NCBI GenBank assembly: GCA_964373715.1
Contig: CAYJVR010000005.1
Location: forward strand, 46,805-110,804
Length of the DNA stretch: 64,000 nt
Source: an uncultured Planctomycetia bacterium
GTDB lineage: Bacteria > Omnitrophota > Gorgyraeia > 1-14-0-20-64-10
Direction: 5' to 3'
In this document: positions 1 to 64,000 of the stretch, one piece after another
Layout of the letters: each line of letters starts with the position of its first letter
Numbering within the stretch: position 1 is the first letter of the stretch
Program-made: the position numbers and the translations under genes
The notes under the pieces: generated by a model
What the model was told of the DNA's origin: nothing
What the model saw: the letters and a program-made list of their open reading frames with translations, nothing else
Database searches by the model: none

Positions 1-3000
1 CCTGATCCCTGTTTCCTGCGCCACCGCCACGCTCGGGTTAAGCCGGCGGGATTCGGCGACCGATTCCGGGATATCCCTCGTCATGCTGAAAACAACGGAC
101 CGGTTCACCTCTTCGGCCGGAAGGGTCAGCCGGCGGTCGGCCCAGTTGCTCCATAGGGCGGCGTGTAGGCTCTGACCGCGCGCCAGCAACGGGCTGGGAA
201 CACCGGTCGTCTGCAAAATCTGCGACAGTTTCGTCAGGTGATAAACCACCGCCCCGCCGGTCACCTCAACATAAGCGGCAAACGCTTTCTGAAGCGCGGT
301 GGCGTCGGCCGGCGAAAAGCGGGCCTGCAGAGCTTCCGGCGACAACAGTTCTCCGGCGGCCCAACGCTCCCACTCTCCCGCCGTCTCGAATTCACCCTGA
401 GAGGCAGCCAGATGGACCATCATCCCCATCACCGCGGGCTGAAGGTGTTTGGCAATGCCGATCTGGGTCAGTTTCCGGGAATCCTGCAGAGAGGCCACAA
501 ACAATTTGAACAGCAAGTCTTTCGGGATGCAGTAGCCGGTCGTCGGTCCGGCCGAATAAGACTCCCCTTCCTTGATCGCGGCGACCGGCAGGCCGCCCCG
601 CTGGTTGAACTGGAACGCGAGGTCCTCAATGTCTCCGACGCCGAGCCGGCTGACGAAATAGGCCTGCACGTTGCGCACCGCCCGAATCATCGCGGTCCAC
701 TGGTTTTCCGACACCTTCAGGTTCTCCGCCTCCTTGATGTGCCGGATCTGCGGGTTGAAGTTCATCAGCTCGTAAAACCTTTTGGCGTGCGCGGCGGCGA
801 GAACATCGGTGACGCCAACCCACTGCGGCCACACCTCGACCGAGGAACGCTCCCCTTTGCCCAGGTTGACGCGGCTGGGGGCGTAGATCAGGTGGTAGCG
901 CTTGCGCCCCCCGGTCGGACGGAAAGAACCGTCTTTCTTCTCGAGCAAGGTGCCGCTTGAATAGGCATAACGGGGATCCCCCATCGAGGCCTGAAGCTTG
1001 TTCGCGGCGATCGTCTCGCGGCGGGCCGTGGTACGGCTTAAGCCGGAGTGGTTCCTGTACCAGCGGCGCGCCCTGTCCTGCAGTTGAAGCTGGGGTCTTT
1101 GCCGGTCCAACTGGTCCAATACCCGGTGCCGCGCCGCCCACCGGACGGTGCTCTCGAGTTCCCGGCGGTAAAGCTCCGATTCCCGTATCGCCTGGGCAAC
1201 TGCCTGCGGCTGCGGGGTTCCGCCCTTGGTCAGTTGCGCCACACGGTCGGCAAGGTCCGGATCAAGCTGGTTCCTCTCCCACACCTTCGGGACCGCCTCC
1301 TGCTCAAAAGCAGCCCGGGTTCCCTGATCTTTTAAGAGGTTCTCCACCCAGTCCGTATCCGGATGGGCCGGATCAAACTGGAAAGAACCGCCGGCGGCAA
1401 CGGCGTCCGCCTCGGCCGCCTCCACTAACACAGCAAACCGCGCCACCTCCTCCTGAATCGCCAGATGATCGGAAATGACCTGTTGAATCGCCTGCTCCCG
1501 GTTCATCCCCTGGACCTGGTACTGTTCGGCAATCGGCTCGTAACCGAATTCCTGAATAACCTGCCACCCCAGCTGCTGAATCCGCTGGGCATAAGCTTGG
1601 GTCCGGCGGCGGACCTCCCCATCCAGATTTTTGGACCGGACAACGTTCTTGAGAGCCATCTCCTCTTCGAGGACCGTCTGGATGAATCCTTCAACCAGGC
1701 CCGGGGCCTCGGTAGTCAATAAGTGGAATGCCGGCAGAGGCCGGCGCCTCATCATCGCGACCGGCGCCAACCGCTCCGCCTGCGCCTGCAAATCTTTTGC
1801 AGAGGCAAGAGCCTGGGAGATGCTCTCTCGGCACTGATCCGGATAGTTTCCGCTTTCGGGAGCGCCGACCGCGCGCAGGCGCAGAGCTTCGAGCCGGTCG
1901 ATAAAATGCTGTTCGGCCCACCTCTGTTCGGTGTATCTTTCAATCTCTTCGGCCCGCCGGTCAAACTCCCGCGCCAGCCAAGCGGCTGTTAAAGATACCC
2001 GCCGCAGCAACTGCTCTCTTTCGGAGGAATTCACTTCCTGGATCGCCTGGCGGTGGGCCGCCTCCGCCGGCAGTCCCTGCTCGGTCAAAACACGCGCCCT
2101 ATCCAGCAATGCCGGAGTGCTGTAAACCACCATCTCCCGCGCCAGCGCCAGGTGCTCGGAATCCATCGTCTTTTCGATGTTCTGCGCCCAGTAATCGGCC
2201 ATCTGCCGGATCGTCTGCTCAAGACCTTCCTGATCCACCTCAAAAACCGTGACATGTTTGCCGTCCACTTCAATGGTCCGCTCATAGATAAACAGCGGAG
2301 CCGCCTCGATGATGTCGGTCGCTTCCGCCACCCAGTCGTAGCTCGGGCTCATGTAGGTGTTCTGCCCGCCCAACCGGACAAGTTTCCGCAGCGCCTCCTC
2401 CTGCTCCGGCTTTTCCTCAAGCTCGTTCCCTTTGAATTTTTCGGAACCGCTCTTCGAAGGCCTCTGCATCAAAACGCTGTAGGCGGCGGCATACGATTCA
2501 GCCCGGAGGATTGCCTCCTCCAGTTTGTTGATAGCGGCAGCCAATACTCCCGCCTCGGATGAGAATGAGGTCAAGCTCTGCTGGGCTTCCGTAAACTTAG
2601 CGGCCACATCCTGCTGGCGCGGCCGCCGGCCGACCCCTTCCCGACTTGCCTTCACCGCCCGCTCCTGGGACTGGCGAAAAACCTGCCGGGCCTGCGTGTA
2701 GAAGATATCGAGATTTTCCCGCAGCTGCTGGATGGCGCCGGCAAACTGGGTCAAGGAGATGACTTTCCCGGGCCCGTACACCTGTTGGCGGATCCGGCCC
2801 GTGCCCGGACCCACATGGGCCATGAGATCCTTCACGCGTTGAGCCGACTTCCTCAACTCCGGCTGAGCCCACACAGGAGCGGATTTAACCACAGCATCCA
2901 TTCCGGAAAGAAACTGCTCCCCTTTTGCCGCATCCAAAAGTTGTTGGGTTAACTCCACGACCTCCGCCGTTTTAAGAGCGTAACCGCTGTTTCCAAAAAG

Positions 3001-5892
3001 GAAAGCCTGGTTGCCGAAAGCCCGGCTTTCACGTCCGGCCAGCAAAACCGGGTACGGGAAATCCTCCGGAAGCCATTGTTCCCTGACGATGGCGCTCACC
3101 CTGCGGGCGTTTTCCGCTTCAACGTTCCGGTCGAAATCCCGGATCACCTGGTAGGTCGCCTGACGGCGGTCTTCGATATTCTGTTTTTCCAACGCGCGCC
3201 GGAAAGAGAGCCGGTCATACGGCAGATCAATGAGCATCTGGCCGGTCAGCCAGGAAACCCACCTGTCCCGGTAATTCCGCAGCATCTGCATCCGGCCCAA
3301 CACGTCGGCATCCGGCTCGGCATCCATCCGGTCCTCAAGGGTCAGGGTATCCACGTTGGCCAGATCACCCATCTCGGGACTGGGCAAACGGCTGGCATCG
3401 TTAAAGAAGTAGGCCCATGTGTTCCCGTGATCCACCACGGGAGAGTGGAGTACATTCAGAAGTTTTTCCTTTTCGTCCTGGGACATCTGCTGATAGAGCG
3501 CCAGCGTCAGGTGGGCCGCCTCGCGCGCGGAAAAACCGGCCGCCTGGGCAAACTCCTGAAAAAGGCCGACCGCATAAAGGACCGGACGGGCCTCATCGTA
3601 GCGGGAATCGGCCAGTTCGTCGCCGATCGTCGTGTCAAGCCGAAGCGCGGATTCCTCGTCCGTCAAATCCATGGTCATCGCGTGGTTGGCCCGAAGCTGA
3701 ATTGGAAGGCTGTCGGATTCCAATCGGTCGCGAACCCGCTGGACAACCGAAGTATCCTGATAAGCGGCCAACTTCAGGAGGCCTTGCCTGGTCCACTCAA
3801 GAACCCGGGCTGTGGCCGCCTGGTCCTGATCCTGGGCTTCAGCCGTCATCTGTAAGTCGGCAACCGTGCCGGAGGCGAAATTCAACTCAGCCGTACCGAC
3901 CAAGCGGCCGACCTGGCGCTTCGCGACCTGAAGGCCTCCGTCGGTAACGCGGGCGACTTTCGTGGCGAATCCTCTGGCCGGCTTGGTCACAAGGGTAGTT
4001 TCCTCCAAACCGCCCGTCACCGCCGAGGGCCAGATCTCCGTGTTGCCGTTCACGAAGAGTCTGCCGTCCGGCGATGCCTTCAGCATCAGTTTTCCTTTAT
4101 CCGGATCGGCGAAAAGGGGCTGCTGCGTGTCCGGATCGGTCTGGGTGATGGGAACAAGGGTCAATCCTTGAGGCGAGAAAACCGCACCGATAGGACCCAC
4201 CAATTTGAGCGTGCCGCCCCCAGTGAAACCCCGGAACCCCGGCCTCACATCGAGATAAACGGACGGCTCGACCTCCACAGTTACGCCGGCCTGCTGTGTC
4301 AAAACATGAAGCCGCTGACGGCTCTTCTGGTCCCGTGTTCTGGTGGCCCGGACAACCGCCTGGTAATCCTTGGCGGCCCCGTACTGGAGCTGATCCACCT
4401 GCAAAACGCCGAACCGGATATCGGGCTGGCTTCCGACAAAGGTCGGGATATGGGTCGCGAACATCTCAATGTTCCGCCGCTGCTGCCCGAGAAGGTCATC
4501 CCTGTCCCGGTCCACGTGTCGCAACGGCAAAGTGAGCCCGGCGGCGCGCGCGGCGGCTTTTTCAGAGAGCTTGAGTACGCCCGTGTTGAAACCAAACGGG
4601 TCGGTTCCGCTTGCCGCAACGGCCTGGTCTTCAACCTGATTGAAAACCGGCAGACCGGCAATTCCCTTCGCCGCATCCGGCTCCCGCTCCGCCTTTTCGA
4701 TAATCAGGTGCATCACCTGGCCAGACGGCAAAACAACATCCACCAGCGTGCCGCCGACCGGGGATGTCCTCGACACCTTGGCCGTGGCCACCGGCGCTAC
4801 ATCCAGATCAGCACTGGCAGAAAGCACTCGGGCGATGAATTCACCGCTGTTGAGGACCGGGTCGTCCCCGTAAAGCACAAGCCATGATTTTCCCTGCTGG
4901 ATTTTCCTCTTCTGCGCAAACTGGTAGGCCGCCTGGAAAGTGCCAAACGTGCCGTTGGGGTTGCGCAAAATAACGGGTTTATTCGTGCCCGGATCAATCG
5001 ACGTAAGAATCTTCCCGGTCTGAGGATGGAAACTGGGGAAGGTCCCCTGCGCCGTCACGTTGATGCGAACCCTCTTGGAATCAACGAAACGGCTGTTCTT
5101 CCGAATATCGTTGGCCACCGCCTCCGCGCTATCCGGAGCGTCCACCACGATCACCTCGACCCCGCGCGCATCCACAAGCCGCGCGAGCTCCGAAACCTCT
5201 TCGAGCGTCTGCACGATAGGGCTGGTCCCTGAAGGGCCTATCATCACGGTCGGTTTCTCTAGCCGGGTCAGCCTATTCAGCTGTTCCCTCAGCTCGGCCC
5301 ACAAGCTTTTCTTGAACCGGGCCCCGCCTCCTCCGGCTGCCACAACGATGACCGTATTCTCCAGGAGCTGTCTCATTTGCGCATGGCTCCAGGCGTAGGA
5401 CTGAGACTCCCCGATCGGCGTGGTCGATGGGGGGCGATACGCGGAAACATCAAGCGCCTCGATCATTTGCTGAACAGACTGCACCGGCTGATTTAAGACG
5501 ATGCTCACAAGCTGATAAAGCGTGGCTGGAGGATTGACTGGTTTGCCGGCATAATCCGCAAGCCTGGCCAAAACGGTTTTATCTGCGAGGCGGCTCAACT
5601 GATCGCGCAGACGCCTCTTATCCGACTGAGAGAAGGAGCTCCACCCCTCAATCAATTTGGAGGCGGTCAACTCCTCCAAACCAGCCACGGAGGCTGCGTC
5701 CGCCAGCCCTTGAAGGCGCAGCCTCAAATCATCTAAGCCGGCCTGGCCCTCAGGCTGCTGGACGCGAAGGGTCTGATCCCCTTTTTTCCGGTCCTCAGCA
5801 AAGGCGGGAAGAACAGGAGAGAAAATCAGCGCCTGGATAAGCACCCAGGCACTGATTTGATTAACTATATGGTTGGAACGATAAGTTTTCAT
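1..5892 (-). CDS. Giant multidomain protein, 3'-partial (start ATG at 5892; the frame stays open to position 1, so the C-terminus lies beyond the window; at least 1964 codons are present)
   Basis: I translated the minus strand by hand from the ATG at 5892. It reads MKTYRSNHIVNQISAWVLIQALIFSPVLPAFAEDRKKGDQ... and stays protein-like without any stop down to position 1, where the frame is consistent (5892/3 = 1964). It is missing from the ORF track only because it has no in-window stop. All plus-strand track ORFs in this 5.9-kb stretch are short, R/G/P-rich antisense frames. The protein has a signal-peptide-like N-terminus. Tentative motifs include a Gly-rich loop (AAGGGGARFKK) with a downstream FGFNTGVLKL segment reminiscent of UDP-sugar pyrophosphorylases (roughly 4480-5350), and a SAGPTTGYCIPKD motif near the window start. 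Confidence 0.8.
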   Translation of the reverse strand, partial: MKTYRSNHIVNQISAWVLIQALIFSPVLPAFAEDRKKGDQTLRVQQPEGQAGLDDLRLRLQGLADAASVAGLEELTASKLIEGWSSFSQSDKRRLRDQLSRLADKTVLARLADYAGKPVNPPATLYQLVSIVLNQPVQSVQQMIEALDVSAYRPPSTTPIGESQSYAWSHAQMRQLLENTVIVVAAGGGGARFKKSLWAELREQLNRLTRLEKPTVMIGPSGTSPIVQTLEEVSELARLVDARGVEVIVVDAPDSAEAVANDIRKNSRFVDSKRVRINVTAQGTFPSFHPQTGKILTSIDPGTNKPVILRNPNGTFGTFQAAYQFAQKRKIQQGKSWLVLYGDDPVLNSGEFIARVLSASADLDVAPVATAKVSRTSPVGGTLVDVVLPSGQVMHLIIEKAEREPDAAKGIAGLPVFNQVEDQAVAASGTDPFGFNTGVLKLSEKAAARAAGLTLPLRHVDRDRDDLLGQQRRNIEMFATHIPTFVGSQPDIRFGVLQVDQLQYGAAKDYQAVVRATRTRDQKSRQRLHVLTQQAGVTVEVEPSVYLDVRPGFRGFTGGGTLKLVGPIGAVFSPQGLTLVPITQTDPDTQQPLFADPDKGKLMLKASPDGRLFVNGNTEIWPSAVTGGLEETTLVTKPARGFATKVARVTDGGLQVAKRQVGRLVGTAELNFASGTVADLQMTAEAQDQDQAATARVLEWTRQGLLKLAAYQDTSVVQRVRDRLESDSLPIQLRANHAMTMDLTDEESALRLDTTIGDELADSRYDEARPVLYAVGLFQEFAQAAGFSAREAAHLTLALYQQMSQDEKEKLLNVLHSPVVDHGNTWAYFFNDASRLPSPEMGDLANVDTLTLEDRMDAEPDADVLGRMQMLRNYRDRWVSWLTGQMLIDLPYDRLSFRRALEKQNIEDRRQATYQVIRDFDRNVEAENARRVSAIVREQWLPEDFPYPVLLAGRESRAFGNQAFLFGNSGYALKTAEVVELTQQLLDAAKGEQFLSGMDAVVKSAPVWAQPELRKSAQRVKDLMAHVGPGTGRIRQQVYGPGKVISLTQFAGAIQQLRENLDIFYTQARQVFRQSQERAVKASREGVGRRPRQQDVAAKFTEAQQSLTSFSSEAGVLAAAINKLEEAILRAESYAAAYSVLMQRPSKSGSEKFKGNELEEKPEQEEALRKLVRLGGQNTYMSPSYDWVAEATDIIEAAPLFIYERTIEVDGKHVTVFEVDQEGLEQTIRQMADYWAQNIEKTMDSEHLALAREMVVYSTPALLDRARVLTEQGLPAEAAHRQAIQEVNSSEREQLLRRVSLTAAWLAREFDRRAEEIERYTEQRWAEQHFIDRLEALRLRAVGAPESGNYPDQCRESISQALASAKDLQAQAERLAPVAMMRRRPLPAFHLLTTEAPGLVEGFIQTVLEEEMALKNVVRSKNLDGEVRRRTQAYAQRIQQLGWQVIQEFGYEPIAEQYQVQGMNREQAIQQVISDHLAIQEEVARFAVLVEAAEADAVAAGGSFQFDPAHPDTDWVENLLKDQGTRAAFEQEAVPKVWERNQLDPDLADRVAQLTKGGTPQPQAVAQAIRESELYRRELESTVRWAARHRVLDQLDRQRPQLQLQDRARRWYRNHSGLSRTTARRETIAANKLQASMGDPRYAYSSGTLLEKKDGSFRPTGGRKRYHLIYAPSRVNLGKGERSSVEVWPQWVGVTDVLAAAHAKRFYELMNFNPQIRHIKEAENLKVSENQWTAMIRAVRNVQAYFVSRLGVGDIEDLAFQFNQRGGLPVAAIKEGESYSAGPTTGYCIPKDLLFKLFVASLQDSRKLTQIGIAKHLQPAVMGMMVHLAASQGEFETAGEWERWAAGELLSPEALQARFSPADATALQKAFAAYVEVTGGAVVYHLTKLSQILQTTGVPSPLLARGQSLHAALWSNWADRRLTLPAEEVNRSVVFSMTRDIPESVAESRRLNPSVAVAQETGIR

Positions 5893-5942
5893 AGAGATCT
5901 ATTGTCATTCGGATAGACCAGAAAAACCGGGAATCCGGACTT

Positions 5943-8900
5943 TTACGCCTGCAGAGCCAAGGTCGCCCGGTCCACGAACGATTCCCAGAGGGCCAGAGAT
6001 TCCGGCAGCAGCTGGATCCTGAACAGAGCCAACAGAATCTGCTCCAGGGTGCCCGAAACCGACCGGTTCACGCCCACATCCTCCACCTGCCCGACCCCGT
6101 ACACCTGTTTCAGGTAGAAATCGGCCGCCGCTATCGCCGAATCCCGGTTCGGCGTGTTCGCCGCCGTATCGCCGATCCGGAAAATCGAGTTCTCCGAGAA
6201 GCCCATCTCGATCAGCTTCGCCTTCTCCTGCACCGTGTCCACCACGAACGCCACAGGCAACAACTGCCCGTCCGTTGTTTTCACACGGCTTAAAGCCGCT
6301 CCGATCGCCAACCCCTTGACTCCGTCCAGCGTACCGGCCATCACACCCACCGAAAGACTGGCCGTATCGGCCGACGGCAGAGATACTCTCTCCAACATCA
6401 ACTCCAAACCGGTCGGCACGTTGCTGCCGGAAATATTCGTCCGGGCGGCAACGGTCGAAAGAACCGGAGTAAAGATCTCTGTCGGCACCAGAACCGTGAT
6501 TGATTCCAAACCGGCCTGCTGCAGCTGCGGGACGAGGCCGTTGGGCCCTATCACTCTGGGCTGTATCCCCTCGATAGCCGGTTTGCCTCCCTGAGCCGGA
6601 GCGCCGCGGAAATTGGCCCAGGTATCCTGGACAAACGCGTTCTGCTCGGCCGGCGGATGTATCTCGGCGTAATCGGGGATAATCTTTCTTCCGCGGAAAT
6701 CATCCTTCGCCTTGGAAGACTCTATATCCTTCGCCGCCTGCTCCTCCAGCTTCACAAACTCGGCCAGCGCATCGCGCAAAGTGATCCCCGGACGCTCCTG
6801 CGCCAGGGTCTGCCGCTGATGCTCCCATGCCGGATCCGGCGAAGCCTGCGTCAACAGGTTGGCCACCTGAGCCAACTGGCCGGCCTTGGCCAAAGCATCT
6901 ACCCGGTCATAGACCCCGCGCAACGCGTAATGCAGGATAAACCGGCTGTAGGCGTCAATGGCAAGCTGAACGGCATCTGCATCTGTTTTCATGTAGTTTT
7001 TGCCGAGACCCGGAATACCGGGAGCCGTTACCGGCTGTTGATTTTCACCCTCAGGCGTCCAGGTCTGCGGCGTATCGAGATAATATCCGGAAACCGGCGC
7101 CGGCTTGCCCTGGACCGCCTGCAGACGGGCCCTTGCGTCCTTCATAAGATCAACCGTATCCTGACGGAAAACACGGAAATCAAACTGATGCCGCGTCGCC
7201 TTGTTCCGGGAAATATACTTCCCTTCGTTCCGCTTGACGGCAAACAGGTTATCCATGAGAACCCACGCCGGCACAATCTCGTTAAAAGCAGGCGCAAGAC
7301 CGGGCAGGGTTTCTCCCGGGGTATTGATCAGCGCAAACGGGAACGCCACCGTCTGCGGCAGTGTTTTGACGCTCGTCGCAATCAGCAGGTAAGGAGACCC
7401 CGAGAAATTCGACGGATACTTGATATCCACGCTCAAGCCGAAGAAGGTCCCTTCGCCCGGCAAAATCTCCTGGTCCGGTTCCTTCCCTGTGTGGTTCGAT
7501 CCGACATTGGCGCCGTAGCCGATATTCCCCTTTCCTTCAGGCCAAACCGCAGCGATGAGCAACGCCTGATGGTGGAACCCGACAAACGGCCCCACGAGCG
7601 CGGCGGTGACTTCCCCTTCCGCCACCCCGGTGTTCGGACCAAGCACCGAACCGGTCACAAAACCACCCCGTTCGGCATGCGAATGTTCCAGCAAAACGCT
7701 CTCGCGCACCTGGGCGGCAGACTCCACGGAGGAACCCCACTGGATAACCGAGCTTTCCACAATCGCTCCATCGGTGATTTTTGTCTGTTCCGTGTTGCTG
7801 CTTAAAATCGTCGTGTCGCGGACGGCAGCGGCGCCGATGATCTGGGCCCCTTCGCCCACATACACGTTGGACACATCCCGGCTGTTGACGATCCGGGCTC
7901 CCTTTTCCACGATGCCGACCGGAGAAGCCGCGGCCGCCACATACTGCGCGTGCGCCGCGTTGTAGTCGGCCTGGAGGGCCTGATGCTCACGGCTGCGCAC
8001 CACAGCATCCCGGTCCGCCGCAGGAATCTGAGCCGGTTCCACCCCGTTGTACTTCGCGAGCAGTCCTTCATTCACTCCCGAAGTCGCCAAACGGGCCGCC
8101 GCGTCCAACAACATGTCGGCGAACGGCCGGATGATCCGACCAGCACCCTTCACGCCGACCGTTTCAGGGCCGACGGCGATCTTCGTACCGAGGCCGAACG
8201 ACGTCGGCTTCCCGGAGGCGGTCACATCGCCGTTCACGATAATGACGTTCTCCTTCACCACCTGATTAGACACCACAGAGTTGCCGTAGATCAACGGGTT
8301 CGAACCGATCCTGCTGTTGATGACCGTCGAGTCGTAAATTCCGAGCGGCAGGTTCACGCCGGGCTTAACCTCGGCAGTCCCCGTTCCGATGGACCAGATC
8401 TCCACGTCCCCGAAGAACCGGTTGTCCCGAATTTTGGTCAAATCTGTGGACGGTACAACCCGGACGCGGCTCCAATCCTCCGCACTGTTGCCCTGAGACT
8501 CCATCTGGGAAATCTGCGCCGCCGACAACTGGACCGGAGGAACGGCCGACTGCCACTGGCCGGAAACCACCTGCTGGACAGCTTGGAGGAACGGAGAACC
8601 GGCAATCGCCTCCTTGATCGCCTTCACCACGTCGTACTTCTCCTCCAAACCGGCTTGAAACCGATCCTTGATTTCTTGATCCAGACCTTTTTGATGGAGG
8701 GTGGCCATTGGAGTATTTACATCCGCTACAGCCAAAACCACCCGTGGTGCTTGGTTATTCAGTTGAAACGCTTCGGCAAAACCAACCGTACCCTCCATCT
8801 GGAGAGCAGTCAAAACATCCTGAACCAGTTGACCAGGAGCAGGTCTAACGTCTGCGACAACATACATCTTGGATCGCTGAGGATCTCCCGGAAACTCGGT

Positions 8901-11900
8901 GACCACCGTTTGAACTCGGGCCTGGCCTGGAACCGACTGAAGCACGGAGTAGCCTTGGTAGGCTTCAATAATCCCTTCCACTTCTTCATCCGATAATCGG
9001 GACCCGAATTGTGTATGGACGCCGGCTTCGACCGGAGGAACCGCTAAGGCCGTACGGATTGCATCTGCCACACCCAACTCCTGAAGTCTCTGGACCGATT
9101 CCCTCATATCCAAAAGCTCATAGGCAACTCGCATTCGCCCCTCAATCGGCTCTTGAGGATAGTTGTCCGACACAATGTCCTCTATGCTCAATCCTGCATT
9201 CGAGACCACCGTCCCGATGTCCCGGAGTAGTCCACTACGGTCCCACGTGGCGATGGCGATGACAGCGTGTTGGGGATTTCGGCTGTCCGGGTACATCCGA
9301 ACCTGCGGCTGATTGGTTTCAAAAACACCCAACCCCATTTCGAACAAATCGCCCAGAGCTCCTTCCGGAAGTTGTCGGAATGCCGCACCGCGAAGTCTTT
9401 CTCCAAGGAAATCAGCAGGAACCTGAATAAGCCCCGTCGGTGGAATGGCAGGGCCCGGACCCGGGCGGAATGTGGAAACCGGTTCCTGAGGCCCTTCCTC
9501 CAACGCCTCATCCCGGAAATGGCCGAACCTCTCCGCCAAAATTGCCCCAAAGGCCGCCACATTGAAATTCCCCAACGCATCTGTCGCATTCGGAACTGCA
9601 AAAATCCCTTCCGGATCCTGCAGTTCCGGGTTGTTGACCTGCTCTTCAGTAATCGGAGCTAGTTTTACCGGGCCAGCCTCGATAATGGAGCGCCGAATTA
9701 GATTGGTCTGACCTGGACCCGGCTTTTGCACGTTGTCATTGAGCGTAACCAGGAGAAATCGTCCATTCCTGGAGTCATACACTTGAGCATCTGTGTTCGT
9801 AGAGTCGGCAAAGTCGCTGTCTGTCATCACAAAGAGAACCAGGGTATCGTTGTCGAGTGGATATTTTGGGTTCACGCCATACTTAAGCCGATAAGCCGGA
9901 TCATCGGTATTCTCCGAATACTTCTTTTTATTCGGATCCACTGCTGCCAGAGGGCCATGCCACGCCGAGTCGTTCAACTGCGCCTCAGCAAAGATCCCCA
10001 GCATCGACAGAACCCTGGCTAACTCTTTCGCTGCCTCATAGGCCTGGCCGCCGCCGATAATATGAACCTTCCGATATTGGCTTAACTTCCGCAGGAGGTC
10101 TTCCAGGCGTTTTGCGCTGACTCTGTCCGCAAGCACCTCGGCGACCATAGCCGGTACTGTCCGCAAAGAATTCTGGAAATCGGCCGTGTTGCGGCCCAGC
10201 AACTCCCCCATCCTGGCCCCAACCGTTAAGAGAGCCAGATAGGTTAAGGGGTAAACGCTCACGTCATCCACGTCCGCTTCAAGAGAAAGATGGGCCACAC
10301 GGGTCGGATTGAACTTGCTGTCTCTCAAGCCCGAGACATCATCCGAGATCGTGACCAAGGGAACGCCCCGATCCCGCAAACGCTGTGCCAGCGAGATCAT
10401 TCGCTCCTCCGACCTCTCATCCTGCTGTCGAGGCACCTCTGCGCCTGTCCGCAGCTTAAAAGGAAAGGCCACCTGCGGCAGTTGAGCATTCGCAGGACCT
10501 CGGTTCCGGCCTCTGGAAATGAGGAAGACCACCGTGCCTTCATCCACCAGATCCTCAATCCCGCGATCGGTGCTCCGGAAAACCTTAATGTTCTCAATCC
10601 CAGACAAGAGCAACTCGGGCTGGGTGGCCTTAAGTTGCAGGCCGGAAAGGAGTTTCTCCGGTTCTTTCGGATCCGGGAGAAATGAGCTGGGATCCACAAT
10701 GTACTCTCGGCCGTTGAACGAAACCGTTTGAACCGCTTGGGTGACGGAAACCTCTTTGGTCTCCGGCTCTTTGCCTTGAGCGTAAGGGTTCAAGTCCGGT
10801 GCGTAACGGATGGTGTACCTCTTTTCCGCCGAATTATAGGAAGCGCGATAATACCAACCTCCAATCCGGACTCGGACACCTTTCGTATACAACTCCGATC
10901 GAACACCGGAGACGACAGGCTCTGTCCAGCCAAAGGGCCCTACGGCTGCCCCAGCGGCATACTGCGTGGCCTCTTCATCGGTCACGATGACAACCCTCGC
11001 TCTGGGCTCAGGAGCCCCTGCCGCTTTGCTGAACCGCTGGAGAAGCTGCCCAGCTCGCGTCTTATCTTCCGGATGGACCAGAACCCCTTCTGGCCCAGTC
11101 CATCTCTCCAACGCCATATTGAGCAAGAGGGGCAGACGCGAGATCGACTGCTGCCGGGGGGTCTGAAGAGCCGGCCAGGCTCGAGCGAGACCGCGCTGAT
11201 AGTTTCTGAATGAGGCCTGAGACCCTTCCACCTGCCCGGCTTGTTCCTGTGTCGTCACATACCGGGCGGCAGAAGCCTGAATCAGCTCTTCGCGGGAACG
11301 GGCGCCGCTGACCACAACAGACTTCGCTAAGTTTCGCGAGTTGTCGATCTGCGAATCGGTGATTCCATGGGCCCGTGCCAATGCCAGCGAAAACCGAAAG
11401 TACAGCGGTGCGTCTACCAAACCCTGGAGAGTCAAACGAACCCTTGGAACAATCACAAGGTCGATCTTTCCTTGTTCCTGAAGCTGGATCAGGCGCGCCA
11501 GATGCCTGTTATCCTCCGCAAAGGTCTGAACCACAACCTGAATCCCGGCCTGGGTGACCTCATCAATGGCTCTGATAAACTCGTCCAACCGTCCAGGATC
11601 GGTCATGTTGAAGATCGTCGCGACACGCTCCGCCTCGGGCACCTTGGGGTCCGCCGTCCTTAAAAGGAGATTTCGCCAGCTTTCATCCCCGATATCAGCC
11701 GCCTTCCCAACGAGCCAGGCAATTTCTTCTGCCTTGAGTTCTCCCTCAATGTAAATCGGATTGTTCCGGCTGCCGATGACAAGAACCTTCTGCCGATCCT
11801 TCCAGGCACGAGCCACGCGATTCACCAGAGACTCCACATCTTCCCGCGTATCGAGGACCCGGTTCCGGTCCTCCTTCCCCGGTTCGACAATCAGGCCGTA

Positions 11901-14900
11901 CACATGGTCCACCACTTCCCACAGATTTTGAACATAGGCCTTTCGCTCCGCATCCAGCTTCGGATCGCCGCGAAACTGGCTCATCTGAACGCCCAACAAG
12001 GAAAGAGAATATAGGACAGACTCAAAACCCTTTGTTGTTGCCACGGAAGACTCCGGACCGGACTTCACATCAATCACCCCGGCGCTTTCTTTCGAAAGCC
12101 GGCCCATATCCGACCCGGTCTTGCCGGTGACGGACATCATCGACACCCCTTCACTGGAAAACCGGTTGAAAAGTTTGACCGTGGAGGCGGTGCTCCCGGA
12201 CCAGCTCATTCCGACTGCCAAATCAGTCTTCGGATTGAGCTTGATCCCCCGGTTCTGAATATCGACCGGGTCGTAGACAAGTATCTCCACGCCCGGTAAA
12301 AGCTCCCGGAACAACTGCTCGGCCACCATGGCATCCCGCCAGGAGCTTCCCACACCGATCAAGAAGATCCTTCTTAAGTTCTCTAATTTCTGCCCAAAAC
12401 GGTCTCTCAAATAACCCGCGTTCAACGTCGGGATGTTGACCGAAACCGGCTGGCCCTGCTGATTGAAAGCCATGTACGAAACGGCTTGATCCAGAAGGAT
12501 CTTCGGAATCTCATCTATGTGCATCTCCATAAAGGTCCGATAGATTCCCTTGACCCCAAGTTCTGGAGAAACTGTCTCTTCTACCTTCTTCGCCTCCTTC
12601 GTCAATTCCTTTTCGGTCAGCGGAGAGCCGTCGAGGTGGGTGACGTCCACATTCAGGCGGGCAGCGCCCTGCTCATCCAGCCGCCGGGTCACCCGGGCAA
12701 ATTTGTTCAGCTCTTTAAGATGGTAAACATCCACCTTGTATTGTTTTCGGATCGGATCCGCCCTCTGCTCATATTCCCGCAGCGCATGGGTGACCTCCTG
12801 GGCATACTGCTGCGCATTGATCCCTCCTTGGCTGGGAGGTAACTGGCGAAGCTCCCGCAAATGCTCCAGGGTTTTCAACAACTGCTGCTGCATCTCGGAC
12901 AGTTTCCTCGCCGCCTCAGCCACCTCCGGCGCAGGGAAAAGGGCTATCCCGGCCGCATAGTCCGACGTCACAAGAATCCGTTCACCGACCATCACGATAT
13001 CGACCGGCCGGTCATGGCTGACCACGTAAGTCATCAAGGGGCTGTGTAAACTTGTCGCATTCACCCCAAGCTCTGAACCGTCCTCCATCTCCAGGGTTGC
13101 TACACGGAAAGCCACTTCATCCGGATTGATCTCGCGTCGGCCCTGAGCGCGCAAATTCTCCACCACTCTGTTCCAGACCTGGGCCCTGTTGAACTCGTTG
13201 CGGTCCTGGTTTAACTGGCCAAGGAGATTGAGTTTCACCATCAGGCCATCCGCTTCTACCCGGCCGGCCGCCTTATCCATCTCAAACTGCTTCGCCACAT
13301 AGTCCCAATGGACCACAATCGTCCGGGTGTCCGTGACAATGCTGTAGCGGGCTTTTGTCCCAGTCGGTGTTGTCTCCTCTGCCCAGTAATACCCCTCGAA
13401 ATCTTTGAAATACTGCGCTTCCGGTCCCGACTGCTGGAACGCTTCCATATGTTCCTTCCTCAAGGCGCTGTTGATCGTCCCCTTGACCTGGCCGTTGTGG
13501 ACAACGACCCTGCTCTTCGTGTTGTGGGGATGTGCATTCCATCGGCTCGGGTCGCCGGTCATCGCCCAACGGCCGTGCCCGACCACCATCTCTCCCAGGA
13601 GCCGTACCGTGAACTCGGTGACCGCCCCAAGGCTGTAACCCCGGCGATAAGTCCCCCGCTGCGGCTGGGTGGGATTGGAAACCCCTGTATCCACCTGCTG
13701 CTGACGGATCTGGAGAATCCTCTGGTAGACCTTATCCGGCAGGAGGGGAGCCTGGATCACTTGACCGTTCTCGACGATATCCACCTTCTGGGTATGGGCC
13801 CAGTCATGAAACCAGTCGACCAAAGCGGCAAAGGCATGCCCGGGCATATTCAGGTTCCGTTCACGCTTCCAGAAGTCAAACCAATTCTTCCCGCGACCCG
13901 GTACCCGCTCTTCAAACCGCCGCTTCACCTCGGACAACCACTCCGGATGAGCCTGAAACAGGCCGATCAAGCCCCCCTGCATTCGGAAAACATGGCGGGT
14001 CGGATCCACATTGTAATCGGGTGGAACCACAAGCCAGCGGCCCACAAGAAAGTCCATCACCTCATCCCATCGTTCATGCTCCTTTGGCGTCAGCTGCCCG
14101 GAGAGCGCCCGACTGGAGAGGAGGTCATAAACTCGCATGATCTCCTGTGTCTTACCGGGAATCAAACCTTTAGCTTCCTGGAGAGCGTGGGAGAGTTCTG
14201 CCCGGAGAAACAACTGGACAAATTCGGGTGTCAAATCAAACAGACGGCCGATTTCCCGAACAAGATCCGGAAGGTCGTTATGCCGAATCAAGACCTGATC
14301 GCCGGCCCAGACACCGCCGACTCGCCCGACTTGAACGCTGGCTCGTCCTTCAAAAAGATCTCCGAGTGTCGTCCTTGTCAGATCGTAAAGAGGCCAGCGG
14401 CCTGTTCCAATTTGTTCTGAAGTGGGCACGAATTCCATCAGCCCCTCTTCACTCAAAAGCTTAAAACCTTGTAGACGCGCCTCGTGAACCGCCGAAGGCA
14501 GTAGCCACTCTCTTTCTCGGCGCCGCGCTTCTGACCAAGCCCCGGCTGCCTCCTGCCGGTACTGTTCCTTCTGCTGGGGAGAAATCCCTTGTTGACGCGA
14601 ACGGGCCCAGACCAGGCGGCCTCTGTTGATGCTCTCCTGTATTTGCTGTAGCAGATCATGCTGTGGTTGATAGGGGTTTCCTGACATCGTCTTATCGGCA
14701 TGGGGAAATGTCTCTGGGTAGATCGGATAATTGTAAAGATACTGAATCAGAGTACCCGGCTCACCATCTCCCTGCCCCTGGATGTCCATGCCCGCCTTCA
14801 CCACGCGCGGTCCCTCCTCCGTCCACACCAACAAACCGGTGTTGTCCGGAGCCCGGTACTTGAGGCGCAATACCGCGTCCAGAATTGCGCGAATCCCTCC

Positions 14901-16019
14901 ATACTGGCCGAAAACGGAGTTGACGCCGCAGCATCCGACGATCTGTTCCAACGCCTCGGCATCGGCCAAACGGGCCCGGCCCGGAAGGATCTTCGCCAAC
15001 GCCGAATCGTTCAGCGAGGTCCACACCAGCGCGGTCTGGACCGGCTGATTGCTCCGGACAAACTCGCTGATGCTGAACGTCCTGTTGTCCTCTCCGACAA
15101 AAGAGATTTCCGTAGGGGTCGCGTTGACGGAAAAAACACGATCCCGGTCAAGAAGGGAGATCCGCCCGGTGCCGTCAATCGCCAGCGTGACAAAGTGAGG
15201 ATGCGCTTCGTTATCAATGTTCCGCTCCACAGCCACGGTCACCGCCTGCACCTTCCCCTGGTTCTGCCGGATCAGATCAATCGCCTGACGGAAGACAGCC
15301 GCCCCGGTGTCGCTGAAAACAACTCCCTGAGAAGCGCCGCCTCGCGCCGCTCCCATCGAAGCGATCTCATTCAAGTCTAATTGCGCCGATCCGTCCGGAC
15401 CGAGCGGCCGGACCGAGCCGGTGTGAACCGCGTGGCGGGCCGCCATGTACGATTGATCAAAAACCAACCCCGCCGGATCCATCGCAAGAGATGATCCCTG
15501 GTGGTTCCGGGTCACGTACGCGGCGCAGGAAACGCATTGCGGATCCCCCATATCGGCGCCGGCAACGGCCTGCTGAACCGCCGGGTTACCCGGCGCTAAA
15601 AGGGCCGCCATGATCTGGTCCCACATCTTGGTGTTCGAGACCTCTTTGCCGTATTTTGAAAAAAGCAATTCCAACCGGCGGACCGCCTCCGCCTCATTAT
15701 CCAAAGGAGACTGAGGATTCCAGCCGGGCATGGTTTCAGACCAGATCGGATCGGCCGAAAAACGGCCGACAACATTCTTCAAGCTGCCAGTTCCGGTAAA
15801 GGGAGCGGCTATCGTCCGTAACGCCTCTTCCAACCCGGCCAAAACACCGGGGGCTTCCGAAGTCTGGCCGGGGCGCAACGCCCACACCGGGGCAACCTGC
15901 GTCAGAACAACGGACAGCATGGTGACGAAAGCAAACGATTGACGATAACCGGAAAACTTATGAGACCGCATCGATTTAATTCTCCCTATTAAATGATTTA
16001 ACTTCTCGTTTGGACTCAT
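5943..16019 (-). CDS. Giant (3358 aa) multidomain protein. It carries a papain-like Cys/His candidate region near the N-terminus, a GlmS-like glutamine amidotransferase (type 2) module, tandem SIS domains, a third SIS-like domain, an ACT domain and a C-terminal beta-helix module I identify from memory as DUF4954-like
   Basis: ORF-track ORF. N-terminus has a signal-like segment (MRSHKFSGYRQSFAFVTMLSVVLTQVAPVWA). Class II GATase matches: GCCGVNSVFGQYGGIRAILDAVLRLKYRAPDNTGLLVW (about 14900-14930) and HGRWAMTGDPSRWNAHPH / VVVHNGQVKG (about 13480-13590). SIS motifs: WSGSTASTVKLF / VATTKGFESVLYSL (about 12050-12450), VLVIGSRNNPIYIEGELKAEEIAWLV (about 11700-11800) and VHIIGGGQAYEAAKELARVLSMLGIFAEA (about 9980-10060). 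ACT-like segment: AIATWDRSGLLRDIGTVVSNAGLSIEDIV (about 9140-9260). Nucleotides about 6600-8560 encode hexapeptide-repeat sequence that aligns end to end with the stand-alone 663-aa protein at 34525..36516 (GAIVESSVIQWGSSVES ... GFHHQALLIAA ... GYGANVGSNHTGKEPDQEI ... VKRNEGKY). Confidence 0.85.
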   Translation of the reverse strand: MSPNEKLNHLIGRIKSMRSHKFSGYRQSFAFVTMLSVVLTQVAPVWALRPGQTSEAPGVLAGLEEALRTIAAPFTGTGSLKNVVGRFSADPIWSETMPGWNPQSPLDNEAEAVRRLELLFSKYGKEVSNTKMWDQIMAALLAPGNPAVQQAVAGADMGDPQCVSCAAYVTRNHQGSSLAMDPAGLVFDQSYMAARHAVHTGSVRPLGPDGSAQLDLNEIASMGAARGGASQGVVFSDTGAAVFRQAIDLIRQNQGKVQAVTVAVERNIDNEAHPHFVTLAIDGTGRISLLDRDRVFSVNATPTEISFVGEDNRTFSISEFVRSNQPVQTALVWTSLNDSALAKILPGRARLADAEALEQIVGCCGVNSVFGQYGGIRAILDAVLRLKYRAPDNTGLLVWTEEGPRVVKAGMDIQGQGDGEPGTLIQYLYNYPIYPETFPHADKTMSGNPYQPQHDLLQQIQESINRGRLVWARSRQQGISPQQKEQYRQEAAGAWSEARRREREWLLPSAVHEARLQGFKLLSEEGLMEFVPTSEQIGTGRWPLYDLTRTTLGDLFEGRASVQVGRVGGVWAGDQVLIRHNDLPDLVREIGRLFDLTPEFVQLFLRAELSHALQEAKGLIPGKTQEIMRVYDLLSSRALSGQLTPKEHERWDEVMDFLVGRWLVVPPDYNVDPTRHVFRMQGGLIGLFQAHPEWLSEVKRRFEERVPGRGKNWFDFWKRERNLNMPGHAFAALVDWFHDWAHTQKVDIVENGQVIQAPLLPDKVYQRILQIRQQQVDTGVSNPTQPQRGTYRRGYSLGAVTEFTVRLLGEMVVGHGRWAMTGDPSRWNAHPHNTKSRVVVHNGQVKGTINSALRKEHMEAFQQSGPEAQYFKDFEGYYWAEETTPTGTKARYSIVTDTRTIVVHWDYVAKQFEMDKAAGRVEADGLMVKLNLLGQLNQDRNEFNRAQVWNRVVENLRAQGRREINPDEVAFRVATLEMEDGSELGVNATSLHSPLMTYVVSHDRPVDIVMVGERILVTSDYAAGIALFPAPEVAEAARKLSEMQQQLLKTLEHLRELRQLPPSQGGINAQQYAQEVTHALREYEQRADPIRKQYKVDVYHLKELNKFARVTRRLDEQGAARLNVDVTHLDGSPLTEKELTKEAKKVEETVSPELGVKGIYRTFMEMHIDEIPKILLDQAVSYMAFNQQGQPVSVNIPTLNAGYLRDRFGQKLENLRRIFLIGVGSSWRDAMVAEQLFRELLPGVEILVYDPVDIQNRGIKLNPKTDLAVGMSWSGSTASTVKLFNRFSSEGVSMMSVTGKTGSDMGRLSKESAGVIDVKSGPESSVATTKGFESVLYSLSLLGVQMSQFRGDPKLDAERKAYVQNLWEVVDHVYGLIVEPGKEDRNRVLDTREDVESLVNRVARAWKDRQKVLVIGSRNNPIYIEGELKAEEIAWLVGKAADIGDESWRNLLLRTADPKVPEAERVATIFNMTDPGRLDEFIRAIDEVTQAGIQVVVQTFAEDNRHLARLIQLQEQGKIDLVIVPRVRLTLQGLVDAPLYFRFSLALARAHGITDSQIDNSRNLAKSVVVSGARSREELIQASAARYVTTQEQAGQVEGSQASFRNYQRGLARAWPALQTPRQQSISRLPLLLNMALERWTGPEGVLVHPEDKTRAGQLLQRFSKAAGAPEPRARVVIVTDEEATQYAAGAAVGPFGWTEPVVSGVRSELYTKGVRVRIGGWYYRASYNSAEKRYTIRYAPDLNPYAQGKEPETKEVSVTQAVQTVSFNGREYIVDPSSFLPDPKEPEKLLSGLQLKATQPELLLSGIENIKVFRSTDRGIEDLVDEGTVVFLISRGRNRGPANAQLPQVAFPFKLRTGAEVPRQQDERSEERMISLAQRLRDRGVPLVTISDDVSGLRDSKFNPTRVAHLSLEADVDDVSVYPLTYLALLTVGARMGELLGRNTADFQNSLRTVPAMVAEVLADRVSAKRLEDLLRKLSQYRKVHIIGGGQAYEAAKELARVLSMLGIFAEAQLNDSAWHGPLAAVDPNKKKYSENTDDPAYRLKYGVNPKYPLDNDTLVLFVMTDSDFADSTNTDAQVYDSRNGRFLLVTLNDNVQKPGPGQTNLIRRSIIEAGPVKLAPITEEQVNNPELQDPEGIFAVPNATDALGNFNVAAFGAILAERFGHFRDEALEEGPQEPVSTFRPGPGPAIPPTGLIQVPADFLGERLRGAAFRQLPEGALGDLFEMGLGVFETNQPQVRMYPDSRNPQHAVIAIATWDRSGLLRDIGTVVSNAGLSIEDIVSDNYPQEPIEGRMRVAYELLDMRESVQRLQELGVADAIRTALAVPPVEAGVHTQFGSRLSDEEVEGIIEAYQGYSVLQSVPGQARVQTVVTEFPGDPQRSKMYVVADVRPAPGQLVQDVLTALQMEGTVGFAEAFQLNNQAPRVVLAVADVNTPMATLHQKGLDQEIKDRFQAGLEEKYDVVKAIKEAIAGSPFLQAVQQVVSGQWQSAVPPVQLSAAQISQMESQGNSAEDWSRVRVVPSTDLTKIRDNRFFGDVEIWSIGTGTAEVKPGVNLPLGIYDSTVINSRIGSNPLIYGNSVVSNQVVKENVIIVNGDVTASGKPTSFGLGTKIAVGPETVGVKGAGRIIRPFADMLLDAAARLATSGVNEGLLAKYNGVEPAQIPAADRDAVVRSREHQALQADYNAAHAQYVAAAASPVGIVEKGARIVNSRDVSNVYVGEGAQIIGAAAVRDTTILSSNTEQTKITDGAIVESSVIQWGSSVESAAQVRESVLLEHSHAERGGFVTGSVLGPNTGVAEGEVTAALVGPFVGFHHQALLIAAVWPEGKGNIGYGANVGSNHTGKEPDQEILPGEGTFFGLSVDIKYPSNFSGSPYLLIATSVKTLPQTVAFPFALINTPGETLPGLAPAFNEIVPAWVLMDNLFAVKRNEGKYISRNKATRHQFDFRVFRQDTVDLMKDARARLQAVQGKPAPVSGYYLDTPQTWTPEGENQQPVTAPGIPGLGKNYMKTDADAVQLAIDAYSRFILHYALRGVYDRVDALAKAGQLAQVANLLTQASPDPAWEHQRQTLAQERPGITLRDALAEFVKLEEQAAKDIESSKAKDDFRGRKIIPDYAEIHPPAEQNAFVQDTWANFRGAPAQGGKPAIEGIQPRVIGPNGLVPQLQQAGLESITVLVPTEIFTPVLSTVAARTNISGSNVPTGLELMLERVSLPSADTASLSVGVMAGTLDGVKGLAIGAALSRVKTTDGQLLPVAFVVDTVQEKAKLIEMGFSENSIFRIGDTAANTPNRDSAIAAADFYLKQVYGVGQVEDVGVNRSVSGTLEQILLALFRIQLLPESLALWESFVDRATLALQA

Positions 16020-16056
16020 TTTTAAATGAATGCTTTTTTAGTGAATGACCCGACGG

Positions 16057-17877
16057 CTAATTCTTTGAAGGTGTGCCGACATCAACCCCGGCCGCCTCGA
16101 TGAAAGCCACTGGCCGCATTTCGCCCGCCACAGACCCCTTGGACTGGCGGTCTTCTTTATTCTCAGCCCGCAGATCCGGCCCGGGCACTGCCGGGATGCC
16201 GAGCTTCTTCCGGTACGGCTCCGACATAGGAACGTAGGTTTCCTTGAGGACACGGTGGTACTTTTCCGTATCCTCCGCGGTCACCTTTCCCACCTTGGGG
16301 GCGATGACAGCGTAGGAAACTTTCTTGTCCTTGAAGATCCTTTCGAAAACGGGGGTATGGAAACCACCGGCGATCAGGACCGCCACCGGCACCTTGAATT
16401 CCTGTATCCGGGCAAGCGCGTTCTCCACCATGGCTATATCCCGTTTCCGGGCCACTTCATAGAAAGAGCCCATCGCCGGTCTGGCGGCGGAGAGCGGCCC
16501 CGGGATAAGCGTGAAGGTAAAAGGAGGGTTCTGCTTCTCGCCCAAAGAGCGGAGGGTGTCGGCCCACTTGTCCGGCTTGAACTCATCCTTGTGGCTCGCG
16601 TAATAATCGTAGGTCTCGGGCGTCAGCTTAAGCTCCAAAAGGTCGGCCAAAACTCCCACATCTTTCGCCGTAAGGGCCAGAGATTTCTGTTCTTTCGTCT
16701 TGAAATAAGCCCCCTTGACCCGGTCGCTGAGTTTCTCCACCTCGTTGAAGAGAGACGCGTGGTCTATCTCTTCGAAAACGCCGAGATAAGCGATGTACTT
16801 CATTAAAACAGGATACTCAGCCGCTTGTTCAGGCTTCACGTAAACCTTCAAATAGCCGTAAAAGGTGGACGGGCTGATCAACCCCTGTTTGAGCTCTAAA
16901 CTCTGTTTGAGCAGACGATCCGCCTCCGCCTGTGAAAGATTTTTGGACAGCGCGTCGAGAAACTTCACCCGCTCCGTTTCAATCTTTTTAAAATCCAGCT
17001 CCCCTTCCAGCTTGGTGGCGGTAAGAAACCTTTGCAGGTTCGGAAACTCCTCCTGCTTCATCTCCACCTTAAGCGTGCCGGCCTCCTCCGCGAGCATCTC
17101 ATAATGTTTCGAGAGAGGAACCCGGCCGGCCTGGACTTCCAGTTCCCTGTTCTCGAGGTCCTTCACCTCTTTCGGATAAAGCTTTTCCTTCAAGAGGGCC
17201 ACCGCCTGCTGGAACCCCTTGATCGCCTGCCGGGCATTGCCTTGCACCTTCTCGACCGTAAAGAAGGCCTCCATGTTCTGGTCGTAAAGCTCCGGTTTCT
17301 CAACACCGTAAACGGTGAACGGATAATCGGTGGTCAGGTCCAGATAGTTCTCGCCGGAAATCTTGCCGCTCTTTAAAAACTCCTCCGCTACCTGTTTCCG
17401 TTTCTCAAGCGGGGCATAGGCCCGCATATAGGACAAGGAGTCGTTTCGGGAACCTCCCTCCACGAGGATCAGCGCAAGGCCGTGGATGGCGACCAGGTGC
17501 TCCAGCATGCCGGCCAGGTTCTTCTGCGCCTCATAATTGGCGTGAGCATCCTGAATGTGGATAATCAAAGGTTCCCGGGCGCTGTAGGTCTCCTTGATGC
17601 TTCCGTACTGGACAGGAATCCGCAGGGTATCCAACGTCAGGGGGATCTGTTCCTTGGGAGCCTGAATCGGCGCTTGAACGGTGATCTGCGAAGCGGCGGA
17701 GGGATCCTCGATCTTGCCGTGCTGTTCCCAAAAGGTTTTCTTAGGAGAAGAGTCTTCAGCGGCGAAAGAAGTTCCGTCCAGAGGCAAGCCGGCGCAGAGG
17801 GTTATCCCTAAGACAAAGGCGGGAATTCGTTTCCCCCACTCCATTCGGGGATTGATGGATTGGGCTGATTTAGTCAT
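16057..17877 (-). CDS. Secreted hypothetical protein (606 aa). First gene of the operon that continues into the two giant ORFs; the true start is probably the internal Met at 17844 (MEWGKRIPAFVLGITLCAGLPL, signal peptide)
   Basis: Long ORF with a signal-peptide-like N-terminus. Same strand as the giant gene, with only a 37-nt gap. I recognise no family. Slightly more AT-rich than its surroundings. Confidence 0.7.
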   Translation of the reverse strand: MTKSAQSINPRMEWGKRIPAFVLGITLCAGLPLDGTSFAAEDSSPKKTFWEQHGKIEDPSAASQITVQAPIQAPKEQIPLTLDTLRIPVQYGSIKETYSAREPLIIHIQDAHANYEAQKNLAGMLEHLVAIHGLALILVEGGSRNDSLSYMRAYAPLEKRKQVAEEFLKSGKISGENYLDLTTDYPFTVYGVEKPELYDQNMEAFFTVEKVQGNARQAIKGFQQAVALLKEKLYPKEVKDLENRELEVQAGRVPLSKHYEMLAEEAGTLKVEMKQEEFPNLQRFLTATKLEGELDFKKIETERVKFLDALSKNLSQAEADRLLKQSLELKQGLISPSTFYGYLKVYVKPEQAAEYPVLMKYIAYLGVFEEIDHASLFNEVEKLSDRVKGAYFKTKEQKSLALTAKDVGVLADLLELKLTPETYDYYASHKDEFKPDKWADTLRSLGEKQNPPFTFTLIPGPLSAARPAMGSFYEVARKRDIAMVENALARIQEFKVPVAVLIAGGFHTPVFERIFKDKKVSYAVIAPKVGKVTAEDTEKYHRVLKETYVPMSEPYRKKLGIPAVPGPDLRAENKEDRQSKGSVAGEMRPVAFIEAAGVDVGTPSKN

Positions 17878-17887
17878 CGTACATAGA

Positions 17888-17917
17888 AGTATACGGTGTA
17901 GCCTTTAAAAAAGTCAA
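17888..17917 (-). promoter_or_regulatory. Candidate sigma70-like promoter on the minus strand in a 212-bp AT-rich island: -35 TTGACT (17912-17917), 18-nt spacer, -10 TATACT (17888-17893), reading into the 606-aa gene and giant-ORF operon
   Basis: The intergenic region 17878-18089 is strikingly AT-rich compared with the rest of the window. The hexamers were read from the reverse complement. Confidence 0.35.
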
Positions 17918-18089
17918 GGTATAGAATTAAATTTACTACCTATTAATACATCAATGTAACCCATTTAATTACAATATCTTATGACAGACAACCTGGAATT
18001 AACAAGGGGAATCCGCAGAAAGAGAAATATAAACCGAGCAACAAGGGCATTATTGGGAAGGACCCTCTTTAAAAACAGCGGGCAGATCT

Positions 18090-20537
18090 TTACGACAAAG
18101 AAGAAACGGCCGCCTTGCCGGTCCCGCCCTGAGAAGGGTGCTTGGAGTTAGATCCAATCTTTCCTAAAACCGCCTCCACCCGGTGAACCCGACCGTCCTC
18201 ATGGGGAGGAATCAAGTTGCCTTTCAAAACCTTGCCGTCCACGATCAACTGCTTGACGCCGTGAGAAACCCCGTCCGGGTTCTTAATCGTGATCTCGTAA
18301 ACAGAGCCCCGGAAAGGCCGGCGGATCTTCGCCTCTTTCCAGCTTTTCGGGATGCAGGGGTCCACCAAAAGCCCATGAAAATCGCGCCTGGCCCCTAAGA
18401 TCCACTCGGTGGCCCCCACGTACATCCAGGGGGTGGTTCCGGTGTTCCAGGTAAAAGCCCCCTCCCCGAACCGGTCGGCCGAACCGGGCCCGATGATGTA
18501 CTCCGCCCAGACGTACGGCTCCACCTTGTACTTGTCGTGATCCTCCTTGGCCTTCGAAATCGGCAAAAGCTTCGAGAAGGTGTCGTACGCGCTCTCCGCC
18601 CGTTTGATCGTGCAGTCGGCAACCACCTTAAACGCGCAGGCATGGGAGAAAACCGCCGCGTTCTCCTTGGTGCCCGGACAGAAAGAGGTGACGCGCCCGA
18701 TCCCCGGGTTGTACTCGGTGTAGCTGGGCAGGAACAGGGCCGGCCCGTAAGGAGTATCGAGATAGTTATCGATCTTATCCAGGATGCTGGAGAGCCTCTC
18801 CGGAGGGACAACCCCGCTCAAAATCGCCCAGGTCTGGGAGTTAAGCGGCACCTTGCCCTCTTTATTCTCCTGGGAACCGATCCGGCGGCCGTCGTCGTTG
18901 AAAGCGGCCAGGTACCAGGCGCCGTCCCATCCAATCTCATTGATGATCTTGGTCAACTCATCCGCTTTGGAGTGCATCTCATGCGCCACCGCGGTGTCCC
19001 CCAGGAACTCCGCTAATTCCTTCATATGCTTGCAGGCGCGCACTAGGGCCATCCCCAGCCAGACCGACTCTCCCTGGCCCTTGATGCCGACATGATCGTA
19101 GGCATCATTCCAATCGGCGTGGCCGATCAGCGGCAGGCCGTGCTGGCCGCGGGCGTGATAGATGTACCGGACGGCGCGCAGCGCGTGCTCGTAAACGGAG
19201 GCCTCCCCCTTGTCATGGAACGGGATCACCTTGTTCAGGAACTCGGTATCGCCCGTCTCTTTGACGTAGGCGACAATGCTGTACGGCAGCCAGACCGCCA
19301 CGTCAGCCTTTTTGATGACGCCGCCTACTCCCTGGTTCTCCCATGTCCCTTCCACTTCGGAAAAACCGGAAACGGCATGACCGCTCTCATACTGGTAGAA
19401 AACAAGCCTTTCCAGCTTCGCCCGGGCGGTGTTCAGATCAGCGCTGAGCAAACCCTCCACATCCTGCGCCGTATCCCTGTACCCCTGGCCCCCCTCCGCC
19501 CCGTGGTAATGGGAGGTCCCGCGCCAATGGGTGATCGCGTAAAGCTGGTATTTGCCCCACAGGTTGACCATGAGGTTCATCTTGGGATCCGGAGTCTCGA
19601 TCCAGACCTGCTCGAGCTGGTGTTTCCAATAAGCCTTGATCCCCTCGATCTCCTCCTTGCAGGTCTCCACCGATTTGAACCGTTTGACCAGGGTCGGCAC
19701 ATCGTTGCGGTTATCGGTGATGCCGGAGATAACCACAAATTCCTTCGTCTCTCCGGGATTGAGCGCCACGGTGCTCTGCAGGACAGCCACCATATCCTCG
19801 CCGCGGACCGTATGGTTCGAAAGTTTCTTGGCCTTCAGCCCCGCCGGATCGCTGATATCGCCGTACTGGCCGATAAACGCCTCCCTGCGGCATTCGTAGC
19901 TGTCCACCTTCAAGCTGGAGGAGAGGAAGCCGTACCCCGGCTTGTGCCAGGTCTTGAACGGCTGCTTGAAGGCGACAACCGTCTGCAGGTTTTTGTCGTA
20001 AAAAGAATCGTTGTAGAGGCAGAGGATGTTCCGGTAATGGGTCTCCAGGGCCACATCGCCGCAGACCAGCTCGACAAACGGGTAGACCTGGAGCCTCTTC
20101 CTGGCCTTCGAAGCGTTCGTGAGGGAGACGAGCCAGATCTCGACCGGAGTGTCCTTCGCCACGAAATAGGTCACCGAGCCCTTCACGCCGTTGGCGGAAG
20201 CGGATATCTTCGTGTAGCCGAAACCGTGCCGGCACTCCCACTGGTCCAGTTTCTGCCGGCTGGGCTGCCAGTTGAGGCTCCAAACCTTTTCCTTCCCGCC
20301 GGATTTCCGGGCAGGCTCTTTGATGAAAAGATAGCGGCCGGACCGGTCGTTGCTCAGGTGGTCCCACCGGTGGAGCCGGTAATACTTCGGGTCTCTTAAG
20401 TAAGAAAAACCTCCCCCCGTCTGAGAGATGAGGCAGTGGTAGATGTCGTTAAAGAGGTAATTAAACCAGGGACGCGGCGTATTCGGGTTGGTGACGATGA
20501 ATTCCCGCCCGTCTTTGCTAAAGTGTCCGTATTTCAT
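18090..20537 (-). CDS. Glycoside hydrolase family 94 disaccharide phosphorylase (cellobiose or N,N'-diacetylchitobiose phosphorylase; context favours chitobiose)
   Basis: 815 aa. N-terminus MKYGHFSKDGREFIVTNPNTPRPWFNYL and the catalytic-region motif HGLPLIGHADWNDAYDHVG are characteristic of GH94 (compare the Cellvibrio CBP motif HGLPLIGRADWND). The size fits the family. Confidence 0.9.
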   Translation of the reverse strand: MKYGHFSKDGREFIVTNPNTPRPWFNYLFNDIYHCLISQTGGGFSYLRDPKYYRLHRWDHLSNDRSGRYLFIKEPARKSGGKEKVWSLNWQPSRQKLDQWECRHGFGYTKISASANGVKGSVTYFVAKDTPVEIWLVSLTNASKARKRLQVYPFVELVCGDVALETHYRNILCLYNDSFYDKNLQTVVAFKQPFKTWHKPGYGFLSSSLKVDSYECRREAFIGQYGDISDPAGLKAKKLSNHTVRGEDMVAVLQSTVALNPGETKEFVVISGITDNRNDVPTLVKRFKSVETCKEEIEGIKAYWKHQLEQVWIETPDPKMNLMVNLWGKYQLYAITHWRGTSHYHGAEGGQGYRDTAQDVEGLLSADLNTARAKLERLVFYQYESGHAVSGFSEVEGTWENQGVGGVIKKADVAVWLPYSIVAYVKETGDTEFLNKVIPFHDKGEASVYEHALRAVRYIYHARGQHGLPLIGHADWNDAYDHVGIKGQGESVWLGMALVRACKHMKELAEFLGDTAVAHEMHSKADELTKIINEIGWDGAWYLAAFNDDGRRIGSQENKEGKVPLNSQTWAILSGVVPPERLSSILDKIDNYLDTPYGPALFLPSYTEYNPGIGRVTSFCPGTKENAAVFSHACAFKVVADCTIKRAESAYDTFSKLLPISKAKEDHDKYKVEPYVWAEYIIGPGSADRFGEGAFTWNTGTTPWMYVGATEWILGARRDFHGLLVDPCIPKSWKEAKIRRPFRGSVYEITIKNPDGVSHGVKQLIVDGKVLKGNLIPPHEDGRVHRVEAVLGKIGSNSKHPSQGGTGKAAVSSLS

Positions 20538-20592
20538 CTTTTTCCTTGTTTGTTTTTTGTTTTACGCGTGTGATATCTGGCGGCGGGTTTAT

Positions 20593-21798
20593 TTATAAAC
20601 CGGCGAAAACGTCGCGGATAACCAACGAGGCGGCTCCCACGGCGACGCAGTTCTCACCGAGGCGGGCCGGCACGATCTTCACGGCGTTAGCCATCTCTTC
20701 AAAAGAATACATGCGGATCATCTTCTTGACCGCTTCAATCAGAGCAGGGCCGGCAGCCTCAACACCGCCGCCGATGACGACCGCACCCGGGTTCAAGAGG
20801 TTGATCAGGAAAGCGATCCTGACCCCAAGCCGCTCACCGGCCTTCTGGATGACATCCAAAGCCAGCTTATCGCCGTCCTTCCCGGCCTGAATAACAGTTT
20901 CCAGGGTAATCGCTTCAGGTTTCCCTTTGGAGACATCCGACAATTTCGAAACGGCCCCGGCCTTGATCATCTCTCTGGCCTCATCCGGAATCCCGAGATG
21001 CGAAGCCCATGGCTTTAACGCGGAGATATTGCCGATCCAGACATCGGTTACATCAGCCTGCTCCTTGATCGACACCTCGCCGGCAGTGCCGCTGCTGCCG
21101 TGGTAAATCTCCCCGTTGATGATCATGCCGCACCCGACGCCGGAAAACATAAAAAGCATGATGTCCACATCGGTACCGGCACCGAGCGACCATTCGCCGT
21201 AGGCGGCGGTCGTCACGTCATGGTCCAGCTTGACCGGTATTTTGAACTGCTCCTGAAGAAGGGCCGTTATCGGCACGTAGATCGAGGCGACCCCTTCGGT
21301 GCAACGGATGGTGCCGACCTCCCGGTCAATCACTCCGGAGGCACCGATCTGGATGCCTCGCACCTTCTTCACATCGAGATTCGAGGACTTTACCACCTGC
21401 TCCACTTGGTCGATAATGGTTTTCACCACATTATCGGCCGTGTCGCGGGGCCGCAGCGCCTTGGACTGCGCGATGATGGCCCCTTCCAAATCGGAAAGGA
21501 CCGCCCTGATCGTAAACACTCCGAGATCCACCCCGATCACATAGGCCGATTTCGGGTTCAGGACAACGATCGTCGGCCTGCGGCCGCCGGAAGAGATGTC
21601 GAGCCCCTTCTCAATCACGATCCCCTGCTCGATGAAGTTGTTGACGTAGTTGGAAACCGTAACGATGTTCAGCTTGGTCAATTTGGAAATGTCGGTGCGG
21701 GAGATCGGGCCGTAGCGTTTGATCGCCTCCAAAATGGAAACGTTCTTCCGCTCCCGTTCAGTCAACGAATGCTCGTCTGTTTCAACGCCTCGAATCAA
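20593..21798 (-). CDS. ROK-family transcriptional regulator (NagC/Mlc-like: N-terminal HTH plus a ROK sugar-kinase-like domain)
   Basis: 401 aa. HTH region (ILEAIKRYGPISRTDISKLTKLNIVTVSNYVNNFIEQGIV) followed by a ROK fold with a Gly-rich region (VIGVDLG, GASGVID, GCGMIING). Lies directly upstream of the GH94 gene. Confidence 0.85.
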   Translation of the reverse strand: MIRGVETDEHSLTERERKNVSILEAIKRYGPISRTDISKLTKLNIVTVSNYVNNFIEQGIVIEKGLDISSGGRRPTIVVLNPKSAYVIGVDLGVFTIRAVLSDLEGAIIAQSKALRPRDTADNVVKTIIDQVEQVVKSSNLDVKKVRGIQIGASGVIDREVGTIRCTEGVASIYVPITALLQEQFKIPVKLDHDVTTAAYGEWSLGAGTDVDIMLFMFSGVGCGMIINGEIYHGSSGTAGEVSIKEQADVTDVWIGNISALKPWASHLGIPDEAREMIKAGAVSKLSDVSKGKPEAITLETVIQAGKDGDKLALDVIQKAGERLGVRIAFLINLLNPGAVVIGGGVEAAGPALIEAVKKMIRMYSFEEMANAVKIVPARLGENCVAVGAASLVIRDVFAGL

Positions 21799-21974
21799 GG
21801 AAGGACCCCTTCTTTTTCTTTATAACGCTTAGTGAATGGCAAGTGTGGTTCTTTTTACCTGGCTTTACAGGAGTTTTATCATCTCCTGCAAAAGCCCGCT
21901 TGTCAATCAAAAACCTGGCATAAATGCCTTCCGGTGTCATTGCGGGAAAACACAAAGGGCCGACGCGGCAATCT

Positions 21975-22075
21975 CGTCCTGAAACAAAGCGTTGGCCAGT
22001 TGGCCTGTTTGCGAGTTAGCCGGTTAAACGCGCTAACCCACTAACCCGCAAACTCGCTAACCGGCTAACACGGAT
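21975..22075 (-). promoter_or_regulatory. Promoter/operator region upstream of the ROK regulator. It holds a near-palindrome GGCCAGTTGGCC, a near-palindrome TTAGCCGGTTAA, and four to five direct repeats of (G)CTAACC spaced about 9 bp apart
   Basis: Read directly at 21985-22070: ...ttggccagttggcctgtttgcgagttagccggttaaacgcgctaacccactaacccgcaaactcgctaaccggctaacacgg. This is the 280-bp intergenic region 5' of the ROK gene. Confidence 0.4.
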
Positions 22076-22079
22076 GTCT

Positions 22080-23099
22080 TTACCCCCTCTTGAGCAATTC
22101 CTGATAGCACTCGCCTAAAGTCTTCCAAACCGTCTGCGGGTCCTCCGCCCGGATCGAGATGTACGCGGCCCCGTAGTAGCTCCAGGCGGCGAAATTGCGG
22201 ATCCCCGCCGAGTAGCCGGTCTCGATCGCAAGACGGATCTTCTCCTCTTCCCCGCTGGGAATATTGAAGTTGAGTATCCAGAGGTGCGGCTCCTTCCCGT
22301 ACTGGTCCGCCAATTTCTTGATCCGTTTGGCGAAGCGGTCCACAAACGGCCCGACATCGCTCTGGTGCGGCCTCCAGTACGGGTCCGTGCCTATGGACCA
22401 CAGTGTCGGGATCTGCGCTACTTTCTCCCAATCGTTTACCGTCGAGGAATTCTCAAAAGGAAGCAGGCAGACGGACGCCTTCAGCCCTTGCTGAACAGTC
22501 GCGTCGCAGAGAAAATGGGTCGTCTCCACCAGGCACTCTTCTTTAAATGACCTGACCTGAGGGGTCATCCGGTCCGGCATCGGTAGTCCATGCCTCTTTT
22601 TGAATTTCTCCCGGCAGAGCGAGCAGCGGCAGGCCCAGAGCTTGGGGATTTGGTCCTGCCCCTCCGGCTCCGGATAGATCATGAAATGGGGCTCATCCCA
22701 GAAAAGAACATCTGCCCCCAGTTTTTTGCAGGTCCGGATCCATTTCAGGAGGTAATCCCGGAAAACCGGATGGTTCGGGCAGGCTATGGCCAACGACTCC
22801 CCGAGGGAACTGATCTGTCTCAGCGAAAGATTTTTGGCCACAAGGCTGGAGTAGGTCTCCCCCCCAAAGACCTGCCCCACCGCCCAGGGATCCATCCAAA
22901 CTTCCAGGCCGAACTCATGGCACCCCTTGATGATCTCTGCGAAGGCCCCCTGGTAGAACTCCAGGTCCTCCTCGCTGAAGGTCAAAACGATGTAGTTGCA
23001 GCCGGCATCCCGGATGACCTTCAGATCCTCCCGGACCCGCCAGGGAATCCTGTTGCCATAATAGCTGATGCCGAGTTTCACCAGTGTGGGCATGGACAA
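22080..23099 (-). CDS. Hypothetical TIM-barrel protein (sugar-phosphate isomerase/epimerase-like or glycosidase-like), 339 aa
   Basis: ORF in the nag locus between the ROK gene and nagA. N-terminus LVKLGISYYG... with alternating beta/alpha character. I am not confident of the family. Confidence 0.6.
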   Translation of the reverse strand: MSMPTLVKLGISYYGNRIPWRVREDLKVIRDAGCNYIVLTFSEEDLEFYQGAFAEIIKGCHEFGLEVWMDPWAVGQVFGGETYSSLVAKNLSLRQISSLGESLAIACPNHPVFRDYLLKWIRTCKKLGADVLFWDEPHFMIYPEPEGQDQIPKLWACRCSLCREKFKKRHGLPMPDRMTPQVRSFKEECLVETTHFLCDATVQQGLKASVCLLPFENSSTVNDWEKVAQIPTLWSIGTDPYWRPHQSDVGPFVDRFAKRIKKLADQYGKEPHLWILNFNIPSGEEEKIRLAIETGYSAGIRNFAAWSYYGAAYISIRAEDPQTVWKTLGECYQELLKRG

Positions 23100-23132
23100 G
23101 TTTAATGTTTAAAGTTCAAAGTTTAATGTTGG

Positions 23133-24326
23133 TTAGAAACCGCAACGGACAGCCCCTTGCTTCCACGCGGTTTTTCCTCTGATGATGGTTTCCGTAACCT
23201 GGTACTTTGAGTCCCATAATACCAGATCGGCCAGTGCTCCGGGCGCCAGCCGGCCCCTGAACTTCTCAAGGCCAAGTGTGCGGGCGGGGTTCAGCGTCGC
23301 CATCCGGATCGCCTCCGGGAACGTGATCCCCATAAACCCGATCGCGCGGCGCAGCATCCCGTCAAGCAGCAGCGTGGTGCCGAAAAGACTGCCGCGTTCC
23401 GACCCTCCCTTGAGTTGCCAAGCGGAACCGTCCTTCGATTCATACTCGCGGCCGTCGTACGCATAGATGCCGTCCGGAAGCCCCGCGGCCGGCAGCGCGT
23501 CGGTGATCAACACCAGCGCCTCCGGCTTCAGCACGCGGCCGGTCCAGCGCAGCACCTCCGGGTGGACGTGTACGCCGTCGGTGATCAGCTGCACCGTCAC
23601 CCCGTGATCGGTCAGCACAGCGCCGAGAGCGCCCGGCTCCCGGTGATGGAGCCCCCGCATCGCGTTGTACAGATGGGTGACATGGCGGATCCCCTTCTTG
23701 AAACCGGCCTTCGCCTCATCGAACGTGGCGTCGGTATGCCCGAGCGATCCGACCGCGCCCGCGTCTTCGAGCACCGGCAGCAAATCGAGCGCGCCGGGCA
23801 ACTCCGGCGCCATCGTGAACATACGGAACGCCCCCTTGCCGAGCCCGAGCAGGTCCGACAGGTTCTTCCGATCGGGCAACCAGATCCGATCATGCCGGAT
23901 CAGCCCCGCGCGGGCGGGGTTCACGTACGGCCCCTCGACGTGGAGGCCCAGTATCTCGGCCCCTTCGGCGCCGCGGCCGTTGCAGAGCTCCGCGGCGATT
24001 TCGAGGTGGCGGTTCTGCTTCAATTCCCGGCAGACGACCGATGTGGCGAGAAACGAGGTGGTGCCGTGCGCGGCGAGCGTCCGGGAGACCGCCTGCACCG
24101 CTTCAGGGGTCCCTTCCATCAGGTCCCGCCCTCCGGCCCCGTGGATGTGGAGGTCAATCATGCCGGGCGTGATCCATCCGGAAACGGTTTCAGAAGGATC
24201 TTTCGGATCTTGGTCTGCGCGGCCGGCCTCCCCCGCGTAAAAGATCATGTCTCCGTCGATACCGACGGCGCCGTCCTCGATGACCTGCTCCGGCGTGACA
24301 ACCTTACCGAGAAACCACCTCTTCAT
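23133..24326 (-). CDS. nagA: N-acetylglucosamine-6-phosphate deacetylase
   Basis: 397 aa. Amidohydrolase motifs DLHIHGAGG, GHTDATF, HLYNAM and ITDAL. Typical NagA length. Confidence 0.9.
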   Translation of the reverse strand: MKRWFLGKVVTPEQVIEDGAVGIDGDMIFYAGEAGRADQDPKDPSETVSGWITPGMIDLHIHGAGGRDLMEGTPEAVQAVSRTLAAHGTTSFLATSVVCRELKQNRHLEIAAELCNGRGAEGAEILGLHVEGPYVNPARAGLIRHDRIWLPDRKNLSDLLGLGKGAFRMFTMAPELPGALDLLPVLEDAGAVGSLGHTDATFDEAKAGFKKGIRHVTHLYNAMRGLHHREPGALGAVLTDHGVTVQLITDGVHVHPEVLRWTGRVLKPEALVLITDALPAAGLPDGIYAYDGREYESKDGSAWQLKGGSERGSLFGTTLLLDGMLRRAIGFMGITFPEAIRMATLNPARTLGLEKFRGRLAPGALADLVLWDSKYQVTETIIRGKTAWKQGAVRCGF

Positions 24327-24399
24327 GAGTTCTTCTCCGCCTTGGGTCCTGCCGCCTGCGGACTGCTCCGCCGTCCGTCCTCGTCCGCTATAAAAGCGT

Positions 24400-24640
24400 G
24401 GCGGACTGCGGGCGCGGCGGCGGAGGCCTCTCCTCCGGCGTCACCCGCGGCTGCCCTATACCACCTCTCAATCGCAATAAGCAACTGACGCGAGGGGATG
24501 TCCGGCAGAGACATCCCCGTCGGAAGCTGCTTACAAACCGCGGGAGGGGGCGAGGGGATGGTTTCGAAGGCCATCGCCGGACCGAACGGGCACGGATCGT
24601 CCGCCAAAGTTCTGTGGCGGACGAGAGTGAGGGACGGCGT
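24400..24640. repeat. GC-rich intergenic repeat region between the permease and nagA. It has hairpins GTCCGC-N12-GCGGAC (24406-24429), GGAGG-cctct-CCTCC (24443-24457) and GTCCGCCAAAGTTCTGTGGCGGAC (24591-24614), plus a GGTTTCGAAGGC ... GAGAGTGAGGGACGG module also found at 28580-28607
   Basis: Read directly. The 380-bp non-coding gap inside an otherwise compact same-strand gene string is unusual. Confidence 0.5.
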
Positions 24641-24708
24641 TGAGCGCGGCGGCCGCGCAGGGGCCGCAAGCGGGCCTGAGAAACTTTCCCCTCGGCCCCG
24701 CATCGTCA

Positions 24709-26001
24709 TCAGCCGACGGTGGAACCGCGGGTGAGCCCCTCGATGATGTAGCGCTGGAAGCAGAGGAAAACAACAATGACAGGAAGGGAGGTGATCGCCG
24801 AGCCGGCCATCAGATGGACCCAATCCACGCCGTGAAGCGACTTGTAGAGGGCCAAGCCGACCGGCAGCGTGCGCATCTCGACCGTGTTGGTCAGAAGGAA
24901 CGGGTAAAGGAATGTGTTCCAGGAACCCATGAAGGTGTTGATCCCGACAACGGCCAAAGCCGGCTGGGAGAGCGGGACGATCACGCGCGTGAAAATCTGG
25001 AATTCGGAAGCCCCGTCAATCCGGGCCGCCTCCTCAACCGCCAAAGGCAACTTGGAGATGTACTGCCGCATGAGGAAGATGTTAAACGGGGCCACCAGGT
25101 TCGGCACAATCAGCGCCCAGTAGGTGTTCAGCCACCCCAGGTGCTTCATCAGGATGAAGACCGGCACCATCAGCACCTGCGGCGGGATCGCGATCGAACC
25201 GACAATCATGAAGAACATCAGCTTCTTGAACGGAAAGTTCCGGCGGGCGAAAGCATATCCCACCATCGTCGAGAAAAGAAGGTTGCCTAAGGTGACCGCC
25301 AGCGCTATGCCGAAAGAGTTGACGGAATACCGGCCGAACGGGCCGCTGACCAGCACATCCCAGTAGTTGTTCAGCGTCCATTTCCTGAAGACAAACCGGA
25401 TATCATCCAGATAGACCGTTCCGGCCCCCTCATTGAAGCTTAAGGCGAGCTCTTCCGCCTGCCGCTCCGGCAGGTTGGGACTGAGCATCGAGAGGTTGAA
25501 GGCCTTCATCGGGATCCGGACCGTCTCCCAGGAGGTCTTCAACCCGCCGCGCAGAAACCGCTGGATCCCAAGGCTGGCGCTGCGGCCCTTCACGTCCGCC
25601 AGCTCAAGCGTGAAATCCTCCCCGCCGATCTCCCCCTTGACCTTGAACTCAAGGTAAGAAAATTTCCGCATATCCTGCCCGACGCGTGTGACCCACCGGG
25701 CTGGGCCGTCCCCCTTCTCATAACGGATCACCATCCGGCGGTTCTGCCGCAAGACCGGCTCCGCCGGATAAAAAGAGATCTGCACCTTTGAGGTGCCCTC
25801 CGCGCTGACCATAATCGGGCCGCCGATGGAGTTCGTGCTCCCGATCTCAAAGTCAGCCACAAGCACCTCTTCAATCCGCTGGAACAGGGTCCCGGTCGGC
25901 TTCATCGAGGTGTAGAACATCAGGACCAGCGGCAGCAAGGTCAAGACGAGCATCACCGTGAGAATACTGATCGCCACGCTAATCGCCAGCCGCTCACGCA
26001 T
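24709..26001 (-). CDS. CUT1-family carbohydrate ABC transporter permease (MalG/UgpE-like) with a roughly 170-aa periplasmic insertion that carries the carbohydrate-binding-like module
   Basis: 430 aa. TM1, then an insert (about 25390-25900) containing LEFKVKGEIGGEDFTLELAD ... SWETVRIPMKAFN ... LALSFNEGAGTVYLDDIRF, which matches the module of the 40596-45684 paralog array. Then a typical permease core with an EAA-like loop (AVEEAARIDGASEFQIF). Confidence 0.85.
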   Translation of the reverse strand: MRERLAISVAISILTVMLVLTLLPLVLMFYTSMKPTGTLFQRIEEVLVADFEIGSTNSIGGPIMVSAEGTSKVQISFYPAEPVLRQNRRMVIRYEKGDGPARWVTRVGQDMRKFSYLEFKVKGEIGGEDFTLELADVKGRSASLGIQRFLRGGLKTSWETVRIPMKAFNLSMLSPNLPERQAEELALSFNEGAGTVYLDDIRFVFRKWTLNNYWDVLVSGPFGRYSVNSFGIALAVTLGNLLFSTMVGYAFARRNFPFKKLMFFMIVGSIAIPPQVLMVPVFILMKHLGWLNTYWALIVPNLVAPFNIFLMRQYISKLPLAVEEAARIDGASEFQIFTRVIVPLSQPALAVVGINTFMGSWNTFLYPFLLTNTVEMRTLPVGLALYKSLHGVDWVHLMAGSAITSLPVIVVFLCFQRYIIEGLTRGSTVG

Positions 26002-26025
26002 TTCGGAAAACCTCCCCGGCGTTCA

Positions 26026-28284
26026 TCAGGCCGGCTCCTCGTATTTGAACAGGCGCATCTGGACCCACGAGAAACACATCGTGATCATAAACAACAGATA
26101 CCCAACCGCCGCCGCCTGCCCCATGTCGAAACGCTGGAACCCGGCCTGATACAGGTACCAGACAACCGTCGTGGTCGCCCCCAGAGGACCGCCCCGGGTC
26201 ATGGCGAAAATCTCCGGGAAAACCTGAAAGGTATGGATCGTGTTGATCACCACGGCCAGCAGAACAATCGGCCGCAGCTGGGGCAGCGTGATGTGGCGGA
26301 ACTTTTGCCATTCGTTGGCCCCGTCAATCGAGGCCGCCTCGTACAACTCGACCGGGATCGTCTGCAGGCCGGCCAGGAACAAAACCATGTAGTAGCCGAA
26401 ACTCGCCCAGATGTTCATAATCATGATCGCCGGCAACGCCCACTTCGTGTTCAAGAGCCAACTTGGGTTCGGAACCGGCAGGTGGAACATTTGCAGAAAC
26501 TTGTTGATCAAGCCGTCCGGCGCGTAGAGGTAAGTAAAGATCGTCGCGATGACGATCACGGACGTAGCCACCGGAAGGAACATGCCTGCCTGGTAAAGCT
26601 GTTTGAACGGCACCTTGACATTGATCAGCACCGCCGCGAAGAGGGCCAGCATCATCGTGAATGGTATCGTGCCGACAGCGAAAAGGATCGTATTCCCGAG
26701 GGCCTGAAGGAAGGCCGGGTCTCGGATTACATACCAGAAATTACCGAGCCCCACGAAAGCCATTTCGGAGCTCAGAAGGTTATACCGGGAGAAACTCAGC
26801 ACGAAGGAATGAAGCAGAGGGATCAGGTTAAACCCGAAGAAGGTGATCAGCCACGGCGCCAAAAAGGTAAGGTCGATCGCGGTGTTGTACAAACTCAAGC
26901 TCTTCCGCTTGACCATCCCGACCTTACGCCGGCGGATGATGGCGTAGGCGACAAACACCCCGGCCAACCCCAAGAGGAAACAGCCGAACACCACGACATC
27001 GCTGATCCGCCCCTCCATCTTCTGCTCCTGGAGCAGAGGGGTAATCTCGGCCGAGGCCTTCTTGAGCATTGCCTCCGGATCCCTATCGTTTAAGATCACC
27101 TCTTCAATCGCCCGCGTAATCTTCTCCTGGATCTGGGTCCAGTTCGGATGGGCGGGCGGAGCTACCGCGTAGCGAAGCTGCTCGAACATCATCCGGTGTT
27201 CTGGGTGGCTCCTGTAATAAGGATGTTCCATCGCTGCCTTGACCGTTGGAACGATGTTCCGCTGGGCCTCCACGATGGACATCGCCTGCTCCTCCTGTAT
27301 AAGGAAGAGCGAAAGCTTTAAGGCGGCCTCCGGATACTTTGACCCCTTGAGCACCACGATCATCTCCCCGCCGGCAAACGACGCCGGGGTGCCGCGTGCG
27401 GCGGAGGGTTTCGGCAGGAGGCCGACGCCGTAGTTCAAGGTGGGGTTCATCCGCGGAATCAGCGCGAAATTCCAGGAACCGGAGATTTGAATCCCCACCT
27501 TCCCTTCGGCAAAAAACTGGTTAACCTGTTCCTGATGGTGAACCAGCGAGTAAGGCTTTAACGAAGCGTAGAACTTGAGCGCCTCCACCATCGGCGGTTC
27601 ATCCAGAACGCATTTCGTCCATTCCGGATCGAGCACATTCGCCCCATTGCCCCAGGCAAACGGCAGGAACTCCTGCCAAGGGGAATACGGCTCACTCACA
27701 TGGATGCCGAACCCGTAAATATCGGGACCCAGAGCATCCACCGCCTTGGCGGCATTGAGCAACTCCTCCCATGTGGTGGGAGGCTTATCGGAGTCAAGGC
27801 CGGCCTGGGCAAAGAGATTCCTGTTGTAAAAAAAGAGCCGTGTCCCTGCCATCCAGGGAACACCGTAGATCCTGTCCTTGTAGGTGACCGGGTCCCACAA
27901 AAGGTACTGATCCTTAATCGGGGCCACCTGATCGGTAACGTCCCGCAGAACTCCGGAAGAGGCGAACTGAGGCACCATATCCGTGCCGAGTTCGGCCAAA
28001 TCCGGGGCGTTCCCGGCTGCGATCGAGGTGATCAGCTTGTCGAGCCCGAAATCCCAGGAAAGCTGCTGAAAACGGACCCTGATGCCGGGGTTCTGCCGCT
28101 CGAACTTGTCCAGCAGAGAGCGCATGAGTTCTTCGCCCACGGAAAATTCCCAAAAATCAATCGTCACTTCAGCGCTTGCAGGGGACAGGAGACAGGGGGC
28201 AAGGGGAAAGAGGAGGAAAAAGAAAACGACGGCTGCCGAAAGAAGAACGAAAAGCTTTTTCAAACCGTGAATTCGATCGGACAC
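26026..28284 (-). CDS. Fused carbohydrate ABC solute-binding protein (N-terminal, about 430 aa) and MalF/UgpA-like permease (C-terminal)
   Basis: 752 aa. Signal peptide, then an SBP domain (NAPDLAELGTDMVPQFASSG ... GGEMIVVLKGSKYPEAALKL), then six TM segments with an EAA motif (EAASIDGANEWQKFRHITLPQ). The frame is continuous. Confidence 0.85.
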   Translation of the reverse strand: MSDRIHGLKKLFVLLSAAVVFFFLLFPLAPCLLSPASAEVTIDFWEFSVGEELMRSLLDKFERQNPGIRVRFQQLSWDFGLDKLITSIAAGNAPDLAELGTDMVPQFASSGVLRDVTDQVAPIKDQYLLWDPVTYKDRIYGVPWMAGTRLFFYNRNLFAQAGLDSDKPPTTWEELLNAAKAVDALGPDIYGFGIHVSEPYSPWQEFLPFAWGNGANVLDPEWTKCVLDEPPMVEALKFYASLKPYSLVHHQEQVNQFFAEGKVGIQISGSWNFALIPRMNPTLNYGVGLLPKPSAARGTPASFAGGEMIVVLKGSKYPEAALKLSLFLIQEEQAMSIVEAQRNIVPTVKAAMEHPYYRSHPEHRMMFEQLRYAVAPPAHPNWTQIQEKITRAIEEVILNDRDPEAMLKKASAEITPLLQEQKMEGRISDVVVFGCFLLGLAGVFVAYAIIRRRKVGMVKRKSLSLYNTAIDLTFLAPWLITFFGFNLIPLLHSFVLSFSRYNLLSSEMAFVGLGNFWYVIRDPAFLQALGNTILFAVGTIPFTMMLALFAAVLINVKVPFKQLYQAGMFLPVATSVIVIATIFTYLYAPDGLINKFLQMFHLPVPNPSWLLNTKWALPAIMIMNIWASFGYYMVLFLAGLQTIPVELYEAASIDGANEWQKFRHITLPQLRPIVLLAVVINTIHTFQVFPEIFAMTRGGPLGATTTVVWYLYQAGFQRFDMGQAAAVGYLLFMITMCFSWVQMRLFKYEEPA

Positions 28285-28379
28285 AAACAGACTCTCCTCG
28301 GTTGATGAAAGCTTTTAGTCTACCACCGCTTCCATACAATCTCAACCGAACACTGGACTCCTGGAAGGGTATCGGCTGA

Positions 28380-28740
28380 CGCACCGCTCGTCGCCCCCAG
28401 CGAGGGCTCCTCGCTCCGGCATCGGCCTCGCTCGTCCGCCAACGATCGTTGGCGGACACCCTGCCCGCTCAGCCTTCTGACGGTGCGCTATCCGACACCC
28501 TTCCGGGAATCTTCCCAACGTCACCCGTGCTTAAGCAGCTACATAAACAATGTCCAGCCTAAAAAAAAGGGGCGGGGGGAGGGTTTCGAAGGCGAGAGTG
28601 AGGAACGGGGACGGAAGTGTGTGTCCGAGGGACGTCGAACGAAGCGAGCGGGCACGGCTCCCGAAGGGAGAGCGAGCAAGTTCGTCGAGCGCAGTCCGGC
28701 TCGCAGGGACGGACAAGCGACCCAAGGACACACCTTCCGT
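28380..28740. repeat. Highly structured GC-rich intergenic region. It has a perfect 24-nt palindrome GTCCGCCAACGATCGTTGGCGGAC (28433-28456), a GGGTTTCGAAGGCGAGAGTGAGGAACGG module (28580-28607), and nested inverted repeats (GTGTGTCC...GGACACAC, 28616-28731). It shares modules with 24400-24640
   Basis: Read directly. Track ORFs here are R/K-rich junk. The region is flanked by divergent genes. Confidence 0.5.
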
Positions 28741-28763
28741 CGCTGGGCCTCACCTGGAAAGCC

Positions 28764-28792
28764 TTGACCAGAGCCTCTCCGTCAAGGATAAT
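28764..28792 (+). promoter_or_regulatory. Candidate sigma70-like promoter for the HAD gene: -35 TTGACC (28764-28769), 17-nt spacer, -10 GATAAT (28787-28792); ATG at 28818
   Basis: Hexamers and spacing read directly on the plus strand. Confidence 0.4.
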
Positions 28793-28817
28793 AAGCGGTC
28801 TTTAGTGAGAAAAACTG

Positions 28818-29471
28818 ATGAAACCGAACATCCTTATCTCCTGCGATTTTGACGGAACGATCACGCGGAACGACACGTTAGTGGAAATCCTCGACCAGTA
28901 CGGCTCCCCCCGGTGGCGCGAGGTCCAGGCGAAGGTGGTCTCCGGAGAAATGACGATCAGGGAGGGACTCCAGCGGGAGATGGGCTCCATTCAGGCAGAC
29001 ATGGAACAGATCAAGCAGCTGCTCAAGACCCGCGTGGAGCTGGACCCTGGTTTTCCCGCATTCTTTCAGGAGATGCGCACTCTGGGGGTCCCGGTGATTA
29101 TCCTCAGCGGCGGCTTCGATCTGTGCGTCGAAACGGTCATGGGCAGGCACGGGCTCTGGCCTGTCCCTTACCTGGCTAACCGGCTTCACCAGATCAACGG
29201 CTCCTGGGAAGTGGAATACCCTTACCCTTCCGCCGCCTGTTCGGCATGTGGCCACTGCAAGGGGGACCCGATCCGGGAATGGAACCGGCAGGGATACACC
29301 ACTGTCTTCATCGGAAACGGGGTGACCGACCGGTGCGCCGCGCTGGAGGCATCTGTGACATTCGCCAAAGATGAGCTGGGGAGCTGGTGCCGGACGCAAA
29401 AGATCGCAGCGGTGGCCTTCAAATCCTTCACGGAAATCCGGGAAGAACTGGCTCATCGGGGGTGGCTTTAG
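28818..29471 (+). CDS. HAD-superfamily phosphatase, MtnX-like (2-hydroxy-3-keto-5-methylthiopentenyl-1-phosphate phosphatase family)
   Basis: 217 aa. ISCDFDGTITRND (HAD motif I), ILSGGFDL, a CSACGHCKGD cysteine cluster and IGNGVTD (motif IV) mirror B. subtilis MtnX (ICDFDGTIT ... SGGMDFF ... SCKGTCSNQCGCCK ... IGDSVTD). It is the only supported plus-strand gene. Confidence 0.8.
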   Translation: MKPNILISCDFDGTITRNDTLVEILDQYGSPRWREVQAKVVSGEMTIREGLQREMGSIQADMEQIKQLLKTRVELDPGFPAFFQEMRTLGVPVIILSGGFDLCVETVMGRHGLWPVPYLANRLHQINGSWEVEYPYPSAACSACGHCKGDPIREWNRQGYTTVFIGNGVTDRCAALEASVTFAKDELGSWCRTQKIAAVAFKSFTEIREELAHRGWL

Positions 29472-29480
29472 CGGCTGGCT

Positions 29481-31409
29481 TCACCGCTCTGCGGTTTGAG
29501 CAACCGTATTCTGCTTGGACAATTCAAGAGAATCAAGCGATGCCCCCTTTGCGGAAAGGGGCTGAGCGGAGAGGACATTCCCCTTGCGGACTACGAGCTT
29601 ATGGTTCATCTTTTTCGTGATGTAGGCCATAGCTAACCCATCCTGGTCTATGTCGCCCAGCTCCACCTCGGCAAACACCTTATCTTTGACGCTGAGCAAC
29701 ATATTCTCGCCGGCTTTCGCCCACGGCGCATTTTCCACGGAAAGAACCAAGAAACCACCTTTCTTATCAACCCGGCGGACCTTCACAGCCGACGTTTGCC
29801 CCGGAGAGGGGCTTGTTGAAATAGCCCCGATTGCTTTCGAACCCGGTCCTGAAGGAACCTCACTATCAACGGGAACTGACGGCATCTCTTCCCGCGTACC
29901 CGGCTCTTTCGGAAATTCCGCCGGTCTGGACATCTCTCTTTTGAGATCGTTAAGTGCCGACTCACTATTCTGAAGCTGGCCGGTCAGGGTTTTGATCCGC
30001 TCTTCATAACCGGTCTTAAATACCTCACGCTCCTCAAGGCTCTGCTGGTAAGCGGTCTGCGCTTTCTGGAGATTCTTTTCCTTGGCCTTCAGCTGCTCCT
30101 CCTTGGAAAGAATCTCCTTCTGCCGTTCCTGGAGCTCGGACTGCGCCGACGCAAGCTTATCTGACAATTCCTTCATCGCAACCTGTGCCGCTGTGAGATC
30201 CTGCGAAGAAACCTTCCCCTTACTCTGCGTCTCTTTCAAATCTTCCTGAAAACGGGTCAACTCCTGCTGCCGTTCCCAAACTTCCTTCTCCAACGAGGCA
30301 ATCAGTCCCGCAGATTTCTTCCGTTGGGCATAGAGTTCTTCAATCTCCTCTTCCTTGATGGCCAAACCCTCTTTTTTCTCCTGGATCTCCTCCTTCAGCG
30401 CCAGCAGCTCTTTTTCAAACTTAGCCCGGCCGTCCCAATCCCATATTGTCTGCAGCTGTTTTTGAAGGCTTACCAGTTCCTCTTTTTGTTTCTCTTTTTC
30501 CTTCACCAGCGATGCATTAAGGTCCTGCATCTGCCGGAGTTCAACGACTCTGGTTTCGACTCCTTTCTCGGTAAGAACGAGCTTCCTCTGCAAGCTTTCG
30601 ACATTTTCTCTGAGCTTCAGGTTTTCTTTCTGTTCAACATCGAACTGTTTCCGAAGAGCCGCCAGCGTATCTGTCAATATTCCGACCTGCCGGCGGACTT
30701 GTTCCTCCTTTGCCTTGAGAATACTTTCTTCCATCTTCGAAGCAGCGCGCGTGACAACAGCCCCTGGGTTCTCTAAAACAGGCTCCAGAGCAACATCCTG
30801 TGCCCTGGCCGGGACCGCTTCCACGGACGTTTCGGAACCGAAGACTTGCGCGAAGCGGGTCCAGTCAATCTCCGCTTGGCGGGAACCGTCCGACAACTGC
30901 TGGAGGAACTCTTTCAAGAGAGAGACCAAATCCCCGGCTTCCGGATGGCCGGTAAACTGCGATTCCGTTATCCCCAGAAGGGGAACCGCCCAACGGCGGG
31001 CGTAATTGATCTCTTCGGCAGGACCGTAATAATGGATCTGCTTTACCTGAGGCTGTTCGGCCAACTCAATCAGGGCGGAGGTCCATGAGCCGTCGTTCAG
31101 CAGGATATGGGTGCGCTGGGACGCCACATCCCGGAGAACGGGGATATTCCGGACTTTCTCGTCGCTCACCACAACCCAGGTTCCGGGATCCGGCTTAAAG
31201 AGTGCCCTCACCCGGGAAATGGCCTTTTCCTTCTCTCGCTCACTCGGAAGACCCGCTCCTCCGAAAACCGGGGAAGCCGCCTCAAAAGCCGCCGTTGTGC
31301 GGACCGGCGGAACAAACGCGATAATTAAAAAAAGAACGGGAACCGCAACTGATTTTCTGAAAATCAGGCTCACATGCTCTTTCTCCGACTGCTTGAGCCG
31401 GGCATTCAC
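29481..31409 (-). CDS. Membrane-anchored or secreted long coiled-coil protein (642 aa), hypothetical
   Basis: N-terminal hydrophobic segment, about 300 aa of heptad-like E/K/Q/L-rich sequence, and a C-terminal beta-rich domain. Confidence 0.7.
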   Translation of the reverse strand: MNARLKQSEKEHVSLIFRKSVAVPVLFLIIAFVPPVRTTAAFEAASPVFGGAGLPSEREKEKAISRVRALFKPDPGTWVVVSDEKVRNIPVLRDVASQRTHILLNDGSWTSALIELAEQPQVKQIHYYGPAEEINYARRWAVPLLGITESQFTGHPEAGDLVSLLKEFLQQLSDGSRQAEIDWTRFAQVFGSETSVEAVPARAQDVALEPVLENPGAVVTRAASKMEESILKAKEEQVRRQVGILTDTLAALRKQFDVEQKENLKLRENVESLQRKLVLTEKGVETRVVELRQMQDLNASLVKEKEKQKEELVSLQKQLQTIWDWDGRAKFEKELLALKEEIQEKKEGLAIKEEEIEELYAQRKKSAGLIASLEKEVWERQQELTRFQEDLKETQSKGKVSSQDLTAAQVAMKELSDKLASAQSELQERQKEILSKEEQLKAKEKNLQKAQTAYQQSLEEREVFKTGYEERIKTLTGQLQNSESALNDLKREMSRPAEFPKEPGTREEMPSVPVDSEVPSGPGSKAIGAISTSPSPGQTSAVKVRRVDKKGGFLVLSVENAPWAKAGENMLLSVKDKVFAEVELGDIDQDGLAMAYITKKMNHKLVVRKGNVLSAQPLSAKGASLDSLELSKQNTVAQTAER

Positions 31410-31963
31410 TTTTTCAATTCGGTCCTGGTTTTATCCTCTTTTTCAGTAACCTTCCGCAGGGCCTTTTCCGTGACCAACTGGCCCTGGATCGCGTCCCTCT
31501 GGGAAAGCAAAAGATTGTTCTGCCGGGTTAACTGCTCAATGACGGCACTGAGCCTTTTCTTCTCATCGGCCATGGACTGCTTCTCCACCTGCACCCTCTT
31601 CAACTGCGAAGACAAGCTGTCTCTCTCTTCAAGAAGCGTCTTTTTCGCCTGGTTTAAAATCGACTGCTCCTTCTGAATCCGGGAATGAACCGCCTTTAAT
31701 TCCGTGAATTTCTGGTTCAGTTCATTGTAGTCCTGCTGGAGCATTTCCGACTGATAACCCAATGAAGCGTACTCTTCGGAGAGCAGCCTCTTCTTCTCCC
31801 GTGTTTGAGCCAACTGCTTCGACATATTTCCGTTAAAGTAAGCGAGAACGAAAATAGTGGCTACCCACAACAGAGAGCCGCTGATGTAAACGATCCGCCT
31901 TTTCCAGCGTGACGGGGGGACGGGGACTGGAAGAGGGGTGCCCACCGGCTGGTGCTCTACCAC
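31406..31963 (-). CDS. Single-pass membrane coiled-coil protein (185 aa), hypothetical; translationally coupled to the downstream gene (4-nt overlap)
   Basis: TM segment IVYISGSLLWVATIFVLAYF followed by coiled coil. Confidence 0.65.
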   Translation of the reverse strand: MVEHQPVGTPLPVPVPPSRWKRRIVYISGSLLWVATIFVLAYFNGNMSKQLAQTREKKRLLSEEYASLGYQSEMLQQDYNELNQKFTELKAVHSRIQKEQSILNQAKKTLLEERDSLSSQLKRVQVEKQSMADEKKRLSAVIEQLTRQNNLLLSQRDAIQGQLVTEKALRKVTEKEDKTRTELKK

Positions 31964-32298
31964 TTTAGGATCTCCCCCTTAACTCAGACCGAATAGTGCC
32001 GCGAAGAATCTGTCGGCCAAGCAAACAGAGGGAGAATTCCCGCTTACGCACCGGTAAGGACACCGAAGAAAAACTTTGAACAAGCAGAAGAGAACGGCCT
32101 TGCTTTGGACCGCGGACTTGTATTTATCAACACAGCGAGCATACCCCCCCTACCTGGTTGCTGGATATCAGGGAGCCAATCACCCAGAAGGTCATGCTTT
32201 CTCAATGCGCCGGATCTTTTTTGAGTCTAATATTCCCTCTTATACCCTGTCAAGAAAAATTGCGCTAACTGTAAATATCCGTAGGCCTAAAGAGATGC

Positions 32299-33441
32299 TC
32301 ATTCAAACCTTCCCTGGTCCACATGAGACCACCGCAAAGGGGCGAAACTCTGGTCAAACGCGGAGGATACTGGTTCTCCAACGGATAACGCCTTCAGGAA
32401 TTTTTTAAAGGACTCCATTCCCTGTTTGCGCAGCAGCTCCTCCAAAACAAGACGGGCCTCCAGATATGCGCGCTCCACATCGGCCAAATCGACAGGCTGC
32501 TGGAAGTGGGCATCGAGCCACTTTAAAGGAACCCACAGCTCCTGGGTTTTTAACCCTTTCATAATCTCCTCTTCGCGCTCACTCAGCCTCCGCTTGGGTT
32601 CCTTATGCTGGGCAAACCCTTCATGGACCCAAACCGGCAACCGGGCCCCGTAGATTTTATGAAGAAAGGCGTGGGCCAGCTCATGGGTCAGTATGGTCGC
32701 TTCCCGGGGGGTATGCACATCCTCCACCCGCATCCGGATACGGCCGTCATAGAAACCGACCGCCCAGTCAAACCGGGAATTCACTTTCTGGAACTCCCCT
32801 ACCCTATAAAGAATGACCGTCACGCGCGTGGGTATCTCTCCTAACTCCTGCGAAAGGTAGCGGTATTCTCTTTCCAAGACAGAACCGATATGAAGAGCCT
32901 TAGCCCTGTACTCCGGGCTGGGAAAACGGACCTGAAAGTGATCGGTCGCCTCGACCGAAAACAGCCGTTCAACCGACTCGTCCCGCTGCGCCTGGGCGAT
33001 CCGGGCAGCCACAGTCTGCCACTGTGCCTCGGGAACCAGCCCATACGCCTTTTGCCAGGCCGAAATCGCCAGGCCGAAGTTGTTCCTCTCCAGGTAGTAG
33101 AAATCCCCCAAGCGGATCCAGGCCAGCCCGTTATCGGCGTCAACCTCAACAGCCTCCTCCAAAAGATCAAAAGCGCGGCTGACCTCCCCGCCTCTGTCAA
33201 CACAGCTGACGGCAAAATCAGTTAACGCCAAGGAAAGGTTTTTCCTGATCCGGGTATCGCTGGAATCAATCGAGAAGGCTTTTCTCAGAAGAGAAATCGC
33301 CTCCTCAAGACGGCCGGCTTTCGCCGCAAAGATCGCTTGGTTGTTCAGTTCAGAGGCACTGGGAGCGGCGGGTTCGGCGGCCCAAAGAAGAGACGCTGTG
33401 CAGAAAAAGAAGCCGATGAGAAAAAGAGACCTAGGCTTCAA
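32299..33441 (-). CDS. Secreted TPR-repeat protein with a C-terminal HExxH zinc-metallopeptidase-like motif
   Basis: 380 aa. Signal peptide, TPR-like repeats (AIFAAKAGRLEEAISLLRKAFSIDSSDTRI ...) and HELAHAF. Confidence 0.7.
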   Translation of the reverse strand: MKPRSLFLIGFFFCTASLLWAAEPAAPSASELNNQAIFAAKAGRLEEAISLLRKAFSIDSSDTRIRKNLSLALTDFAVSCVDRGGEVSRAFDLLEEAVEVDADNGLAWIRLGDFYYLERNNFGLAISAWQKAYGLVPEAQWQTVAARIAQAQRDESVERLFSVEATDHFQVRFPSPEYRAKALHIGSVLEREYRYLSQELGEIPTRVTVILYRVGEFQKVNSRFDWAVGFYDGRIRMRVEDVHTPREATILTHELAHAFLHKIYGARLPVWVHEGFAQHKEPKRRLSEREEEIMKGLKTQELWVPLKWLDAHFQQPVDLADVERAYLEARLVLEELLRKQGMESFKKFLKALSVGEPVSSAFDQSFAPLRWSHVDQGRFE

Positions 33442-34607
33442 TTTGTGATGATGCGCGGCGGCCTGACCGACTTAGGCCGAGGAGCATTCTTTTGCGTATG
33501 GACAAGGACCGAAAGAACCCTGTAGGCCTCGTCAGGATCTTTGGTGTGGATAAAAACACCTCGGAGCCGTTCCATCTCAGCCGCCGAAAACATCTTCAAG
33601 GTATCCCTGAGAATCTCTCCGATCATCTCCTCCTTTCCGGAAAACGAGGGGGTCTTCGAGACAGCGAAGGGGATCGTCTCGACGCCGATGTAAAAAGATG
33701 TCCCCTCCTGCTTCGCCCGGTTCCGGACAATCTGGGAAACGGAGGCTATATCGTCCGGAACATTTCGGTATGTCATGGAGGCAATTTCCGTGTTTCTGAT
33801 CGGCCTTAACCCGAACACCCTGACACCGCTGGCGGTCACCTGCCCGTTTTCAAACCACCACGGCTCAAAACGAACCAAAACAGGGCCATTAACCACCGGT
33901 TTCCCATCAGGCCGCAGTCGATTCTTGGCGAAGGTTTCCAACGGAGGCAAAACAACCTTTTCCATCATCTCCACGTAAGAGGATAAATTCCCGTCCCAAG
34001 TCTTGCCGGCCTTGCGCTCCTCGGGAGGCAGCGCGTAAGGCTCCACATTCACGGCGAACGCAACCCCCAAGCTTCCCAAATCAAGCTGTCCCAGCTGGGA
34101 AATCAGGTCCTTGTAATGATAATCCACGAATTCCCAGTTCTTCGGCCAATCGTAATTGCCGTCAATAAACCCGATCGTCCTCAAACCCGCTTCAGAAGCC
34201 TGCAGGAGAACCGCCTGCTTCTCCTGCCTGTTCATCTGCCGGAACGGATATCCGCAGATCCAAACGGTATCAATGCCGGCCCGGACAGCGAGAGGGAAAA
34301 AATACTGGTTGTTCACGATAGGCTTCGGATTCCAGACAACGAGTGAAATGCCGCGGTTGGGACCCAGCTTCTGCCGCAAAACGGCCAATTGACCGTCGGG
34401 CTCTTCAAAGGAGGCCGCGCGGACAAGAGGAACAGCGGATAAAAAAATAGCGGCGGCAAAGAAAAAGATCCTCTGCCGCCGCCTGATCGCTTTTATGAGC
34501 CTCATTCGCTCCCCGGAAACACCCTTAAGCTGAAGCCCCCTGGCCGGCATATTGTTTACTGCCGGAATTGGACTTGCCAAGCGCTGAAAGCAGCTGATGG
34601 ATCTCAT
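33438..34607 (-). CDS. Secreted hypothetical protein of the glycoside-hydrolase-like TIM-barrel family; the true start is probably the Met at about 34505 (MRLIKAIRRRQRIFFFAAAIFLSAVPLVRA)
   Basis: Resembles the 316-aa protein at 39649..40599 and the central domain of the 764-aa protein (W.W... IDT ... GFIDGNYDWP compared with YALAGDPRWG). 4-nt overlap with the upstream gene. Confidence 0.6.
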   Translation of the reverse strand: MRSISCFQRLASPIPAVNNMPARGLQLKGVSGERMRLIKAIRRRQRIFFFAAAIFLSAVPLVRAASFEEPDGQLAVLRQKLGPNRGISLVVWNPKPIVNNQYFFPLAVRAGIDTVWICGYPFRQMNRQEKQAVLLQASEAGLRTIGFIDGNYDWPKNWEFVDYHYKDLISQLGQLDLGSLGVAFAVNVEPYALPPEERKAGKTWDGNLSSYVEMMEKVVLPPLETFAKNRLRPDGKPVVNGPVLVRFEPWWFENGQVTASGVRVFGLRPIRNTEIASMTYRNVPDDIASVSQIVRNRAKQEGTSFYIGVETIPFAVSKTPSFSGKEEMIGEILRDTLKMFSAAEMERLRGVFIHTKDPDEAYRVLSVLVHTQKNAPRPKSVRPPRIITN

Positions 34608-36516
34608 TCTTCATCTGTTCCGTGACGGCCCAGGTCTCCTTGATGAAAGAATCCTTGGACGCCGCCTTATGCGCCTGGGTATAATCCTCGATCACTTCGG
34701 CGCCGCGCTTGTCGTCCTTCTCCTTGGAAATCTGGACGTCCTGAGCGATCTTCTCCTGCATTGTGCTCAACTCCTCGAGCAGGGCGACCGGCTCCGCCTG
34801 CGGGAATTCCTGCTTCAGCAACGTTCTTTCATGTTCCCACCGGGCGTTGGAACCCGCGGCGCTTAAAAGCTGCTTAGCCGCCTCTTTGAGGTTCGAGGAA
34901 TTCTTGGAAGCCAAAACCTGAAGCTCCCTCTTCAAACCAAGAAGCACGTAATACCGGATATAGAAGGTATACGCCTCGACCCCTTTCTTCCTGGCGAACT
35001 CGAGAAGCACATTTTTCCCGAGACCCTCGATCTCGTTCGAGGTGTAATAATCTTTCTGGGCCTTGACCTCCAAGCGGCGGCGCGCGCCGACCATCATGTC
35101 TACGATCTCGGGCCGGAAAACTTCAAAGTCGAACGTGGACCTCTTGGCCTTGTTGCGCTTCTGGTACTTGCCCTCATTGCGCTTAACCATGTAGATATTG
35201 TCCGAGAGAACCCACCCCGGCATAATCTCCATATAAGCGGGGGAAACACCCGGATAGGCCGCAGCCGGCGTGTTGATGAGAGAAAACGGGAATTCCACCT
35301 TCTGCGGCAGCATCGTGGCGCCGCTGGCGATGATCGTATAGGGGGAGCCGGTCAAATCGGTGGGGAATTTTATGTTCACGCCCAAACCGAAGAAGGTCCC
35401 CTCCCCCGGCCAAATCTCCTGATCGGGCGCTTTCGCCGTATGGTTGGAACCGACGTTGGCCCCATAGCCGACGTTTCCCTTTCCTTCCGGCCAGAGAGCG
35501 GCGATTAAGAGGGCCTGGTGGTGAAACCCGACGAACGGCCCCAACAGCGCGCTCGTCACCTCCCCTTCGGCAACACCGGTGTTCGGCCCGAGGATGGAAT
35601 GGGTCACCTTGCCGTGCCGTTCGACATGCGAGTATTCCGTCAGATGGGAGGAATCCACAATCGCCCCGCTCGAAACCTCGGAACCCCACTGAAGGATGCT
35701 GTGCTTGACGATCGCGCCCTGAGAGATCTCGGTCGACTCGTCCGAGCTGCTTAAGACCGTGGCGTGAGCCACCAGCTGGGCGCTGTCGATATGGGCTGAC
35801 TCTCCCAAAAAGACACCCACCACCTTAGGGGTGTGCAGGATCGTGGCCGAAGGGCCGATCACGTTGCAGGGGGAGGAAACCTCCTTGACGTACGCCTCGA
35901 TCCCCTTGGCATAGTTCTCCAGCAAGGTCTTATCACCGCGGGAACGGGTGAGGACCCATGCGTCATCAATCGTGAGCTCGGCGAAAAGCTGGACCTCGCG
36001 GCCGCCCGTTTCAATGGCGATCAAAACCTCGAGGCCGTTGGCAAAATTCTCCGTCCCGTCAATCGTCAGGACACCGACATCGAAAAGAACGGCCCCCTCT
36101 CCGATCACGCTGCGGTTGACTAAGCGGACGTTGCGGACAAACGCGTTTTTGCCGACGACGCAGTGCGCCAGCGTGACGTGGGACAAGCCGGTCGGGAAAA
36201 CAGTGCCCTCAACCGCCACCGTCCCGGCAAAAGAAGACAGAAGGACCGGCCCGGCGAAATGGCAGCGGTTTACCCTCTTCGGGTCAAAGCCGGCGCCCGC
36301 CCAGACCTCTTTCCAGTTCTCGGCGGTATTGCCCAGTGCTTTTAGCTGCTTGAGTTGGGCGGCCGTCAACGGCTTATAGCCGGCCTTTTTCAGCCGCGCC
36401 GGCGTGGAAGTAAGAAGAGAATAAGAAGCCTTCGCCTTGGAAACACCCTTTACCAGATCGGAAGAAGAACGGGCCTTTTCAAGAGCTTTGAGAAGATCAT
36501 GATCCGGAAGATTCAT
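34525..36516 (-). CDS. Left-handed beta-helix (hexapeptide-repeat) protein that I identify from memory as DUF4954-like; a stand-alone paralog of the C-terminal module of the 3358-aa giant protein
   Basis: 663 aa. Alignable over essentially its whole length to giant-protein residues encoded at about 6600-8560 (for example HSILGPNTGVAEGEVTSALLGPFVGFHHQALLIAALWPEGKGNVGYGANVGSNHTAKAPDQEIWPGEGTFFGLGVNIKFP against ...GSVLGPNTGVAEGEVTAALVGPFVGFHHQALLIAAVWPEGKGNIGYGANVGSNHTGKEPDQEILPGEGTFFGLSVDIKYP). Lies immediately downstream of nagB. Confidence 0.8.
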   Translation of the reverse strand: MNLPDHDLLKALEKARSSSDLVKGVSKAKASYSLLTSTPARLKKAGYKPLTAAQLKQLKALGNTAENWKEVWAGAGFDPKRVNRCHFAGPVLLSSFAGTVAVEGTVFPTGLSHVTLAHCVVGKNAFVRNVRLVNRSVIGEGAVLFDVGVLTIDGTENFANGLEVLIAIETGGREVQLFAELTIDDAWVLTRSRGDKTLLENYAKGIEAYVKEVSSPCNVIGPSATILHTPKVVGVFLGESAHIDSAQLVAHATVLSSSDESTEISQGAIVKHSILQWGSEVSSGAIVDSSHLTEYSHVERHGKVTHSILGPNTGVAEGEVTSALLGPFVGFHHQALLIAALWPEGKGNVGYGANVGSNHTAKAPDQEIWPGEGTFFGLGVNIKFPTDLTGSPYTIIASGATMLPQKVEFPFSLINTPAAAYPGVSPAYMEIMPGWVLSDNIYMVKRNEGKYQKRNKAKRSTFDFEVFRPEIVDMMVGARRRLEVKAQKDYYTSNEIEGLGKNVLLEFARKKGVEAYTFYIRYYVLLGLKRELQVLASKNSSNLKEAAKQLLSAAGSNARWEHERTLLKQEFPQAEPVALLEELSTMQEKIAQDVQISKEKDDKRGAEVIEDYTQAHKAASKDSFIKETWAVTEQMKNEIHQLLSALGKSNSGSKQYAGQGASA

Positions 36517-36601
36517 TCAAGCCTCCAAATTCCAAGTGGGCCGCCGGAGAAAACCTCTCCGGGCGGCCCACTTTTTGTGAACAGGTTTCCCTTTATCGGG
36601 T

Positions 36602-37369
36602 TTACGACAAAACAAGCACGCGCGGCTCGGCCGGATACTCGCGTGTCAGCTTAGTAGATGCGGCCTTATCGATAGTGATGGTCGCCTTCGGATGCAGCTG
36701 GACAATCGTCGCCGGCACCATCGCGGTGATCGGCCCCTCAACCGTTTTCTGGATCGCTTCAGCCTTTCCAGCGCCGTTGGCAACAAGGACCAGCTGCCGA
36801 GCGTCCATAATAGTCCCAATTCCCATCGTGATTGCATATTTCGGGACCTCATTGAGGTTCCGAAAGAACCGGGCATTATCCTGCCGGGTCTTCTCATCGA
36901 GCGTCTTGACGCGGGTTCTCGAACCGAGCGAAGAACCGGGCTCGTTGAATGCAATGTGCCCGTTGGAACCAATACCCAAAAGTTGAACATCCAAACCGCC
37001 AGACTTGACGATCTGCTCCTCATACCAGCGGCAAAAACCGGGAATATCTTTGGCAGTCCCATCCGGAATATGAACGTTCTTGGAGTTCACGTTAATGTGC
37101 TTGAAAAGGTTTTCCCACATGAAAAAATGGTAGCTCTGGGGATGATCATGCGTGAGGCCGACATATTCATCCAGGTTGAAAGTGACCGTCCGGGAGAAAT
37201 CAAGACCTTCCTCTTTATGCAGCCGGATGAGTTCCTTGTAGGTCCCTAAGGGGGTTGAACCTGTTGCTAACCCAATGATAGCGCGCGGTTTACGGCGGAT
37301 AATATCAGCGATTATCTCGGCCGAAAGCTTCGAAACATCCTCATATGAGTCCTTAATGATCACTTCCAT
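36602..37369 (-). CDS. nagB: Glucosamine-6-phosphate deaminase
   Basis: 255 aa. GLATGSTP, TFNLDEYVGL, GIGSNGHIAFNEPGSSL ... SRTRVKTL and KYAITMGIGTI match E. coli NagB block for block. GGAGGAG lies upstream. Confidence 0.92.
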   Translation of the reverse strand: MEVIIKDSYEDVSKLSAEIIADIIRRKPRAIIGLATGSTPLGTYKELIRLHKEEGLDFSRTVTFNLDEYVGLTHDHPQSYHFFMWENLFKHINVNSKNVHIPDGTAKDIPGFCRWYEEQIVKSGGLDVQLLGIGSNGHIAFNEPGSSLGSRTRVKTLDEKTRQDNARFFRNLNEVPKYAITMGIGTIMDARQLVLVANGAGKAEAIQKTVEGPITAMVPATIVQLHPKATITIDKAASTKLTREYPAEPRVLVLS

Positions 37370-37461
37370 GGCTAAAAAAAACTCCTCCTTTTTTATCTCT
37401 TCTGATTGACCAGCTCTGGGTTTTGGAAGCTGCTGGGGTAAAGATTCTTATATCACGAAAG

Positions 37462-37482
37462 GAAGCCTTCGGTCAAGGCCTT
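37462..37482 (-). terminator. Weak intrinsic-terminator-like hairpin GCCTT-cggtc-AAGGC about 13 nt past the stop of the 37492..38043 gene, flanked by A/T runs on both strands (possibly bidirectional)
   Basis: Read directly: gaagccttcggtcaaggccttttaggcttttt. The stem is only 5-6 bp. Confidence 0.3.
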
Positions 37483-37491
37483 TTAGGCTTT

Positions 37492-38043
37492 TTACCAAGG
37501 GACGCGGGACTCCTTTTCAGGAACTGAACCGAAAGTCTTGTCCACAACTCCATCGAAATTCTCATCCGCCTTCCCGCCGATCGCCTTTGCACCCGATTCC
37601 CCGTAGTAGAACCATGTGTCGGGTTTTCCATCAAAGTTTTTATCCCGGATCACCAGGTCTTTCAAACCATCCTTGTAGAAAACCCAGGCATCCGGCTTAC
37701 CGTCAAAACCCAGATCAAAATGCTCCTTATCCGGCTTCCCATTGACATAGGACCGGAACATATCCGGCTTACCGTCATTGTTCCGGTCCACCTCGGCCCT
37801 CACCGGCTTATCCGCCTCCATAAAGATATGGATCTCAGGCGCGCCGTCGCGGTTCCTATCCCTATCCACACGGATAAGCCGGTCCCCCTCATAAACCCTC
37901 CACTCATCCGGTTTCCCGTCCGAATCGGTGTCTCTGGGTTCCAGCCTCTCCTCGGCCCGCGCCGGCAACGCGCACAAGGCAATGGTCAGCGCCATCGAAA
38001 AGAAGATGCCGAAGACCCCTTTCCTATAGGCTATGCGTTCCAC
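37492..38043 (-). CDS. Secreted repeat protein with about 7 DGKPD/DxDxDG-like (EF-hand-like, putative Ca-binding) repeats, 183 aa
   Basis: Signal peptide, then repeats DSDGKPDEW, DRNRDGAPE, DRNNDGKPDMF, VNGKPDKEHF, GFDGKPDAW, DKNFDGKPDTW and DENFDGVVDK. Confidence 0.65.
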   Translation of the reverse strand: MERIAYRKGVFGIFFSMALTIALCALPARAEERLEPRDTDSDGKPDEWRVYEGDRLIRVDRDRNRDGAPEIHIFMEADKPVRAEVDRNNDGKPDMFRSYVNGKPDKEHFDLGFDGKPDAWVFYKDGLKDLVIRDKNFDGKPDTWFYYGESGAKAIGGKADENFDGVVDKTFGSVPEKESRVPW

Positions 38044-38059
38044 TCTATGCGCCCTCTTT

Positions 38060-38650
38060 TCACTCCAAAAGTTTCAGCGTATCCGCCAGATAACTGACCT
38101 TTCTGTGGAGCTCCTGCCCCGCCGAAGGGAGCTTCTGGAGATCCGCCCGCAGAGCAGACACCGTCTCTTGAAGCGACTTAATCAGGTCTTTCCTCTCACG
38201 GATGCGCGGGCCCAACTGGGCCGTCACCTCGTTGATCAACTGGGCGACATCCTTCAGCTCGTCGTAGGGACGAAGCACCAGGGGCGCCAAATCGAACTCC
38301 CCTTTCGCCATGAGCCTCAAGTAGCGCTTAATACGCACCAGCGGACCTGCGACCGTGTGGGAAAGAAACAGCGTGATGAGGATCGCCACCGGCAGGATGA
38401 GCAGGAACCCGATCGACAGGCGCACATAAATCAAACGGAGGATTTCAACAAGACGCCCCTGAGGATAGACCTGGGAGAGCCTTTCGACCAGATGAACCCA
38501 GCCGGTGTTATAGACGATGCCGAGCGATATGCCGAAGAAAACAAGCAGGAGCAGGAAGGTGACGACCATGTATCGCACCTGGAGCGATACATCGGTGATA
38601 AACTGCGCACGCCGGAATTTACCCCCCATGCCTTTATTCCTCCTTATCAA
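38060..38650 (-). CDS. Small two-TM membrane protein with a HAMP-like domain, 196 aa (start may be the internal Met)
   Basis: TM1 VVTFLLLLVFFGISLGIVY, TM2 IGFLLILPVAILITLFL, then a HAMP-like segment SHTVAGPLVRIKRYLRLMAKGEFD and a coiled coil. Confidence 0.6.
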   Translation of the reverse strand: MIRRNKGMGGKFRRAQFITDVSLQVRYMVVTFLLLLVFFGISLGIVYNTGWVHLVERLSQVYPQGRLVEILRLIYVRLSIGFLLILPVAILITLFLSHTVAGPLVRIKRYLRLMAKGEFDLAPLVLRPYDELKDVAQLINEVTAQLGPRIRERKDLIKSLQETVSALRADLQKLPSAGQELHRKVSYLADTLKLLE

Positions 38651-38704
38651 AATAACTGCCGTTCCACGGACGAACAGACAAACTTCCCTTAGGAATGGAT
38701 ACGA

Positions 38705-39652
38705 TCATTCCCTCTTGACCATAATATCGCGGCGAATGACGAGGGGAACATCCCCCTTCGCCTCTTTGAAAAGCTTGCGTGCTTCGGCTAACGGCATATA
38801 CCGTGTAGGAAAGCCGTTGATCTCGACAATCCTGTCCTGCATAAGAAGACCCGCCTTCACGGAGGCCCCTTTCGGATCCTCCTCCTTCACCGTTAACCCC
38901 AAAGGCTCCATCGTGAGTTCCATGCCGGGCCATTTGGCCTTTTTATCCGATTTGGAAAGAAGGACTTTGCGCCCGATAGTCACCCTGACGGGAGAACCGG
39001 CAGGCCCCAGAAGAGTCTTTGCCAGCTCCTCAACCGTCATGAAAGAAAGCGAGTATCCCCAAGCGGTCACTAAAGAGTCGCCGACCGCTATGCCGGACCT
39101 GGCCGCCAACGAATTGGGCTTAACAGCCTGGACCTCCGGCCGGTCCACCTTGATTTGAACGGTGAGCCCCCAACGGTTCTGGAGCACCCCCACTGGATCA
39201 GGATAATCTTCGGCCGCTTGCGCCTTGCGCTTGAGATCGGCTAGCCGGTTCAGCGAATCTTCCGCGTTGAAAAAACCCGGCTGAATCTGCAGAGCGCGCC
39301 TGTAGAACATTTGGGCCGTCGTGAAATTCTTTTCCTCGATCGCCTGGTTGCCCATAAACAGATAATTGCGCTCCGGATCGTCGTAGAAAACCTCCTGGAT
39401 ATCTTTGCGGAGGATCGTCCATTCTCCCGCCTCAGTGCTGACAACGATCCGGTCATGATGTTCTTCGATCACCAACCCTTTCAAGTTCTCGCCGGACTTG
39501 TAATAGACCACGTCAGCATAAGAAGGACACGCGACAAAAGACATGAGCAAGAAAAACAATCCCGCAAGAAGAACGAACCGGTTCTTTCTTCCCTTGCCCC
39601 CCGCCCCCTGTCTCCCGTCTCTTCGCACGGATTCACTCATGCGGCACCTCAA
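38705..39652 (-). CDS. Secreted protein with two PDZ-like domains, 315 aa (probable start at MSESV...)
   Basis: Signal or TM segment FVLLAGLFFLLMSFVA. PDZ-like segments GLTVQIKVDRPEVQAVKPNSLAARSGIAVGDSLV and GLTVKEEDPKGASVKAGLLMQDRIVEINGFP. Confidence 0.6.
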   Translation of the reverse strand: MRCRMSESVRRDGRQGAGGKGRKNRFVLLAGLFFLLMSFVACPSYADVVYYKSGENLKGLVIEEHHDRIVVSTEAGEWTILRKDIQEVFYDDPERNYLFMGNQAIEEKNFTTAQMFYRRALQIQPGFFNAEDSLNRLADLKRKAQAAEDYPDPVGVLQNRWGLTVQIKVDRPEVQAVKPNSLAARSGIAVGDSLVTAWGYSLSFMTVEELAKTLLGPAGSPVRVTIGRKVLLSKSDKKAKWPGMELTMEPLGLTVKEEDPKGASVKAGLLMQDRIVEINGFPTRYMPLAEARKLFKEAKGDVPLVIRRDIMVKRE

Positions 39653-40599
39653 TCCTTGGCCAGTTTACGATAACTTTCGTAATGATGGATGGCTATCCCG
39701 CCGAAACTAGACTTGTGGCCGAAAGCAATGTTGACCTTCTTGATCTCCCGCGTCAAATCCGCATAGGTCTGCCCCCCGAACGTGACGTAGGCCGGGAAAA
39801 GCCCATCCTGGGTTTCCTGTCCAACGACAACCGTTTTGCCGGTCGCCTCCGCGTAATCAATCTCCTTCTGGACCAGTTGGATCGTTCCGTCGGGGCCTTC
39901 GGCAAAATTCCGGTAGGCAAGAACCGTCACGGAATCCACCATATCCAGCACGTGTTGGGAAGCCGCTTTAATCTGCCCATGCCAGAGAATACGGTAGTTC
40001 GGGTCGTCGTCAAACCAAAAAGGGATATCCGCGCCAAAATGCAGAGGCTTCGGATCAAGCTGCAGGAGTTCAGCTATTTTTGCGTTGAGATCAAGGAATC
40101 CGCCCAGAAGTTCGGCCGGCCTCTCATTCCAGGATTTTGACAGGAGGTAGACTTCGATATCGGTGTGGATGCCGTCGAAACGTTCCTGGGAGGAAACAGC
40201 GGCATTAAGCTGGCGGACCGATTCGACCCATTGCATGGGGATAGGATGGTAGCGGGTCATCCCCCATCGGGGATCACCCGCCAGCGCATAGACCATCAAA
40301 CCGGACGAATGGGCCTGGCGGTTGAAATCCCGATAGACCTGGTCCATGGGGGCCTTGAGGTTATAGGCCGCCATGTAGAGGGTATCAATACGGTGGACGC
40401 GGCAGAAATCAAGGAGCTGGGCCCGGGAGTCCGCTCTTACTAAAACAGCGGCATCCCAAACCCACATCGCACGGGAGGGCCCCTCCAGGACAGCCGGCGC
40501 AGAATTGACGGCGGCAGGGGGAAAAAGAACCGCCGCCGCGGCAACAACCCGCAGCAGGCCGAAAAACCAACTCCGCTGTCCCGTTTTAGAGATCGTCAC
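39649..40599 (-). CDS. Secreted glycoside-hydrolase-like TIM-barrel protein, 316 aa; homologous to the central domain of the 764-aa protein
   Basis: Signal peptide. Colinear similarity to 764-aa residues TWVWKYDP ... GGLAIHCYDSYRLL (here AMWVWDAA ... GGIAIHHYESYRKL). Confidence 0.65.
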   Translation of the reverse strand: MTISKTGQRSWFFGLLRVVAAAAVLFPPAAVNSAPAVLEGPSRAMWVWDAAVLVRADSRAQLLDFCRVHRIDTLYMAAYNLKAPMDQVYRDFNRQAHSSGLMVYALAGDPRWGMTRYHPIPMQWVESVRQLNAAVSSQERFDGIHTDIEVYLLSKSWNERPAELLGGFLDLNAKIAELLQLDPKPLHFGADIPFWFDDDPNYRILWHGQIKAASQHVLDMVDSVTVLAYRNFAEGPDGTIQLVQKEIDYAEATGKTVVVGQETQDGLFPAYVTFGGQTYADLTREIKKVNIAFGHKSSFGGIAIHHYESYRKLAKD

Positions 40600-41510
40600 T
40601 CCAGAGAGAGGTCGTCAAGATAAACCGTCCCGGCATGCCCGGCATCCGTGAACAGATCCCCCTCAAAAACGATCGAAATTGCCGCCAGCTGGGAATGGTC
40701 AATGAAGTACTCATCCAAAGGAATGGTTGCTTTCTGCCATTCCTTTGTGATCTTACCCTTAGGCAGATATTTGCCGATTTCCTGGGATTTGACGGAATCT
40801 CCGACCCGGTCCCAGTGCCTGTCCGAAACGCCGACAACGAAGTTTTCATCCCCATTCTCGCCGCGGACCCAGAAGGTAACCGCCTTGTAGTCCGTCGCGT
40901 CGAGGAACTGCTCCTCCACGGGGCCGGGGTTCGGGTTTTCCGCAGTCGGGGCAACCAAAGCGCCCGGAGATTTTAACAGCGTGTAGTAGCCGCACCACCC
41001 GCCGGAATCATACGGCCCTCCCTGATTCTGCTTCTCATACCGGAGCAGGAGGACCTGGGTCCGCCTTCCCTCGACCGTCTCCTCCCTCCTGCTGACCATA
41101 GCCTTAGATGGGGCCTTGATGAAAACGTTGGCCCTGTTGTCCATTTTGTTCTTGATCTCAGACCCCTCAAAATCGTCCACAACCAGCTTCGGCTGAGCCG
41201 ACGGAGCGAGCGTTGACGCGGAGACCTTCGCCGAACCGGCGGGAGCCACGACCTGCCCCGCCGCAGGAGCCGCCACGGACTCAGCGGCCGCAAATGTCGC
41301 CGAAGAAACGATCCCCCCGATCAGCGCGGCGCCGAGCGCCCATCCGACAACATTGCTTTTTGAGCTTTTCACGAACTGAGCGTTCATCGTACTCTCCTCC
41401 TTACTCGAGTGTGACATCGTCCACATAAATCGTGCCGGTCCCCGCGCCGCCGGGGAGAACCGACCCTTCAAAACAGATGGCAATCGAAGCCAACTCTTTG
41501 AGATCCACAA
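40596..41510 (-). CDS. Secreted protein with one CBM-like beta-sandwich module (GGWCGYYTLL family); the real start is probably MNAQF at about 41387
   Basis: Signal peptide VVGWALGAALIGGIVSSATFAAA. Module GGWCGYYTLL ... TFWVRGENGDENFVVGVSD ... EWQKATIPL ... GTVYLDDLSLE. Confidence 0.7.
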   Translation of the reverse strand: MWISKSWLRLPSVLKGRFSPAARGPARFMWTMSHSSKEESTMNAQFVKSSKSNVVGWALGAALIGGIVSSATFAAAESVAAPAAGQVVAPAGSAKVSASTLAPSAQPKLVVDDFEGSEIKNKMDNRANVFIKAPSKAMVSRREETVEGRRTQVLLLRYEKQNQGGPYDSGGWCGYYTLLKSPGALVAPTAENPNPGPVEEQFLDATDYKAVTFWVRGENGDENFVVGVSDRHWDRVGDSVKSQEIGKYLPKGKITKEWQKATIPLDEYFIDHSQLAAISIVFEGDLFTDAGHAGTVYLDDLSLE

Positions 41511-42036
41511 GGAATGTACTTAAAGGAACCGTGGCCTTCTGCCACTCGGTGGTCAGCTTGCCCGCCGGCAGATATTTGCCGATCTCTTCCGACTTCACCG
41601 AATCACCGACTTCGTCCCAATGCCTATCCGCGACACCAAGCACAAAATTCTCGCCGCCCGTCATCCCTTTGACCCACAGCGTAATCGTCTGGAACGTAGT
41701 GGCGTCGAAATAGCGGGACCCGGCTTTCAGCAGAGTGTAGTAGCCGCACCACCCGCCGGAATCGTACGGCCCTCCCTTGGCCTTTTTATCATACTTCACC
41801 ATCAGCGCTCCGGCCCCTTCATGAACCTGTTCTTTGACCCGAAGAGCCAAGGCCCGCGAGGGCTCCTGAACGTAGGTGTTTGACCGACCGCCCATTTTGT
41901 TGGCGGAACCTTCAAAATCGTCTATGACCTGCATCGCATGGGCGGACCCGATCCCCCACAAGAGAAAACCCGCGATAGAAAAAACAATGCCGAAAAACCG
42001 AACCGATTCTTTTCTCATGGCGTTTATTCTCCCCAA
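41401..42036 (-). CDS. Secreted protein, single CBM-like module paralog, 211 aa (start probably at 42018)
   Basis: GGWCGYYTLL ... LWVKGMTGGENFVLGVAD ... EWQKATVPL ... GTIYVDDVTLE. Confidence 0.7.
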   Translation of the reverse strand: MGRINAMRKESVRFFGIVFSIAGFLLWGIGSAHAMQVIDDFEGSANKMGGRSNTYVQEPSRALALRVKEQVHEGAGALMVKYDKKAKGGPYDSGGWCGYYTLLKAGSRYFDATTFQTITLWVKGMTGGENFVLGVADRHWDEVGDSVKSEEIGKYLPAGKLTTEWQKATVPLSTFLVDLKELASIAICFEGSVLPGGAGTGTIYVDDVTLE

Positions 42037-43358
42037 TCCTTGAGCATATCCTCTTGACTCTTGCGGATAAACCGCAGGTTATCGATAAACAAAGCCCCCT
42101 TCCCCGGCCTGGGGAAGTTGATCACAAATGATCCCATCTGAGTCCAATCTAGCTTACCAAAATCGGACAGCGGTATCACTACTTCTTGCCAATCGGCCGT
42201 CACTCCGTTCGGCAGGTACTTGTCCACCGTCCCCGCCTTGACGGAGTCGCCTATCGTCAGCCACGACTTGTCGGCCATGCCGACCTCAAAAAACTCCCCC
42301 CCCTTTTCGCCGCGCACCCAGAATGATACGCTTTTGTAGGGGGTCAAGTCAAAATAAGCCCCGTCAATCTGGTTCAACAGCGTGTAGTAGCCGCACCAGC
42401 CGGTCGTGGATTTGTCCACACCAAGCCTCAAAGACCTGCCCTTATCGCCAAAGTGCGGCTCGGCCACGCGGCTGAACTCGCACACCGAAGGAAGCCTCTT
42501 GTAGGCGTTCGCCTTCCTGCCGAGAAGATTCAAGTCGCAGTGGTCAAAATCGTCCAGCAGGAGCTCCCCCTTCTCCATGATCTGCGATTCCCGGTCCACC
42601 AGCAGGTCTTTATGGAACTCAATGTCCGACACCCAGAAAGCACCCTCGCCGTCTTCGTTGAAATTAAAAACGATCGTGTACACCTTATTCAGGTCGGCCC
42701 CGAAAAAATCTTCCAGAGGGACCACCACCTTCTGCCACTCGGTGGTAACGCCGTTGGGCAGGTACCGGTAGATGGACCCGGCAATGACCGCGTCTTCTCT
42801 CTTGTTCGAGATCGTGTCGTTCATGCCGACCTCAAAGGTCTCACCCCCCTTTTTTCCCTTGATCCAAAAGGTCATCGTCAAATATTGGCTGACATCGGCC
42901 AAAATCACCACGTAACCGCCGGTAAAAGCAGGGAACGGGGTCTTCAAATACCGGAAATACATACCCTCGCCCGATTTGTCGGTCCGGTAGATTTTCCTGT
43001 CAAAGAAAACACCGTATTTGCACGGCTTCATCGCGTACCCGCCGATCCGGCCGCGTTGGGCGAACTGCAGCTCCCCCCAAAAAAGCTCAGTCCCTTCCGG
43101 CAGCGGCGGCACATCTCTTAAAGGAACCCCGCCGTCTATCGACACCTGTGTGATATTGGGAAAAGTTCCCCTGGGAGGCGCCACAGAGGCGGCAACCGCG
43201 GGGGCCGGCGCAACCGGAACTCCCTCGGCCTCCGCCGCTTCAGCGGGGCGGGGGGCGGGAGACAGGGGGCACGCAAGAAGAAAACTCAATCCGCTCATCC
43301 AGAGTATTTTTCCTATCCCGTGGCCCATGCCCCGCGCCCCCTGTCTCCCTCGCCCCAT
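42024..43358 (-). CDS. Secreted protein with two tandem CBM-like modules, 444 aa
   Basis: Module 1: FWIKGKKGGETFEVGMND ... EWQKVVVPL ... FWVSDIEFH. Module 2: TGWCGYYTLL ... FWVRGEKGGEFFEVGMAD ... DWQEVVIPL ... LFIDNLRF. Confidence 0.7.
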   Translation of the reverse strand: MGRGRQGARGMGHGIGKILWMSGLSFLLACPLSPAPRPAEAAEAEGVPVAPAPAVAASVAPPRGTFPNITQVSIDGGVPLRDVPPLPEGTELFWGELQFAQRGRIGGYAMKPCKYGVFFDRKIYRTDKSGEGMYFRYLKTPFPAFTGGYVVILADVSQYLTMTFWIKGKKGGETFEVGMNDTISNKREDAVIAGSIYRYLPNGVTTEWQKVVVPLEDFFGADLNKVYTIVFNFNEDGEGAFWVSDIEFHKDLLVDRESQIMEKGELLLDDFDHCDLNLLGRKANAYKRLPSVCEFSRVAEPHFGDKGRSLRLGVDKSTTGWCGYYTLLNQIDGAYFDLTPYKSVSFWVRGEKGGEFFEVGMADKSWLTIGDSVKAGTVDKYLPNGVTADWQEVVIPLSDFGKLDWTQMGSFVINFPRPGKGALFIDNLRFIRKSQEDMLKDWGE

Positions 43359-43389
43359 CCCTCCTGCCCCCTGTCCCGCGTCTCTTGTC

Positions 43390-45684
43390 TCATTCTTTCA
43401 GCTCCACAATATTAAAAGAGGTGGGATCTCCCCACTGGCGCTCCGGAGAAGTGGAGACGAGACATTTCTGAGGCTGTCTCGCCTCATCGGTGTCTGATCC
43501 GTCAAACATCATCCCGAACCGGAAACCGGCCTGAAGTTTCTTCGTGTTGAGGACCCCTCCCTGCAGCGCATACTGCTCTTTCGATATCTTTCCAGGCAGG
43601 GGGGCATCCCCCGCCGCGGCGGGCTCGACACCCACCTTCTTTGTGATGTTCTGGAAGAGCAGCGCAACCGGGATCCGGACTTCAAGGTTGTAACCATTCT
43701 GGGTTTTCTTGGCGGCGATCTTGGCCTGCTCCAGTATCTTGGCGTCCACCGAGGGGACCCAAACGTAGATCTCCGGGGGGATCGCTTGGAAATTGCCCGG
43801 GCTGAACCCGAACTGGAAATCATCGGTGGAGTTCACCGCCTCCTTATAATCCCCGTAGAGATCGGCGTCGAACCACACTTCGAGATGGTCCCCCTCCCAC
43901 ATGTCGGCGCTGGCCTTTTCCTGGACGATGGCGTTGTCCGTAGTCTCCACCGCCATCAGAACTGCGTCCGGCTCCCATTTCAGCGCAAACTTGAAAGAAA
44001 CGTCATGGGGGCCAGCCCAAGCGCCGACACCGTAGACAACCTGCTGTTTTTTATTGAGGGTGATCCACTCCGCATCAGCCCAATCGGCCAACTCCGCATC
44101 GACCACCACCGGCGCCTTGGTCTTGGCGGCAAAAAGTTTCGGAATCTTCTCGGAACGTTCCCGGGTCGGCACATTGCGCCCTTTCTGGAGGAGGCGGTAG
44201 CTGTCGTAGCAGTGGATCGCCAGCCCGCCGAAACCGGGGGCCTTCATGTAGGTTTCGGCCACCTTCTTCAGCTCCTGCTCCATCTCGGCCCAGCCCTCTT
44301 CGTAGAAGGTGTTGCGGCGCTTGCCCTGGTTCATTTGGATCAGATCCTGCGTCTCGACGCCGATCACGATCTTCTTACCGGCCCGGTTGGCCATGTCTAT
44401 GTGGAAACGGGCGTTCTCAACGATGTCGGTGGTGGTGTCGTAGTAATCCATCAGCGCGGCGTAGTCCACCTGCTTGAGTATTCCCTCCTCAAGCTCGGGG
44501 GAGTTCTTGTAAAAAACGGGGATCGCCACGCCGAAGTAAAAGTGGTGGTCCCCCTTCTCCTTATCAATCATCTGCCGGAGATCGACCAGCACTTCGAGGA
44601 AATCGGCTTTCAGTTTCTCCCGGTCGCCTGTCTCCCAATCGGAGGTGAGGTACGGCTCGATGTCGAGCGACACCCCGTCAATCTTTTCCTCTTTCGGCCT
44701 CACCTTGTTGAACTCCAGATAGCCCCCCACCCAGTTGAGCACTTGGTGGTGGTTCGCCTTCAGCGCCCAGAGGGGGTTGCCCTGAAGGGCCTCCACCTCG
44801 ATGCCGCGGGAATGGGCCTCCCGGATGAATTCGGCCAAACCGTCCTGGTAAGACTGGGGAGTCTTGTTGATCGGGTCCTCGCCCAGATAGATGTACATCG
44901 CCTCGATCGCGGTTGCTTCGCAGAAATTGAGCAGCTCCTTTCTGATCTCTTTGCTGTTGACCGGGTCGTATTTCCAGACCCAGGTATAGCGCTTGTAGCG
45001 GGTATCCTTATCGGCCTTAGGGCTGTTCTCCTTTTGAATGTTTTCCACTTCTGCGTCGTAATCGAACGCGATGTCGTCAATCTGGATCGCCCCTTTGCCT
45101 TCATAGCGGAACCAGAGGACGAGCGACCCCATCCGCTTCATGTTGATGTCGGAACGCAATCCGGCGAGAGGGACCTTTACCTGCTGCCATTCGGTCGTCA
45201 CCCCTTGCGGGAGGAAAGACATGATGGAGCCGGCATAGACCGAGTCAATCTCCAGGTCCTGCATATTGTCGTCTGCCATGCCGATGTCGAAGCGCTCGCC
45301 CCCGTTCTCCCCCTTCACCCAGAAAGTCAAGGCGTTGTGCCTGGAAACGTCAATGCCGTTCAGCAAGGTGTACCAGCCGCACCAGCCGCCCGATTTGGAG
45401 AACTCCAAACGCAGGACCCGGCCTTTCTTGTCCGGACGGGTATCCGACACCTTGGTGATGACAGTATAGGAAGGGCGGCGGGCCCAGGTCCCCTGAAAAG
45501 CGTCGAGCCGGTTATTCCGCTCAGCGAAAAGACCTTGGGTAGCTCCTGTCTCGAAGTCGTCTACCAGTATAGCCTTGGGGGAAACCGGCTGTTCGGCGGC
45601 AACAACCCTCTTTCCCGAAAAGAGGATATAACCTCCTAGGAATAAACTGATAACGACCCGTTTCTGATGGGAAACCATAGTCAT
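43390..45684 (-). CDS. Secreted multidomain protein (764 aa): N-terminal CBM-like module, a glycoside-hydrolase-like TIM-barrel domain, and a C-terminal CBM9/DOMON-like domain; the start is probably the Met at 45678
   Basis: GGWCGWYTLL ... FWVKGENGGERFDIGMAD ... EWQQVKVPL ... IQIDDIAFD, then a glycoside-hydrolase-like TIM-barrel region homologous to 39649..40599, then a C-terminal region with W/aromatic-rich CBM9-like character (ADWADAEWITL ... LKWEPDAVLMAVETTD). Confidence 0.75.
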   Translation of the reverse strand: MTMVSHQKRVVISLFLGGYILFSGKRVVAAEQPVSPKAILVDDFETGATQGLFAERNNRLDAFQGTWARRPSYTVITKVSDTRPDKKGRVLRLEFSKSGGWCGWYTLLNGIDVSRHNALTFWVKGENGGERFDIGMADDNMQDLEIDSVYAGSIMSFLPQGVTTEWQQVKVPLAGLRSDINMKRMGSLVLWFRYEGKGAIQIDDIAFDYDAEVENIQKENSPKADKDTRYKRYTWVWKYDPVNSKEIRKELLNFCEATAIEAMYIYLGEDPINKTPQSYQDGLAEFIREAHSRGIEVEALQGNPLWALKANHHQVLNWVGGYLEFNKVRPKEEKIDGVSLDIEPYLTSDWETGDREKLKADFLEVLVDLRQMIDKEKGDHHFYFGVAIPVFYKNSPELEEGILKQVDYAALMDYYDTTTDIVENARFHIDMANRAGKKIVIGVETQDLIQMNQGKRRNTFYEEGWAEMEQELKKVAETYMKAPGFGGLAIHCYDSYRLLQKGRNVPTRERSEKIPKLFAAKTKAPVVVDAELADWADAEWITLNKKQQVVYGVGAWAGPHDVSFKFALKWEPDAVLMAVETTDNAIVQEKASADMWEGDHLEVWFDADLYGDYKEAVNSTDDFQFGFSPGNFQAIPPEIYVWVPSVDAKILEQAKIAAKKTQNGYNLEVRIPVALLFQNITKKVGVEPAAAGDAPLPGKISKEQYALQGGVLNTKKLQAGFRFGMMFDGSDTDEARQPQKCLVSTSPERQWGDPTSFNIVELKE

Positions 45685-45707
45685 GCCCCTTTTATAAAAT
45701 TATACCA

Positions 45708-45733
45708 GTAAAAAGCCGGAATGTAGTTTCCGG
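45708..45733 (-). terminator. Rho-independent terminator for the giant-gene operon, overlapping a -10-like TATAAT (45699-45704) for the downstream 764-aa gene. Minus-strand stem CCGGAA-ACUACA-UUCCGG followed by CUUUUU
   Basis: Read directly: plus strand ...gtaaaaagccggaatgtagtttccgg.... It lies about 80 nt past the stop of the 2437-aa gene. SD-like AAGGGG sits 7 nt before the ATG at 45678. Confidence 0.55.
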
Positions 45734-45814
45734 AACTATTTATATTGTATGGACTTCTGATCTGAAACTCGCTGAATTGGCAGAAAAATGCACAAAAACA
45801 ACAACCCGGGGAGC

Positions 45815-48800
45815 TTAGGCGAAGACCGCCAGGTAAGTTTTGCCCTTCAGATCCTGAAAAGTCATCAGGCCCAGAAGCTTGACGCCCGCGTCTTCATAGC
45901 CGCGCAGGGCCAGCAAAATAACGGCGGCGGGATTGACCCTCTGCACATCGTCCAGCCAAATCTCCATCAGAGGAAGATCCAGCGGATTAGCCACAGTCTG
46001 ATCCATCCCTAAATCCTTGAAGATAACGCCCGGCTTTTGATACTCCTCCGAAGGCTGCAGCGGAATGGCCACCACGCGGATCAGCGCGCGCAGATCATCC
46101 GGAAGCTCTCCGCCGAATTTTCTCTCCAAGCTGGACACCAAAGAACTCTGGGAATAAACATTCACCGAAGAGGGGATCTCTCTCACCCAGACGGTGTTTG
46201 CCCCGGAAGGAATCCGAGCCATCTGATCGGGGGTAAGTGTTTCTAAAAATTCCTCAACCGAAATCCGTTGAAGATCTTCCAAACCGGCGGAAGGGGAGGA
46301 CCGGTCTTGACGGTTAATACGGTACAAAACGTATGCGGCCAAACCACCGAAGGCGGCTCCCCCCAACGCCCAACTCCACCAAGGGATATCGAGAGAGGAA
46401 ATCTGAGCCTCCTCGGCAACCGGAACCACCGCGCCGTCTCTGGGCAGAACAACCTGGACAGGAACGGGAACCGGCGGAACAATGGCCACGTCATGGCTAC
46501 GGAAGGTCACCTCCAACCGTCCCATCTCCTCGTTGTAAACCACTCGGAGTTCCTTAACAACGGGAATCTGCCGGGCGCCAACCCATTCGAAAACAGCGGG
46601 AAGGCGAGGGCCGGTTTCGTCTTTCTTGCCGCCCAACGCGGCCTCCCCCTTGGGCCCGTAAGTAACCAAGCCTCCCCGATAAAGTGTCCCGAAAATCGTT
46701 CTGCCGGCGCCATCCACACCTTCCGGCTCAAAAGGAAGTGGACCATCCGTTCCATCCACTTTTTTGTTGTAGGTCGCAATCGGAATCTCCCGAGTGATCA
46801 CGCCAATCAGAGACTCTCCCTGATAGGTCAGGTAGGCAACCAACCCATGCGTCGGAGCAAGGGCTCTCTTGGCATCGTTCGGATCGGTCCGGATAACAAG
46901 CCCCAGACGAGCCCCGCGGGTGTCAACTGTCAGGCCGTCCGAAACCACCCGGTAAGGACCGGTGACCAAGTCCCCGACCGGGCCGATCGTGTAAACCGAA
47001 TAGGTTTGACGGCCTTCGGCATAAGGAGCGCGCCCGGAAATCTTGACGGTCCGCTCAACGGGAAGAAGAATTCCGCCCTTCTCGACGAAGCGCAAACCCT
47101 TGGCCCATCTATCGCCCGATTCAAAAACCGGATCCACGAGCCAGACCTGCTGCGTGCTGGCGGTCATCACCGGCACAATCTCCCCATCTTTTCCGTGGAC
47201 CCTGACATAACCGAGGAGGTTCGCGCCCGGGCCGAACGGGTCAAGCACGTTTTGCGCCGCGGGCAGAGACACCGGGAAGAGACTCGGGGAGACCAACGGC
47301 TCCCCATTCTTGTCTCTTTCCTTATCTTGCGCCAGGTGGATTTTTAGCCTATCCCGCTCCGCCTCCAATACCTTGGCATGCGCGCCCAACCCCTGCCCGA
47401 TCAAACCGGAGAGATCCACACCGACCGCTCCGCGCAAAACAGGAAGGGTCGGAGGCCCCCGGCGCAAATCCCTCAAAAGAAATTCCATCAGCTCTATCCG
47501 GCGCTGTTCCTCGAGTAAAACCGCCTTGTTGACGGCGGCTTGGGCAATTTTAGCCTGATCGACCGTCTTGGCATCAAGAAGCTGGACTTGAGCCTTCTTC
47601 ATGCCGATCTGGACCTCCCACACCCGTTCAAGGTAACGGAGCGATTCCCGCATTCTGGAATAATCGGGGGAAGCACCCTGGGCGGCGAGATCCGCGCGCC
47701 CCTGCGCGATCTGAAGAGCGAGCTGGTCCGCCTCCTGCTGAAGACGCCCCTTTCCCCGCGCCTGAAAAGAGGAGGAAACCGCTTCGATCTTCATCGCGTC
47801 TGGAACCGGCGCCGCCACACCCGGGAAAACCGAAGGCATCAGCCCTTCCCAGCCGAACAACCCGGGAGAATTCTCGTTGATCATGATCCTTCCGGCCACA
47901 TGGGTAAAGGCACTCTGCTGGTAACCGCTCTGGGCCGCCGCCGCCTGATCCCGGTAGCGGGCGGTTTGTTTGGTCTGATAATCAACCCCTTTTCTGCCTT
48001 TTTCCAGACGGGCCTGCTGGTACTGAAGACCCTCGCTCGCTTTGGCTAAGCGGTTTTGCTGGTAAACTACCCCTTGCTGCGCGCTGCCCAACTGCCGGGT
48101 GAAATAATTCACACCTTCCATCGCGTCAAGCATCGCTTTTCTCTTGGCCGATGGATTGTTGCCGACCGGCATACGCAGAGCATCCACATGGGCTTGTTTG
48201 GCCTGATTCAGCTGAAACTGCATGTTCGCCTCCGCCTGCAGAGCCTGCCGAAGCGCAAACTCCGCCTGCATCATATCCACAAGCGCTCCACGGATCGCGA
48301 TCTGTGCCGCCACAACTTCGGTCTCGGCCTCCCTCACCCGGCCCGGCTGCGCCGACAGTTCCTGATAAGCGAGATTCATGTTGACATACGCCTGCTGGAC
48401 CTCCAACAGGCTGAGCGCCGCTCCGCGGAAAGCGGTGCCGCTGCCTAAAAGGTCCTCTCCAGGCACCGTCACCGACGGAGGCAGCGGCAGCCCAATGCTG
48501 TCGAGCCCCTGAAGATTCGCGAGCCGGTCCTCCCAGCGCTTCACCTCTTGCTGTTCCTGCTGCTGCGCCAGATGAACCCGTTTCGCATCCCCCTGCGCCG
48601 GCATCGGAATGCTCGCCTGCGCTTTGGCCTGAGCAAGCTGCGCCTGCGCCACAAGGAGGCAGGCAGCATTAATCTCCTTCTGCGCTTTGGCCTGAGCCGC
48701 CTTGTCATCTGGAGGAACCAATACAAGGGCCCGGCGGGCCTGAGTTTCTCCCTGGAGCGCCTGAAGCACGGGAATCTGCAGCGGCAGCAGCTTCGCCTGA

Positions 48801-51800
48801 CGCGCCAACCCATCTCTCTCCTGCTGGGCGACTCTCTTCTGGGTGTCGGCGCTTCGCCAATCGCGCTGAGCCGCTTGTTGTTCCGACAGATCAACCGCCA
48901 ATCGCTGACGGTCCAACGCCTCGTTCAATCTCCTTTGCGCCTGCCCGACTCCAGGATGGTCCTGAGCCGCCTGAGCGGCATAGGCCGCCTCCCGCTGATA
49001 CCTCTGTTGGTCTATCTTCAGAAGATCTCCCCGCAGTTCCCACAACCGGGCCAAACGGGCCTGGATTCTTCCTTGAAGTTCTTTTTGCGCGGCAGGCTCT
49101 AATTTTCCAGCGGAGACCGTCACAAACGGCACATCCTGCGCGGCCGGCCCCGAGAGAAGACCTCCCCTCTGAGGCAAAAGCAGGCGGCCGTTCTGGAGAA
49201 AATCCTGGGAGAGCAGTTCCTGCTCTTCCAGCATCTTCATCTGGATCTCCGCCTTCTGCTGAGACTCTTGGAAGAACCCTCGGGTCGACTGGAAATACGG
49301 ATCCTGCGGGGCCAGTGGTTCCAGTTGAGCGACCACGCGGTCGAGAAAAACGGCCAACGCCTTCTGATTGTCCTTTGCCGTCAGAAAAACCCGGGCCGTC
49401 TCCGCCCGGAGTTGTTTCTCCAAAACCGGCCTGTCGGCCGGCGCCACCTTCTGAAGTTGTCCGGCGAGGTCCCTCGCCTTCTGGATTTGGGACACCACCG
49501 CTTGCTCCTGCAAGGCGGTCATCTTTTCGTAAGCCGGCAAAATCTGGCTGGCGGCATAAGTCTTATCCTGAGTCTGGACAAATGGAACCTGCCCGGCTCC
49601 CTTATCGGCAGGCCTCTCCTCCGCAAGCCCATTGGCCGCGGGTGCTTGAGGCAGATTGGCAAGCATGGCCGCGGACACCGTGGAGCTGTCGCCGGCTATT
49701 TTCCGGACCAAGCCGGTCTGATCAATCAAACCGACGCCGACATATTTCTTCGAATCGGCATCCAGCGCGACCAGTTGGCCGCTCTCGGCGGGATGCGGCA
49801 GAACATAAGCGGTCCGTCCATCCACCGGGGCGGTGAGAATTCCGTTGGGGCTCACCTCCGTCTTGATGTTCTTAATCTCAATCGGCTTCCCCTGAACATT
49901 CGGCCGCCATCCGTCGTAAGGATTCGCCGGAGGAACCGGGAGATGCTCGAGAAGAACGGGAGAAAGGATTGACGCATCCCGGCCGGCCGGCGTAATTTTT
50001 CCGTCCCTCATCAGATAAGCGGCCGTGATGTATTCATTCTGGAACGGATCCAAGACAACCAGCTGCCCATACCTCATCTGGTCCGGCAAAAGATAGGCAG
50101 TCTGCCCCTGATAGGTTGTGGCGAGAAGCCCGTTGGCCTTTTCCTCCGCCGCAAAGGAAAGCTTGATGGGCGCGCCTTCCGCCGTGGGCCGCCAACCCTT
50201 GAGAGGATTCTCCGGAGGCGGCGGAAGCAGCGACACCAGGCTTTGCGCCAGCGGCGCCTGATTGCTTCCAACCCCCTCGACACTCCCATCCCGCAGAATA
50301 AACGCTACCGTTTCGTATTGATTCCAAATCGGATTGATCGCAACCAGTTGGCCGTATCTGCCGGCGTAAGGGGCAACATAGGCGGACTGCCCGTGATACA
50401 TCGTTTTCAAGATTCCGTTGGGACCCACCTCGGTCTCCAAGTTTTTAAGCTTGATTTGCTGTACCCCATCCACCGTGGGACGCCAGTTGGCGGCCGCTTT
50501 TTCCGGCGGCGGCAAATTCCGCAGGATCGCCGGGGTAATGCTCGAATCGCCCCCGGCAACCGCCGAAAGAGCCCCGGCCCGGTTCAGATAGGCCACCGTG
50601 GCGTAATCGTTGGTGGCCGGATCCACGGCCACCACCTGTCCGTAGGCGCTCCGGTGAGGCATGAGGTAGCCGGTGCGGCCGTCATTCAACGTTATTGTCA
50701 GCAAACCGTTGTGCCCCGTTTTCGTTTTAAGCGATGAGAGATTGACCGGACGGCCCTCCTCCATCGTGGGCCGCCAATTCTTCAGGTGGTCGGGCGGAGG
50801 GGCCGGCAAAAGTTTGACCATATCCGCCGGCGGGTCGTCCCTGTCCACTCCCGCGGACCCAATACTGCCGTCGCTGCGGAGGTGCGCTACTGTCTGGTAC
50901 TGGCCTGTTACCGGATCCATAGCGACAAGCTGGCCGTAGGTTCTCTCGTGCGGCAGAATGTAGGCGGTTGTTCCGTCGTATCTGGTTTTCAAAAACCCGG
51001 AAGGATCGGGCACCGCATCAAACTTCAGCGCAATCGGTCGATTATCCTGGCCGGTAGGCCGCCATGTGACGATAATTTCGGGCGGAGGAACTCCCCCCGG
51101 ACCGATTCCCGGGCCCGCCAATGGACCCGGCAGAGGCCCATTGCCTCCTTGGACAATGGTCTTTCCCTCTTTTTTCTCTTTTTCCTTTTCCTTCGTTGGC
51201 TCTTGCTTTTGCTCTTTCTCAACCACAGCCAGATTCAAGACATCCTGCGCAACCGCCAGGGAATTATCGCCGGCACCCAGCACAACAGGCGCAACAACGG
51301 CCTGTTCCCCGCGATTCTGAGGAAGTTCCACCGCGCTTCCCAATTGGATATCCATGTTATCCAAAGGATCTCCAAGCACTCCGAGCTGAAGGTCATTCGG
51401 AACCCCGCCATTCAGAGAATCGGCTCCTATGGCCGGCGCGTTGGCAGTCATCGCTCCAAGCCCGAAGAGCCCCGCCATGACCGCCGCCGCATACCCCAAC
51501 CGCCTCATAACGGGAGCCCACCGGAGCAGGAAAGATTCCTGCGGCTCTTGAAGGGCCCCCGAGGAGGAAACGGTTTCCAACTGCTGCCGCGCCAGCGCTT
51601 CCGTTTCCTTCCCTTCCAGCTCAAATTCGGTTTCTATCCGGTTGGCAAGGACCGGCCGCACCACAGAGGCAATCTTCTCCGATTTCAAGAGAGCGGCCAC
51701 CCCCGCAGGAAGCCCGTCGAAGATCTGCTCGACCGGCGCCCCGGTCACAGAGAATAGGCGGGGGGAATCCGGCGAAAGACGGGTCTCAATGATGTGGAAC

Positions 51801-53128
51801 TTCTTGGAAGAGGTGCCGAAAACATCCTCGCCGTACCCCTGTTGGTGGCTTCCCATCAGAACAACAGCCGTCTCATAGCCGGCCTTCTTTAACTCTTTTG
51901 CCTTCTCAACGGCGGCCTCACTGACGCCGACCGGGACAACCTCCGTCTGCAGCTGTTTGATCCGCCGCTTCGTATCGGAATTCTTCCAATTCAGGTTGAC
52001 CGCATCGCCCGCTTCTTGAGACAGCCGCTTCTCGATAACCGCGACAAGTTCCGGATAGAAACTCTCAAAGATCATTTCGGTGAGGGTATCCATCCTCAAG
52101 CGGGTCCCCCAACGCTGGCGCAGCTTTTCCTTAAACCGGTCAAACGCCCCTTCCGAGAAAGAGCCCGGGCGCAGCTCCTTCTCAAGTTCATCGAGATAAA
52201 AATAAAGCTGCTCCCTGAGTTTTCGGGAGGTCATCCCCTCCTGGGAAACAGCCTTTTGGAGGCGCCCAGCCAGATTTTCGGAGAACCGTTTAGACCAGCG
52301 TTCGGCCTTTTCAATTTGAGCGTCCCTCTGGAAATTCCCCAGAGAAACCAAGCGGTTCATGTAGGTCCTCTGAACAAGCTTGAAAAAGCGCTCCTCGAAA
52401 AGAGTCTGGAGGAAATTCCTCATCTTCTCCTCTTCGGACTTCCCCGAGAAAGCGGCCCATCCCTTGTCGTTTAAGACACCCGCGCGCATGTCGAGGAGAC
52501 GGTTCACCGCCGCCTCCAAACGGCCTTCTTCCAGTGTTCCAAAGTAAGAGTTCTCCCGCAGCCACCGGGACACCGCATTCCGGTCGGCAAAAAAGTCCTC
52601 AAGGAGCTCCCTGAAAGGACGCTCGGAAAGCTGCCCTGATTGGAGAGGCGGCGTACGAAGATATTGAATGAAGGATCCTTCGGAGATCCCTTGGGCCAGA
52701 TCACCGGCAATCCGGCGGTCTCTCTCCACATTGTCCCGGGCAAGCTGTTCTTCGGAATTCTGTGATTGTTGTCCGAAGGAGAGCAGAACCGCTTTCTTCC
52801 CGCGGGGATCCTGGACCAAAATAAAATCCCGGTAAGCCCAGCTTTGGGCGTCGGCTCCCAGAGCCGGAATATCGGCCTGGACTTTCCGGGCTGCCAGAGA
52901 GCCTTTCAAAGAAGCGTTGAGTTCCTCGAGGCCGGCCCCCTGCTCCCCCACCTGGATACCCCTTAAGGTATCCGACGTTTCCGATGAGGCAAAGACAAAA
53001 GGGTCCTGAGCCAGGCTGAAAGCGGCGATGAGCGAGGAAGAAACAATTTTTAAGAAAAGAGGGCGCTGAGTCATCTCTCCCCCGTCACGCCAAGCTGTCC
53101 AGGTAAGCCTGCACCTTCTGAAAATCAA
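45815..53128 (-). CDS. Giant (2437 aa) secreted, membrane-anchored protein. It has five tandem repeats of about 105 aa, a long Q/A-rich coiled-coil region, a conserved periplasmic C-proximal module, a TM helix and a cytoplasmic tail; the probable start is the Met at 53074
   Basis: Signal peptide MTQRPLFLKIVSSSLIAAFSLA. Repeats WRPT..G.PI ... G.TAY.LP ... YGQLVA.DP ... Y.TVA.L encoded at about 49600-51100. K/E low-complexity run (KEKEKEKKEGK, 51165-51200). The conserved module GLVTYGPKGEAALGGKKDETGPRLPAVFEWVGARQIPVVKELRVVYNEE (about 46400-47150) is shared with the next two genes. TM helix WWSWALGGAAFGGLAAYVLY. Confidence 0.8.
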   Translation of the reverse strand: MIFRRCRLTWTAWRDGGEMTQRPLFLKIVSSSLIAAFSLAQDPFVFASSETSDTLRGIQVGEQGAGLEELNASLKGSLAARKVQADIPALGADAQSWAYRDFILVQDPRGKKAVLLSFGQQSQNSEEQLARDNVERDRRIAGDLAQGISEGSFIQYLRTPPLQSGQLSERPFRELLEDFFADRNAVSRWLRENSYFGTLEEGRLEAAVNRLLDMRAGVLNDKGWAAFSGKSEEEKMRNFLQTLFEERFFKLVQRTYMNRLVSLGNFQRDAQIEKAERWSKRFSENLAGRLQKAVSQEGMTSRKLREQLYFYLDELEKELRPGSFSEGAFDRFKEKLRQRWGTRLRMDTLTEMIFESFYPELVAVIEKRLSQEAGDAVNLNWKNSDTKRRIKQLQTEVVPVGVSEAAVEKAKELKKAGYETAVVLMGSHQQGYGEDVFGTSSKKFHIIETRLSPDSPRLFSVTGAPVEQIFDGLPAGVAALLKSEKIASVVRPVLANRIETEFELEGKETEALARQQLETVSSSGALQEPQESFLLRWAPVMRRLGYAAAVMAGLFGLGAMTANAPAIGADSLNGGVPNDLQLGVLGDPLDNMDIQLGSAVELPQNRGEQAVVAPVVLGAGDNSLAVAQDVLNLAVVEKEQKQEPTKEKEKEKKEGKTIVQGGNGPLPGPLAGPGIGPGGVPPPEIIVTWRPTGQDNRPIALKFDAVPDPSGFLKTRYDGTTAYILPHERTYGQLVAMDPVTGQYQTVAHLRSDGSIGSAGVDRDDPPADMVKLLPAPPPDHLKNWRPTMEEGRPVNLSSLKTKTGHNGLLTITLNDGRTGYLMPHRSAYGQVVAVDPATNDYATVAYLNRAGALSAVAGGDSSITPAILRNLPPPEKAAANWRPTVDGVQQIKLKNLETEVGPNGILKTMYHGQSAYVAPYAGRYGQLVAINPIWNQYETVAFILRDGSVEGVGSNQAPLAQSLVSLLPPPPENPLKGWRPTAEGAPIKLSFAAEEKANGLLATTYQGQTAYLLPDQMRYGQLVVLDPFQNEYITAAYLMRDGKITPAGRDASILSPVLLEHLPVPPANPYDGWRPNVQGKPIEIKNIKTEVSPNGILTAPVDGRTAYVLPHPAESGQLVALDADSKKYVGVGLIDQTGLVRKIAGDSSTVSAAMLANLPQAPAANGLAEERPADKGAGQVPFVQTQDKTYAASQILPAYEKMTALQEQAVVSQIQKARDLAGQLQKVAPADRPVLEKQLRAETARVFLTAKDNQKALAVFLDRVVAQLEPLAPQDPYFQSTRGFFQESQQKAEIQMKMLEEQELLSQDFLQNGRLLLPQRGGLLSGPAAQDVPFVTVSAGKLEPAAQKELQGRIQARLARLWELRGDLLKIDQQRYQREAAYAAQAAQDHPGVGQAQRRLNEALDRQRLAVDLSEQQAAQRDWRSADTQKRVAQQERDGLARQAKLLPLQIPVLQALQGETQARRALVLVPPDDKAAQAKAQKEINAACLLVAQAQLAQAKAQASIPMPAQGDAKRVHLAQQQEQQEVKRWEDRLANLQGLDSIGLPLPPSVTVPGEDLLGSGTAFRGAALSLLEVQQAYVNMNLAYQELSAQPGRVREAETEVVAAQIAIRGALVDMMQAEFALRQALQAEANMQFQLNQAKQAHVDALRMPVGNNPSAKRKAMLDAMEGVNYFTRQLGSAQQGVVYQQNRLAKASEGLQYQQARLEKGRKGVDYQTKQTARYRDQAAAAQSGYQQSAFTHVAGRIMINENSPGLFGWEGLMPSVFPGVAAPVPDAMKIEAVSSSFQARGKGRLQQEADQLALQIAQGRADLAAQGASPDYSRMRESLRYLERVWEVQIGMKKAQVQLLDAKTVDQAKIAQAAVNKAVLLEEQRRIELMEFLLRDLRRGPPTLPVLRGAVGVDLSGLIGQGLGAHAKVLEAERDRLKIHLAQDKERDKNGEPLVSPSLFPVSLPAAQNVLDPFGPGANLLGYVRVHGKDGEIVPVMTASTQQVWLVDPVFESGDRWAKGLRFVEKGGILLPVERTVKISGRAPYAEGRQTYSVYTIGPVGDLVTGPYRVVSDGLTVDTRGARLGLVIRTDPNDAKRALAPTHGLVAYLTYQGESLIGVITREIPIATYNKKVDGTDGPLPFEPEGVDGAGRTIFGTLYRGGLVTYGPKGEAALGGKKDETGPRLPAVFEWVGARQIPVVKELRVVYNEEMGRLEVTFRSHDVAIVPPVPVPVQVVLPRDGAVVPVAEEAQISSLDIPWWSWALGGAAFGGLAAYVLYRINRQDRSSPSAGLEDLQRISVEEFLETLTPDQMARIPSGANTVWVREIPSSVNVYSQSSLVSSLERKFGGELPDDLRALIRVVAIPLQPSEEYQKPGVIFKDLGMDQTVANPLDLPLMEIWLDDVQRVNPAAVILLALRGYEDAGVKLLGLMTFQDLKGKTYLAVFA
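49600..51100 (-). repeat. Intragenic tandem array: five repeats of about 105 codons each in the 2437-aa gene (WRPT ... TAY.LPH ... YGQLVA.DP ...)
   Basis: The repeat units are recognisable in the translation and in the DNA (for example the recurring ...ggccgcca... motif encoding WRP at each unit start). Confidence 0.7.
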
Positions 53129-56100
53129 CCTTGAATTCGGCAGCGTAAAGAACGAATCCCATCTCTTCCAAAATCTTCTTCATCACCTCGAATCCGACCG
53201 ACGGATGGATCGGAACAAAACCGGCCATTCCGCTAAACGACTCCTCAAGGCTTCTTAACGCCGCCTCCCGGTCTCCGCCGTACGCTTCGACCGACACCAC
53301 CCGGTACTGATCTTCCCGCAATCCAGATTCCCTGAACAAACGGTTCAAACCTTCCGCCACCGTCAATCGGTTGGTCAACACCGCCACCGGAACTCCGGAC
53401 TTTGCGACGAACGGAGCCCATGCGACGTATCCGGCATCCTGGCCGGGGTACTGGGTCTCATCAAACAGGAAAACTCTCGGCGTTTCCACATCAGCGGAAG
53501 GGAATCCGACCTGGACCTGGCGCACCGCAGGGATCGCCTCGGCCGCCGTCCGCTGCTGAATATCCGCCCACAAGATCGCAGCCGCCATTGAAATATTCGA
53601 ATCCGGCCCGACCGACAATTCCCTCAGATCCCGGCTTAGCCCGCCTGTTTGAAGAAGCACCGCTCCCTCCAACTCTCCGGGCAGACGGCGCAACCCTTCC
53701 GCCACCGTGGCCACCGGCAAATCTTCCTCCTTTCCTGCCTGAGGCAGAGACTCCACCGGGTGGTGCGTCATCGAAAGGATCGGTCTGCCCATAACTTCAT
53801 CAAACACGATCCGAATTTCCGGCTGTGCCAGAAGAATGCGGGCGCTGGTTCTTTCATAAAGGATGGGCAGCTTCTCTCCGGGTTCGTTCTTTTTGCCTCC
53901 GAAGTACGTTTCTCCCTTCGGACCGTATGTCACCGGGCCGCCGACATACAACCGGCCGAACTGCATCCTCCCCTCCTCGTCAAACACGAGAGAAGCCAGC
54001 GGAATCGGCGCTTCCTTGCCGTCTTTCCCCTTCTGGTTGTAAACCTCGAGAGAAACGTGCCGGGTGGTCACTCCGACCGGCACAGGCTCCAGAATGGTCT
54101 CCCCTTTCGGCCCCCGGACCGGTCTCACCTGATAGGTGACGTATCCCACAAACCCCTGCGTGGGGGGCAGGAGTTTGGCCGGATCCTTGGGGTCTCCTTT
54201 GGCGAGAAGCCCCAGACGGATTGCCTCCGGGCCGACCGAATAGATCCCCGTGCCGCCGACGACCCAGTAGTAGCCGCTCTGCTCCTCGTACCGCCAATCT
54301 CCCTGGACGGCAATGACATACTCCTTAGGCCCGAACTCCGTAAAAGCGGCCACCGCCAGCAGCCTTTCTTTGGGAATCGACCGGCCCTCTCCCGGGAGTC
54401 CTTTCGGGATGATCACCCGAGTCGTTGAGATCTTCCGGTCTCCGCCCTCCGGCAGGTAGCGGGGGCGGGAGAGCCACATCCACTGCCCTTCGCCGGAAAT
54501 CACCGGGATGGCAATCTGTTTCTCCCCTTTCTGCACCCAGACGACACCCGACAACGGCGTGCTGCCCTTGTCGCCCAACAGCAGCTGCAGGCTGTCGGCC
54601 GAGGGGTGGGTCGATACCGCCGCTCCCAACGCCGGCAAAGGGATTCCTGCCTTCTGCAATTCCTGGTAAAACTTCTTCTGGTCATTGAGCTGGGTCTGGA
54701 TCGATCGGTCGGCCGCCACCAGTTCCATCCAAGTTGGGATATGGTTGAAGAAAATGTTGCTCTTCCTTTGATACAAAGCCAGGCGGTCCTCCCGATATTC
54801 GAGGCGGATGCCGACCCGGGTCAACTCGGCATCGATCTGATCGAAAAGGGCCTGCTCGTACGCTTTTCGCGCCTCCAGAAAACCCTTGCCGCTTTCCTCC
54901 ATATCAACTAAAACAATGAGTTTCTTCCGAACATTCGATTGGGCCTTTTTCACATCCGAGCCGTGCATGACGTCGATCCAGTTCTCATAGCTGATGCCGG
55001 ACATGTACCCCTTCCTCTTCGCTAATTCCGGATGAGCCGCCTGGTAAAGACCGTACTCCTTGTGCGCCTCCTCGGAAAGCTTGTCGGCCTCGGCTTGAAT
55101 GACGGCCACCCGCTGCTGCTTCAACTGGCCGGGAACTTTCAGGAGCTTTTCGTACAGTTTACGCGCCTCCGCCTCATCGGCGGGAGTCGGCAACCCGATC
55201 ACCACCGGAGGAACAAGCGCCTGGAAATTGAGCAGGCTGGAGCGGGGCTCCTGCACAGCAAGCGGAAAGGTCGGCATCCCCAATTCGGTCAGAGATCCGA
55301 AAACCTCCTGAACCGTCTTGAGGCCGTCTGCATCGATCTGGGCGATCGCGAGGGCCACCTTATCGTCGGACCCAATCCAGACGGGAAGCAGTTTGGCAGA
55401 CGTGGTTTTCCCAACCTGTACCGCAAGCTGGTCGACACGGAACTTGGCCTGCCCGATCATCGCCTCCAGATGTTTCCGGTTCGCGTCATCCAACGCCAAC
55501 TGAGCAAACAGCTGGCCATCGGGAGTCGTCGCCTTGACGAGGGTCCGCTGGGCCGCCAAAACTTTTCGGCCGGCCGCCCGAACGCTGTTGAGTTTCTCGT
55601 GGTACTCGGCGGAATCAAATGCCCTGCCGGCGATGTAGCCCAACTTGTTCTGCCGGGCCGTCCAGTAATAATAGAGGCTGGCGATCGTATCGTCGGCTTC
55701 GGTCATCTGAGATTCAAGATCGAGAAGCCGGTCGATACGATCCCGGGCCGAAGCGATGACCCCCTCCTTTTCCTCTTTCGTGAGCGCCTTTGCCGGCGGA
55801 GCAATGACCGGCACCATCTCTCGGATGTCGAGCAAAGAAACCCCTTCCGGTTGGATTCCGGGAAGCGGCAGGTAAGAGCCCAGCTTTCCGAGGTCGGCAT
55901 AGAGGAGCCTCATCTCTTTGAGCTGGTCGACGTGGATCCCGATCTTCTCGCGGAATCTCGCCAGCGATTCCTCGCGGGCCTTCACCGACCCGACAATCCC
56001 CTCCCTAAACTTGATGTCGGCTCGGTCGGACCAGGTATCCAGCTTCAGCTTGTGCTCCCAATAACCGATCTCCGCGCTCAGCTGGTCGTCGATTGCCCTC

Positions 56101-56819
56101 TGCAGTTCGCCGTACAGCGCGGCCCGGTTCTTCAGCGGAGCGGTCAAGAACTTCTGCTGAATCGAAAGGACCTGCTTTTCCTGAGAGGCGACCGGCGTCC
56201 GCTCCAGCGCAAGGTTCGCGTACTCGGAGTCGGCCCGGCTGGCGTACCCTTTAGCGAGCTGAAGCTGGATCCAGACCGCCCATTGACGGTTCAATTCCAG
56301 AGGAACATCGGCCCGTTTGGATTGCTCCTCCAGCATCTTGATCTGGAGGTTTCTCAATGCGGTATCGTCGATCACTCCACTGTGCACAGCGGCAAGCAGA
56401 GGGTCCACCGCCGGAAGAGGGACCGCCTTCTTCGGCGGCTCCGGCGGTTTGAGTCGTCCCGGGTCCTGAAAAACGACGTTGCCCTTGGGATTATCGGCCG
56501 GAGGAGGATTCCCTGTCGGCAGGTAGGTAAACCAAAGAATTCCTCCGAACAAAAGAGCAAGAGCCGTCGCGGAAAAAATCCCCCAGCGTCTCCCGTTCGA
56601 ATTCTCTTCGAGACCGCCCAGGGAATCGATCGGAGCGACCATCTGCTGCGCGGGAGCCGGCCGGAGCTGGTTGACCAGATCCTGCAAACCGCTGTCGGTC
56701 TGCTCAGCCACCTGGGTGGTTCTCAAAGCAAAAACGGGGGTGCTCTGGCCTAAGCTGACGCTTAAGACCAACACCCCCACAAGAATTTTTCTTCCGATAC
56801 CAAGCCGTTTCATACCCAT
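53085..56819 (-). CDS. Giant (1244 aa) secreted protein with an N-terminal TM anchor, a long helical region, the conserved C-proximal module, and a C-terminal domain about 70% identical to that of the upstream giant; start probably at 56813
   Basis: Signal and TM segments. Module GGPVTYGPKGETYFGGKKNEPGEKLPILYERTSARILLAQPEIRIVFDE (about 53700-54450). C-terminus ... DAGYVAWAPFVAKSGVPVAVLT ... KVQAYLDSLA. A GGGGGAAGG SD-like purine run precedes the start. Confidence 0.8.
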   Translation of the reverse strand: MGMKRLGIGRKILVGVLVLSVSLGQSTPVFALRTTQVAEQTDSGLQDLVNQLRPAPAQQMVAPIDSLGGLEENSNGRRWGIFSATALALLFGGILWFTYLPTGNPPPADNPKGNVVFQDPGRLKPPEPPKKAVPLPAVDPLLAAVHSGVIDDTALRNLQIKMLEEQSKRADVPLELNRQWAVWIQLQLAKGYASRADSEYANLALERTPVASQEKQVLSIQQKFLTAPLKNRAALYGELQRAIDDQLSAEIGYWEHKLKLDTWSDRADIKFREGIVGSVKAREESLARFREKIGIHVDQLKEMRLLYADLGKLGSYLPLPGIQPEGVSLLDIREMVPVIAPPAKALTKEEKEGVIASARDRIDRLLDLESQMTEADDTIASLYYYWTARQNKLGYIAGRAFDSAEYHEKLNSVRAAGRKVLAAQRTLVKATTPDGQLFAQLALDDANRKHLEAMIGQAKFRVDQLAVQVGKTTSAKLLPVWIGSDDKVALAIAQIDADGLKTVQEVFGSLTELGMPTFPLAVQEPRSSLLNFQALVPPVVIGLPTPADEAEARKLYEKLLKVPGQLKQQRVAVIQAEADKLSEEAHKEYGLYQAAHPELAKRKGYMSGISYENWIDVMHGSDVKKAQSNVRKKLIVLVDMEESGKGFLEARKAYEQALFDQIDAELTRVGIRLEYREDRLALYQRKSNIFFNHIPTWMELVAADRSIQTQLNDQKKFYQELQKAGIPLPALGAAVSTHPSADSLQLLLGDKGSTPLSGVVWVQKGEKQIAIPVISGEGQWMWLSRPRYLPEGGDRKISTTRVIIPKGLPGEGRSIPKERLLAVAAFTEFGPKEYVIAVQGDWRYEEQSGYYWVVGGTGIYSVGPEAIRLGLLAKGDPKDPAKLLPPTQGFVGYVTYQVRPVRGPKGETILEPVPVGVTTRHVSLEVYNQKGKDGKEAPIPLASLVFDEEGRMQFGRLYVGGPVTYGPKGETYFGGKKNEPGEKLPILYERTSARILLAQPEIRIVFDEVMGRPILSMTHHPVESLPQAGKEEDLPVATVAEGLRRLPGELEGAVLLQTGGLSRDLRELSVGPDSNISMAAAILWADIQQRTAAEAIPAVRQVQVGFPSADVETPRVFLFDETQYPGQDAGYVAWAPFVAKSGVPVAVLTNRLTVAEGLNRLFRESGLREDQYRVVSVEAYGGDREAALRSLEESFSGMAGFVPIHPSVGFEVMKKILEEMGFVLYAAEFKVDFQKVQAYLDSLA

Positions 56820-56838
56820 CCTTCCCCCAACCTCGGCG

Positions 56839-59800
56839 TTACGCCAAGCTGTCCAGGTAGGACTGCACCTTCTGAAGGTCTACTTTGAAATTTTCGCTGA
56901 TAACGACAAATCCCATCTGCTCCAGAACACGCTTCATCATCTCGAACCCTACTGTCGGCTGCACCACCGGGAAAGAGGAGGCCCCCACGAGGAGGTTCTC
57001 TAACGCAGCCAGGGCTTGTTGGCGGTCTCCGGCAAACTCCTCCAGGGAGACCACGGCATAGCTATCCGCAGACAAGCCTGTTTCACGGAAGAGTTTCTTT
57101 AACCCTTCCGCCACAGCCGCCTTTTGCGTAAGAACCGCCACAGAGGCGCCCGACTTCGCGACAAACGGCGCCCAGGCAATATATCCCGCGTCCGTGCTTT
57201 CATAGAGCGTCTCATCGAACAAAAGACCCGTCAGCTCCACCGCATCCGCAGGCCGGAAATCAGCCCGTATCGCCTGGACCGCCGGAACGGCGTCCGCTTC
57301 AAGACCGGTCTGAATTTCGCTCCGCAGAGCGCCGGCTTCAATCCCAAGATCCAGATCAGGGCCGTGGGCCATTTGGCCCAGCGCCCGGCTGAGCTCTCCA
57401 ACCTGACCAGGAATGATCGCCGCTCCCCGCAGTTCCACCGACAACTGCTGAAGAAGAGGCACGGTGGCGACGGTTTCTGTTGTCCGCGCCAGCTCCTCCA
57501 AACCGGCGCCGGGAGTGGTACCAGGCGGAGTGGTATCGTCAGGTTCAACCGGAGGAGCCGGCGGTTCATCCGTGCCGGAAGATTCAACCGGCGGAGCGGC
57601 TGTTTGATCCGCGGCGGTCGTATCGGTCGTGGTTACCGGCGATTGCGCCGAGGTGCCGGTTCCCTCGCCTTGTCCGCGGCGCAGAATCCTCCGGCCGATG
57701 ATCCAGCCCAAACCCAATGTCGCCAAACCGGCAACCGCCAATCCGCCGATGGTGAGAAGCGACCACCCCTGTCCTTCAATTTCTTCTTGAGCCTGCGGCT
57801 GCTGAATGGGCTGAATGGGAGCCGGGGCCTGCGGAAGCGCATGGTCATGGTTTCTAAAGGAGACGATCAACAACTGGGCCTGCTCGTCATAAACAATCCG
57901 GACCTCTTTGATAACCGGAACGGTCCGGGCGCCGACCCGCTCAAAAACAGGAACAAGGCGCTGGCCGGCATTGTCCTGACGGCCGTACTGGGCCACACCC
58001 TGGTCACCGTATGTCACCAAACCGCCCGTGAAAAATTCGCCGTAAGAGGGCCTGCCGTCAGCGCCGGGCCCGATTGAGGAGAGACGGATCGGTGCTTCAC
58101 GGCCTTCCACCCGCCGGTTGTAGGCCTCCAGAGGAATTTGCTGGACCACGACACCGATCGGCGCGTATTCCCGGCGCGTTCCGCCGGTGGCGGTCGGCAT
58201 CATCCGAACCGCATAGGCGGCGAATCCGATCAGGCCGTGCGTCGAAGGCAACTGCCTGGTTGGATCGGCCGGATCAGGCCGGATCACGGTTCCCAACCGG
58301 ATCGCCTCGGTATTCGAATCAAGTGTGATGCCCCCCTCCAGCGCCTCCACACGGTAATAGCCGGACCTGAGCTGATACGGCTTCAGCCCCCAGGAGGTCA
58401 CATAGAGCCGCTTGCCTACCGTTCCCCCTCTCTGCGGACCTTCCAAAGCTCCGGTGTCAGACCGAACCTGCTGGAAATATTCAGGCAGAATGAAGTTCCC
58501 TTCGGCCGGCTCGCCGCGCCGGATCCGGAGCATCCGGTGCTCCGCAGCCCAATCGTTCACTTCTCCGAGAACCGGAGGACCGGCCAGCCAAACCCACCAG
58601 GCTCCCGGCAGCACCAGCATCGACCGTTCATCTCCGTGCACGCGGGCCGTGCCGACCCCCAATTGGGTGGCATCCAACACCAGTTTCAAAGATTCCGGCG
58701 AAGCAGAAGAGGTGGAGGATCCAGTCGGCTTATCGAAATCGATCAGCGGAAACCCGTTTTCCCTGAACCGGGTATTGAGCTGAACCCGGGCATCCAGCTC
58801 GTTCTTCCGGAGAGTCAAAGCTTCGGCCTGCGCCCGGAAGAAATCAATCTCTTCCCGGCTGTAGGGGGCCGAAGGAGCGCTCGCCGTCCGCACCCGCTCG
58901 TTCAGCACCGCCACCCTGGCGGTGATCCGGGTTCTCTCCCGGTTGGTCACTTCGACGATTGCCAATTCGTATCGGTCCACCGCGGCTGTGAAGCTCTCCT
59001 GATTGGTCGCGCGAACAATCGCCTTTTCCGCCAGAGCAAGCACCTTTCGGGCCTCATAGAGCCGCGTTTCGTTCCGCATGTCGGCCGCATCGTCCCCAGC
59101 CCACCTGCCTATCGCATTCCTGGCCAAAAGCCGCTCGATCCGCTCTGCATCTTCGTTGAGTTTTGCGATCTCTAAATCCGCAACGGCGGCCTTATCATCG
59201 AACATTTCCATCTGAATGTTCCACGCGTTGATCTCCAACTCCGCGATCTGTTCCGCCTCCAATTCCTCCGTCAAGCCGATCTGTGCCGGCTGAATCAGGG
59301 CCTGAATATCGATCGCCCCTGAGATCGTGTCCGTGGTCTGAAGTATGGAGGCCGGGAACCCGAGTTGGCGAAGGATCTCATCCAACTGCTGCTGCTTCAA
59401 AATCAGGCGCCGCTGAACCTGGACCTTCCTGAGTTCATATTGGGCGTCGCTGTGTTCCTGTCTGCTGGTCGCTCCTCTCTCAAGCAGCCAAGCCTGGCGG
59501 TTAAACTCCGCTTGCCGATAGGTGACTCGAGCGCCGGCCAAGAGAACCAAGGAACCGGTCTGTTCGATGATCGCGGCATCCAAGCGCTGTTGGGCCTGCA
59601 AAAGATTGGCCGGCCTGCCGGCGGCTCCCCGAGGGTGATCGATCCCGCCGGCTACCAGCAGTATCCACTGCTGGGCCGTCAACACGTTCTTGAGGGAAGT
59701 AAACTGGGTGGCCTGAGCATTGAGGAAGGCTGCCGCTTCCCGTTCAGAAAGGGAAATGGCACGACGCGCGTACAAGTCTGCCGCCCTCTGATAAATCCGG

Positions 59801-62800
59801 CGCCGGATGTCGATGTGCACATCCAGCCGGTCCTTCTCGATCTCTAAGATGTTGAAAAGGTGCAGGCGGACCGACCGAAGCAAACGGTTTTTCTCTTCAT
59901 CGGTGAGCCGCGGCATCTGACCGGGCAAAGGAGGCACGGCATCCCGGATGTTGGCTCCAATCTCTACGCTGGACATCCGGGCCACCGGAAGCGGCATATA
60001 GCCGCCGATCTGGGCCAGGTCCGCATACATCCGGGCCAACTCCTGCAAAAGCCTGAGTTGGTGGCCAGAACCCTGAAAAGAAGCGCCGATCAGATCGGCC
60101 TCCTCCCGGGAGATCGAATTCAAACGGAGCAGCCTCTGGGCCCGATCGTTCTGCTCCGTGAAAAAGCGCTGGACCGCCTCCGCGCTCCGAATGGCGGCCT
60201 CAATTTGGGCCCGAATCGAATCGGTCACCTCTCCGGGGCGCGGGTCCGTTCCGGACAGGTAGGAGCGCAGAAGAGCCAAGACCTGCCCCTCCGCCGCAAT
60301 CAACGGCCCCATCTCCACGGCGGCCATCGCCTCCTGGAGCTCCTCGAGGCTGATCGCGCCGCTGCCGCGCAACCTTCGATACCGCTCCAGATTGGCCTGC
60401 AAGAAACGCAGACGGGGCTGGGCAAAGGCAGCCTGATTGGCCAGCAGGGTTCCCTGCAGATCCCGGACGGACTGAGTGGTCGGATCGGGCGGAATCTGAG
60501 CGTTGGTCTCAGGGGGGTCGACCAGCGAAGCGGCGGTCAGCAACGCGGCGCCGGCAAAAAACGCTTTCAAGAATTCCCGCCGGTCCGGATTCAACGTATC
60601 CACAGGGGGATCCCCTTCAAGACCGGCGACCGGCGCGGCCCCCATCGGCCGGGCGAGAACCACTTCTAACTTATTAAGGACATCCTTCGAAGCGATGATC
60701 AGATGGTCTTTACCCGCTTGACGAAGAATCCTGTTGATCGCGCGCAGATGCGGCTGCGCGTCGGTAATCAACGCCTCGCGGCCTCCCCAACTGGGCGGAA
60801 AGAATTGAATGCCGACGAGTGTGACCGTCTTCATATCCGAAACTCGGCGGCTCTGGCTCAAGTGGAACGTCGGCGTATCGGCGATCGGCCCGACCGTTCC
60901 GTTCTGCTCGGCCAGCCAGACGGCGGATAAAGCCATCCGAGGATCAATGAATGTCCCCTGCAGAAGACGCTCCATGACCGCTAAATCGTTCAAAGTCTGA
61001 CCCGGCGCAATCTGGGCAGGACCGGCGAGGGCACCCCGGTCTATCTGAATCCGCTCGATCTGCCGGGCCAATGCTCCGCCTCTGTGCTGGTCAATATGGG
61101 CAAACATCAGATACCAGAGAAGTGCCTCGATTTCGGCGGGAGCATACGCCCCCACGACACGGCTGAACAAAGGAGACAACGTACCGGCGCTCAATAGATA
61201 GCTGTAGACGCTCGCCCCACTGGCGCCGGCGGTGGAAACCTCATTCCGGTCAAAAGCCTCCAACGCGCTCGTGATAGAGATAAAGAAATTAAGCTGCTGG
61301 TCACTGCTGAGGTGGGCCACATCCGCCAGAACACCGGAGATATCGGAAGCGGCTCCCGAACGAAGGACCGTGTTCGCCCGCTCCATCCCCATCCCCTTGG
61401 CAAAGAGCATCGCCCTCTGCATCGCGTCTTCGTCATCCCGCATCCGGAGCATCTCGTAGAGGAGTTTCCTCTCCAGCCACAGAGAGACCGCGGGCGAGGA
61501 GGGAAGTCCGGCCGGGTTGAGCAACATCATTTCATTGACGCCGGTATCCTCGGCCAGCGTCCTGCTCGGATAGGCCTCACGGGTCATGCGGCCGCTGTTA
61601 AGATAATTGAGCTCGGAGAGAACCCGGGTCCACGCCGGCTCGTTGGCCAGGCGCAGAGCCACGGTAATAGGAAGTGCGCTCGCGTCCGCCGCGGTCGCGC
61701 TGCGCTCAAAAAGGGTCACCTTCCCATAAGGCAGGCCGGGAGGTAGCGGACCGAACCAGAGGGGCCAATCCACATCATGGATCATCCCCTGGAACATCGT
61801 GACCGGCTGTCCCGCATTAGCGGCCAGGATACGGGCATCGAGGCTGTAGAGCAACGACCGGGTCGGGAGTACATTGTCCAGAGGCCTGATGATCAGCCGG
61901 AGAAGAACCTGATAGATGACCCATTTCGCGAAACCGGGGATCAGGGAGAGGCTCCGGATGCCGTCCCCGCGCCATCCCTCATCCACCCATTGATCCAGCC
62001 GGTAGCCGTCCTTCCCGTCAAAGCTGTGCCAGGAGCTGACCGCGGCCCGCAGGGCAAGGAAAAGGACCAGTCCGGTCGCCGCCGCCGTAATTAAAAGAGC
62101 CAAGGGGGTCGCCAGACCCAGGCCAACGAGAGCTCCCTTCAACAGCGTGAAACCGCCCGTGGCGGCCCACCACCCAATCCCAGCGCTCGCGGCGGTTCCC
62201 AAAACGCGGTTCAGGAAACGGCCGACCGGTCCCAGAGAATCCAACGCGTGGCTGAGGTGATAAAGTATGCCGTCAACGATCGGGAACCGGTGCGGCCTTA
62301 TCCCGGGATTGAACATGCCGGAATAGCGCATCTCCGGCGAGATAAACAGCCCGCCCCGCAAAGAGGAGACCCCTCCCCTGCCGCGCTGAGCCATCGTCCG
62401 GACGACCGAATCGGTGTCCGGCTGAAGATGGCTCTCTTGGCGCAGAAGCCACTCCACGTACGGCTCGGTCGAGCCGGAATCCAGATAGGCCTGGACCGGG
62501 TTGTCATGCGTCGAAGAGATCCGTATGCCCCCCATCGCGGTGGCCGGAGAGCTCCATCCCCACGACCGGCGCCGTTCATTCACCCGGTCCCGGAGACTGG
62601 CAGGAAGCAGATTATTCAAGAGGTAATGCGGCGTGGCATGGCCGTGATGATCCCGAAACCACATCATGATCCTCTGCTTATTGCCCAAACTCGGAACACC
62701 GGGATCATGCGAACCATAGTTCAGCGCGGTGATAAGGTCCGGCGGCTGGCCGGCGGCCGCCCGGTGCCCTTCCACGATCCGGACCATCACGTACTGCGCC

Positions 62801-64000
62801 GCCTGACGGTCCGCCTGGGGAACCTGCCTGAAGATGCCGCTGATCAAACCGACATAAATATCTTCCCATTCCGATTCCGGTATATTGGGGTTTTCGTCGT
62901 AACGGGCTGGGCTGGCGCCGCGGCCTAATTCGATCGTCCACTGCAGCAGATTCGGAATCTCCTGCAGGGCCGTCACACCTCTCTGCAGGAAATCCCTCTC
63001 GGAGCCGTTGGCATCCGCCTGCGCAATTTGTCCAATCGTTCCGGTGGCCCGCTCCACGAGGTCCTGCACATGTTCCGGATCGTAATCGTACCGGTAGCTC
63101 GAAATAATCGGATCGGCCCTGTTTTTCCAAAAGGAGATCGGCACCGGAGTCCGGAAGAACGGCTCCAGAGCAAAACGGGAGAGGGCGAAGAAACCCAGCA
63201 ATCCAAGCCAGCCAACCCCACCAGTAAAGAAAAGAGCAATGCCGATCCACAAAGGAGGAGAGGTGTAATACCATGCCCGGGAGACAACCGCCCGGGCTAC
63301 AGGAACAGCCCCAACGATCGCTCCTGTCACGAACCCGATTGCCGCGCCAACCGGCCCGCCGGCCAGGAATCCGGCGGCGGCTCCCCACAAACCGGCAATA
63401 AAGCTGTTCTTGGCACGAACCCGGATCGGTTCCGGTCTATCCGCATCAGGCCAGCCTTCGGCCCACCGTCTCAACGTAAGAATATCGGAAATCCGGTAGA
63501 GGGCCTGCCGGATCTGCCCGCCTCTCCAGGCATTGGCGTCCCATCCCAGCCGGGGTCCCATATGGAAAAAGCCGTTAGTGTTCCAATTTCCGGCTGCCGC
63601 CGGCGCGGAGGCGGCTTCCGTCCCCTCTTCCAATCCGGACCGAGGGCCTCTCACGCGGTCACTGCGCCGCCACCTTGCCATATCCAGATAAGCGTTTCGG
63701 GCAAGCTGGGACTGATTTCTCCTGGCGGCCGACACCGCATCATGCGCCTGCATCACTTCAGCCGCCGATCCCTGCTGCCACGGGGTCACACCGCGCAGAA
63801 CGACATTCCCCTGCCCGTCCATCTCCGGAGCAACCCGGTAAATCCCGTGCAGGATGGCCAAGGCCAAACCCATGCGGGCGGATTTCGGCGTCTGGACCAG
63901 CGATGGGCCGAACCAAGCGTCAAACTTGCTGGGATGGTCCGATATGCGGGTTTGTCCATCCACCCCCGATTCAAAATTGATCCAGGTGTGAAGACCGACC
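56839..64000 (-). CDS. Giant protein, 5'-partial (the frame is open beyond 64000; at least 2387 codons in window). It has a polytopic membrane N-terminal region, a long helical/coiled-coil region, the conserved periplasmic module, a TM helix, a P/T-rich linker and a conserved cytoplasmic C-terminal domain
   Basis: The track ORF begins at a GTG at 63963, but the reading frame continues without a stop to the window edge. Multiple TM helices early (FIAGLWGAAAGFLAGGPVGAAIGFVTGAIVGAV ...). Module GGLVTYGDQGVAQYGRQDNAGQRLVPVFERVGARTVPVIKEVRIVYDEQ (about 57850-58600). TM helix GWSLLTIGGLAVAGLATLGLGWIIG. C-terminus ... DAGYIAWAPFVAKSGASVAVLT ... KVQSYLDSLA. Confidence 0.8.
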   Translation of the reverse strand, partial: VGLHTWINFESGVDGQTRISDHPSKFDAWFGPSLVQTPKSARMGLALAILHGIYRVAPEMDGQGNVVLRGVTPWQQGSAAEVMQAHDAVSAARRNQSQLARNAYLDMARWRRSDRVRGPRSGLEEGTEAASAPAAAGNWNTNGFFHMGPRLGWDANAWRGGQIRQALYRISDILTLRRWAEGWPDADRPEPIRVRAKNSFIAGLWGAAAGFLAGGPVGAAIGFVTGAIVGAVPVARAVVSRAWYYTSPPLWIGIALFFTGGVGWLGLLGFFALSRFALEPFFRTPVPISFWKNRADPIISSYRYDYDPEHVQDLVERATGTIGQIAQADANGSERDFLQRGVTALQEIPNLLQWTIELGRGASPARYDENPNIPESEWEDIYVGLISGIFRQVPQADRQAAQYVMVRIVEGHRAAAGQPPDLITALNYGSHDPGVPSLGNKQRIMMWFRDHHGHATPHYLLNNLLPASLRDRVNERRRSWGWSSPATAMGGIRISSTHDNPVQAYLDSGSTEPYVEWLLRQESHLQPDTDSVVRTMAQRGRGGVSSLRGGLFISPEMRYSGMFNPGIRPHRFPIVDGILYHLSHALDSLGPVGRFLNRVLGTAASAGIGWWAATGGFTLLKGALVGLGLATPLALLITAAATGLVLFLALRAAVSSWHSFDGKDGYRLDQWVDEGWRGDGIRSLSLIPGFAKWVIYQVLLRLIIRPLDNVLPTRSLLYSLDARILAANAGQPVTMFQGMIHDVDWPLWFGPLPPGLPYGKVTLFERSATAADASALPITVALRLANEPAWTRVLSELNYLNSGRMTREAYPSRTLAEDTGVNEMMLLNPAGLPSSPAVSLWLERKLLYEMLRMRDDEDAMQRAMLFAKGMGMERANTVLRSGAASDISGVLADVAHLSSDQQLNFFISITSALEAFDRNEVSTAGASGASVYSYLLSAGTLSPLFSRVVGAYAPAEIEALLWYLMFAHIDQHRGGALARQIERIQIDRGALAGPAQIAPGQTLNDLAVMERLLQGTFIDPRMALSAVWLAEQNGTVGPIADTPTFHLSQSRRVSDMKTVTLVGIQFFPPSWGGREALITDAQPHLRAINRILRQAGKDHLIIASKDVLNKLEVVLARPMGAAPVAGLEGDPPVDTLNPDRREFLKAFFAGAALLTAASLVDPPETNAQIPPDPTTQSVRDLQGTLLANQAAFAQPRLRFLQANLERYRRLRGSGAISLEELQEAMAAVEMGPLIAAEGQVLALLRSYLSGTDPRPGEVTDSIRAQIEAAIRSAEAVQRFFTEQNDRAQRLLRLNSISREEADLIGASFQGSGHQLRLLQELARMYADLAQIGGYMPLPVARMSSVEIGANIRDAVPPLPGQMPRLTDEEKNRLLRSVRLHLFNILEIEKDRLDVHIDIRRRIYQRAADLYARRAISLSEREAAAFLNAQATQFTSLKNVLTAQQWILLVAGGIDHPRGAAGRPANLLQAQQRLDAAIIEQTGSLVLLAGARVTYRQAEFNRQAWLLERGATSRQEHSDAQYELRKVQVQRRLILKQQQLDEILRQLGFPASILQTTDTISGAIDIQALIQPAQIGLTEELEAEQIAELEINAWNIQMEMFDDKAAVADLEIAKLNEDAERIERLLARNAIGRWAGDDAADMRNETRLYEARKVLALAEKAIVRATNQESFTAAVDRYELAIVEVTNRERTRITARVAVLNERVRTASAPSAPYSREEIDFFRAQAEALTLRKNELDARVQLNTRFRENGFPLIDFDKPTGSSTSSASPESLKLVLDATQLGVGTARVHGDERSMLVLPGAWWVWLAGPPVLGEVNDWAAEHRMLRIRRGEPAEGNFILPEYFQQVRSDTGALEGPQRGGTVGKRLYVTSWGLKPYQLRSGYYRVEALEGGITLDSNTEAIRLGTVIRPDPADPTRQLPSTHGLIGFAAYAVRMMPTATGGTRREYAPIGVVVQQIPLEAYNRRVEGREAPIRLSSIGPGADGRPSYGEFFTGGLVTYGDQGVAQYGRQDNAGQRLVPVFERVGARTVPVIKEVRIVYDEQAQLLIVSFRNHDHALPQAPAPIQPIQQPQAQEEIEGQGWSLLTIGGLAVAGLATLGLGWIIGRRILRRGQGEGTGTSAQSPVTTTDTTAADQTAAPPVESSGTDEPPAPPVEPDDTTPPGTTPGAGLEELARTTETVATVPLLQQLSVELRGAAIIPGQVGELSRALGQMAHGPDLDLGIEAGALRSEIQTGLEADAVPAVQAIRADFRPADAVELTGLLFDETLYESTDAGYIAWAPFVAKSGASVAVLTQKAAVAEGLKKLFRETGLSADSYAVVSLEEFAGDRQQALAALENLLVGASSFPVVQPTVGFEMMKRVLEQMGFVVISENFKVDLQKVQSYLDSLA

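Follow-up and report, generated by a model that had tools for sequence, protein, structure and literature searches.

Identification of a giant gene at the edge of the window

The first 5892 nucleotides of the 64,000-nt stretch of DNA analysed here (the window) contain no long ORF in the list that accompanied the sequence, while the minus strand of the same region reads as ordinary protein, thus raising the question of whether a gene is present there and what it might encode. Translation from the ATG at position 5892 confirmed the frame of at least 1964 codons claimed by a previous reading based on the sequence only, and no stop codon was found over the 1964 codons on re-translation. Given the base composition of the region, the chance of such an open frame is about 10^-28.9. 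Three codons before the ATG the frame is interrupted by a TAG, so that this ATG is the first possible start. The frame crosses position 1 of the window, and it was skipped because the listing leaves out ORFs crossing either end of the source.

An exhaustive protein search recovered a protein of 4734 aa (P0008), whose residues 1-1964 are identical throughout to the window ORF; extension past position 1 thus yielded the complete product, with 2770 further codons beyond the window. At the nucleotide level, the region is 100% identical over 5892 nt to positions 10001-15892 of contig L004, and the gene was found on independently assembled contigs from three sequencing runs and also in NCBI. Orthologs with 47-68% identity occur in six MAG loci, and they span more than 4000 aa in six genomes. 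All six ortholog loci are on genome contigs of Omnitrophota MAGs, two of which are labelled Planctomycetia; the proteins P0001 and P0014 carry the name Candidatus Omnitrophica. The unlisted ORF is a real gene of an uncultured Omnitrophota bacterium, and its detection combines an edge effect of ORF listing with a correct motif-based guess.

The gene is the third of a co-directional run encoding proteins of 606, 3358, 4734 and 3375 aa on the contigs that extend the window. The operon order previously proposed, from the 606-aa gene through the 3358-aa gene to the giant ORF, agrees with these contigs, and a gap of 50 nt separates the 4734-aa gene from the stop codon of the 3358-aa gene. The genes concerned are the following:

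nt 1..5892, minus strand: N-terminal 1964 codons (41%) of the 4734-aa gene, by stop-free translation and identity to P0008 residues 1-1964
nt 5943..16019, minus strand: upstream gene, 3358 aa, with a GlmS-like double SIS at residues 1129-1570 and a weak ACT match
nt 16057..17877, minus strand: first gene of the run, 606 aa, without family assignment
nt 34525-36516: 663-aa gene, paralog of the DUF4954/left-handed beta-helix module at residues 2462-3135 of the 3358-aa gene

The left-handed beta-helix of the neighbouring giant is similar to the C-terminal part of GlmU, and the gene following the 4734-aa gene carries PGM, ROK and GHMP modules. Adjacent genes for chitobiose/GlcNAc uptake include a GH94 phosphorylase, ROK, NagA-like and NagB-like proteins and an ABC transporter with carbohydrate-binding domains. 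A tRNA search of the window was negative.

Direct searches with the window fragment were poorly informative. Pfam and NCBIfam, run on the 1964-aa fragment both entire and as four sub-fragments, returned only a 12-bit match to PF00984; phmmer against PDB sequences gave matches at chance level only; and a word-indexed protein search found one homolog, the source protein not being returned. No function could be assigned to residues 632-1660 and 2030-3600, about half of P0008.

A module with the fold of UDP-sugar pyrophosphorylases

The sequence-only reading had compared three short motifs with those of eukaryotic-type UDP-sugar pyrophosphorylases, and a fourth with the catalytic motif of UDP-sugar 6-dehydrogenases. 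All were in place in the translation (AAGGGGARFKK, residues 185-195; YGDDPVL, 341-347; FGFNTGVLKL, 433-442; SAGPTTGYCIPKD, 1780-1792). The first three fall within a single module:

nt 4033..5445, minus strand: UDPGP-fold nucleotidyltransferase module, residues 150-620 (model, Foldseek and family profile)
nt 5308-5340, minus strand: Gly-rich loop AAGGGGARF
nt 4852-4872, minus strand: YGDDP motif
nt 4567-4596, minus strand: FNTG motif
nt 4450-4479, minus strand: RRNIEMFATH, residues 472-481

The profile PF01704, which had been suggested for the window translation, gave no match at E ≤ 10. The pyrophosphorylase similarity was borne out by a model of residues 150-620 with pLDDT 92.7 and pTM 0.92, for which the top 50 Foldseek matches in the PDB all belonged to the UDPGP family (UAP, UGP and USP; E 4e-19 to 2e-16, probability 1.00, TM 0.52-0.61), and by a 17-sequence family profile that retrieved UDP-GlcNAc pyrophosphorylases from the PDB at E 1.6e-11, the best matches being UAPs, then USP and GlmU. 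PF01704 itself matches three of the 17 family members (best E 2.2e-7). The UDPGP-like family to which the module belongs counts 26 representatives among 1.84 billion cluster representatives; phosphohexomutase domains accompany the module in seven of 12 other proteins sharing it, and others of the 12 hold GHMP/galactokinase, LbH or complete UGDH modules.

Nine columns are invariant in the 17-sequence alignment, including G188, G190 and R192 of the Gly-rich loop, K213 and E476. The loop (residues 185-193) aligns with AGG(S/Q)GTRL of UAPs, the window copy having GGGGARF, with Ala in place of Thr, where the aligned UAPs have GG(S/Q)GTRLG; N436 of the FNTG motif aligns with the UAP Asn. In RRNIEMFATH an Asn replaces the Lys of the K-x-E-x-F motif, whose counterpart in mouse UAP is the Lys of KMEKF; most of the family retains this Lys, the closest homolog P0001 (RKLERFLTH) among them. 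In AGX1, the Lys of K-x-E-x-F-x-D is a phosphate contact. The module shares with UAP1/AGX1 (PF01704 family, which also includes UGPase and USP) the fold, over about 410-470 aligned positions, and the succession of motifs, which begins with the Gly-rich loop and ends with K-x-E-x-F-x-D. It differs in being only 14-18% identical, in having about 15 inserted residues between the Arg of the Gly-rich loop and the conserved Lys, and in its context, UAP1/AGX1 being a free-standing cytosolic enzyme and the window copy one part of a protein of 4734 aa that starts with a signal-like leader. Both profile and model support the assignment of residues 150-620 as a divergent UDPGP-fold module (a pyrophosphorylase core with N- and C-terminal domains on either side), closest to eukaryotic-type UDP-GlcNAc pyrophosphorylases. 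The module may act as a sugar-1-phosphate uridylyltransferase.

The middle region and a dehydrogenase-like core

Downstream of the pyrophosphorylase-like module, the following features were recognised:

nt 913..3999, minus strand: conserved region, residues 632-1660, kept across seven orthologs
nt 3004-3036, minus strand: conserved block GRESRAFGNQA
nt 964-1671, minus strand: helical bundle, residues 1408-1643 (AlphaFold model of residues 1375-1964)
nt 388..894, minus strand: UDP-glucose/GDP-mannose dehydrogenase central-domain-like module, residues 1667-1835 (hhalign; PF00984 sub-threshold)
nt 703-729, minus strand: AENLKVSEN, with K1726 and N1730 invariant
within nt 517-555, minus strand: GYCIPKD, with C1788, K1791 and D1792 invariant

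The conserved region had no Pfam or PDB profile match. In the AlphaFold model of residues 1375-1964, built from a seven-sequence alignment, residues 1408-1643 are all helical, with block pLDDT mostly 70-89, and a fold search with this bundle gave no significant match. The dehydrogenase-like part of the same model has pLDDT below 50, again without a match in the fold search.

The dehydrogenase similarity emerged from profile-profile alignment. Against E. coli Ugd and WecC, hhalign gave 81.6% with eight sequences, 91.1% with 13 and 93.9% when canonical Omnitrophota UGDH modules were added, the latter two alignments having E of 1e-6 to 1.5e-7 over 123-141 columns. PF00984 was the commonest Pfam match, always sub-threshold (E 0.23 for the window fragment; five of 13 members, best E 0.042). 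HMMER searches of PDB sequences, with profiles built from the module or from the complete orthologs, did not reach UGDH, hhalign alone doing so, and protein searches with the module found seven fragmentary relatives in all. Ugd 135-286 aligns to residues 1667-1835 with a PEFLREG-type strand, the AE..K...N helix and the GGYC.PKD cysteine loop. K1726, N1730, C1788, K1791 and D1792 are invariant in seven orthologs of 47-68% identity, and the invariant K, N, C and D align with the K-x3-N and Cys-loop motifs of UGDH. Residues ~1667-1835 are thus probably homologous, judging from these alignments, to the central domain of UDP-glucose dehydrogenase.

The remaining parts of a canonical enzyme (PF03721/PF00984/PF03720 in Ugd and WecC) were not detected. 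Neither the NAD-binding Rossmann domain (Ugd/WecC 1-134, hhalign ≤0.5% in each 900-residue segment of the ortholog alignment, covering P0008 600-4734) nor the C-terminal UDP-binding domain (probability ≤0.3% along the same residues) was found; no GxGxxG Rossmann domain was detected in P0008, and the helical bundle precedes the module. Of the earlier dehydrogenase claim, the Cys-loop stands, within a stretch of about 165 residues aligned to the UGDH central domain at 91-94%; with the NAD-binding and C-terminal domains not found over residues 600-4734, dehydrogenase activity is not established. P0008 appears to hold a reduced core, in comparison with the complete UGDH modules of the related Omnitrophota giants P0023 and P0025.

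Two candidates were rejected. A split Rossmann domain formed by LLAGRESRAFGNQA, ATDIIEAAPLFIYE and PAFHLLTTEAPGL, the last just upstream of the helical bundle, had no hhalign support, and a weak match to nitrile hydratase alpha was carried by a duplicated chain and treated as chance. Separately, RVHFFGTYKGDEDEAPPPDVRYS in P0008, just beyond the window edge, resembles by eye the hhhGhxFKxxxDDxRxS start of the C-terminal domain, the structure model of the module being poor.

Modules beyond the window

Past position 1, P0008 carries ATP-grasp-like modules and, at about residues 3900-4550, a GHMP sugar-1-kinase module of the galactokinase/GalNAc-kinase type. An ortholog profile matched the PDB entries 9ulx, a GHMP protein (E 2.6e-14), human GalNAc kinase 2a2c (7e-7) and galactokinases; Pfam GHMP_kinases_N scored 21.9 bits against a cutoff of 22.3, and motifs II and III are present as LPSGKGLSSSSA and AAGLGG. 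Searches of P0008 showed no adhesin, CBM or hydrolase domain. Its 4734 residues are tiled by unrelated enzyme domains of four types, UDPGP-like, UGDH-core-like, ATP-grasp and GHMP kinase. Acting together, an anomeric sugar kinase of the GHMP type and a UDPGP-type pyrophosphorylase would turn free (N-acetyl)hexosamine into UDP-sugar, as in the HexNAc salvage pairs human GALK2 with UAP1/AGX1 and Bifidobacterium NahK with a uridylyltransferase. P0008 has both module types and differs from these pairs in that a single polypeptide carries the two, with about 3500 residues between them.

A common leader and a peptide at module junctions

Three further features lie on the minus strand:

nt 5797..5892, minus strand: predicted Sec-type signal peptide, residues 1-32 (hydropathy scan and inspection by eye)
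nt 5671..5682, minus strand: first G-L-E-E, residues 71-74, end of the N-terminal leader
nt 4000..4011, minus strand: second G-L-E-E, residues 628-631, module junction

The N-terminus of P0008 has a basic n-region, the hydrophobic stretch ISAWVLIQALIFSPVLPAF and A-F-A before E33, the cleavage position being placed by eye, and it looks like a Sec signal peptide. Strongly hydrophobic 19-mers are confined in P0008 to this leader and to one Gly/Ala-rich stretch near the C-terminus. The elements AW.LIQAL, TLRVQQ and AGLEE recur in the orthologs and in the 3375-aa neighbour, and residues 1-32 are, by this comparison, part of a leader common to the giants of the locus. If the leader is a truly cleaved signal peptide, the periplasm would be an implausible place for enzymes depending on UTP, ATP or NAD.

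Among the 4-mers in the giants of the locus, GLEE shows the strongest over-representation (18 observed versus 0.77 expected, 23-fold), and it is absent from 17 non-giant ORFs (8212 residues). It occurs at module borders and flanks the pyrophosphorylase-like module where this is internal (P0011, P0023, P0029 and P0030). Homology to P0001 stops at residue 610, and homology to giants of other genomes starts at 624-628, at the second G-L-E-E. The position of the peptide is conserved among orthologs, after linkers of variable length; L013 and L014 have it in degenerate form or not at all, and more divergent family members lack it. Its codons vary, so that selection acts on the peptide, and a role as DNA-level recombination site is ruled out by the same varied usage. 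The pyrophosphorylase-like module itself resides in different genes in different genomes, the modules being distributed differently among adjacent genes.

A putative tethered amino-sugar pathway and its alternatives

P0008 is a chain of enzyme-derived modules with GLEE-bearing linkers between them. On balance, we lean towards a reading in which these modules form, together with those of the neighbours, a tethered amino-sugar pathway, possibly exported. The GHMP kinase would produce hexosamine 1-phosphate, which the pyrophosphorylase-like module would convert to UDP-sugar, while the neighbouring giants, with their mutase, isomerase and acyltransferase-like modules, would supply or draw on the same pool, with substrates coming from the adjacent chitobiose/GlcNAc uptake genes. 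The leader would direct export, after which the proteins might act at the surface or inside of a host or prey cell, a role that has been proposed for the giants of Omnitrophota in general; this is the least certain step. Both the order of the steps and the substrates are inferred from family names. The putative distributed sugar-nucleotide pathway suggested by the sequence-only reading is strengthened by modules outside the view of that reading: the GHMP sugar-1-kinase and the ATP-grasp modules of P0008 itself, and the PGM, ROK and GHMP modules encoded by the gene that follows.

The same arrangement could come from a polyprotein, in which a protease cuts the giants at the G-L-E-E linkers and frees ordinary-sized enzymes such as pyrophosphorylase, kinase and mutase; gene boundaries would then be irrelevant, and modules could therefore move between adjacent genes. 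We judge this unlikely. The enrichment of GLEE in the giants and its absence from the non-giant ORFs, its location at module borders and on both sides of internal pyrophosphorylase-like modules, and its kept position with varied codons are all in accordance with processing, and cleavage of giants was called possible, with no cleavage points known, by West-Roberts et al. 2023 (bioRxiv 10.1101/2023.11.21.568195). However, no protease was identified in the locus, the peptide is degenerate or missing in some members, as described above, and a conserved linker or docking peptide would produce the same pattern. An extended version, in which the giants are exchangeable enzyme cassettes bounded by an (A/G)-G-L-E-E processing or docking signal, and an exported polyprotein delivers an amino-sugar/UDP-sugar pathway, possibly to a host cell, is likewise doubtful in our opinion.

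Decayed modules serving as sugar or nucleotide-sugar binders of an exported adhesin or effector, for prey attachment and cell-wall attack, would account for the signal-peptide-like leader, the loss of the K-x-E-x-F lysine in the window pyrophosphorylase-like copy, the dehydrogenase-like core devoid of a detectable NAD domain and the long helical spacers, and would fit the published view of Omnitrophota giants in adhesion and cell-wall digestion (10.1101/2023.11.21.568195). Such a non-catalytic scaffold appears quite unlikely, since the residues aligned with UAP and dehydrogenase signatures are invariant across family members of 22-53% identity, the GHMP kinase motifs are intact, related giants hold complete UGDH and PGM modules, and the lack of adhesin, CBM and hydrolase domains in P0008 also argues against it. 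As for an assembly chimera or a pseudogene with an accidentally open frame, nothing apart from the lack of Pfam matches in the window fragment speaks for it, and it is already refuted by a chance of 10^-29, by the identical gene on contigs from three different sequencing runs and in NCBI, by the orthologs spanning more than 4000 aa in six genomes and by a module that folds at pLDDT 92.7.

Relation to published giants and significance

Giants of this phylum were catalogued by West-Roberts et al. 2023 (bioRxiv 10.1101/2023.11.21.568195), with adhesion and cell-wall digestion as proposed roles, and by Nielsen & Lui 2026 (bioRxiv 10.64898/2026.06.07.730766), who described class 1 'multi-enzyme metabolic clusters' in Omnitrophota, a sugar-metabolism Pfam community with PGM and ROK, and TM helices or a signal peptide in 94% of long proteins; P0008 is therefore not a new kind of system. 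It shares with the Omnitrophota multi-enzyme giants the phylum, the many enzyme domains per polypeptide, the PGM/ROK sugar content and the carbohydrate import genes nearby, and may correspond to them also in the N-terminal signal peptide or TM segment, having one hydrophobic N-terminal segment followed by an A-x-A site. It is small at 4734 aa, the published giants in focus ranging from 10,000 to 147,155 aa. Term searches of the 2023 and 2026 preprints for module names and cleavage points found neither the UDPGP-like module nor UDP-sugar dehydrogenase, GHMP kinases or points of cleavage mentioned. The occurrence of GLEE at module junctions and the relocation of the pyrophosphorylase-like module may be new.

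With a family alignment and a structure model, much of the 'dark' sequence in the giants of Omnitrophota can be assigned. If GLEE proves to serve in processing or docking, it would provide a practical rule to cut giants into modules for structure prediction, an obstacle described as unsolved in the 2023 preprint (bioRxiv 10.1101/2023.11.21.568195), and a handle on how multi-enzyme proteins are assembled and reshuffled. If the cassette reading were true, bacterial giant proteins would have their first candidate for a code that marks cleavage sites or junctions.

Complete gene behind the open frame

Translation of the minus strand at window positions 1–5892 gave 1964 codons without a single stop, a run whose chance probability, from the regional base composition, is about 10^-28.9. 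An in-frame TAG lies three codons 5' of the ATG at 5892, which is thus the first possible start, and 50 nt separate this ORF from the stop codon of the 3358-aa gene (5943–16019). The giant ORF proposed by the sequence-only reading, running unlisted off the window start, was therefore confirmed, no stop being found on re-translation. The omission has a trivial origin: the supplied ORF track leaves out ORFs running off the source ends, and nothing more is needed to explain the absence of this one. The four motifs quoted in that reading fall at residues 185–195, 341–347, 433–442 and 1780–1792.

The sole homolog retrieved by word-indexed protein search was P0001, a 2110-aa protein from a Candidatus Omnitrophica MAG, covering residues 1–610 of the window ORF only (48% identity). 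Exhaustive HMMER search of 1.84 billion cluster representatives with the alignment of the N-terminal module found 26 relatives, the best being P0008 (4734 aa), identical to the window ORF over its residues 1–1964. The P0008 gene is present on contigs from three different sequencing runs and on a 122-kb contig at NCBI. Contig L004 matches the window at 100% identity across the 5892 nt and at 9999/10000 positions over the next 10 kb. These matches therefore extend the sequence upstream of position 1 to a complete gene of 14.2 kb. A spacer of 34 nt separates it from the next gene, which encodes 3375 aa with GHMP-kinase, phosphohexomutase (PGM_PMM_I/II) and ROK domains; the co-directional run is ordered 606, 3358, 4734 and 3375 aa.

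Pyrophosphorylase-like module

The window copy of the module resembling UDP-GlcNAc pyrophosphorylase (UAP; residues 150–620) gave no Pfam or NCBIfam match, even at E ≤ 10, PF01704 included. By contrast, the profile of its family (A5; 17 members, 22–53% identical to the window copy) matched eukaryotic-type UAPs among the PDB sequences:

T. brucei, 4bqh: E 1.6e-11
E. histolytica, 3oc9: E 3e-10
Mouse, 1vm8: E 1e-9
C. albicans, 2yqc: E 4e-9
Human AGX1, 1jv1: E 1.5e-8

GlmU and UDP-sugar pyrophosphorylase were matched more weakly. The alignments with UAPs begin at the Gly-rich loop and end at the K-x-E-x-F-x-D motif. The AlphaFold2 model of residues 150–620, built with A5, had pLDDT 92.7 and pTM 0.92, and its best 50 Foldseek matches in the PDB were all UAP, UGPase or USP (E 4e-19 to 2e-16, 410–539 alignment columns, TM 0.52–0.61). 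Moreover, 3/17 family members reached PF01704 unaided (best E 2.2e-7). On this evidence from profile, model, fold matches and the three PF01704 members, the earlier guess of UDP-sugar pyrophosphorylase motifs in the ORF is largely right, despite two reservations about the window copy: an Asn at the lysine position of K-x-E-x-F (RRNIEMFATH), and GGGGARF in the Gly-rich loop where the aligned UAPs have GG(S/Q)GTRLG.

Dehydrogenase-like module

For residues about 1667–1835, the earlier guess of a UDP-sugar dehydrogenase proved half right. The window fragment gave a single 12-bit match to PF00984 (E 0.23); among 13 members this was the commonest Pfam match, yet always sub-threshold (5/13, best E 0.042). 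Few homologs were found (six genome loci and, in the protein database, seven fragments, one of them short), with the block SENQWTA..R..RNV.A.FV.RLG.GD.EDL..QFN.RGG...KE.E.Y..GPT.GYCIPKD.LFKLF nearly invariant among them. A homolog of 935 aa, P0004, is recorded as a partial sequence under the rotifer Brachionus plicatilis; since homologs are otherwise confined to Omnitrophota, it is probably a bacterial sequence inside the rotifer assembly.

HMMER profiles of the module and its orthologs did not reach UDP-glucose dehydrogenase (UGDH) structures in the PDB. By hhalign against E. coli Ugd and WecC, residues 1667–1835 aligned with Ugd 135–286, with a probability of 81.6% using 8 sequences and 91.1% using 13, 92.6% against the central domain alone, and 93.9% once two canonical UGDH modules (from P0023 and P0025) were added. 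Residues K1726, N1730, C1788, K1791 and D1792, invariant across seven orthologs, fall on the K-x3-N helix and on the GGYC-x-PKD loop in the alignment with Ugd; their counterparts in UGDH have a catalytic role, as in the S. pyogenes enzyme. Neither the NAD-binding domain (Ugd 1–134) nor the C-terminal domain (Ugd 290–388) was found in P0008 residues 600–4734, searched in overlapping chunks (hhalign probability ≤0.5% for each). A confident helical bundle was modelled directly N-terminal of the module; the module itself had pLDDT <50, too low for a fold test. The central-domain alignment and the invariant residues point to what is probably a genuine but reduced UGDH relative, not to be filed as a dehydrogenase. 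In contrast, the UGDH modules of two related giants that also carry the UAP-like module, P0023 (5034 aa, residues 422–700) and P0025 (4525 aa, residues 1310–1565), align with Ugd and WecC over GxGxxG, GGYC(I/V)PKE and the C-terminal domain.

Remainder of the protein

The profile of seven full-length orthologs (A8) matched GHMP sugar kinases at profile positions 3301–3596, and an ATP-grasp enzyme, in the PDB:

9ulx, AbGHMP: E 2.6e-14
2a2c, human GalNAc kinase: E 7e-7
1s4e, 2cz9 and 1pie, galactokinases: E about 1e-3 to 2e-4
7wac, cyanophycin synthetase (ATP-grasp): E 0.018

Pfam matches in P0008 were GHMP_kinases_N (4122–4194, slightly below its cutoff) and ATPgrasp_YheCD (3688–3787), and GHMP motifs were found in the kinase module. 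Residues 632–1660 and ~2030–3600 are well conserved among orthologs and gave no family match with A8 against the PDB. The ~1000-residue region between the two enzyme-like modules, left without assignment by fold and family searches, holds strongly conserved blocks: GRESRAFGNQA (window 3004–3036), PLFIYERT (~2290–2330) and PAFHLLTTEAPGL (~1690–1740). Beyond the window, at P0008 residues ~2960–3260, blocks such as AKGSAESGARNFKRFD and LLEPNVGIGLWPN are ATP-grasp-like by eye, so that this part looks like a second, very divergent ATP-grasp, undetected by the profile searches. A hydropathy scan of P0008 gave the N-terminal segment and a Gly/Ala-rich stretch inside the kinase, and nothing else.

Module relocation and the GLEE peptide

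The UAP-like module is missing from the start of all six orthologous giants. In five, the match to P0008 sets in at its residue 624–644; in the sixth, L013, where the sequence further upstream is masked, it sets in at residue 1024. In three cases the module and its leader stand at the N-terminus, each time in another gene of the locus:

Window, 4033–5892, minus strand: start of the P0008 gene
L009, 19362–21263: start of the downstream gene (57% identity)
L012, 133–1932: start of the upstream gene, encoding P0001

The break point of P0008 homology is a G-L-E-E peptide (residues 628–631). PGM, LbH and GHMP modules are likewise distributed differently among the genomes. In the window, GLEE occurs at:

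4000–4011, minus strand: window ORF
5671–5682, minus strand: window ORF
3358-aa protein: residues 62 and 2457
2437-aa protein: residue 66
1244-aa protein: residue 69
2374-aa protein: residues 110 and 2154

GLEE is the most over-represented 4-mer of the locus giants (18 occurrences where 0.77 are expected, 23-fold) and is absent from the 17 ordinary window ORFs (8212 residues). L004 and the orthologs also carry it, sometimes as G-M-E-E; G[LM]EE is found in 2–6 copies in most giants, against 0.1–0.4 expected, in a single copy in each of two window giants, and not at all in L013 and L014. The six locus giants and P0001 each have one GLEE 55–110 residues from the N-terminus, after a hydrophobic leader, and internal UAP-like modules are flanked by it on both sides (P0011, P0023, P0029, P0030 and others). 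Its position is conserved in orthologs after linkers of variable length, and its codons are varied. We read GLEE as a putative module-junction peptide, for which a cleavage site, a docking element and a favoured linker are all candidates.

The leaders encoded at window 5892, L004 24240, L009 ~6870, L011 and L012 have a common order of basic residues, (S/C)AW(I/V/L)LIQAL(L/I), TLRVQQ and AGLEE. Generic signal peptides are not known to have sequence in common, and these shared leaders suggest a specific recognition or anchoring function.

Genomic neighbourhood and possible pathway

The 3358-aa protein contains a GlmS-like SIS domain pair (TIGR01135, 152 bits, partial), a weak ACT match and, at residues 2462–3135, a DUF4954/left-handed beta-helix module 40% identical across 685 residues to a free-standing 663-aa gene (34525–36516), this module being therefore both fused and solo in the window. 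The giant-gene run is preceded on its 5' side by genes for a GH94 phosphorylase, a ROK protein, an amidohydrolase, a glucosamine-6-P isomerase-family protein, several CBM proteins, and ABC-transporter components fused to CBM30 or to a solute-binding protein. The unusual ABC fusions (24709–28284, minus strand) are a 430-aa permease with an N-terminal CBM30-like domain and a 752-aa protein joining a solute-binding protein and a permease domain; they adjoin the GH94, ROK, amidohydrolase and isomerase-family genes.

Among 12 other proteins with a UAP-like module, phosphohexomutase was found in seven, GHMP/galactokinase in two, and LbH and a Pfam-recognisable UGDH in one each. By its composition, this module set is what the interconversion of free hexosamines, their phosphates and UDP-sugars would require; to this extent the distributed pathway of the sequence-only reading is plausible.

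Three further large ORFs (2437, 1244 and 2374 aa) lie at 45815–63963 on the minus strand and have no Pfam match. Their proteins have paralogous regions in common (26–48% identity), including ~240 C-terminal residues of the 1244- and 2374-aa proteins, and one GLEE each near the N-terminus. Hydrophobic segments number two in the 1244-aa and four in the 2374-aa protein, with none found in the 2437-aa protein.

Relation to published giants

Omnitrophota giant genes have been described in association with carbohydrate import systems, with no known cleavage points in their proteins (West-Roberts et al. 2023, bioRxiv 10.1101/2023.11.21.568195). A catalogue of 916 long proteins, 94% of them with TM helices or a signal peptide, defines 'multi-enzyme metabolic clusters' as one class and also a domain community for sugar metabolism that includes PGM and ROK (Nielsen and Lui 2026, bioRxiv 10.64898/2026.06.07.730766). 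By term search, UDPGP/PF01704, UDP-sugar dehydrogenase/PF00984 and GHMP kinases are unmentioned in both preprints, and cleavage in the latter; no indexed paper was found connecting Omnitrophota with UDP-GlcNAc pyrophosphorylase. Multi-enzyme giants are thus already known in Omnitrophota, and the window protein fits and belongs to that class; what may be new are the junctions marked by GLEE and the shift of modules from one adjacent gene to another.

Follow-up and report, generated by a model that had tools for sequence, protein, structure and literature searches.

The 64,000-nucleotide stretch of DNA analysed here (the window) contains a giant gene whose product is best explained as a modular pro-protein, of a family known so far from Omnitrophota-type metagenomes. 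Its modules follow one another in the order signal peptide, C39-like peptidase, double-glycine-type site, divergent GlmS-type amidotransferase with a SIS pair, second SIS pair, ACT-like region, full-length DUF4954 and a family-specific C-terminal domain (Table 1). We propose that it is a protease-activated GlmS-like enzyme joined to a DUF4954 transferase, a proposal whose chances, taken as a whole, we judge to be evenly balanced. The fusion of GlmS-like domains with a beta-helix module in this ORF had been described before from the letters alone (the sequence-only reading); that observation is confirmed and the architecture is taken as established, while the interpretation attached to it is partly supported.

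The giant gene, its neighbours and its relatives

The open frame on the minus strand (5943..16019) comprises 3358 codons and is uninterrupted for 10 kb. The true gene probably starts at Met17 (5943..15971), which is preceded at 8-10 nt by a GGGAGA ribosome-binding site; the resulting 3342-aa product was called identically in two independent assemblies. An exact-sequence look-up with the 3358-aa start gave no match for the giant, because the deposited call begins at Met17, and a word-index protein search with aa 1-1600 returned the protein P0121 as its sole match. Given that the source is a metagenome and that the giant was missed by both searches, the fusion could be attributed to mis-assembly or to stop codons lost between separate genes. 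Against this artefact, which we consider extremely unlikely, stand the recovery of the same 3342-aa product from two independent run assemblies and from a representative protein library, the module order repeated in divergent relatives, and the 10 kb without frame interruption.

Table 1. Features of the giant gene and of associated genes in the window (aa, residues of the open frame).
Feature	Position	Strand	Basis or remark
Giant gene	5943..15971	-	3342 aa counted from Met17; open frame reaches 16019
Predicted Sec-type signal peptide, MRSHKFSGYRQSFAFVTMLSVVLTQVAPVWA followed by LRPG, aa 17-47	15879..15971	-	Read from sequence and relatives
C39-like papain-fold cysteine-peptidase domain, aa 62-350	14970..15836	-	Family alignment and profile
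Double-glycine-leader-like site, LADAEALEQIVGC followed by C, aa 351-363	14931..14969	-	Predicted cleavage between Cys363 and Cys364
Class-II (Ntn) glutamine amidotransferase domain, aa 364-1143	12591..14930	-	Alignment to GlmS
Insertion of ~400 aa inside the amidotransferase, aa ~405-808	13596..14807	-	Between Cys region and HGRW block
SIS pair 1, GlmS isomerase-like half, aa 1144-1575	11295..12590	-	Pfam, TIGR01135, GlmS alignment
Linker and second SIS-pair region, aa 1577-2106	9702..11291	-	Pfam SIS at ~1978-2030; homologous region in P0121 and giants
ACT-like region, aa 2107-2456, ending in QAGLEE	8652..9701	-	ACT_4 below cutoff
Full-length DUF4954 module, aa 2461-3138	6606..8639	-	Pfam, pairwise alignment, family HMM
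Family-specific conserved C-terminal domain, aa 3166-3358, last residues ..TLALQA	5946..6524	-	phmmer
606-aa gene	16057..17877	-	37 nt upstream of giant ORF
Stand-alone DUF4954 gene, 663 aa	34525..36516	-	PF16314
nagB, glucosamine-6-phosphate deaminase	36602..37369	-	85 nt upstream of stand-alone DUF4954 gene

Sixty relatives of the giant were found at E<1e-30. About 40 stand-alone GlmS-like relatives of 1450-1880 aa begin with MCG[IV]V. The amidotransferase insertion, the second SIS pair and the SWSG[ST]T loop of the giant recur in these 'long GlmS-like' proteins, of which P0121 shows 25% identity to the giant over 1100 columns; unlike the giant, they start with MCG, the ordinary Ntn arrangement, and lack the signal peptide, the C39-like domain, DUF4954 and the C-terminal domain. 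They are listed at JGI as 'glucosamine 6-phosphate synthetase-like amidotransferase/phosphosugar isomerase' and are themselves uncharacterised. With the Omnitrophota giants already described (West-Roberts et al., 2023 preprint; 2026 complete-genome preprint) the protein shares a signal peptide followed by an N-terminal C39 domain. Those proteins are also multi-enzyme, and their post-translational cleavage has been proposed, but the window's protein is much smaller (3.3 kaa), and neither preprint mentions GlmS-like or DUF4954 content.

The C-terminal domain of the giant had no match in a Pfam search, while phmmer found it at the C-termini of 10 of the scanned relatives, in matches that run from inside the last 200 residues to within about 15 residues of the end. 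The signal peptide, the C39-like domain with its cleavage site and this conserved C-terminal domain do not figure in the sequence-only reading. The 606-aa protein encoded upstream had no match in Pfam, NCBIfam or the PDB sequence search; from its motifs IHIQDAH and GGFHT we presume that it may be Tiki/TraB-like. A homolog of it is fused to the N-terminus of a GlmS-like giant (L034/P0133), and its motifs can be seen by eye in P0132. An Rfam scan of the window found nothing.

The GlmS-like modules and the C39-like domain in front of them

In a phmmer search against the PDB, E. coli GlmS aligned co-linearly with the giant in three pieces (E 6e-16), with aa 364-404 matching GlmS 2-42 (weakly), aa 809-847 matching 65-103 and aa 1144-1570 matching 232-607. 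The fused GlmS-like amidotransferase claimed earlier is thus borne out, as are the two SIS domains of its isomerase half (Pfam SIS at aa 1212-1342). The co-linear class-II Ntn glutaminase and two SIS domains are shared with GlmS (TIGR01135; 1jxa, 4amv); the glmS equivalog model TIGR01135 scored 151.9 bits, below its cutoff of 418.05. The Pfam check of the segments named earlier recovered SIS and DUF4954, but no Pfam GATase model matched the giant at E 0.01 and ACT remained below threshold, with 18-21 bits for ACT_4 and 17 for ACT against 27 in both cases. Therefore, of the claimed ACT domain only an ACT-like signal stands. The claimed third SIS domain was found by Pfam at aa ~1978-2030 (35.6 bits, that segment scanned alone); it does not stand by itself but belongs to a second SIS-pair region (aa ~1577-2106). 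The insertion between the Cys region and the HGRW block, put at roughly 350 residues, is present and measures about 400; it is common to all long GlmS-like relatives.

The glutaminase residues Cys364, Arg817, Trp818, His830, Asn842, Gly843 and Asp897 are present, as equivalents of GlmS Cys1, Arg73, Trp74, His86, Asn98, Gly99 and Asp123. Arg817, Asn842 and Gly843 were placed by the E. coli GlmS alignment and Asp897 by its TDT motif, so that Arg73, Asn98, Gly99 and Asp123 all have a retained counterpart. SIS pair 1 keeps Ser1225/Ser1226, SWSGST at 1272-1277, Lys1429, Glu1432 and Lys1566; equivalents of GlmS Thr302/Ser303, Ser347, Ser349 and Thr352 were identified, and Lys1429, Glu1432 and Lys1566 correspond to Lys485, Glu488 and Lys603. 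The glutaminase set and most isomerase residues are thus preserved, but GlmS His504 and Gln348 are both replaced by Trp (Trp1448 and Trp1273), and the phosphate loop reads S-W-S-G-S-T against S-Q-S-G-E-T in GlmS. The same isomerase substitutions occur throughout the long GlmS-like family, and the loss of these two residues suggests an altered ring-opening or specificity. Other differences from GlmS are the internal position of the Cys (364), the 400-aa glutaminase insertion, a coiled insertion before the SIS pair, the predicted signal peptide and 1800 more residues after the equivalent of the C-terminal tail. Since Omnitrophota already have canonical glmS and glmU, the GlmS-like module of the giant is an extra paralog, outside the housekeeping pathway.

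Class-II amidotransferases need their cysteine as the free N-terminal residue. In GlmS it comes first once Met is removed, an arrangement not found in the giant, where the nucleophile is ORF residue 364 and is preceded by Cys363. There is no start codon before Cys364, so it can become N-terminal only by proteolysis, and since it lies behind a signal peptide, a peptidase and a site, the amidotransferase would be inactive as translated. In B. subtilis PurF and in glutamate synthase the nucleophile Cys is exposed by removal of a propeptide of 11 to ~40 residues that is not known to carry a dedicated protease domain; the giant, in comparison, has ~347 residues before its Cys, peptidase and signal peptide included.

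The motif ..TQAxPAWALRPG of the signal region is kept in relatives. In the following domain Cys165, His275 and either Asp291 or Asp293 are candidates for the catalytic residues; in the family alignment the Cys is invariant and the His is found in at least 90% of the sequences. A profile of 20 N-domain members matched the C39 domain of PCAT1 best in the PDB (E 0.0019, with six more PCAT1 entries), in an alignment that spans only the His half of the domain. Of the 20 members, three matched Pfam Peptidase_C39 (PF03412; best E 1.7e-5), one C39_2 and one DUF3335; the giant's own N-domain gave no Pfam C39 match by itself. The family HMM of this domain matches 22/22 giants. With the C39 domains of PCAT1, LahT and ComA it shares a Cys/His papain-like domain and the motif H-F-V...D-P/N-G...F..W.G..L. 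Unlike those of the PCAT/AMS type, it follows a Sec signal peptide and has no ABC transporter, and a single polypeptide contains both peptidase and site, the latter on the C-terminal side of the former.

The site resembles double-glycine leaders, whose consensus was taken from PMC6363468, in the helix L(-12)xxxE(-8)L(-7)xxI/V(-4)xG(-2)G/A/S(-1). Among 22 giants, L/I/V was found at -12 in 16, E/D/Q at -8 in 18, L at -7 in 15, I/V/L/F at -4 in 20, G at -2 in 18 and G/A/S/C at -1 in all 22. The window's own site is a looser match, with Cys at -1 and Leu and Glu off by one residue from the consensus. The strict pattern occurs eight times in 70,000 residues of giants, seven of them exactly at the nucleophile Cys. 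The motif lies directly C-terminal to the peptidase domain in 22/22 giants, and in 21/21 giant relatives the nucleophile Cys directly follows the C39-like domain and the G-[GASC] site. Unlike in double-glycine leaders, the predicted cut falls directly before the catalytic Cys of another enzyme, and Cys is frequent at -1. For giant proteins of Omnitrophota, C39 domains close to the signal peptide were reported previously, the cleavage points being unknown there (bioRxiv 10.1101/2023.11.21.568195).

N-to-S acyl shift autoproteolysis is known in many Ntn hydrolases, and for the propeptides of PurF and glutamate synthase. As Ntn enzymes can self-process, the C39-like domain may not be the protease for the Cys363-Cys364 bond: the amidotransferase itself could cut before Cys364 while the C39-like domain serves other sites or proteins. 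A Gly at -2 followed by a small residue at -1 is also typical of self-processing Ntn enzymes, and the window's C39-like domain is very divergent, to the point of lacking a Pfam match of its own. Other substrates for such C39 domains are also considered by West-Roberts et al. (bioRxiv 10.1101/2023.11.21.568195). Nevertheless, self-processing appears unlikely to us, given that peptidase domain and site always occur together and adjacent in 22/22 giants and that conservation reaches back to -12. The conserved pattern L-x3-E-L-x2-I-x-G-G, unneeded for self-processing, is that of the helix that C39 peptidases recognise before a double-glycine site, ~20 Å from the scissile bond (PMC6363468).

DUF4954 and its association with nagB

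The name DUF4954, given in the sequence-only reading to the beta-helix module, proved correct: PF16314 scored 112.4 bits in the giant and 179.4 bits in the stand-alone protein, with a gathering threshold of 26.2. The paralogy claimed between the two over their whole length was likewise upheld (40% identity over 685 columns, E 3e-150). The module covers positions 3-625 of the 638 of the family HMM and is 42-47% identical to stand-alone DUF4954 proteins, which have ~640 aa; the giant's copy is full-length but part of a polyprotein, with AGLEE and AGLES motifs on its flanks. All of the ~70 invariant columns of a 148-sequence alignment, mostly polar or Gly/Pro, are kept in it. The family HMM matches 4/22 giants, other beta-helix modules of related giants not being detectable as DUF4954.

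An AF2 monomer model of DUF4954 built with 148 sequences reached a pLDDT of 89.6, with the invariant loop aa 343-371 at low confidence; it was used for the fold search, from which a model with 20 sequences (pLDDT 66) was left out. The model is a left-handed parallel beta-helix, with GlmU, QdtC and LpxD as nearest structures at 9-15% identity, a generic level. DUF4954 is thus predicted to fold most closely like amino-sugar N-acyltransferases, and N-acyltransferase activity is a candidate only. Unlike the GlmU C-domain, QdtC, LpxD, LpxA and ST0452 (9-15% identity), it carries helical domains at both ends (200 aa at the C-terminus) and a helical insertion within the beta-helix. A gamma-carbonic-anhydrase-like metal site, raised by weak profile matches and the invariant His residues, was set aside, as no positive evidence was found.

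The gene reported as nagB beside the 663-aa gene passed TIGR00502 (333.1 bits, cutoff 236.9) and NF001684 (355.5 against 326). A neighbourhood sample of 80 DUF4954 loci from at least 10 phyla, 75 of them evaluable, was surveyed. In 55/75 nagB lies immediately upstream on the same strand, and in 63/75 a NagB-family gene is found in the flank; adjacency to nagB is thus the usual arrangement in all these phyla taken together. The order ROK–NagB–DUF4954 appears in Ca. Sumerlaea and another genome (independent gene calls, Pfam labels); one locus (L050) has nagB–glmS–DUF4954 in a row, and glmS is also adjacent in L056. Fusions of a GlmS-like module with DUF4954 recur in four clusters less than 50% identical to each other (P0122, P0140, P0181 and P0184), and P0130 fuses a GlmS-like module, a beta-helix and the phosphohexomutase domains PGM_PMM_I-III. 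The claimed tie of DUF4954 to GlcN-6-P chemistry, argued earlier from one fusion and one neighbouring nagB, is therefore supported on genomic grounds, as a tie to GlcN-6-P/Fru-6-P chemistry.

Two replacement roles were rejected. A bona fide nagA is present in the window and Sumerlaeota are reported to have NagA, which speaks against DUF4954 as a NagA replacement; glmU occurs in 176/176 complete Omnitrophota genomes, which speaks against a replacement of GlmU. As NagA, GlmS and GlmU are present in these phyla, there is no obvious gap for DUF4954 to fill. It must be noted that an acetyltransferase beside a catabolic deaminase has no obvious pathway logic. The literature searched gave two incidental mentions of DUF4954/PF16314 only, and nothing relevant on nagB combined with hexapeptide. 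A non-catalytic role has also been weighed, in which the beta-helix of DUF4954 would bind a ligand or serve as a scaffold, in the manner of those that end GlgC, GMPPA/B and eIF2B-epsilon; it would be a sensor of GlcN-6-P or Fru-6-P through which NagB and the GlmS-like module are regulated or organised. We hold it this role to be rather doubtful.

Proposed mechanism and its implications

In the mechanism that we propose, the giant would be made inactive and the C39-like domain would cut after G-[G/A/S/C], in cis or in trans, exposing Cys364. The matured GlmS-like module would then aminate a keto-sugar phosphate with glutamine, the substrate being Fru-6-P or a close analogue. DUF4954 would be an enzyme acting on a product or substrate of GlcN-6-P/Fru-6-P interconversion, most likely a trimeric acyl-CoA-dependent N-acyltransferase of an amino-sugar phosphate, of the GlmU, QdtC or LpxD type. 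The product of the giant would thus be a modified hexosamine phosphate; beside NagB, stand-alone DUF4954 would perform the same chemistry. Simple cytoplasmic channelling of Fru-6-P by the giant, as suggested in the sequence-only reading, is questionable; and predicted export fits poorly with the mechanism, because glutamine, sugar phosphate and acyl-CoA are not expected outside the cytoplasm.

The giant might instead be an exported predation or surface effector whose SIS and beta-helix modules bind sugar or act in a prey cell, rather than serving hexosamine metabolism of the producer itself. Its predicted Sec-type signal peptide, with the cleavage-site-like VWA|L, is highly conserved in relatives, its gene lies in the window among other giant ORFs with the same signal region and GLEE motif, many CBM-containing genes adjoin, and giant proteins of Omnitrophota have been interpreted in publications as secreted effectors that target cell walls. 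However, catalytic residues of both glutaminase and isomerase are retained throughout the family, the DUF4954 module retains all family-invariant residues and P0130 adds an apparently complete phosphohexomutase. These features point to catalysis rather than mere binding, and catalysis in the prey cytoplasm would be compatible with them. We consider this effector reading quite improbable.

As to the proposed protease-activated enzyme with a DUF4954 transferase, the family PF16314 is large, with members in the thousands (of the candidates scored, 2028 proteins had E<1e-10); it has no assigned function and is almost absent from the literature. Its pairing with nagB and its recurrent fusion to GlmS-like modules narrow the likely substrates to a few sugar phosphates that can be bought, which brings the question within reach of bench work. 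In addition, one cleavage point in an Omnitrophota giant is now predicted to the residue, on the rationale that an Ntn nucleophile must be N-terminal. It is possible, though we would not expect it, that both parts hold jointly: that DUF4954 is a missing amino-sugar enzyme working with NagB or GlmS in at least 10 mostly uncultured phyla, a new beta-helix transferase on GlcN-6-P or a neighbouring metabolite, and that Omnitrophota export polyproteins in which a C39 peptidase, by cutting a double-glycine site, unmasks the amidotransferase Cys. If true, these would be metabolic enzymes gated by a protease and switched on only once exported, such as in a prey cell, with Fru-6-P and glutamine being diverted there into a modified hexosamine; the AGLEE motifs found at the borders of modules would mark additional sites of processing or sorting. 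A dedicated peptidase domain exposing the catalytic residue of an adjacent enzyme domain would represent a new zymogen control for amidotransferases.

The giant gene and its GlmS-like module

The giant ORF is a single open frame of 3358 codons in a window with a G+C content of 57.9%, which contains four further very long ORFs. The gene itself is likely to be 5943..15971, since the ribosome-binding-site-like sequence GGGAGA precedes Met17 at the right spacing and the public gene calls start at this residue, giving a product of 3342 aa (residues are numbered here from the start of the ORF). This product was identical in two independently assembled sequencing runs and, therefore, the fusion is not an assembly artefact.

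The sequence-only reading had described a GlmS-like amidotransferase, three SIS domains, an ACT domain and a beta-helix joined in one polypeptide, which was confirmed overall, with two exceptions. E. coli GlmS aligned with the giant co-linearly (E 6e-16) in three pieces, namely the Cys region (weakly), the HxRWA...NAHPH...HNG block and the whole isomerase half, extending to the C-terminal NLAKSV motif. However, no Pfam GATase model matched the giant and the NCBIfam glmS model gave 152 bits, far under its cutoff of 418 bits; the module is GlmS-like and not a GlmS equivalog. Pfam SIS was found at residues 1212-1342, while the proposed third SIS domain, a second match near residues 1978-2030, is part of a further SIS pair in a region common to the relatives of the giant. 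The ACT domain obtained only sub-threshold scores. The proposed insertion in the glutaminase domain is present, with a size of about 400 aa in the giant.

The catalytic residues, whose absence would have pointed to a decayed enzyme, were also looked for. The glutaminase set is kept (Cys364, Arg817, Trp818, His830, Asn842, Gly843 and Asp897), as are the isomerase residues Ser1225/Ser1226, Lys1429, Glu1432 and Lys1566, except that His504 of GlmS, the ring-opening residue provided by the partner subunit, corresponds to Trp1448. The phosphate loop is kept as well, in the form S-W-S-G-S-T (S-Q-S-G-E-T in GlmS). As these deviations are found throughout the GlmS-like subfamily, they seem to be a property of the subfamily and not a sign of decay.

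An exhaustive HMMER search with residues 131-1330 as query revealed 60 relatives at E<1e-30, belonging to two classes: about 40 stand-alone proteins of 1450-1880 aa with the N-terminus M-C-G-[IV]-V, and 21 giants of 2241-4868 aa in which the nucleophile Cys is internal and preceded in each case by a domain of ~300 aa. A Cys directly after the start Met is the ordinary arrangement of Ntn amidotransferases. The long stand-alone proteins (P0121 and P0138-P0186; locus L001) carry a glutaminase insertion of 300-400 aa, the SWSG[ST]T loop and the second SIS pair, and genes of an OpuAC-type ABC transporter adjoin the one such locus examined.

Features of the window discussed in the text
Feature	Position	Strand	Remarks
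Very long ORF	1-5892	-	Starts 51 nt downstream of the giant and extends beyond the window; 4734 aa in an independent assembly (L087); no Pfam match in the 1964 aa within the window
Giant ORF	5943..16019	-	
Conserved C-terminal domain of the giant	5946-6524	-	~190 aa; motif of the family ..GLAIGAALSRV...PVAFVV.., ending TLAFQA
[A/G]-G-[L/M]-E-[E/S] in the giant	15824-15838, 8640-8654, 6501-6515	-	Residues 61-65, 2456-2460, 3169-3173
606-aa protein	16057-17877	-	37 nt upstream of the giant; signal-like N-terminus; motifs IHIQDAHANYEAQ and IAGGFHTP
Chitobiose/GlcNAc-type utilisation block	18090-28284	-	Between the giant and the nagB–DUF4954 pair; GH94 phosphorylase, NagC-like ROK regulator, bona fide nagA, ABC system
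ABC permease carrying a CBM30 domain	24709..26001	-	Utilisation block
Solute-binding protein fused to permease	26026..28284	-	Utilisation block
MtnX-like HAD-IB phosphatase	28818-29471	+	TIGR01489 above cutoff
ORF downstream of stand-alone DUF4954	33438-34607	-	83-nt overlap with 34525-36516 if the first ATG is used; true start probably further downstream; no Pfam or NCBIfam match
Stand-alone DUF4954	34525..36516	-	663 aa
nagB	36602..37369	-	
CBM30-, CBM11-, CBM9- or PDZ-containing proteins	38705-45684	-	About six genes, upstream of nagB–DUF4954
Other giant ORFs	45815..53128, 53085..56819, 56839..63999	-	

Putative signal peptide, C39-like domain and proposed cleavage site

The N-terminal features of the giant were absent from the sequence-only reading. 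Residues 17-47 read as a Sec signal peptide, in which MRSHKFSGYRQS is followed by a hydrophobic core and a VWA/LRPG junction. The signal peptides of the giants are unusually conserved (..LTILSFTFTQAxPAWALRPG). In the alignment of the ~300-aa domain located ahead of the nucleophile there is an invariant Cys (Cys165 in the window), a near-invariant His within an H-F-V motif (His275), an Asp and then F..W.G..L. The best PDB match of its profile was the C39 peptidase domain of PCAT1 (E 0.0019), and six more PCAT1 entries were matched. Pfam Peptidase_C39 was found in 3/20 of these domains (best E 1.7e-5); that of the window, searched alone, is too divergent and gave no Pfam match.

In 22 giants, the 12 residues upstream of the nucleophile Cys match the double-glycine leader consensus Leu(-12)-x3-Glu(-8)-Leu(-7), ending in Gly-Gly/Ala/Ser (PMC6363468), with L/I/V at −12 in 16 of them, E/D/Q at −8 in 18, L at −7 in 15, I/V/L/F at −4 in 20, G at −2 in 18 and G/A/S/C at −1 in all 22. 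Of the eight occurrences of the strict pattern in 70,000 residues of giants, seven coincide exactly with the nucleophile Cys; the site of the window itself, LADAEALEQIVGC followed by Cys, is a looser match. Class-II amidotransferases, as Ntn hydrolases, require their nucleophile Cys as the free N-terminal residue; therefore, we infer that cleavage at this double-glycine-type site is the activating step. The protease responsible would most likely be the adjacent C39-like domain, with self-processing of the Ntn bond as a live rival explanation of the same cut. N-terminal C39 domains near signal peptides have been described in Omnitrophota giants, their cleavage points being stated as unknown (bioRxiv 10.1101/2023.11.21.568195).

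The C-terminal domain of the giant closes most members of the family (it forms the C-termini of P0123-P0126, P0140, P0181, P0182 and P0184) and, together with the signal peptides, suggests that export or anchoring follows a dedicated route. In addition, the motif [A/G]-G-[L/M]-E-[E/S] was found 50 times in 22 related giants, with 5.7 occurrences expected from composition, and is placed where modules meet, including both sides of the DUF4954 module in the window, as well as 10-25 residues past the signal peptide. The four other giant ORFs have one motif each, 66-122 residues from the start. Its role may lie in processing or sorting, or it may serve as a linker.

The DUF4954 module, its fusions and its association with nagB

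The beta-helix module is DUF4954 (PF16314), as named in the sequence-only reading, and its proposed paralogy to the 663-aa protein was borne out by 40% identity over 685 columns. Its nearest matches are stand-alone proteins (42-47% identity) and it retains all the family-invariant columns. For the 663-aa protein, the nearest relatives bearing a name come from Candidatus Omnitrophota MAGs. An AlphaFold2 model of this protein, built from a 148-sequence alignment (pLDDT 89.6, pTM 0.89), predicts a helical N-terminal domain, a left-handed beta-helix broken by a helical hairpin, and a helical C-terminal domain of ~200 aa. The invariant loop 343-371 (WPEGKGN..GSNHT..PDQE..GEG) has low model confidence; low confidence in monomer models is common for loops with which one subunit completes the active site of another.

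A family HMM located DUF4954 in four clusters of giants sharing less than 50% identity with one another (the giant itself, P0140, P0181 and P0184), in all of which it is the penultimate module, right before the conserved C-terminal domain. In another relative, P0130 (3083 aa), the GlmS-like part is followed by a beta-helix and a GlmM-type phosphohexomutase (PGM_PMM domains I-III, residues ~2470-2850), an arrangement reminiscent of GlmS, GlmM and a GlmU-like beta-helix joined in one polypeptide. At the Omnitrophota locus L034, a GlmS-like giant (P0133) adjoins nagB–DUF4954–HAD, and carries, fused to its N-terminus, a homolog of the 606-aa protein encoded beside the giant of the window, which argues that this protein is a conserved functional partner. 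The relative P0132 has the motifs of the 606-aa protein, as judged by eye, and the 606-aa protein had no match in Pfam, NCBIfam or the PDB.

The stand-alone DUF4954 gene had been placed beside nagB, and the gene 85 nt upstream of it indeed passes the nagB equivalog cutoff. For a neighbourhood survey, one genome per GTDB species was scanned and the best 80 loci of 321 DUF4954 relatives were taken, spanning Omnitrophota, Planctomycetota, Sumerlaeota, Latescibacterota, Spirochaetes, Calditrichota, Verrucomicrobiota, Auribacterota, Firestonebacteria and others; neighbour genes were identified by ORF clustering and tblastn. Among the 75 loci with enough upstream sequence, a nagB homolog lay directly upstream, on the same strand and within 300 nt, in 55, although this figure may not hold family-wide since the best 80 of 321 are the closest relatives. 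A NagB-family gene was present anywhere in the flank in 63/75 loci of the same sample. Independent gene calls with Pfam labels gave the order ROK–NagB–DUF4954 in Ca. Sumerlaea chitinivorans and in another contig of 1.1 Mb. As for glmS, nagB–glmS–DUF4954 are consecutive at locus L050, and glmS is upstream of DUF4954 and divergent at L056. Other recurrent neighbours among 102 flanking genes were ROK (9), MtnX-like HAD-IB phosphatase (7), acetate kinase (3) and epimerases (3). The MtnX-like phosphatase was next to or near DUF4954 in ~12/80 loci from several phyla (L010, L017, L034, L042, L043, L059, L063, L071 and others) and is a possible further pathway member. Homologs of the CBM/PDZ gene run are found at the corresponding location in two further genomes of Omnitrophota (L017 and L034, positions 700-8900).

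Proposed mechanism and novelty

Our best reading is a three-step mechanism in which a pro-protein would be matured by a cut between Cys363 and Cys364, the GlmS-like module would then aminate a keto-sugar phosphate with glutamine as donor, and DUF4954 would modify the resulting amino-sugar phosphate, probably via acyl transfer; the stand-alone DUF4954 would perform the same chemistry beside NagB. It must be noted that, once exported, the enzyme would be cut off from glutamine, sugar phosphates and acyl-CoA; this would not apply if the signal-bearing fragment were removed before translocation or if the protein acted in the cytoplasm of a prey. A second weak point is that an acyltransferase would have no clear pathway logic beside a catabolic deaminase. 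Third, since these phyla already possess NagA, GlmS and GlmU, no gap is left for DUF4954 to fill. A regulatory, non-catalytic DUF4954 is a live rival to the acyl transfer of the three-step mechanism.

The components are of known kinds, i.e., a GlmS-type amidotransferase, a beta-helix, a C39 peptidase and Omnitrophota giant proteins. As far as the literature searched shows, the rule-like nagB–DUF4954 pairing, the recurrent fusion of GlmS-like modules with DUF4954 and the exact positioning of a double-glycine site at an Ntn nucleophile appear to be new.

Follow-up and report, generated by a model that had tools for sequence, protein, structure and literature searches.

In class II, or N-terminal-nucleophile (Ntn), glutaminases the general base is the free alpha-amino group of Cys1, and some of these enzymes, such as glutamate synthase and B. 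subtilis PurF, are made with a propeptide, which in PurF is 11 residues long. In amidotransferases of this kind, including B. subtilis PurF and plant GPRAT2, an internal Cys must become residue 1; the known propeptides are short, have no conserved leader, and are thought to be autocatalytically removed (PMC7056826). C39 peptidases (MEROPS C39, clan CA), known from the bacteriocin-processing ABC transporters (AMS/PCAT) CvaB, ComA, LahT, and PCAT1, are associated with a leader of consensus LSxxELxxIxGG, for which a rule of Leu(-12), Glu(-8), Leu(-7), and Val(-4) followed by Gly-Gly/Ala/Ser has been published (PMC1538908; PMC6363468). N-terminal C39 domains have already been reported in giant proteins of Omnitrophota, and the authors speculated that these domains cut the giants, stating that the cleavage points were unknown (West-Roberts et al. 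2023, bioRxiv 10.1101/2023.11.21.568195; 10.64898/2026.06.07.730766). An amidotransferase cargo is mentioned in neither of these two papers.

The locus considered here lies in a stretch of DNA of 64,000 nucleotides, the whole of which is referred to as the window, and encodes a giant protein in which a C39-like peptidase domain precedes a class II glutaminase with an internal catalytic Cys. The main parts of the protein are listed below in order from its N-terminus, with coordinates given as window positions.

5943..16019, minus strand: giant ORF, 3358 aa from the first ATG (3342 aa from the probable true start, M17)
15879..15938, minus strand: N-terminal hydrophobic segment, aa 28-47, SFAFVTMLSVVLTQVAPVWA, then LRP (alignment and hydropathy)
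15000..15734, minus strand: C39-like papain-fold cysteine peptidase with a helical pre-domain, aa 96-340 (AlphaFold, Foldseek, hhalign, and Pfam matches of relatives)
14808..14930, minus strand: class II glutaminase, first piece, aa 364-404 (KYRAPDNTG, equivalent to GlmS EYRGYDSAG)
13596..14807, minus strand: insert of some 400 aa that interrupts the glutaminase, aa 405-808 (alignments)
13305..13595, minus strand: class II glutaminase, second piece, aa 809-905, containing GHGRWAMTGDPSRWNAHPH, VVVHNG, and TDT
11310..12590, minus strand: GlmS-type isomerase region, aa 1144-1570, which comprises two SIS domains and has NLAKSVVV (the GlmS K603 motif) at its end
6615..8636, minus strand: DUF4954/left-handed beta-helix module, aa 2462-3135 (profile and paralogue comparison)

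GC1/GC2/GC3 values are of coding type throughout the ORF, its first 400 codons included, and an identical giant protein is present on contigs of two sequencing runs. M17 (nt 15969-15971) is probably the true start: GGGAG lies 10 nt upstream of it, the public gene call begins there, and the N-termini of homologues align there. The hydrophobic segment that follows, with a hydropathy peak of 1.62, is strongly conserved in the giant family (consensus ILSFTFTQAxPAWALRPE) and, judged by its sequence, resembles a membrane anchor or a signal peptide. Three short motifs on which the preliminary description had built its reading were all recovered in this one coding ORF at the places it had given, namely DPQCVSCAAYV at aa 159-169 (nt 15513-15545), HPHFVTLAIDGTG at aa 273-285 (nt 15165-15203), and IVGCCGVNSVFG at aa 360-371 (nt 14907-14942).

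A phmmer search with residues 1-1130 against 1.84 billion representatives gave 93 matches, and these, together with genome loci retrieved with an alignment of the junction (A2), furnished a set of 26 members for which a complete N-domain, as defined by the family profile (A1; hmmsearch, E <= 1e-3), was required. Word-indexed homology searches with residues 1-1130 and with the N-domain alignment returned zero matches, which reflects the search method and no true absence, since the exhaustive HMMER search found the family; a scan of genome contigs with the single protein likewise found nothing, and the alignment-based scan succeeded. Three of the related loci (L003, L004, and L006) belong to Candidatus Omnitrophota MAGs. 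Overall N-domain identity among the 26 members is 15-20%, and the following residues are predicted to form the catalytic triad of the peptidase.

15525..15527, minus strand: Cys165, predicted nucleophile, the second Cys of C162-V-S-C165; conserved in 26/26
15195..15197, minus strand: His275, predicted catalytic His, on a beta-strand in the model; conserved in 25/26
15147..15149, minus strand: Asp291, predicted third triad residue, 16 residues past the His; D or E in 24/26

This conservation in 26 giants exceeds chance. Q161, C162 (present in 18 of the 26), and H273, which lie in the motifs of the preliminary description, are not conserved. A single relative, P0021, has lost both the His and the Asp and has kept the leader and the Cys, so that cleavage there must go another way.

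An AlphaFold model of aa 96-370 (pLDDT 88.8, pTM 0.89) matches papain-fold cysteine peptidases; a single-sequence model of residues 51-1050 (pLDDT 38) was of no use. Cys165, which is residue 70 of the model, opens a helix (model residues 70-76), and Asp291 stands on the beta-strand next after that of His275, the same layout as in the LahT C39 peptidase, which has its Cys at a helix N-terminus and its His and Asp on consecutive strands (PMC6363468). With Foldseek, the best matches in the PDB are papain-fold cysteine peptidases, at TM-scores of only 0.3-0.4 for the peptidase-domain model. The bacterial Josephin-like ubiquitin clippases PaJOS (9g7g) and BpJOS (9f5t) come first (E 1e-4, prob 1.0), AvrPphB and staphopains also match, and the C39 domain of PCAT1 (7n87) is matched with prob 0.93. 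The clippases, themselves of papain fold, give TM-scores of 0.27-0.42 at 12-16% identity and have no sequence-profile support, and the sequence evidence favours C39 instead.

That evidence includes an hhalign comparison of the family profile with an alignment (A3) of nine genuine C39 domains taken from plasmids (CvaB and others), in which the His/Asp half matches with Prob 96.1% and E 3.4e-9, in a register that pairs H275 with CvaB His105 and D291 with CvaB Asp121. The Cys-containing half gives Prob 0.5% and is not significant, so C39 membership rests on the His/Asp half and the fold. No conserved Gln/Asn precedes Cys165 across the family alignment, and all nine genuine domains have a Gln (oxyanion hole) about six residues ahead of the nucleophile. 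When the family profile was searched against PDB sequences, C39 domains were the best matches, and one relative (P0010) exceeds the Pfam threshold for PF03412, Peptidase_C39 (25.5 vs 22 bits); P0009 scores 21.5 bits to PF03412, and P0008 20.1 bits to C39_2. The window protein itself stays under the Pfam gathering threshold, its N-domain alone having no Pfam, NCBIfam, or PDB sequence match, so that it is tied to C39 by way of relatives and of the family profiles. What had been described as a papain-like Cys/His motif thus keeps its conserved pair, C165/H275, and its papain-fold model, and loses its place in the papain family proper; profiles and model together support a C39-like domain rather than a C1 one, C39 having been among the families proposed for checking. 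It is virtually inconceivable that the Cys and His motifs are functionless chance matches: such a reading can point to residues 1-363 and 364-809, neither of which has a Pfam match at E <= 10, and is already refuted by the conservation in 26 homologues, the confident model, and the hhalign E-value.

Like the C39 domains of the CvaB, ComA, LahT, and PCAT1 transporters, the domain has a papain-type fold with a predicted nucleophilic Cys opening a helix, a His and an Asp 15-18 residues apart in the family and on adjacent strands within the signature HFV...DP...F..W.TGV, and, so far as can be told in silico, an LSxxELxx[IV]xG-[small] signal with a predicted cut after the small residue. It differs from them in its Cys-to-His spacing (105-125 residues in the giants, about 73 in C39), its extra helical pre-domain, the lack of a conserved oxyanion Gln, and a predicted nucleophile that comes second of the two cysteines in a CxxC. 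Unlike the transporters, the giant joins protease and substrate in one polypeptide without an ABC transporter, and its cargo is an enzyme of about 3,000 aa whereas C39 cargo is a peptide. Among the other genes of the window, none with this N-terminal domain and no canonical C39/PCAT peptidase was found.

The putative recognition signal for such a peptidase lies between the domain and the glutaminase, where two further features can be placed.

14931..14969, minus strand: double-glycine-type leader, aa 351-363, LADAEALEQIVGC (logo, PSSM, and model)
14925..14930, minus strand: Cys364-Gly365, predicted new N-terminus and glutaminase nucleophile (each residue conserved in 26/26; GlmS alignment)

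The predicted scissile bond falls between nt 14931 and 14930, the junction is covered by IVGCCGVNSVFGQYGGIR, and the predicted neo-N-terminal peptide is CGVNSVFGQYGGIR, the product starting CGVNSVFGQ. In the leader, which has a pLDDT of 86-95 in the AlphaFold model, L357 is position -7, I360 -4, G362 -2, and C363 -1. The consensus before Cys364 is L(-12) S x x E(-8) L(-7) x x V/I(-4) x G(-2) C/A/G/S(-1), followed by C-G; in a logo of the junction from 17 homologues the counts are 9/17 for L at -12, 7/17 for S at -11, 14/17 for E/D at -8, 13/17 for L at -7, 12/17 for V/I at -4, and 16/17 for G at -2, which fits the published C39 rule. Position -1 in the 26 members is C in 13, A in 5, G in 4, S in 3, and D in 1, and two members have a literal G-G followed by C-G. 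Cys at -1, the most frequent residue in the giants, is no documented C39 specificity and is unusual. The preliminary description had suggested cleavage at a Gly-Cys bond (Gly362-Cys363); residue 363 is variable and Cys364 invariant, and the predicted bond is instead Cys363-Cys364.

Scored with a leader PSSM, the window protein reaches 23.8 bits at this junction against at most 11.7 elsewhere, and the giants generally reach 16-32 bits at theirs, with scores elsewhere (<= 12) at the level of shuffled sequence. The existence of many double-glycine sites was rejected accordingly: the PSSM gives one site per protein, the next-best being at shuffle level. The suggestion that the giant is a polyprotein therefore gives way to two predicted fragments with no multi-part product. 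An internal translation start just before Cys364 was also rejected; the codons ahead of it are ATC GTC GGA TGC and include no start codon, so that the Cys cannot be exposed by initiation and Met removal.

A cut at this junction might instead be made by the glutaminase itself, after the manner of other N-terminal-nucleophile enzymes, with Cys364 attacking the Cys363-Cys364 bond as has been proposed for glutamine PRPP amidotransferases with short propeptides. The C39-like domain would then do another job, either as a protease for other proteins or, without catalysis, in binding or as a secretion chaperone of the HlyB kind. Precedents exist on both counts, in that GPRATs are described as freeing their Cys through autocatalytic removal of a short propeptide (PMC7056826), and West-Roberts et al. 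allow other substrates for the Omnitrophota C39 domains and cite the chaperone-like case of HlyB; moreover, P0021 keeps junction and Cys without His and Asp. Autoproteolysis would, however, require no conservation upstream, yet positions -12, -8, -7, -4, and -2 fit the rule of the fused protease's own family. Retention of the Cys/His/Asp triad in 24-26 of the 26 members speaks against a pseudo-enzyme, and the N-module is found only ahead of class II glutaminases (26/26), the junction always being followed by C-G. Self-cleavage by the amidotransferase is thus a live alternative, less favoured than cleavage by the C39-like domain and on balance unlikely.

The association between N-module and glutaminase extends to class II glutaminases without detectable mutual similarity (those of P0007 and P0077 being of GATase_6/7 type). 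In contrast, homologues in MAGs of Anaerolineales, Desulfobacteraceae, and Deltaproteobacteria have no module and begin M-C-G-I-V, so that outside Omnitrophota the Cys can be exposed by Met removal. The insertion of about 400 aa is common to the relatives of 1.5-1.8 kaa that start MCGIV.

In the window protein, Cys364 aligns with Cys1 of GlmS (glutamine--fructose-6-phosphate aminotransferase), confirming that the amidotransferase Cys is internal, and a further stretch, residues 809-847, corresponds to GlmS 65-103 (glutaminase domain 1xff, E 9e-6). The equivalents of GlmS R26, D29, R73, W74, N98, G99, and D123 are all present, so that a glutaminase lacking its other catalytic residues, which would have spoken against the original reading, is not what is found; by its aligned Cys1 together with R26, R73, N98, G99, and D123 the domain is a class II amidotransferase. 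As in GlmS, the glutaminase is followed by two SIS domains and an LAKSV motif with the Lys603 equivalent. The giant departs from GlmS in the glutaminase insertion, in the preceding protease module, in a score of 151.9 bits to the GlmS equivalog model TIGR01135 against a cutoff of 418, in a Trp at the position of His504, and in an isomerase motif SWSGST in place of SQSGET; it also runs on for another 1,800 aa through a further SIS region, an ACT domain, the DUF4954 beta-helix, and a C-terminal domain. These departures (the divergent GlmS-like part, the insert, and the altered His504 and SQSGET) could suggest that no cleavage takes place and the glutaminase is not used as such, the enzyme being ammonia-dependent or purely sugar-phosphate-binding or regulatory, and the N-terminal domain structural or membrane-associated. 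Such an account appears very unlikely, since every glutaminase residue tested, Cys1 included, is conserved, Cys364-Gly365 is invariant despite the low identity of the N-domains, and the protease triad and leader are likewise under selection.

A built-in activation step is considered reasonably likely, in which the fused C39-like protease would cut once, at Cys363-Cys364, and activate an enzyme of about 2,995 aa. The first 363 or so residues would then be a self-processing activation module set on a GlmS-like enzyme, ordered as signal or anchor (aa 28-47), helical pre-domain, peptidase (Cys165/His275/Asp291), and leader (aa 351-363). The peptidase would bind the leader through L357 (-7) and I360 (-4), whose equivalents in C39 enzymes occupy a hydrophobic groove, and would cleave after Gly362-Cys363, releasing the anchor-plus-protease fragment and leaving Cys364 as the N-terminal residue of the remainder. 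With the alpha-amino group of Cys1 serving as general base, the uncut giant would be an inactive zymogen, and the cut would turn on glutamine hydrolysis. Since giants of this lineage begin with a putative targeting sequence, loss of the Met cannot expose Cys1 in them, and this is a likely reason for the arrangement. Self-processing by an upstream peptidase, as first proposed, is in this way probably correct, being supported computationally by fold, family, catalytic residues, and cleavage signal, from which we infer both that cleavage occurs and that the fused domain is its agent. Should aa 28-47 act as a Sec signal and be cleaved off, export of the entire protein would follow, which is a poor fit with glutamine and sugar-phosphate chemistry and counts against this explanation.

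A more elaborate arrangement, which we regard as distinctly unlikely, would make the giant a multi-product polyprotein of a lineage-specific export and assembly system, with further cuts in trans at a recurrent motif, AG[LM]EE, that is found at the following places in the window protein.

15825..15839, minus strand: first AGLEE, aa 61-65
8640..8654, minus strand: second AGLEE, aa 2456-2460, two residues ahead of the DUF4954 module
6501..6515, minus strand: AGLES, aa 3169-3173, ahead of a C-terminal domain that is conserved and some 190 aa long

Under such a scheme the N-terminal signal ILSFTFTQAxPAWALRPE would target the giant, the C39-like protease would make the first cut and so activate the glutaminase, redox gating of this protease would be conceivable because its nucleophile belongs to a thioredoxin-like CxxC that opens a helix, and the AG[LM]EE motifs would be further processing sites for a trans-acting protease. 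The motifs do bracket modules, the DUF4954 module, with AGLEE-2456 before it and AGLES-3169 after it, corresponding end to end to a free-standing paralogue at 34525-36516 (40% identity), and AG[LM]EE also stands behind the N-terminal hydrophobic segment of the window's other giants, which are without the protease. AGLEE as a site for the C39-like protease itself was rejected, as it lacks the -4/-7/-12 pattern, has no PSSM score, and is present in giants without C39; a literature search for an 'AGLEE' protein motif found nothing relevant.

N-terminal papain-fold proteases that release themselves by a single cut on their C-terminal side are known from viruses, as in FMDV Lpro, potyvirus HC-Pro, and arterivirus nsp1. 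For the single cut proposed at Cys363-Cys364 these offer an analogy only, the gene here being cellular and the predicted cut also creating a catalytic N-terminus; a fold search of BFVD for viral relatives returned nothing at E <= 0.001. Closer are the reported Omnitrophota giants, which likewise have a C39-type domain near the N-terminus beside a predicted signal peptide. The present protein is smaller (3.3 kaa) and is made of sugar-metabolism modules, and the proposal made for it names one scissile bond and a leader motif, together with a functional reason, the unmasking of an N-terminal nucleophile. Compared with PurF and GPRAT2, its extension of about 350 aa would hold a dedicated protease together with its recognition sequence.

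Neither the predicted cleavage site nor its connection with an N-terminal-nucleophile enzyme seems to have been described before. The giant proteins of Omnitrophota are at present a puzzle. Where the papers on them call cleavage plausible with no known point, the analysis offers a concrete predicted bond, Cys363-Cys364, with its signal and a fused protease. If the proposal is true, the use of double-glycine leaders and C39 peptidases would extend from small exported peptides to an enzyme of about 330 kDa cut in the same chain. N-terminal-nucleophile amidotransferases, whose known routes are loss of the Met and a short propeptide that cleaves itself off, would then have a new route of activation, by way of a built-in bacteriocin-type protease, and a metabolic enzyme would be made as a zymogen.

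The minus strand of 5943-16019 is a single unbroken open reading frame of 3358 codons with a coding-type codon-position GC pattern over its whole length, first codon included, and contigs from two sequencing runs both carry the identical called protein. With residues numbered from the first ATG, M17 (nt 15971) is the likely start of this giant: it has a GGGAG 10 nt upstream, is the start used in the public gene call, and is the point at which the N-termini of homologues align. The three motifs from which the preliminary description read a papain-like peptidase ahead of an internal amidotransferase all lie in this frame, where it had placed them:

15513-15545, minus strand: DPQCVSCAAYV, aa 159-169
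15165-15203, minus strand: HPHFVTLAIDGTG, aa 273-285
14907-14942, minus strand: IVGCCGVNSVFG, aa 360-371

The amidotransferase domain is real, judging by alignment, and its Cys (Cys364) is internal to the frame. In comparisons with PDB sequences, the stretch from Cys364 to KYRAPDNTG corresponds to GlmS residues 2-42, aa 809-847 (GHGRWAMTGDPSRWNAHPH...VVVHNG) to GlmS 65-103, and aa 1144-1570, as far as the C-terminal LAKSV motif, to the two SIS domains; aa 809-847 alone match the isolated glutaminase domain 1xff with an E-value of 9e-6. The concern that the other catalytic residues might be lacking is removed by alignment with canonical GlmS N-domains, in which equivalents of Cys1, Arg26, Asp29, Arg73, Trp74, Asn98, Gly99, and Asp123 were all found. 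The NCBIfam glmS model matches in three stretches with 152 bits, far under its equivalog cutoff of 418 bits. An insertion of approximately 400 aa (aa 405-808; 13596-14807, minus strand) interrupts the glutaminase domain. It is common to uncharacterised MCGIV-starting proteins of 1.5-1.8 kaa from other phyla (e.g., loci L007-L009 of the genome scan), so that the long GlmS-like proteins constitute a family of their own. The isomerase part (aa 1144-1570; 11310-12590, minus strand) retains equivalents of Lys603, Lys485, and Glu488 but has Trp at the His504 equivalent and SWSGST for the sugar-phosphate loop SQSGET, so its reaction may differ from that of GlmS. The codons directly before Cys364 are ATC GTC GGA TGC, and thus no translation start could expose this residue.

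Homologues were collected with HMMER by searching 1.84 billion representatives exhaustively, the query being aa 1-1130; this returned 93 matches, whereas a word-indexed protein search returned none. About 60 of the 93 start with M-C-G-I/V, the ordinary route to an exposed Cys1; among these, the proteins of 1.5-1.8 kaa have further matches to the query inside and beyond the insertion (aa ~550-1130), and for the shorter ones, which are ordinary GlmS-like fragments, the match is limited to aa ~800-860. In giants of 2.2-4.9 kaa, an additional 300-500 aa precede the same Cys. A lineage split in agreement with these two groups emerged from the genome scan, with the extension present in three Omnitrophota MAGs (L003, L004, and L006) and one Planctomycetia-labelled MAG (L005), and the MCGIV start in homologues from Anaerolineales, Desulfobacteraceae, and Deltaproteobacteria MAGs. 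By this split, the bacterium from which the window comes is almost certainly of Omnitrophota type.

Profile comparison and structural modelling indicate a papain-fold, C39-like peptidase in the N-terminal extension. Among 26 members with a complete N-domain (the region upstream of Cys364), Cys165 is conserved in all, His275 in 25, and Asp/Glu291 in 24, with 105-125 residues from Cys to His and 15-18 from His to Asp; the motifs singled out earlier include the conserved Cys and His, but their His273 and Gln161 are not conserved. In the AlphaFold model of aa 96-370 (16-sequence alignment; pLDDT 88.8, pTM 0.89), a helix begins with Cys165, and consecutive beta-strands bear His275 and Asp291, the same layout as reported for the C39 peptidase LahT, with Cys27 on helix alpha1 and His101/Asp117 on strands beta4/beta5 (PMC6363468). 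The best Foldseek matches in the PDB are papain-fold cysteine peptidases, with TM-scores of only 0.3-0.4, and comprise bacterial Josephin-like clippases (9g7g/9f5t, E about 1e-4), AvrPphB, staphopains, phytochelatin synthase, and the PCAT1 C39 domain (7n87, prob 0.93). When the family profile was aligned by hhalign with a profile of nine genuine peptidase-ABC transporter C39 domains from plasmid records (CvaB and relatives to 26% identity), the His/Asp half matched with Prob 96.1% and E 3.4e-9, pairing His275 with CvaB His105, Asp291 with Asp121, and T-A-L-V with T-G-V-A; the Cys half had no significant similarity to the C39 profile, and the giants' family lacks the Gln that every true C39 domain has. 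Homologue P0010 lies above the Pfam Peptidase_C39 threshold (25.5 vs 22 bits), and P0009 for C39 and P0008 for C39_2 fall slightly under theirs; C39 domains are the family profile's top PDB matches, yet sub-threshold, and the window's own N-terminal domain, searched by itself, gave no match. The papain-like reading of the preliminary description is in these respects upheld. That the chain stays uncleaved with both domains catalytically idle is very improbable, given that both active sites are conserved.

Cys165 is also the second Cys of a C-x-x-C (aa 162-165; 15525-15536, minus strand) at the helix start, the geometry of thioredoxin-type redox motifs; Cys162, and with it the motif, is conserved in 18 of the 26 members. 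Conceivably, oxidising conditions could inactivate the protease through a disulfide between Cys162 and Cys165.

Ahead of the invariant Cys, a 16-residue logo from 17 aligned members has L at -12 (9/17), S at -11 (7/17), D/E at -10 (10/17), E/D at -8 (14/17), L at -7 (13/17), V/I at -4 (12/17), and G at -2 (16/17), followed after the predicted scissile bond by C-G-[I/V]. The pattern is that of a double-glycine leader, for which the consensus published for C39 peptidase substrates is LSXXELXXIXGG (PMC1538908). Over all 26 members, -2 is G in 22, V in three, and A in one, and -1 is C in 13, A in five, G in four, S in three, and D in one, with a literal G-G before C-G in two. The giant's leader reads L351-A-D-A-E-A-L357-E-Q-I360-V-G362-C363, then C364-G-V, and its segment aa 346-365 is confidently placed in the model (pLDDT 86-95). 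A leader PSSM scores 16-32 bits at the junction in every giant and at most 12 bits elsewhere, the level of shuffled sequence (95th percentile 11.5), and thus finds one site per protein. The predicted cut is Cys363-Cys364, because position 363 varies and Cys364 is invariant and aligned with Cys1; this bond lies one residue downstream of the Gly-Cys suggested earlier. A chance origin of the motifs is excluded.

The C-G of a class II glutaminase domain follows the leader directly in 26/26 members. In P0007, P0012, and P0013 the N-domain is 36-46% identical to the window's and the query match is confined to it; what lies downstream is nevertheless again a class II glutaminase domain, assigned to Pfam GATase_6 in P0007 and, in the more distant P0077, to GATase_6/7. 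The constant order of leader and glutaminase argues that protease module and nucleophile Cys are functionally coupled, not accidental neighbours.

Class II glutaminases need a free N-terminal Cys. Quite probably, the fused C39-like peptidase recognises the leader downstream in its own chain and cuts after Gly362-Cys363, which would release an anchor-plus-protease fragment (aa 17-363) and give the remaining enzyme of ~2,995 aa its free Cys364; since Cys364 would need this cut, the precursor would be a zymogen. Cleavage by the glutaminase domain itself is unlikely; self-cleavage is reported for short GPRAT propeptides (PMC7056826), and P0021 (4077 aa), which keeps the junction with its catalytic His and Asp gone, speaks in favour of it, but the C39-rule-like residues upstream would be left unexplained. 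In P0021, His is replaced by Thr and Asp by Ala/Asn (residues about 293 and 311), and the nucleophile Cys, the leader (ATQEELSSIFGC followed by CGI), and the glutaminase Cys are retained; the correlated loss suggests joint action of the two residues and another route of maturation for P0021.

The genomic setting of the giant is amino-sugar/oligosaccharide, with a GH94 phosphorylase, a ROK protein, a NagA-like amidohydrolase, a NagB-type deaminase, sugar ABC transporter genes with fused CBM30 or solute-binding parts, and several CBM-bearing proteins, alongside further giant genes:

1-5892, minus strand: further giant gene, starting 51 nt past the stop of the studied giant and running off the window start
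18090-28284 and 36602-37369, minus strand: amino-sugar/oligosaccharide utilisation cluster, which includes the GH94, ROK, NagA-like, and NagB-type genes and the two fusions listed next
24709-26001, minus strand: unusual ABC-transporter fusion, CBM30 and permease
26026-28284, minus strand: unusual ABC-transporter fusion, solute-binding protein and permease
45815-53128, minus strand: very long ORF, 2437 aa
53085-56819, minus strand: very long ORF, 1244 aa
56839-63963, minus strand: very long ORF, 2374 aa

The gene at 1-5892 is open for 1964 codons in the window, is called as 4734 aa on a public contig, and begins MKTYRSNHIVNQISAWVLIQALIFSPVLPAFAEDRK...AGLDD...AGLEEL. The last three ORFs had zero Pfam matches, and two of them have the common C-terminal end ...VGFE(V/M)MK(K/R)(I/V)LE(E/Q)MGFV...KVD(F/L)QKVQ(A/S)YLDSLA. 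The C39-like domain is absent from these four other giant ORFs, which have a hydrophobic N-terminus and then xGLEE.

The remainder of the studied giant comprises a further SIS region, an ACT domain, a DUF4954 left-handed beta-helix module, and a conserved C-terminal domain. The motif [AGST]-G-[LM]-E-E occurs in 2-4 copies per giant against 0.03-0.08 expected, and all eight of the window's copies lie within giant ORFs of the minus strand:

15825-15839, minus strand: copy in the studied giant, aa 61
8640-8654, minus strand: copy in the studied giant, aa 2456
6501-6515, minus strand: AGLES variant in the studied giant, aa 3169
52936, 56618, 57507, 63639, 5685, and 4014, minus strand: other sites of the motif

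The DUF4954 stretch (aa 2462-3135) sits between the motif at aa 2456 and AGLES at aa 3169 and is matched end to end by a free-standing paralogue of 663 aa (34525-36516, minus strand; 40% identity, E 3e-162). One locus thus has the module in a fused and in a free-standing form. The motif therefore marks module borders; it may be a linker or processing signal, and is a ground for a more speculative polyprotein reading. No literature on it was found. The N-terminal hydrophobic segment (15879-15938, minus strand) is conserved far beyond an ordinary signal peptide (family consensus ILSFTFTQAxPAWALRPE, with xGLEE 10-20 aa later), and similar N-termini occur on protease-less giants (45815-53128, 53085-56819, and the ORF starting at 5892), which points to a targeting or sorting signal specific to the lineage. 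Should this segment direct export, it would be puzzling where a glutamine-dependent enzyme is located.

C39 domains are already known from the Omnitrophota lineage: West-Roberts et al. raised the possibility that those of giant proteins cut the giants, stating the cleavage points to be unknown, and a 2026 preprint describes a 24-protein PF03412 architecture cluster among Omnitrophota long proteins. Neither mentions an amidotransferase, and a search of the literature for double-glycine, C39, and amidotransferase together yielded no relevant papers. A defined cleavage site, protease and substrate in one chain, and a cut that serves to unmask an N-terminal-nucleophile enzyme all appear to be new. 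Because the giants of this lineage bear an N-terminal targeting segment, Met removal would be unable to expose Cys1, and the N-module would solve the problem of exposing it from behind that segment.
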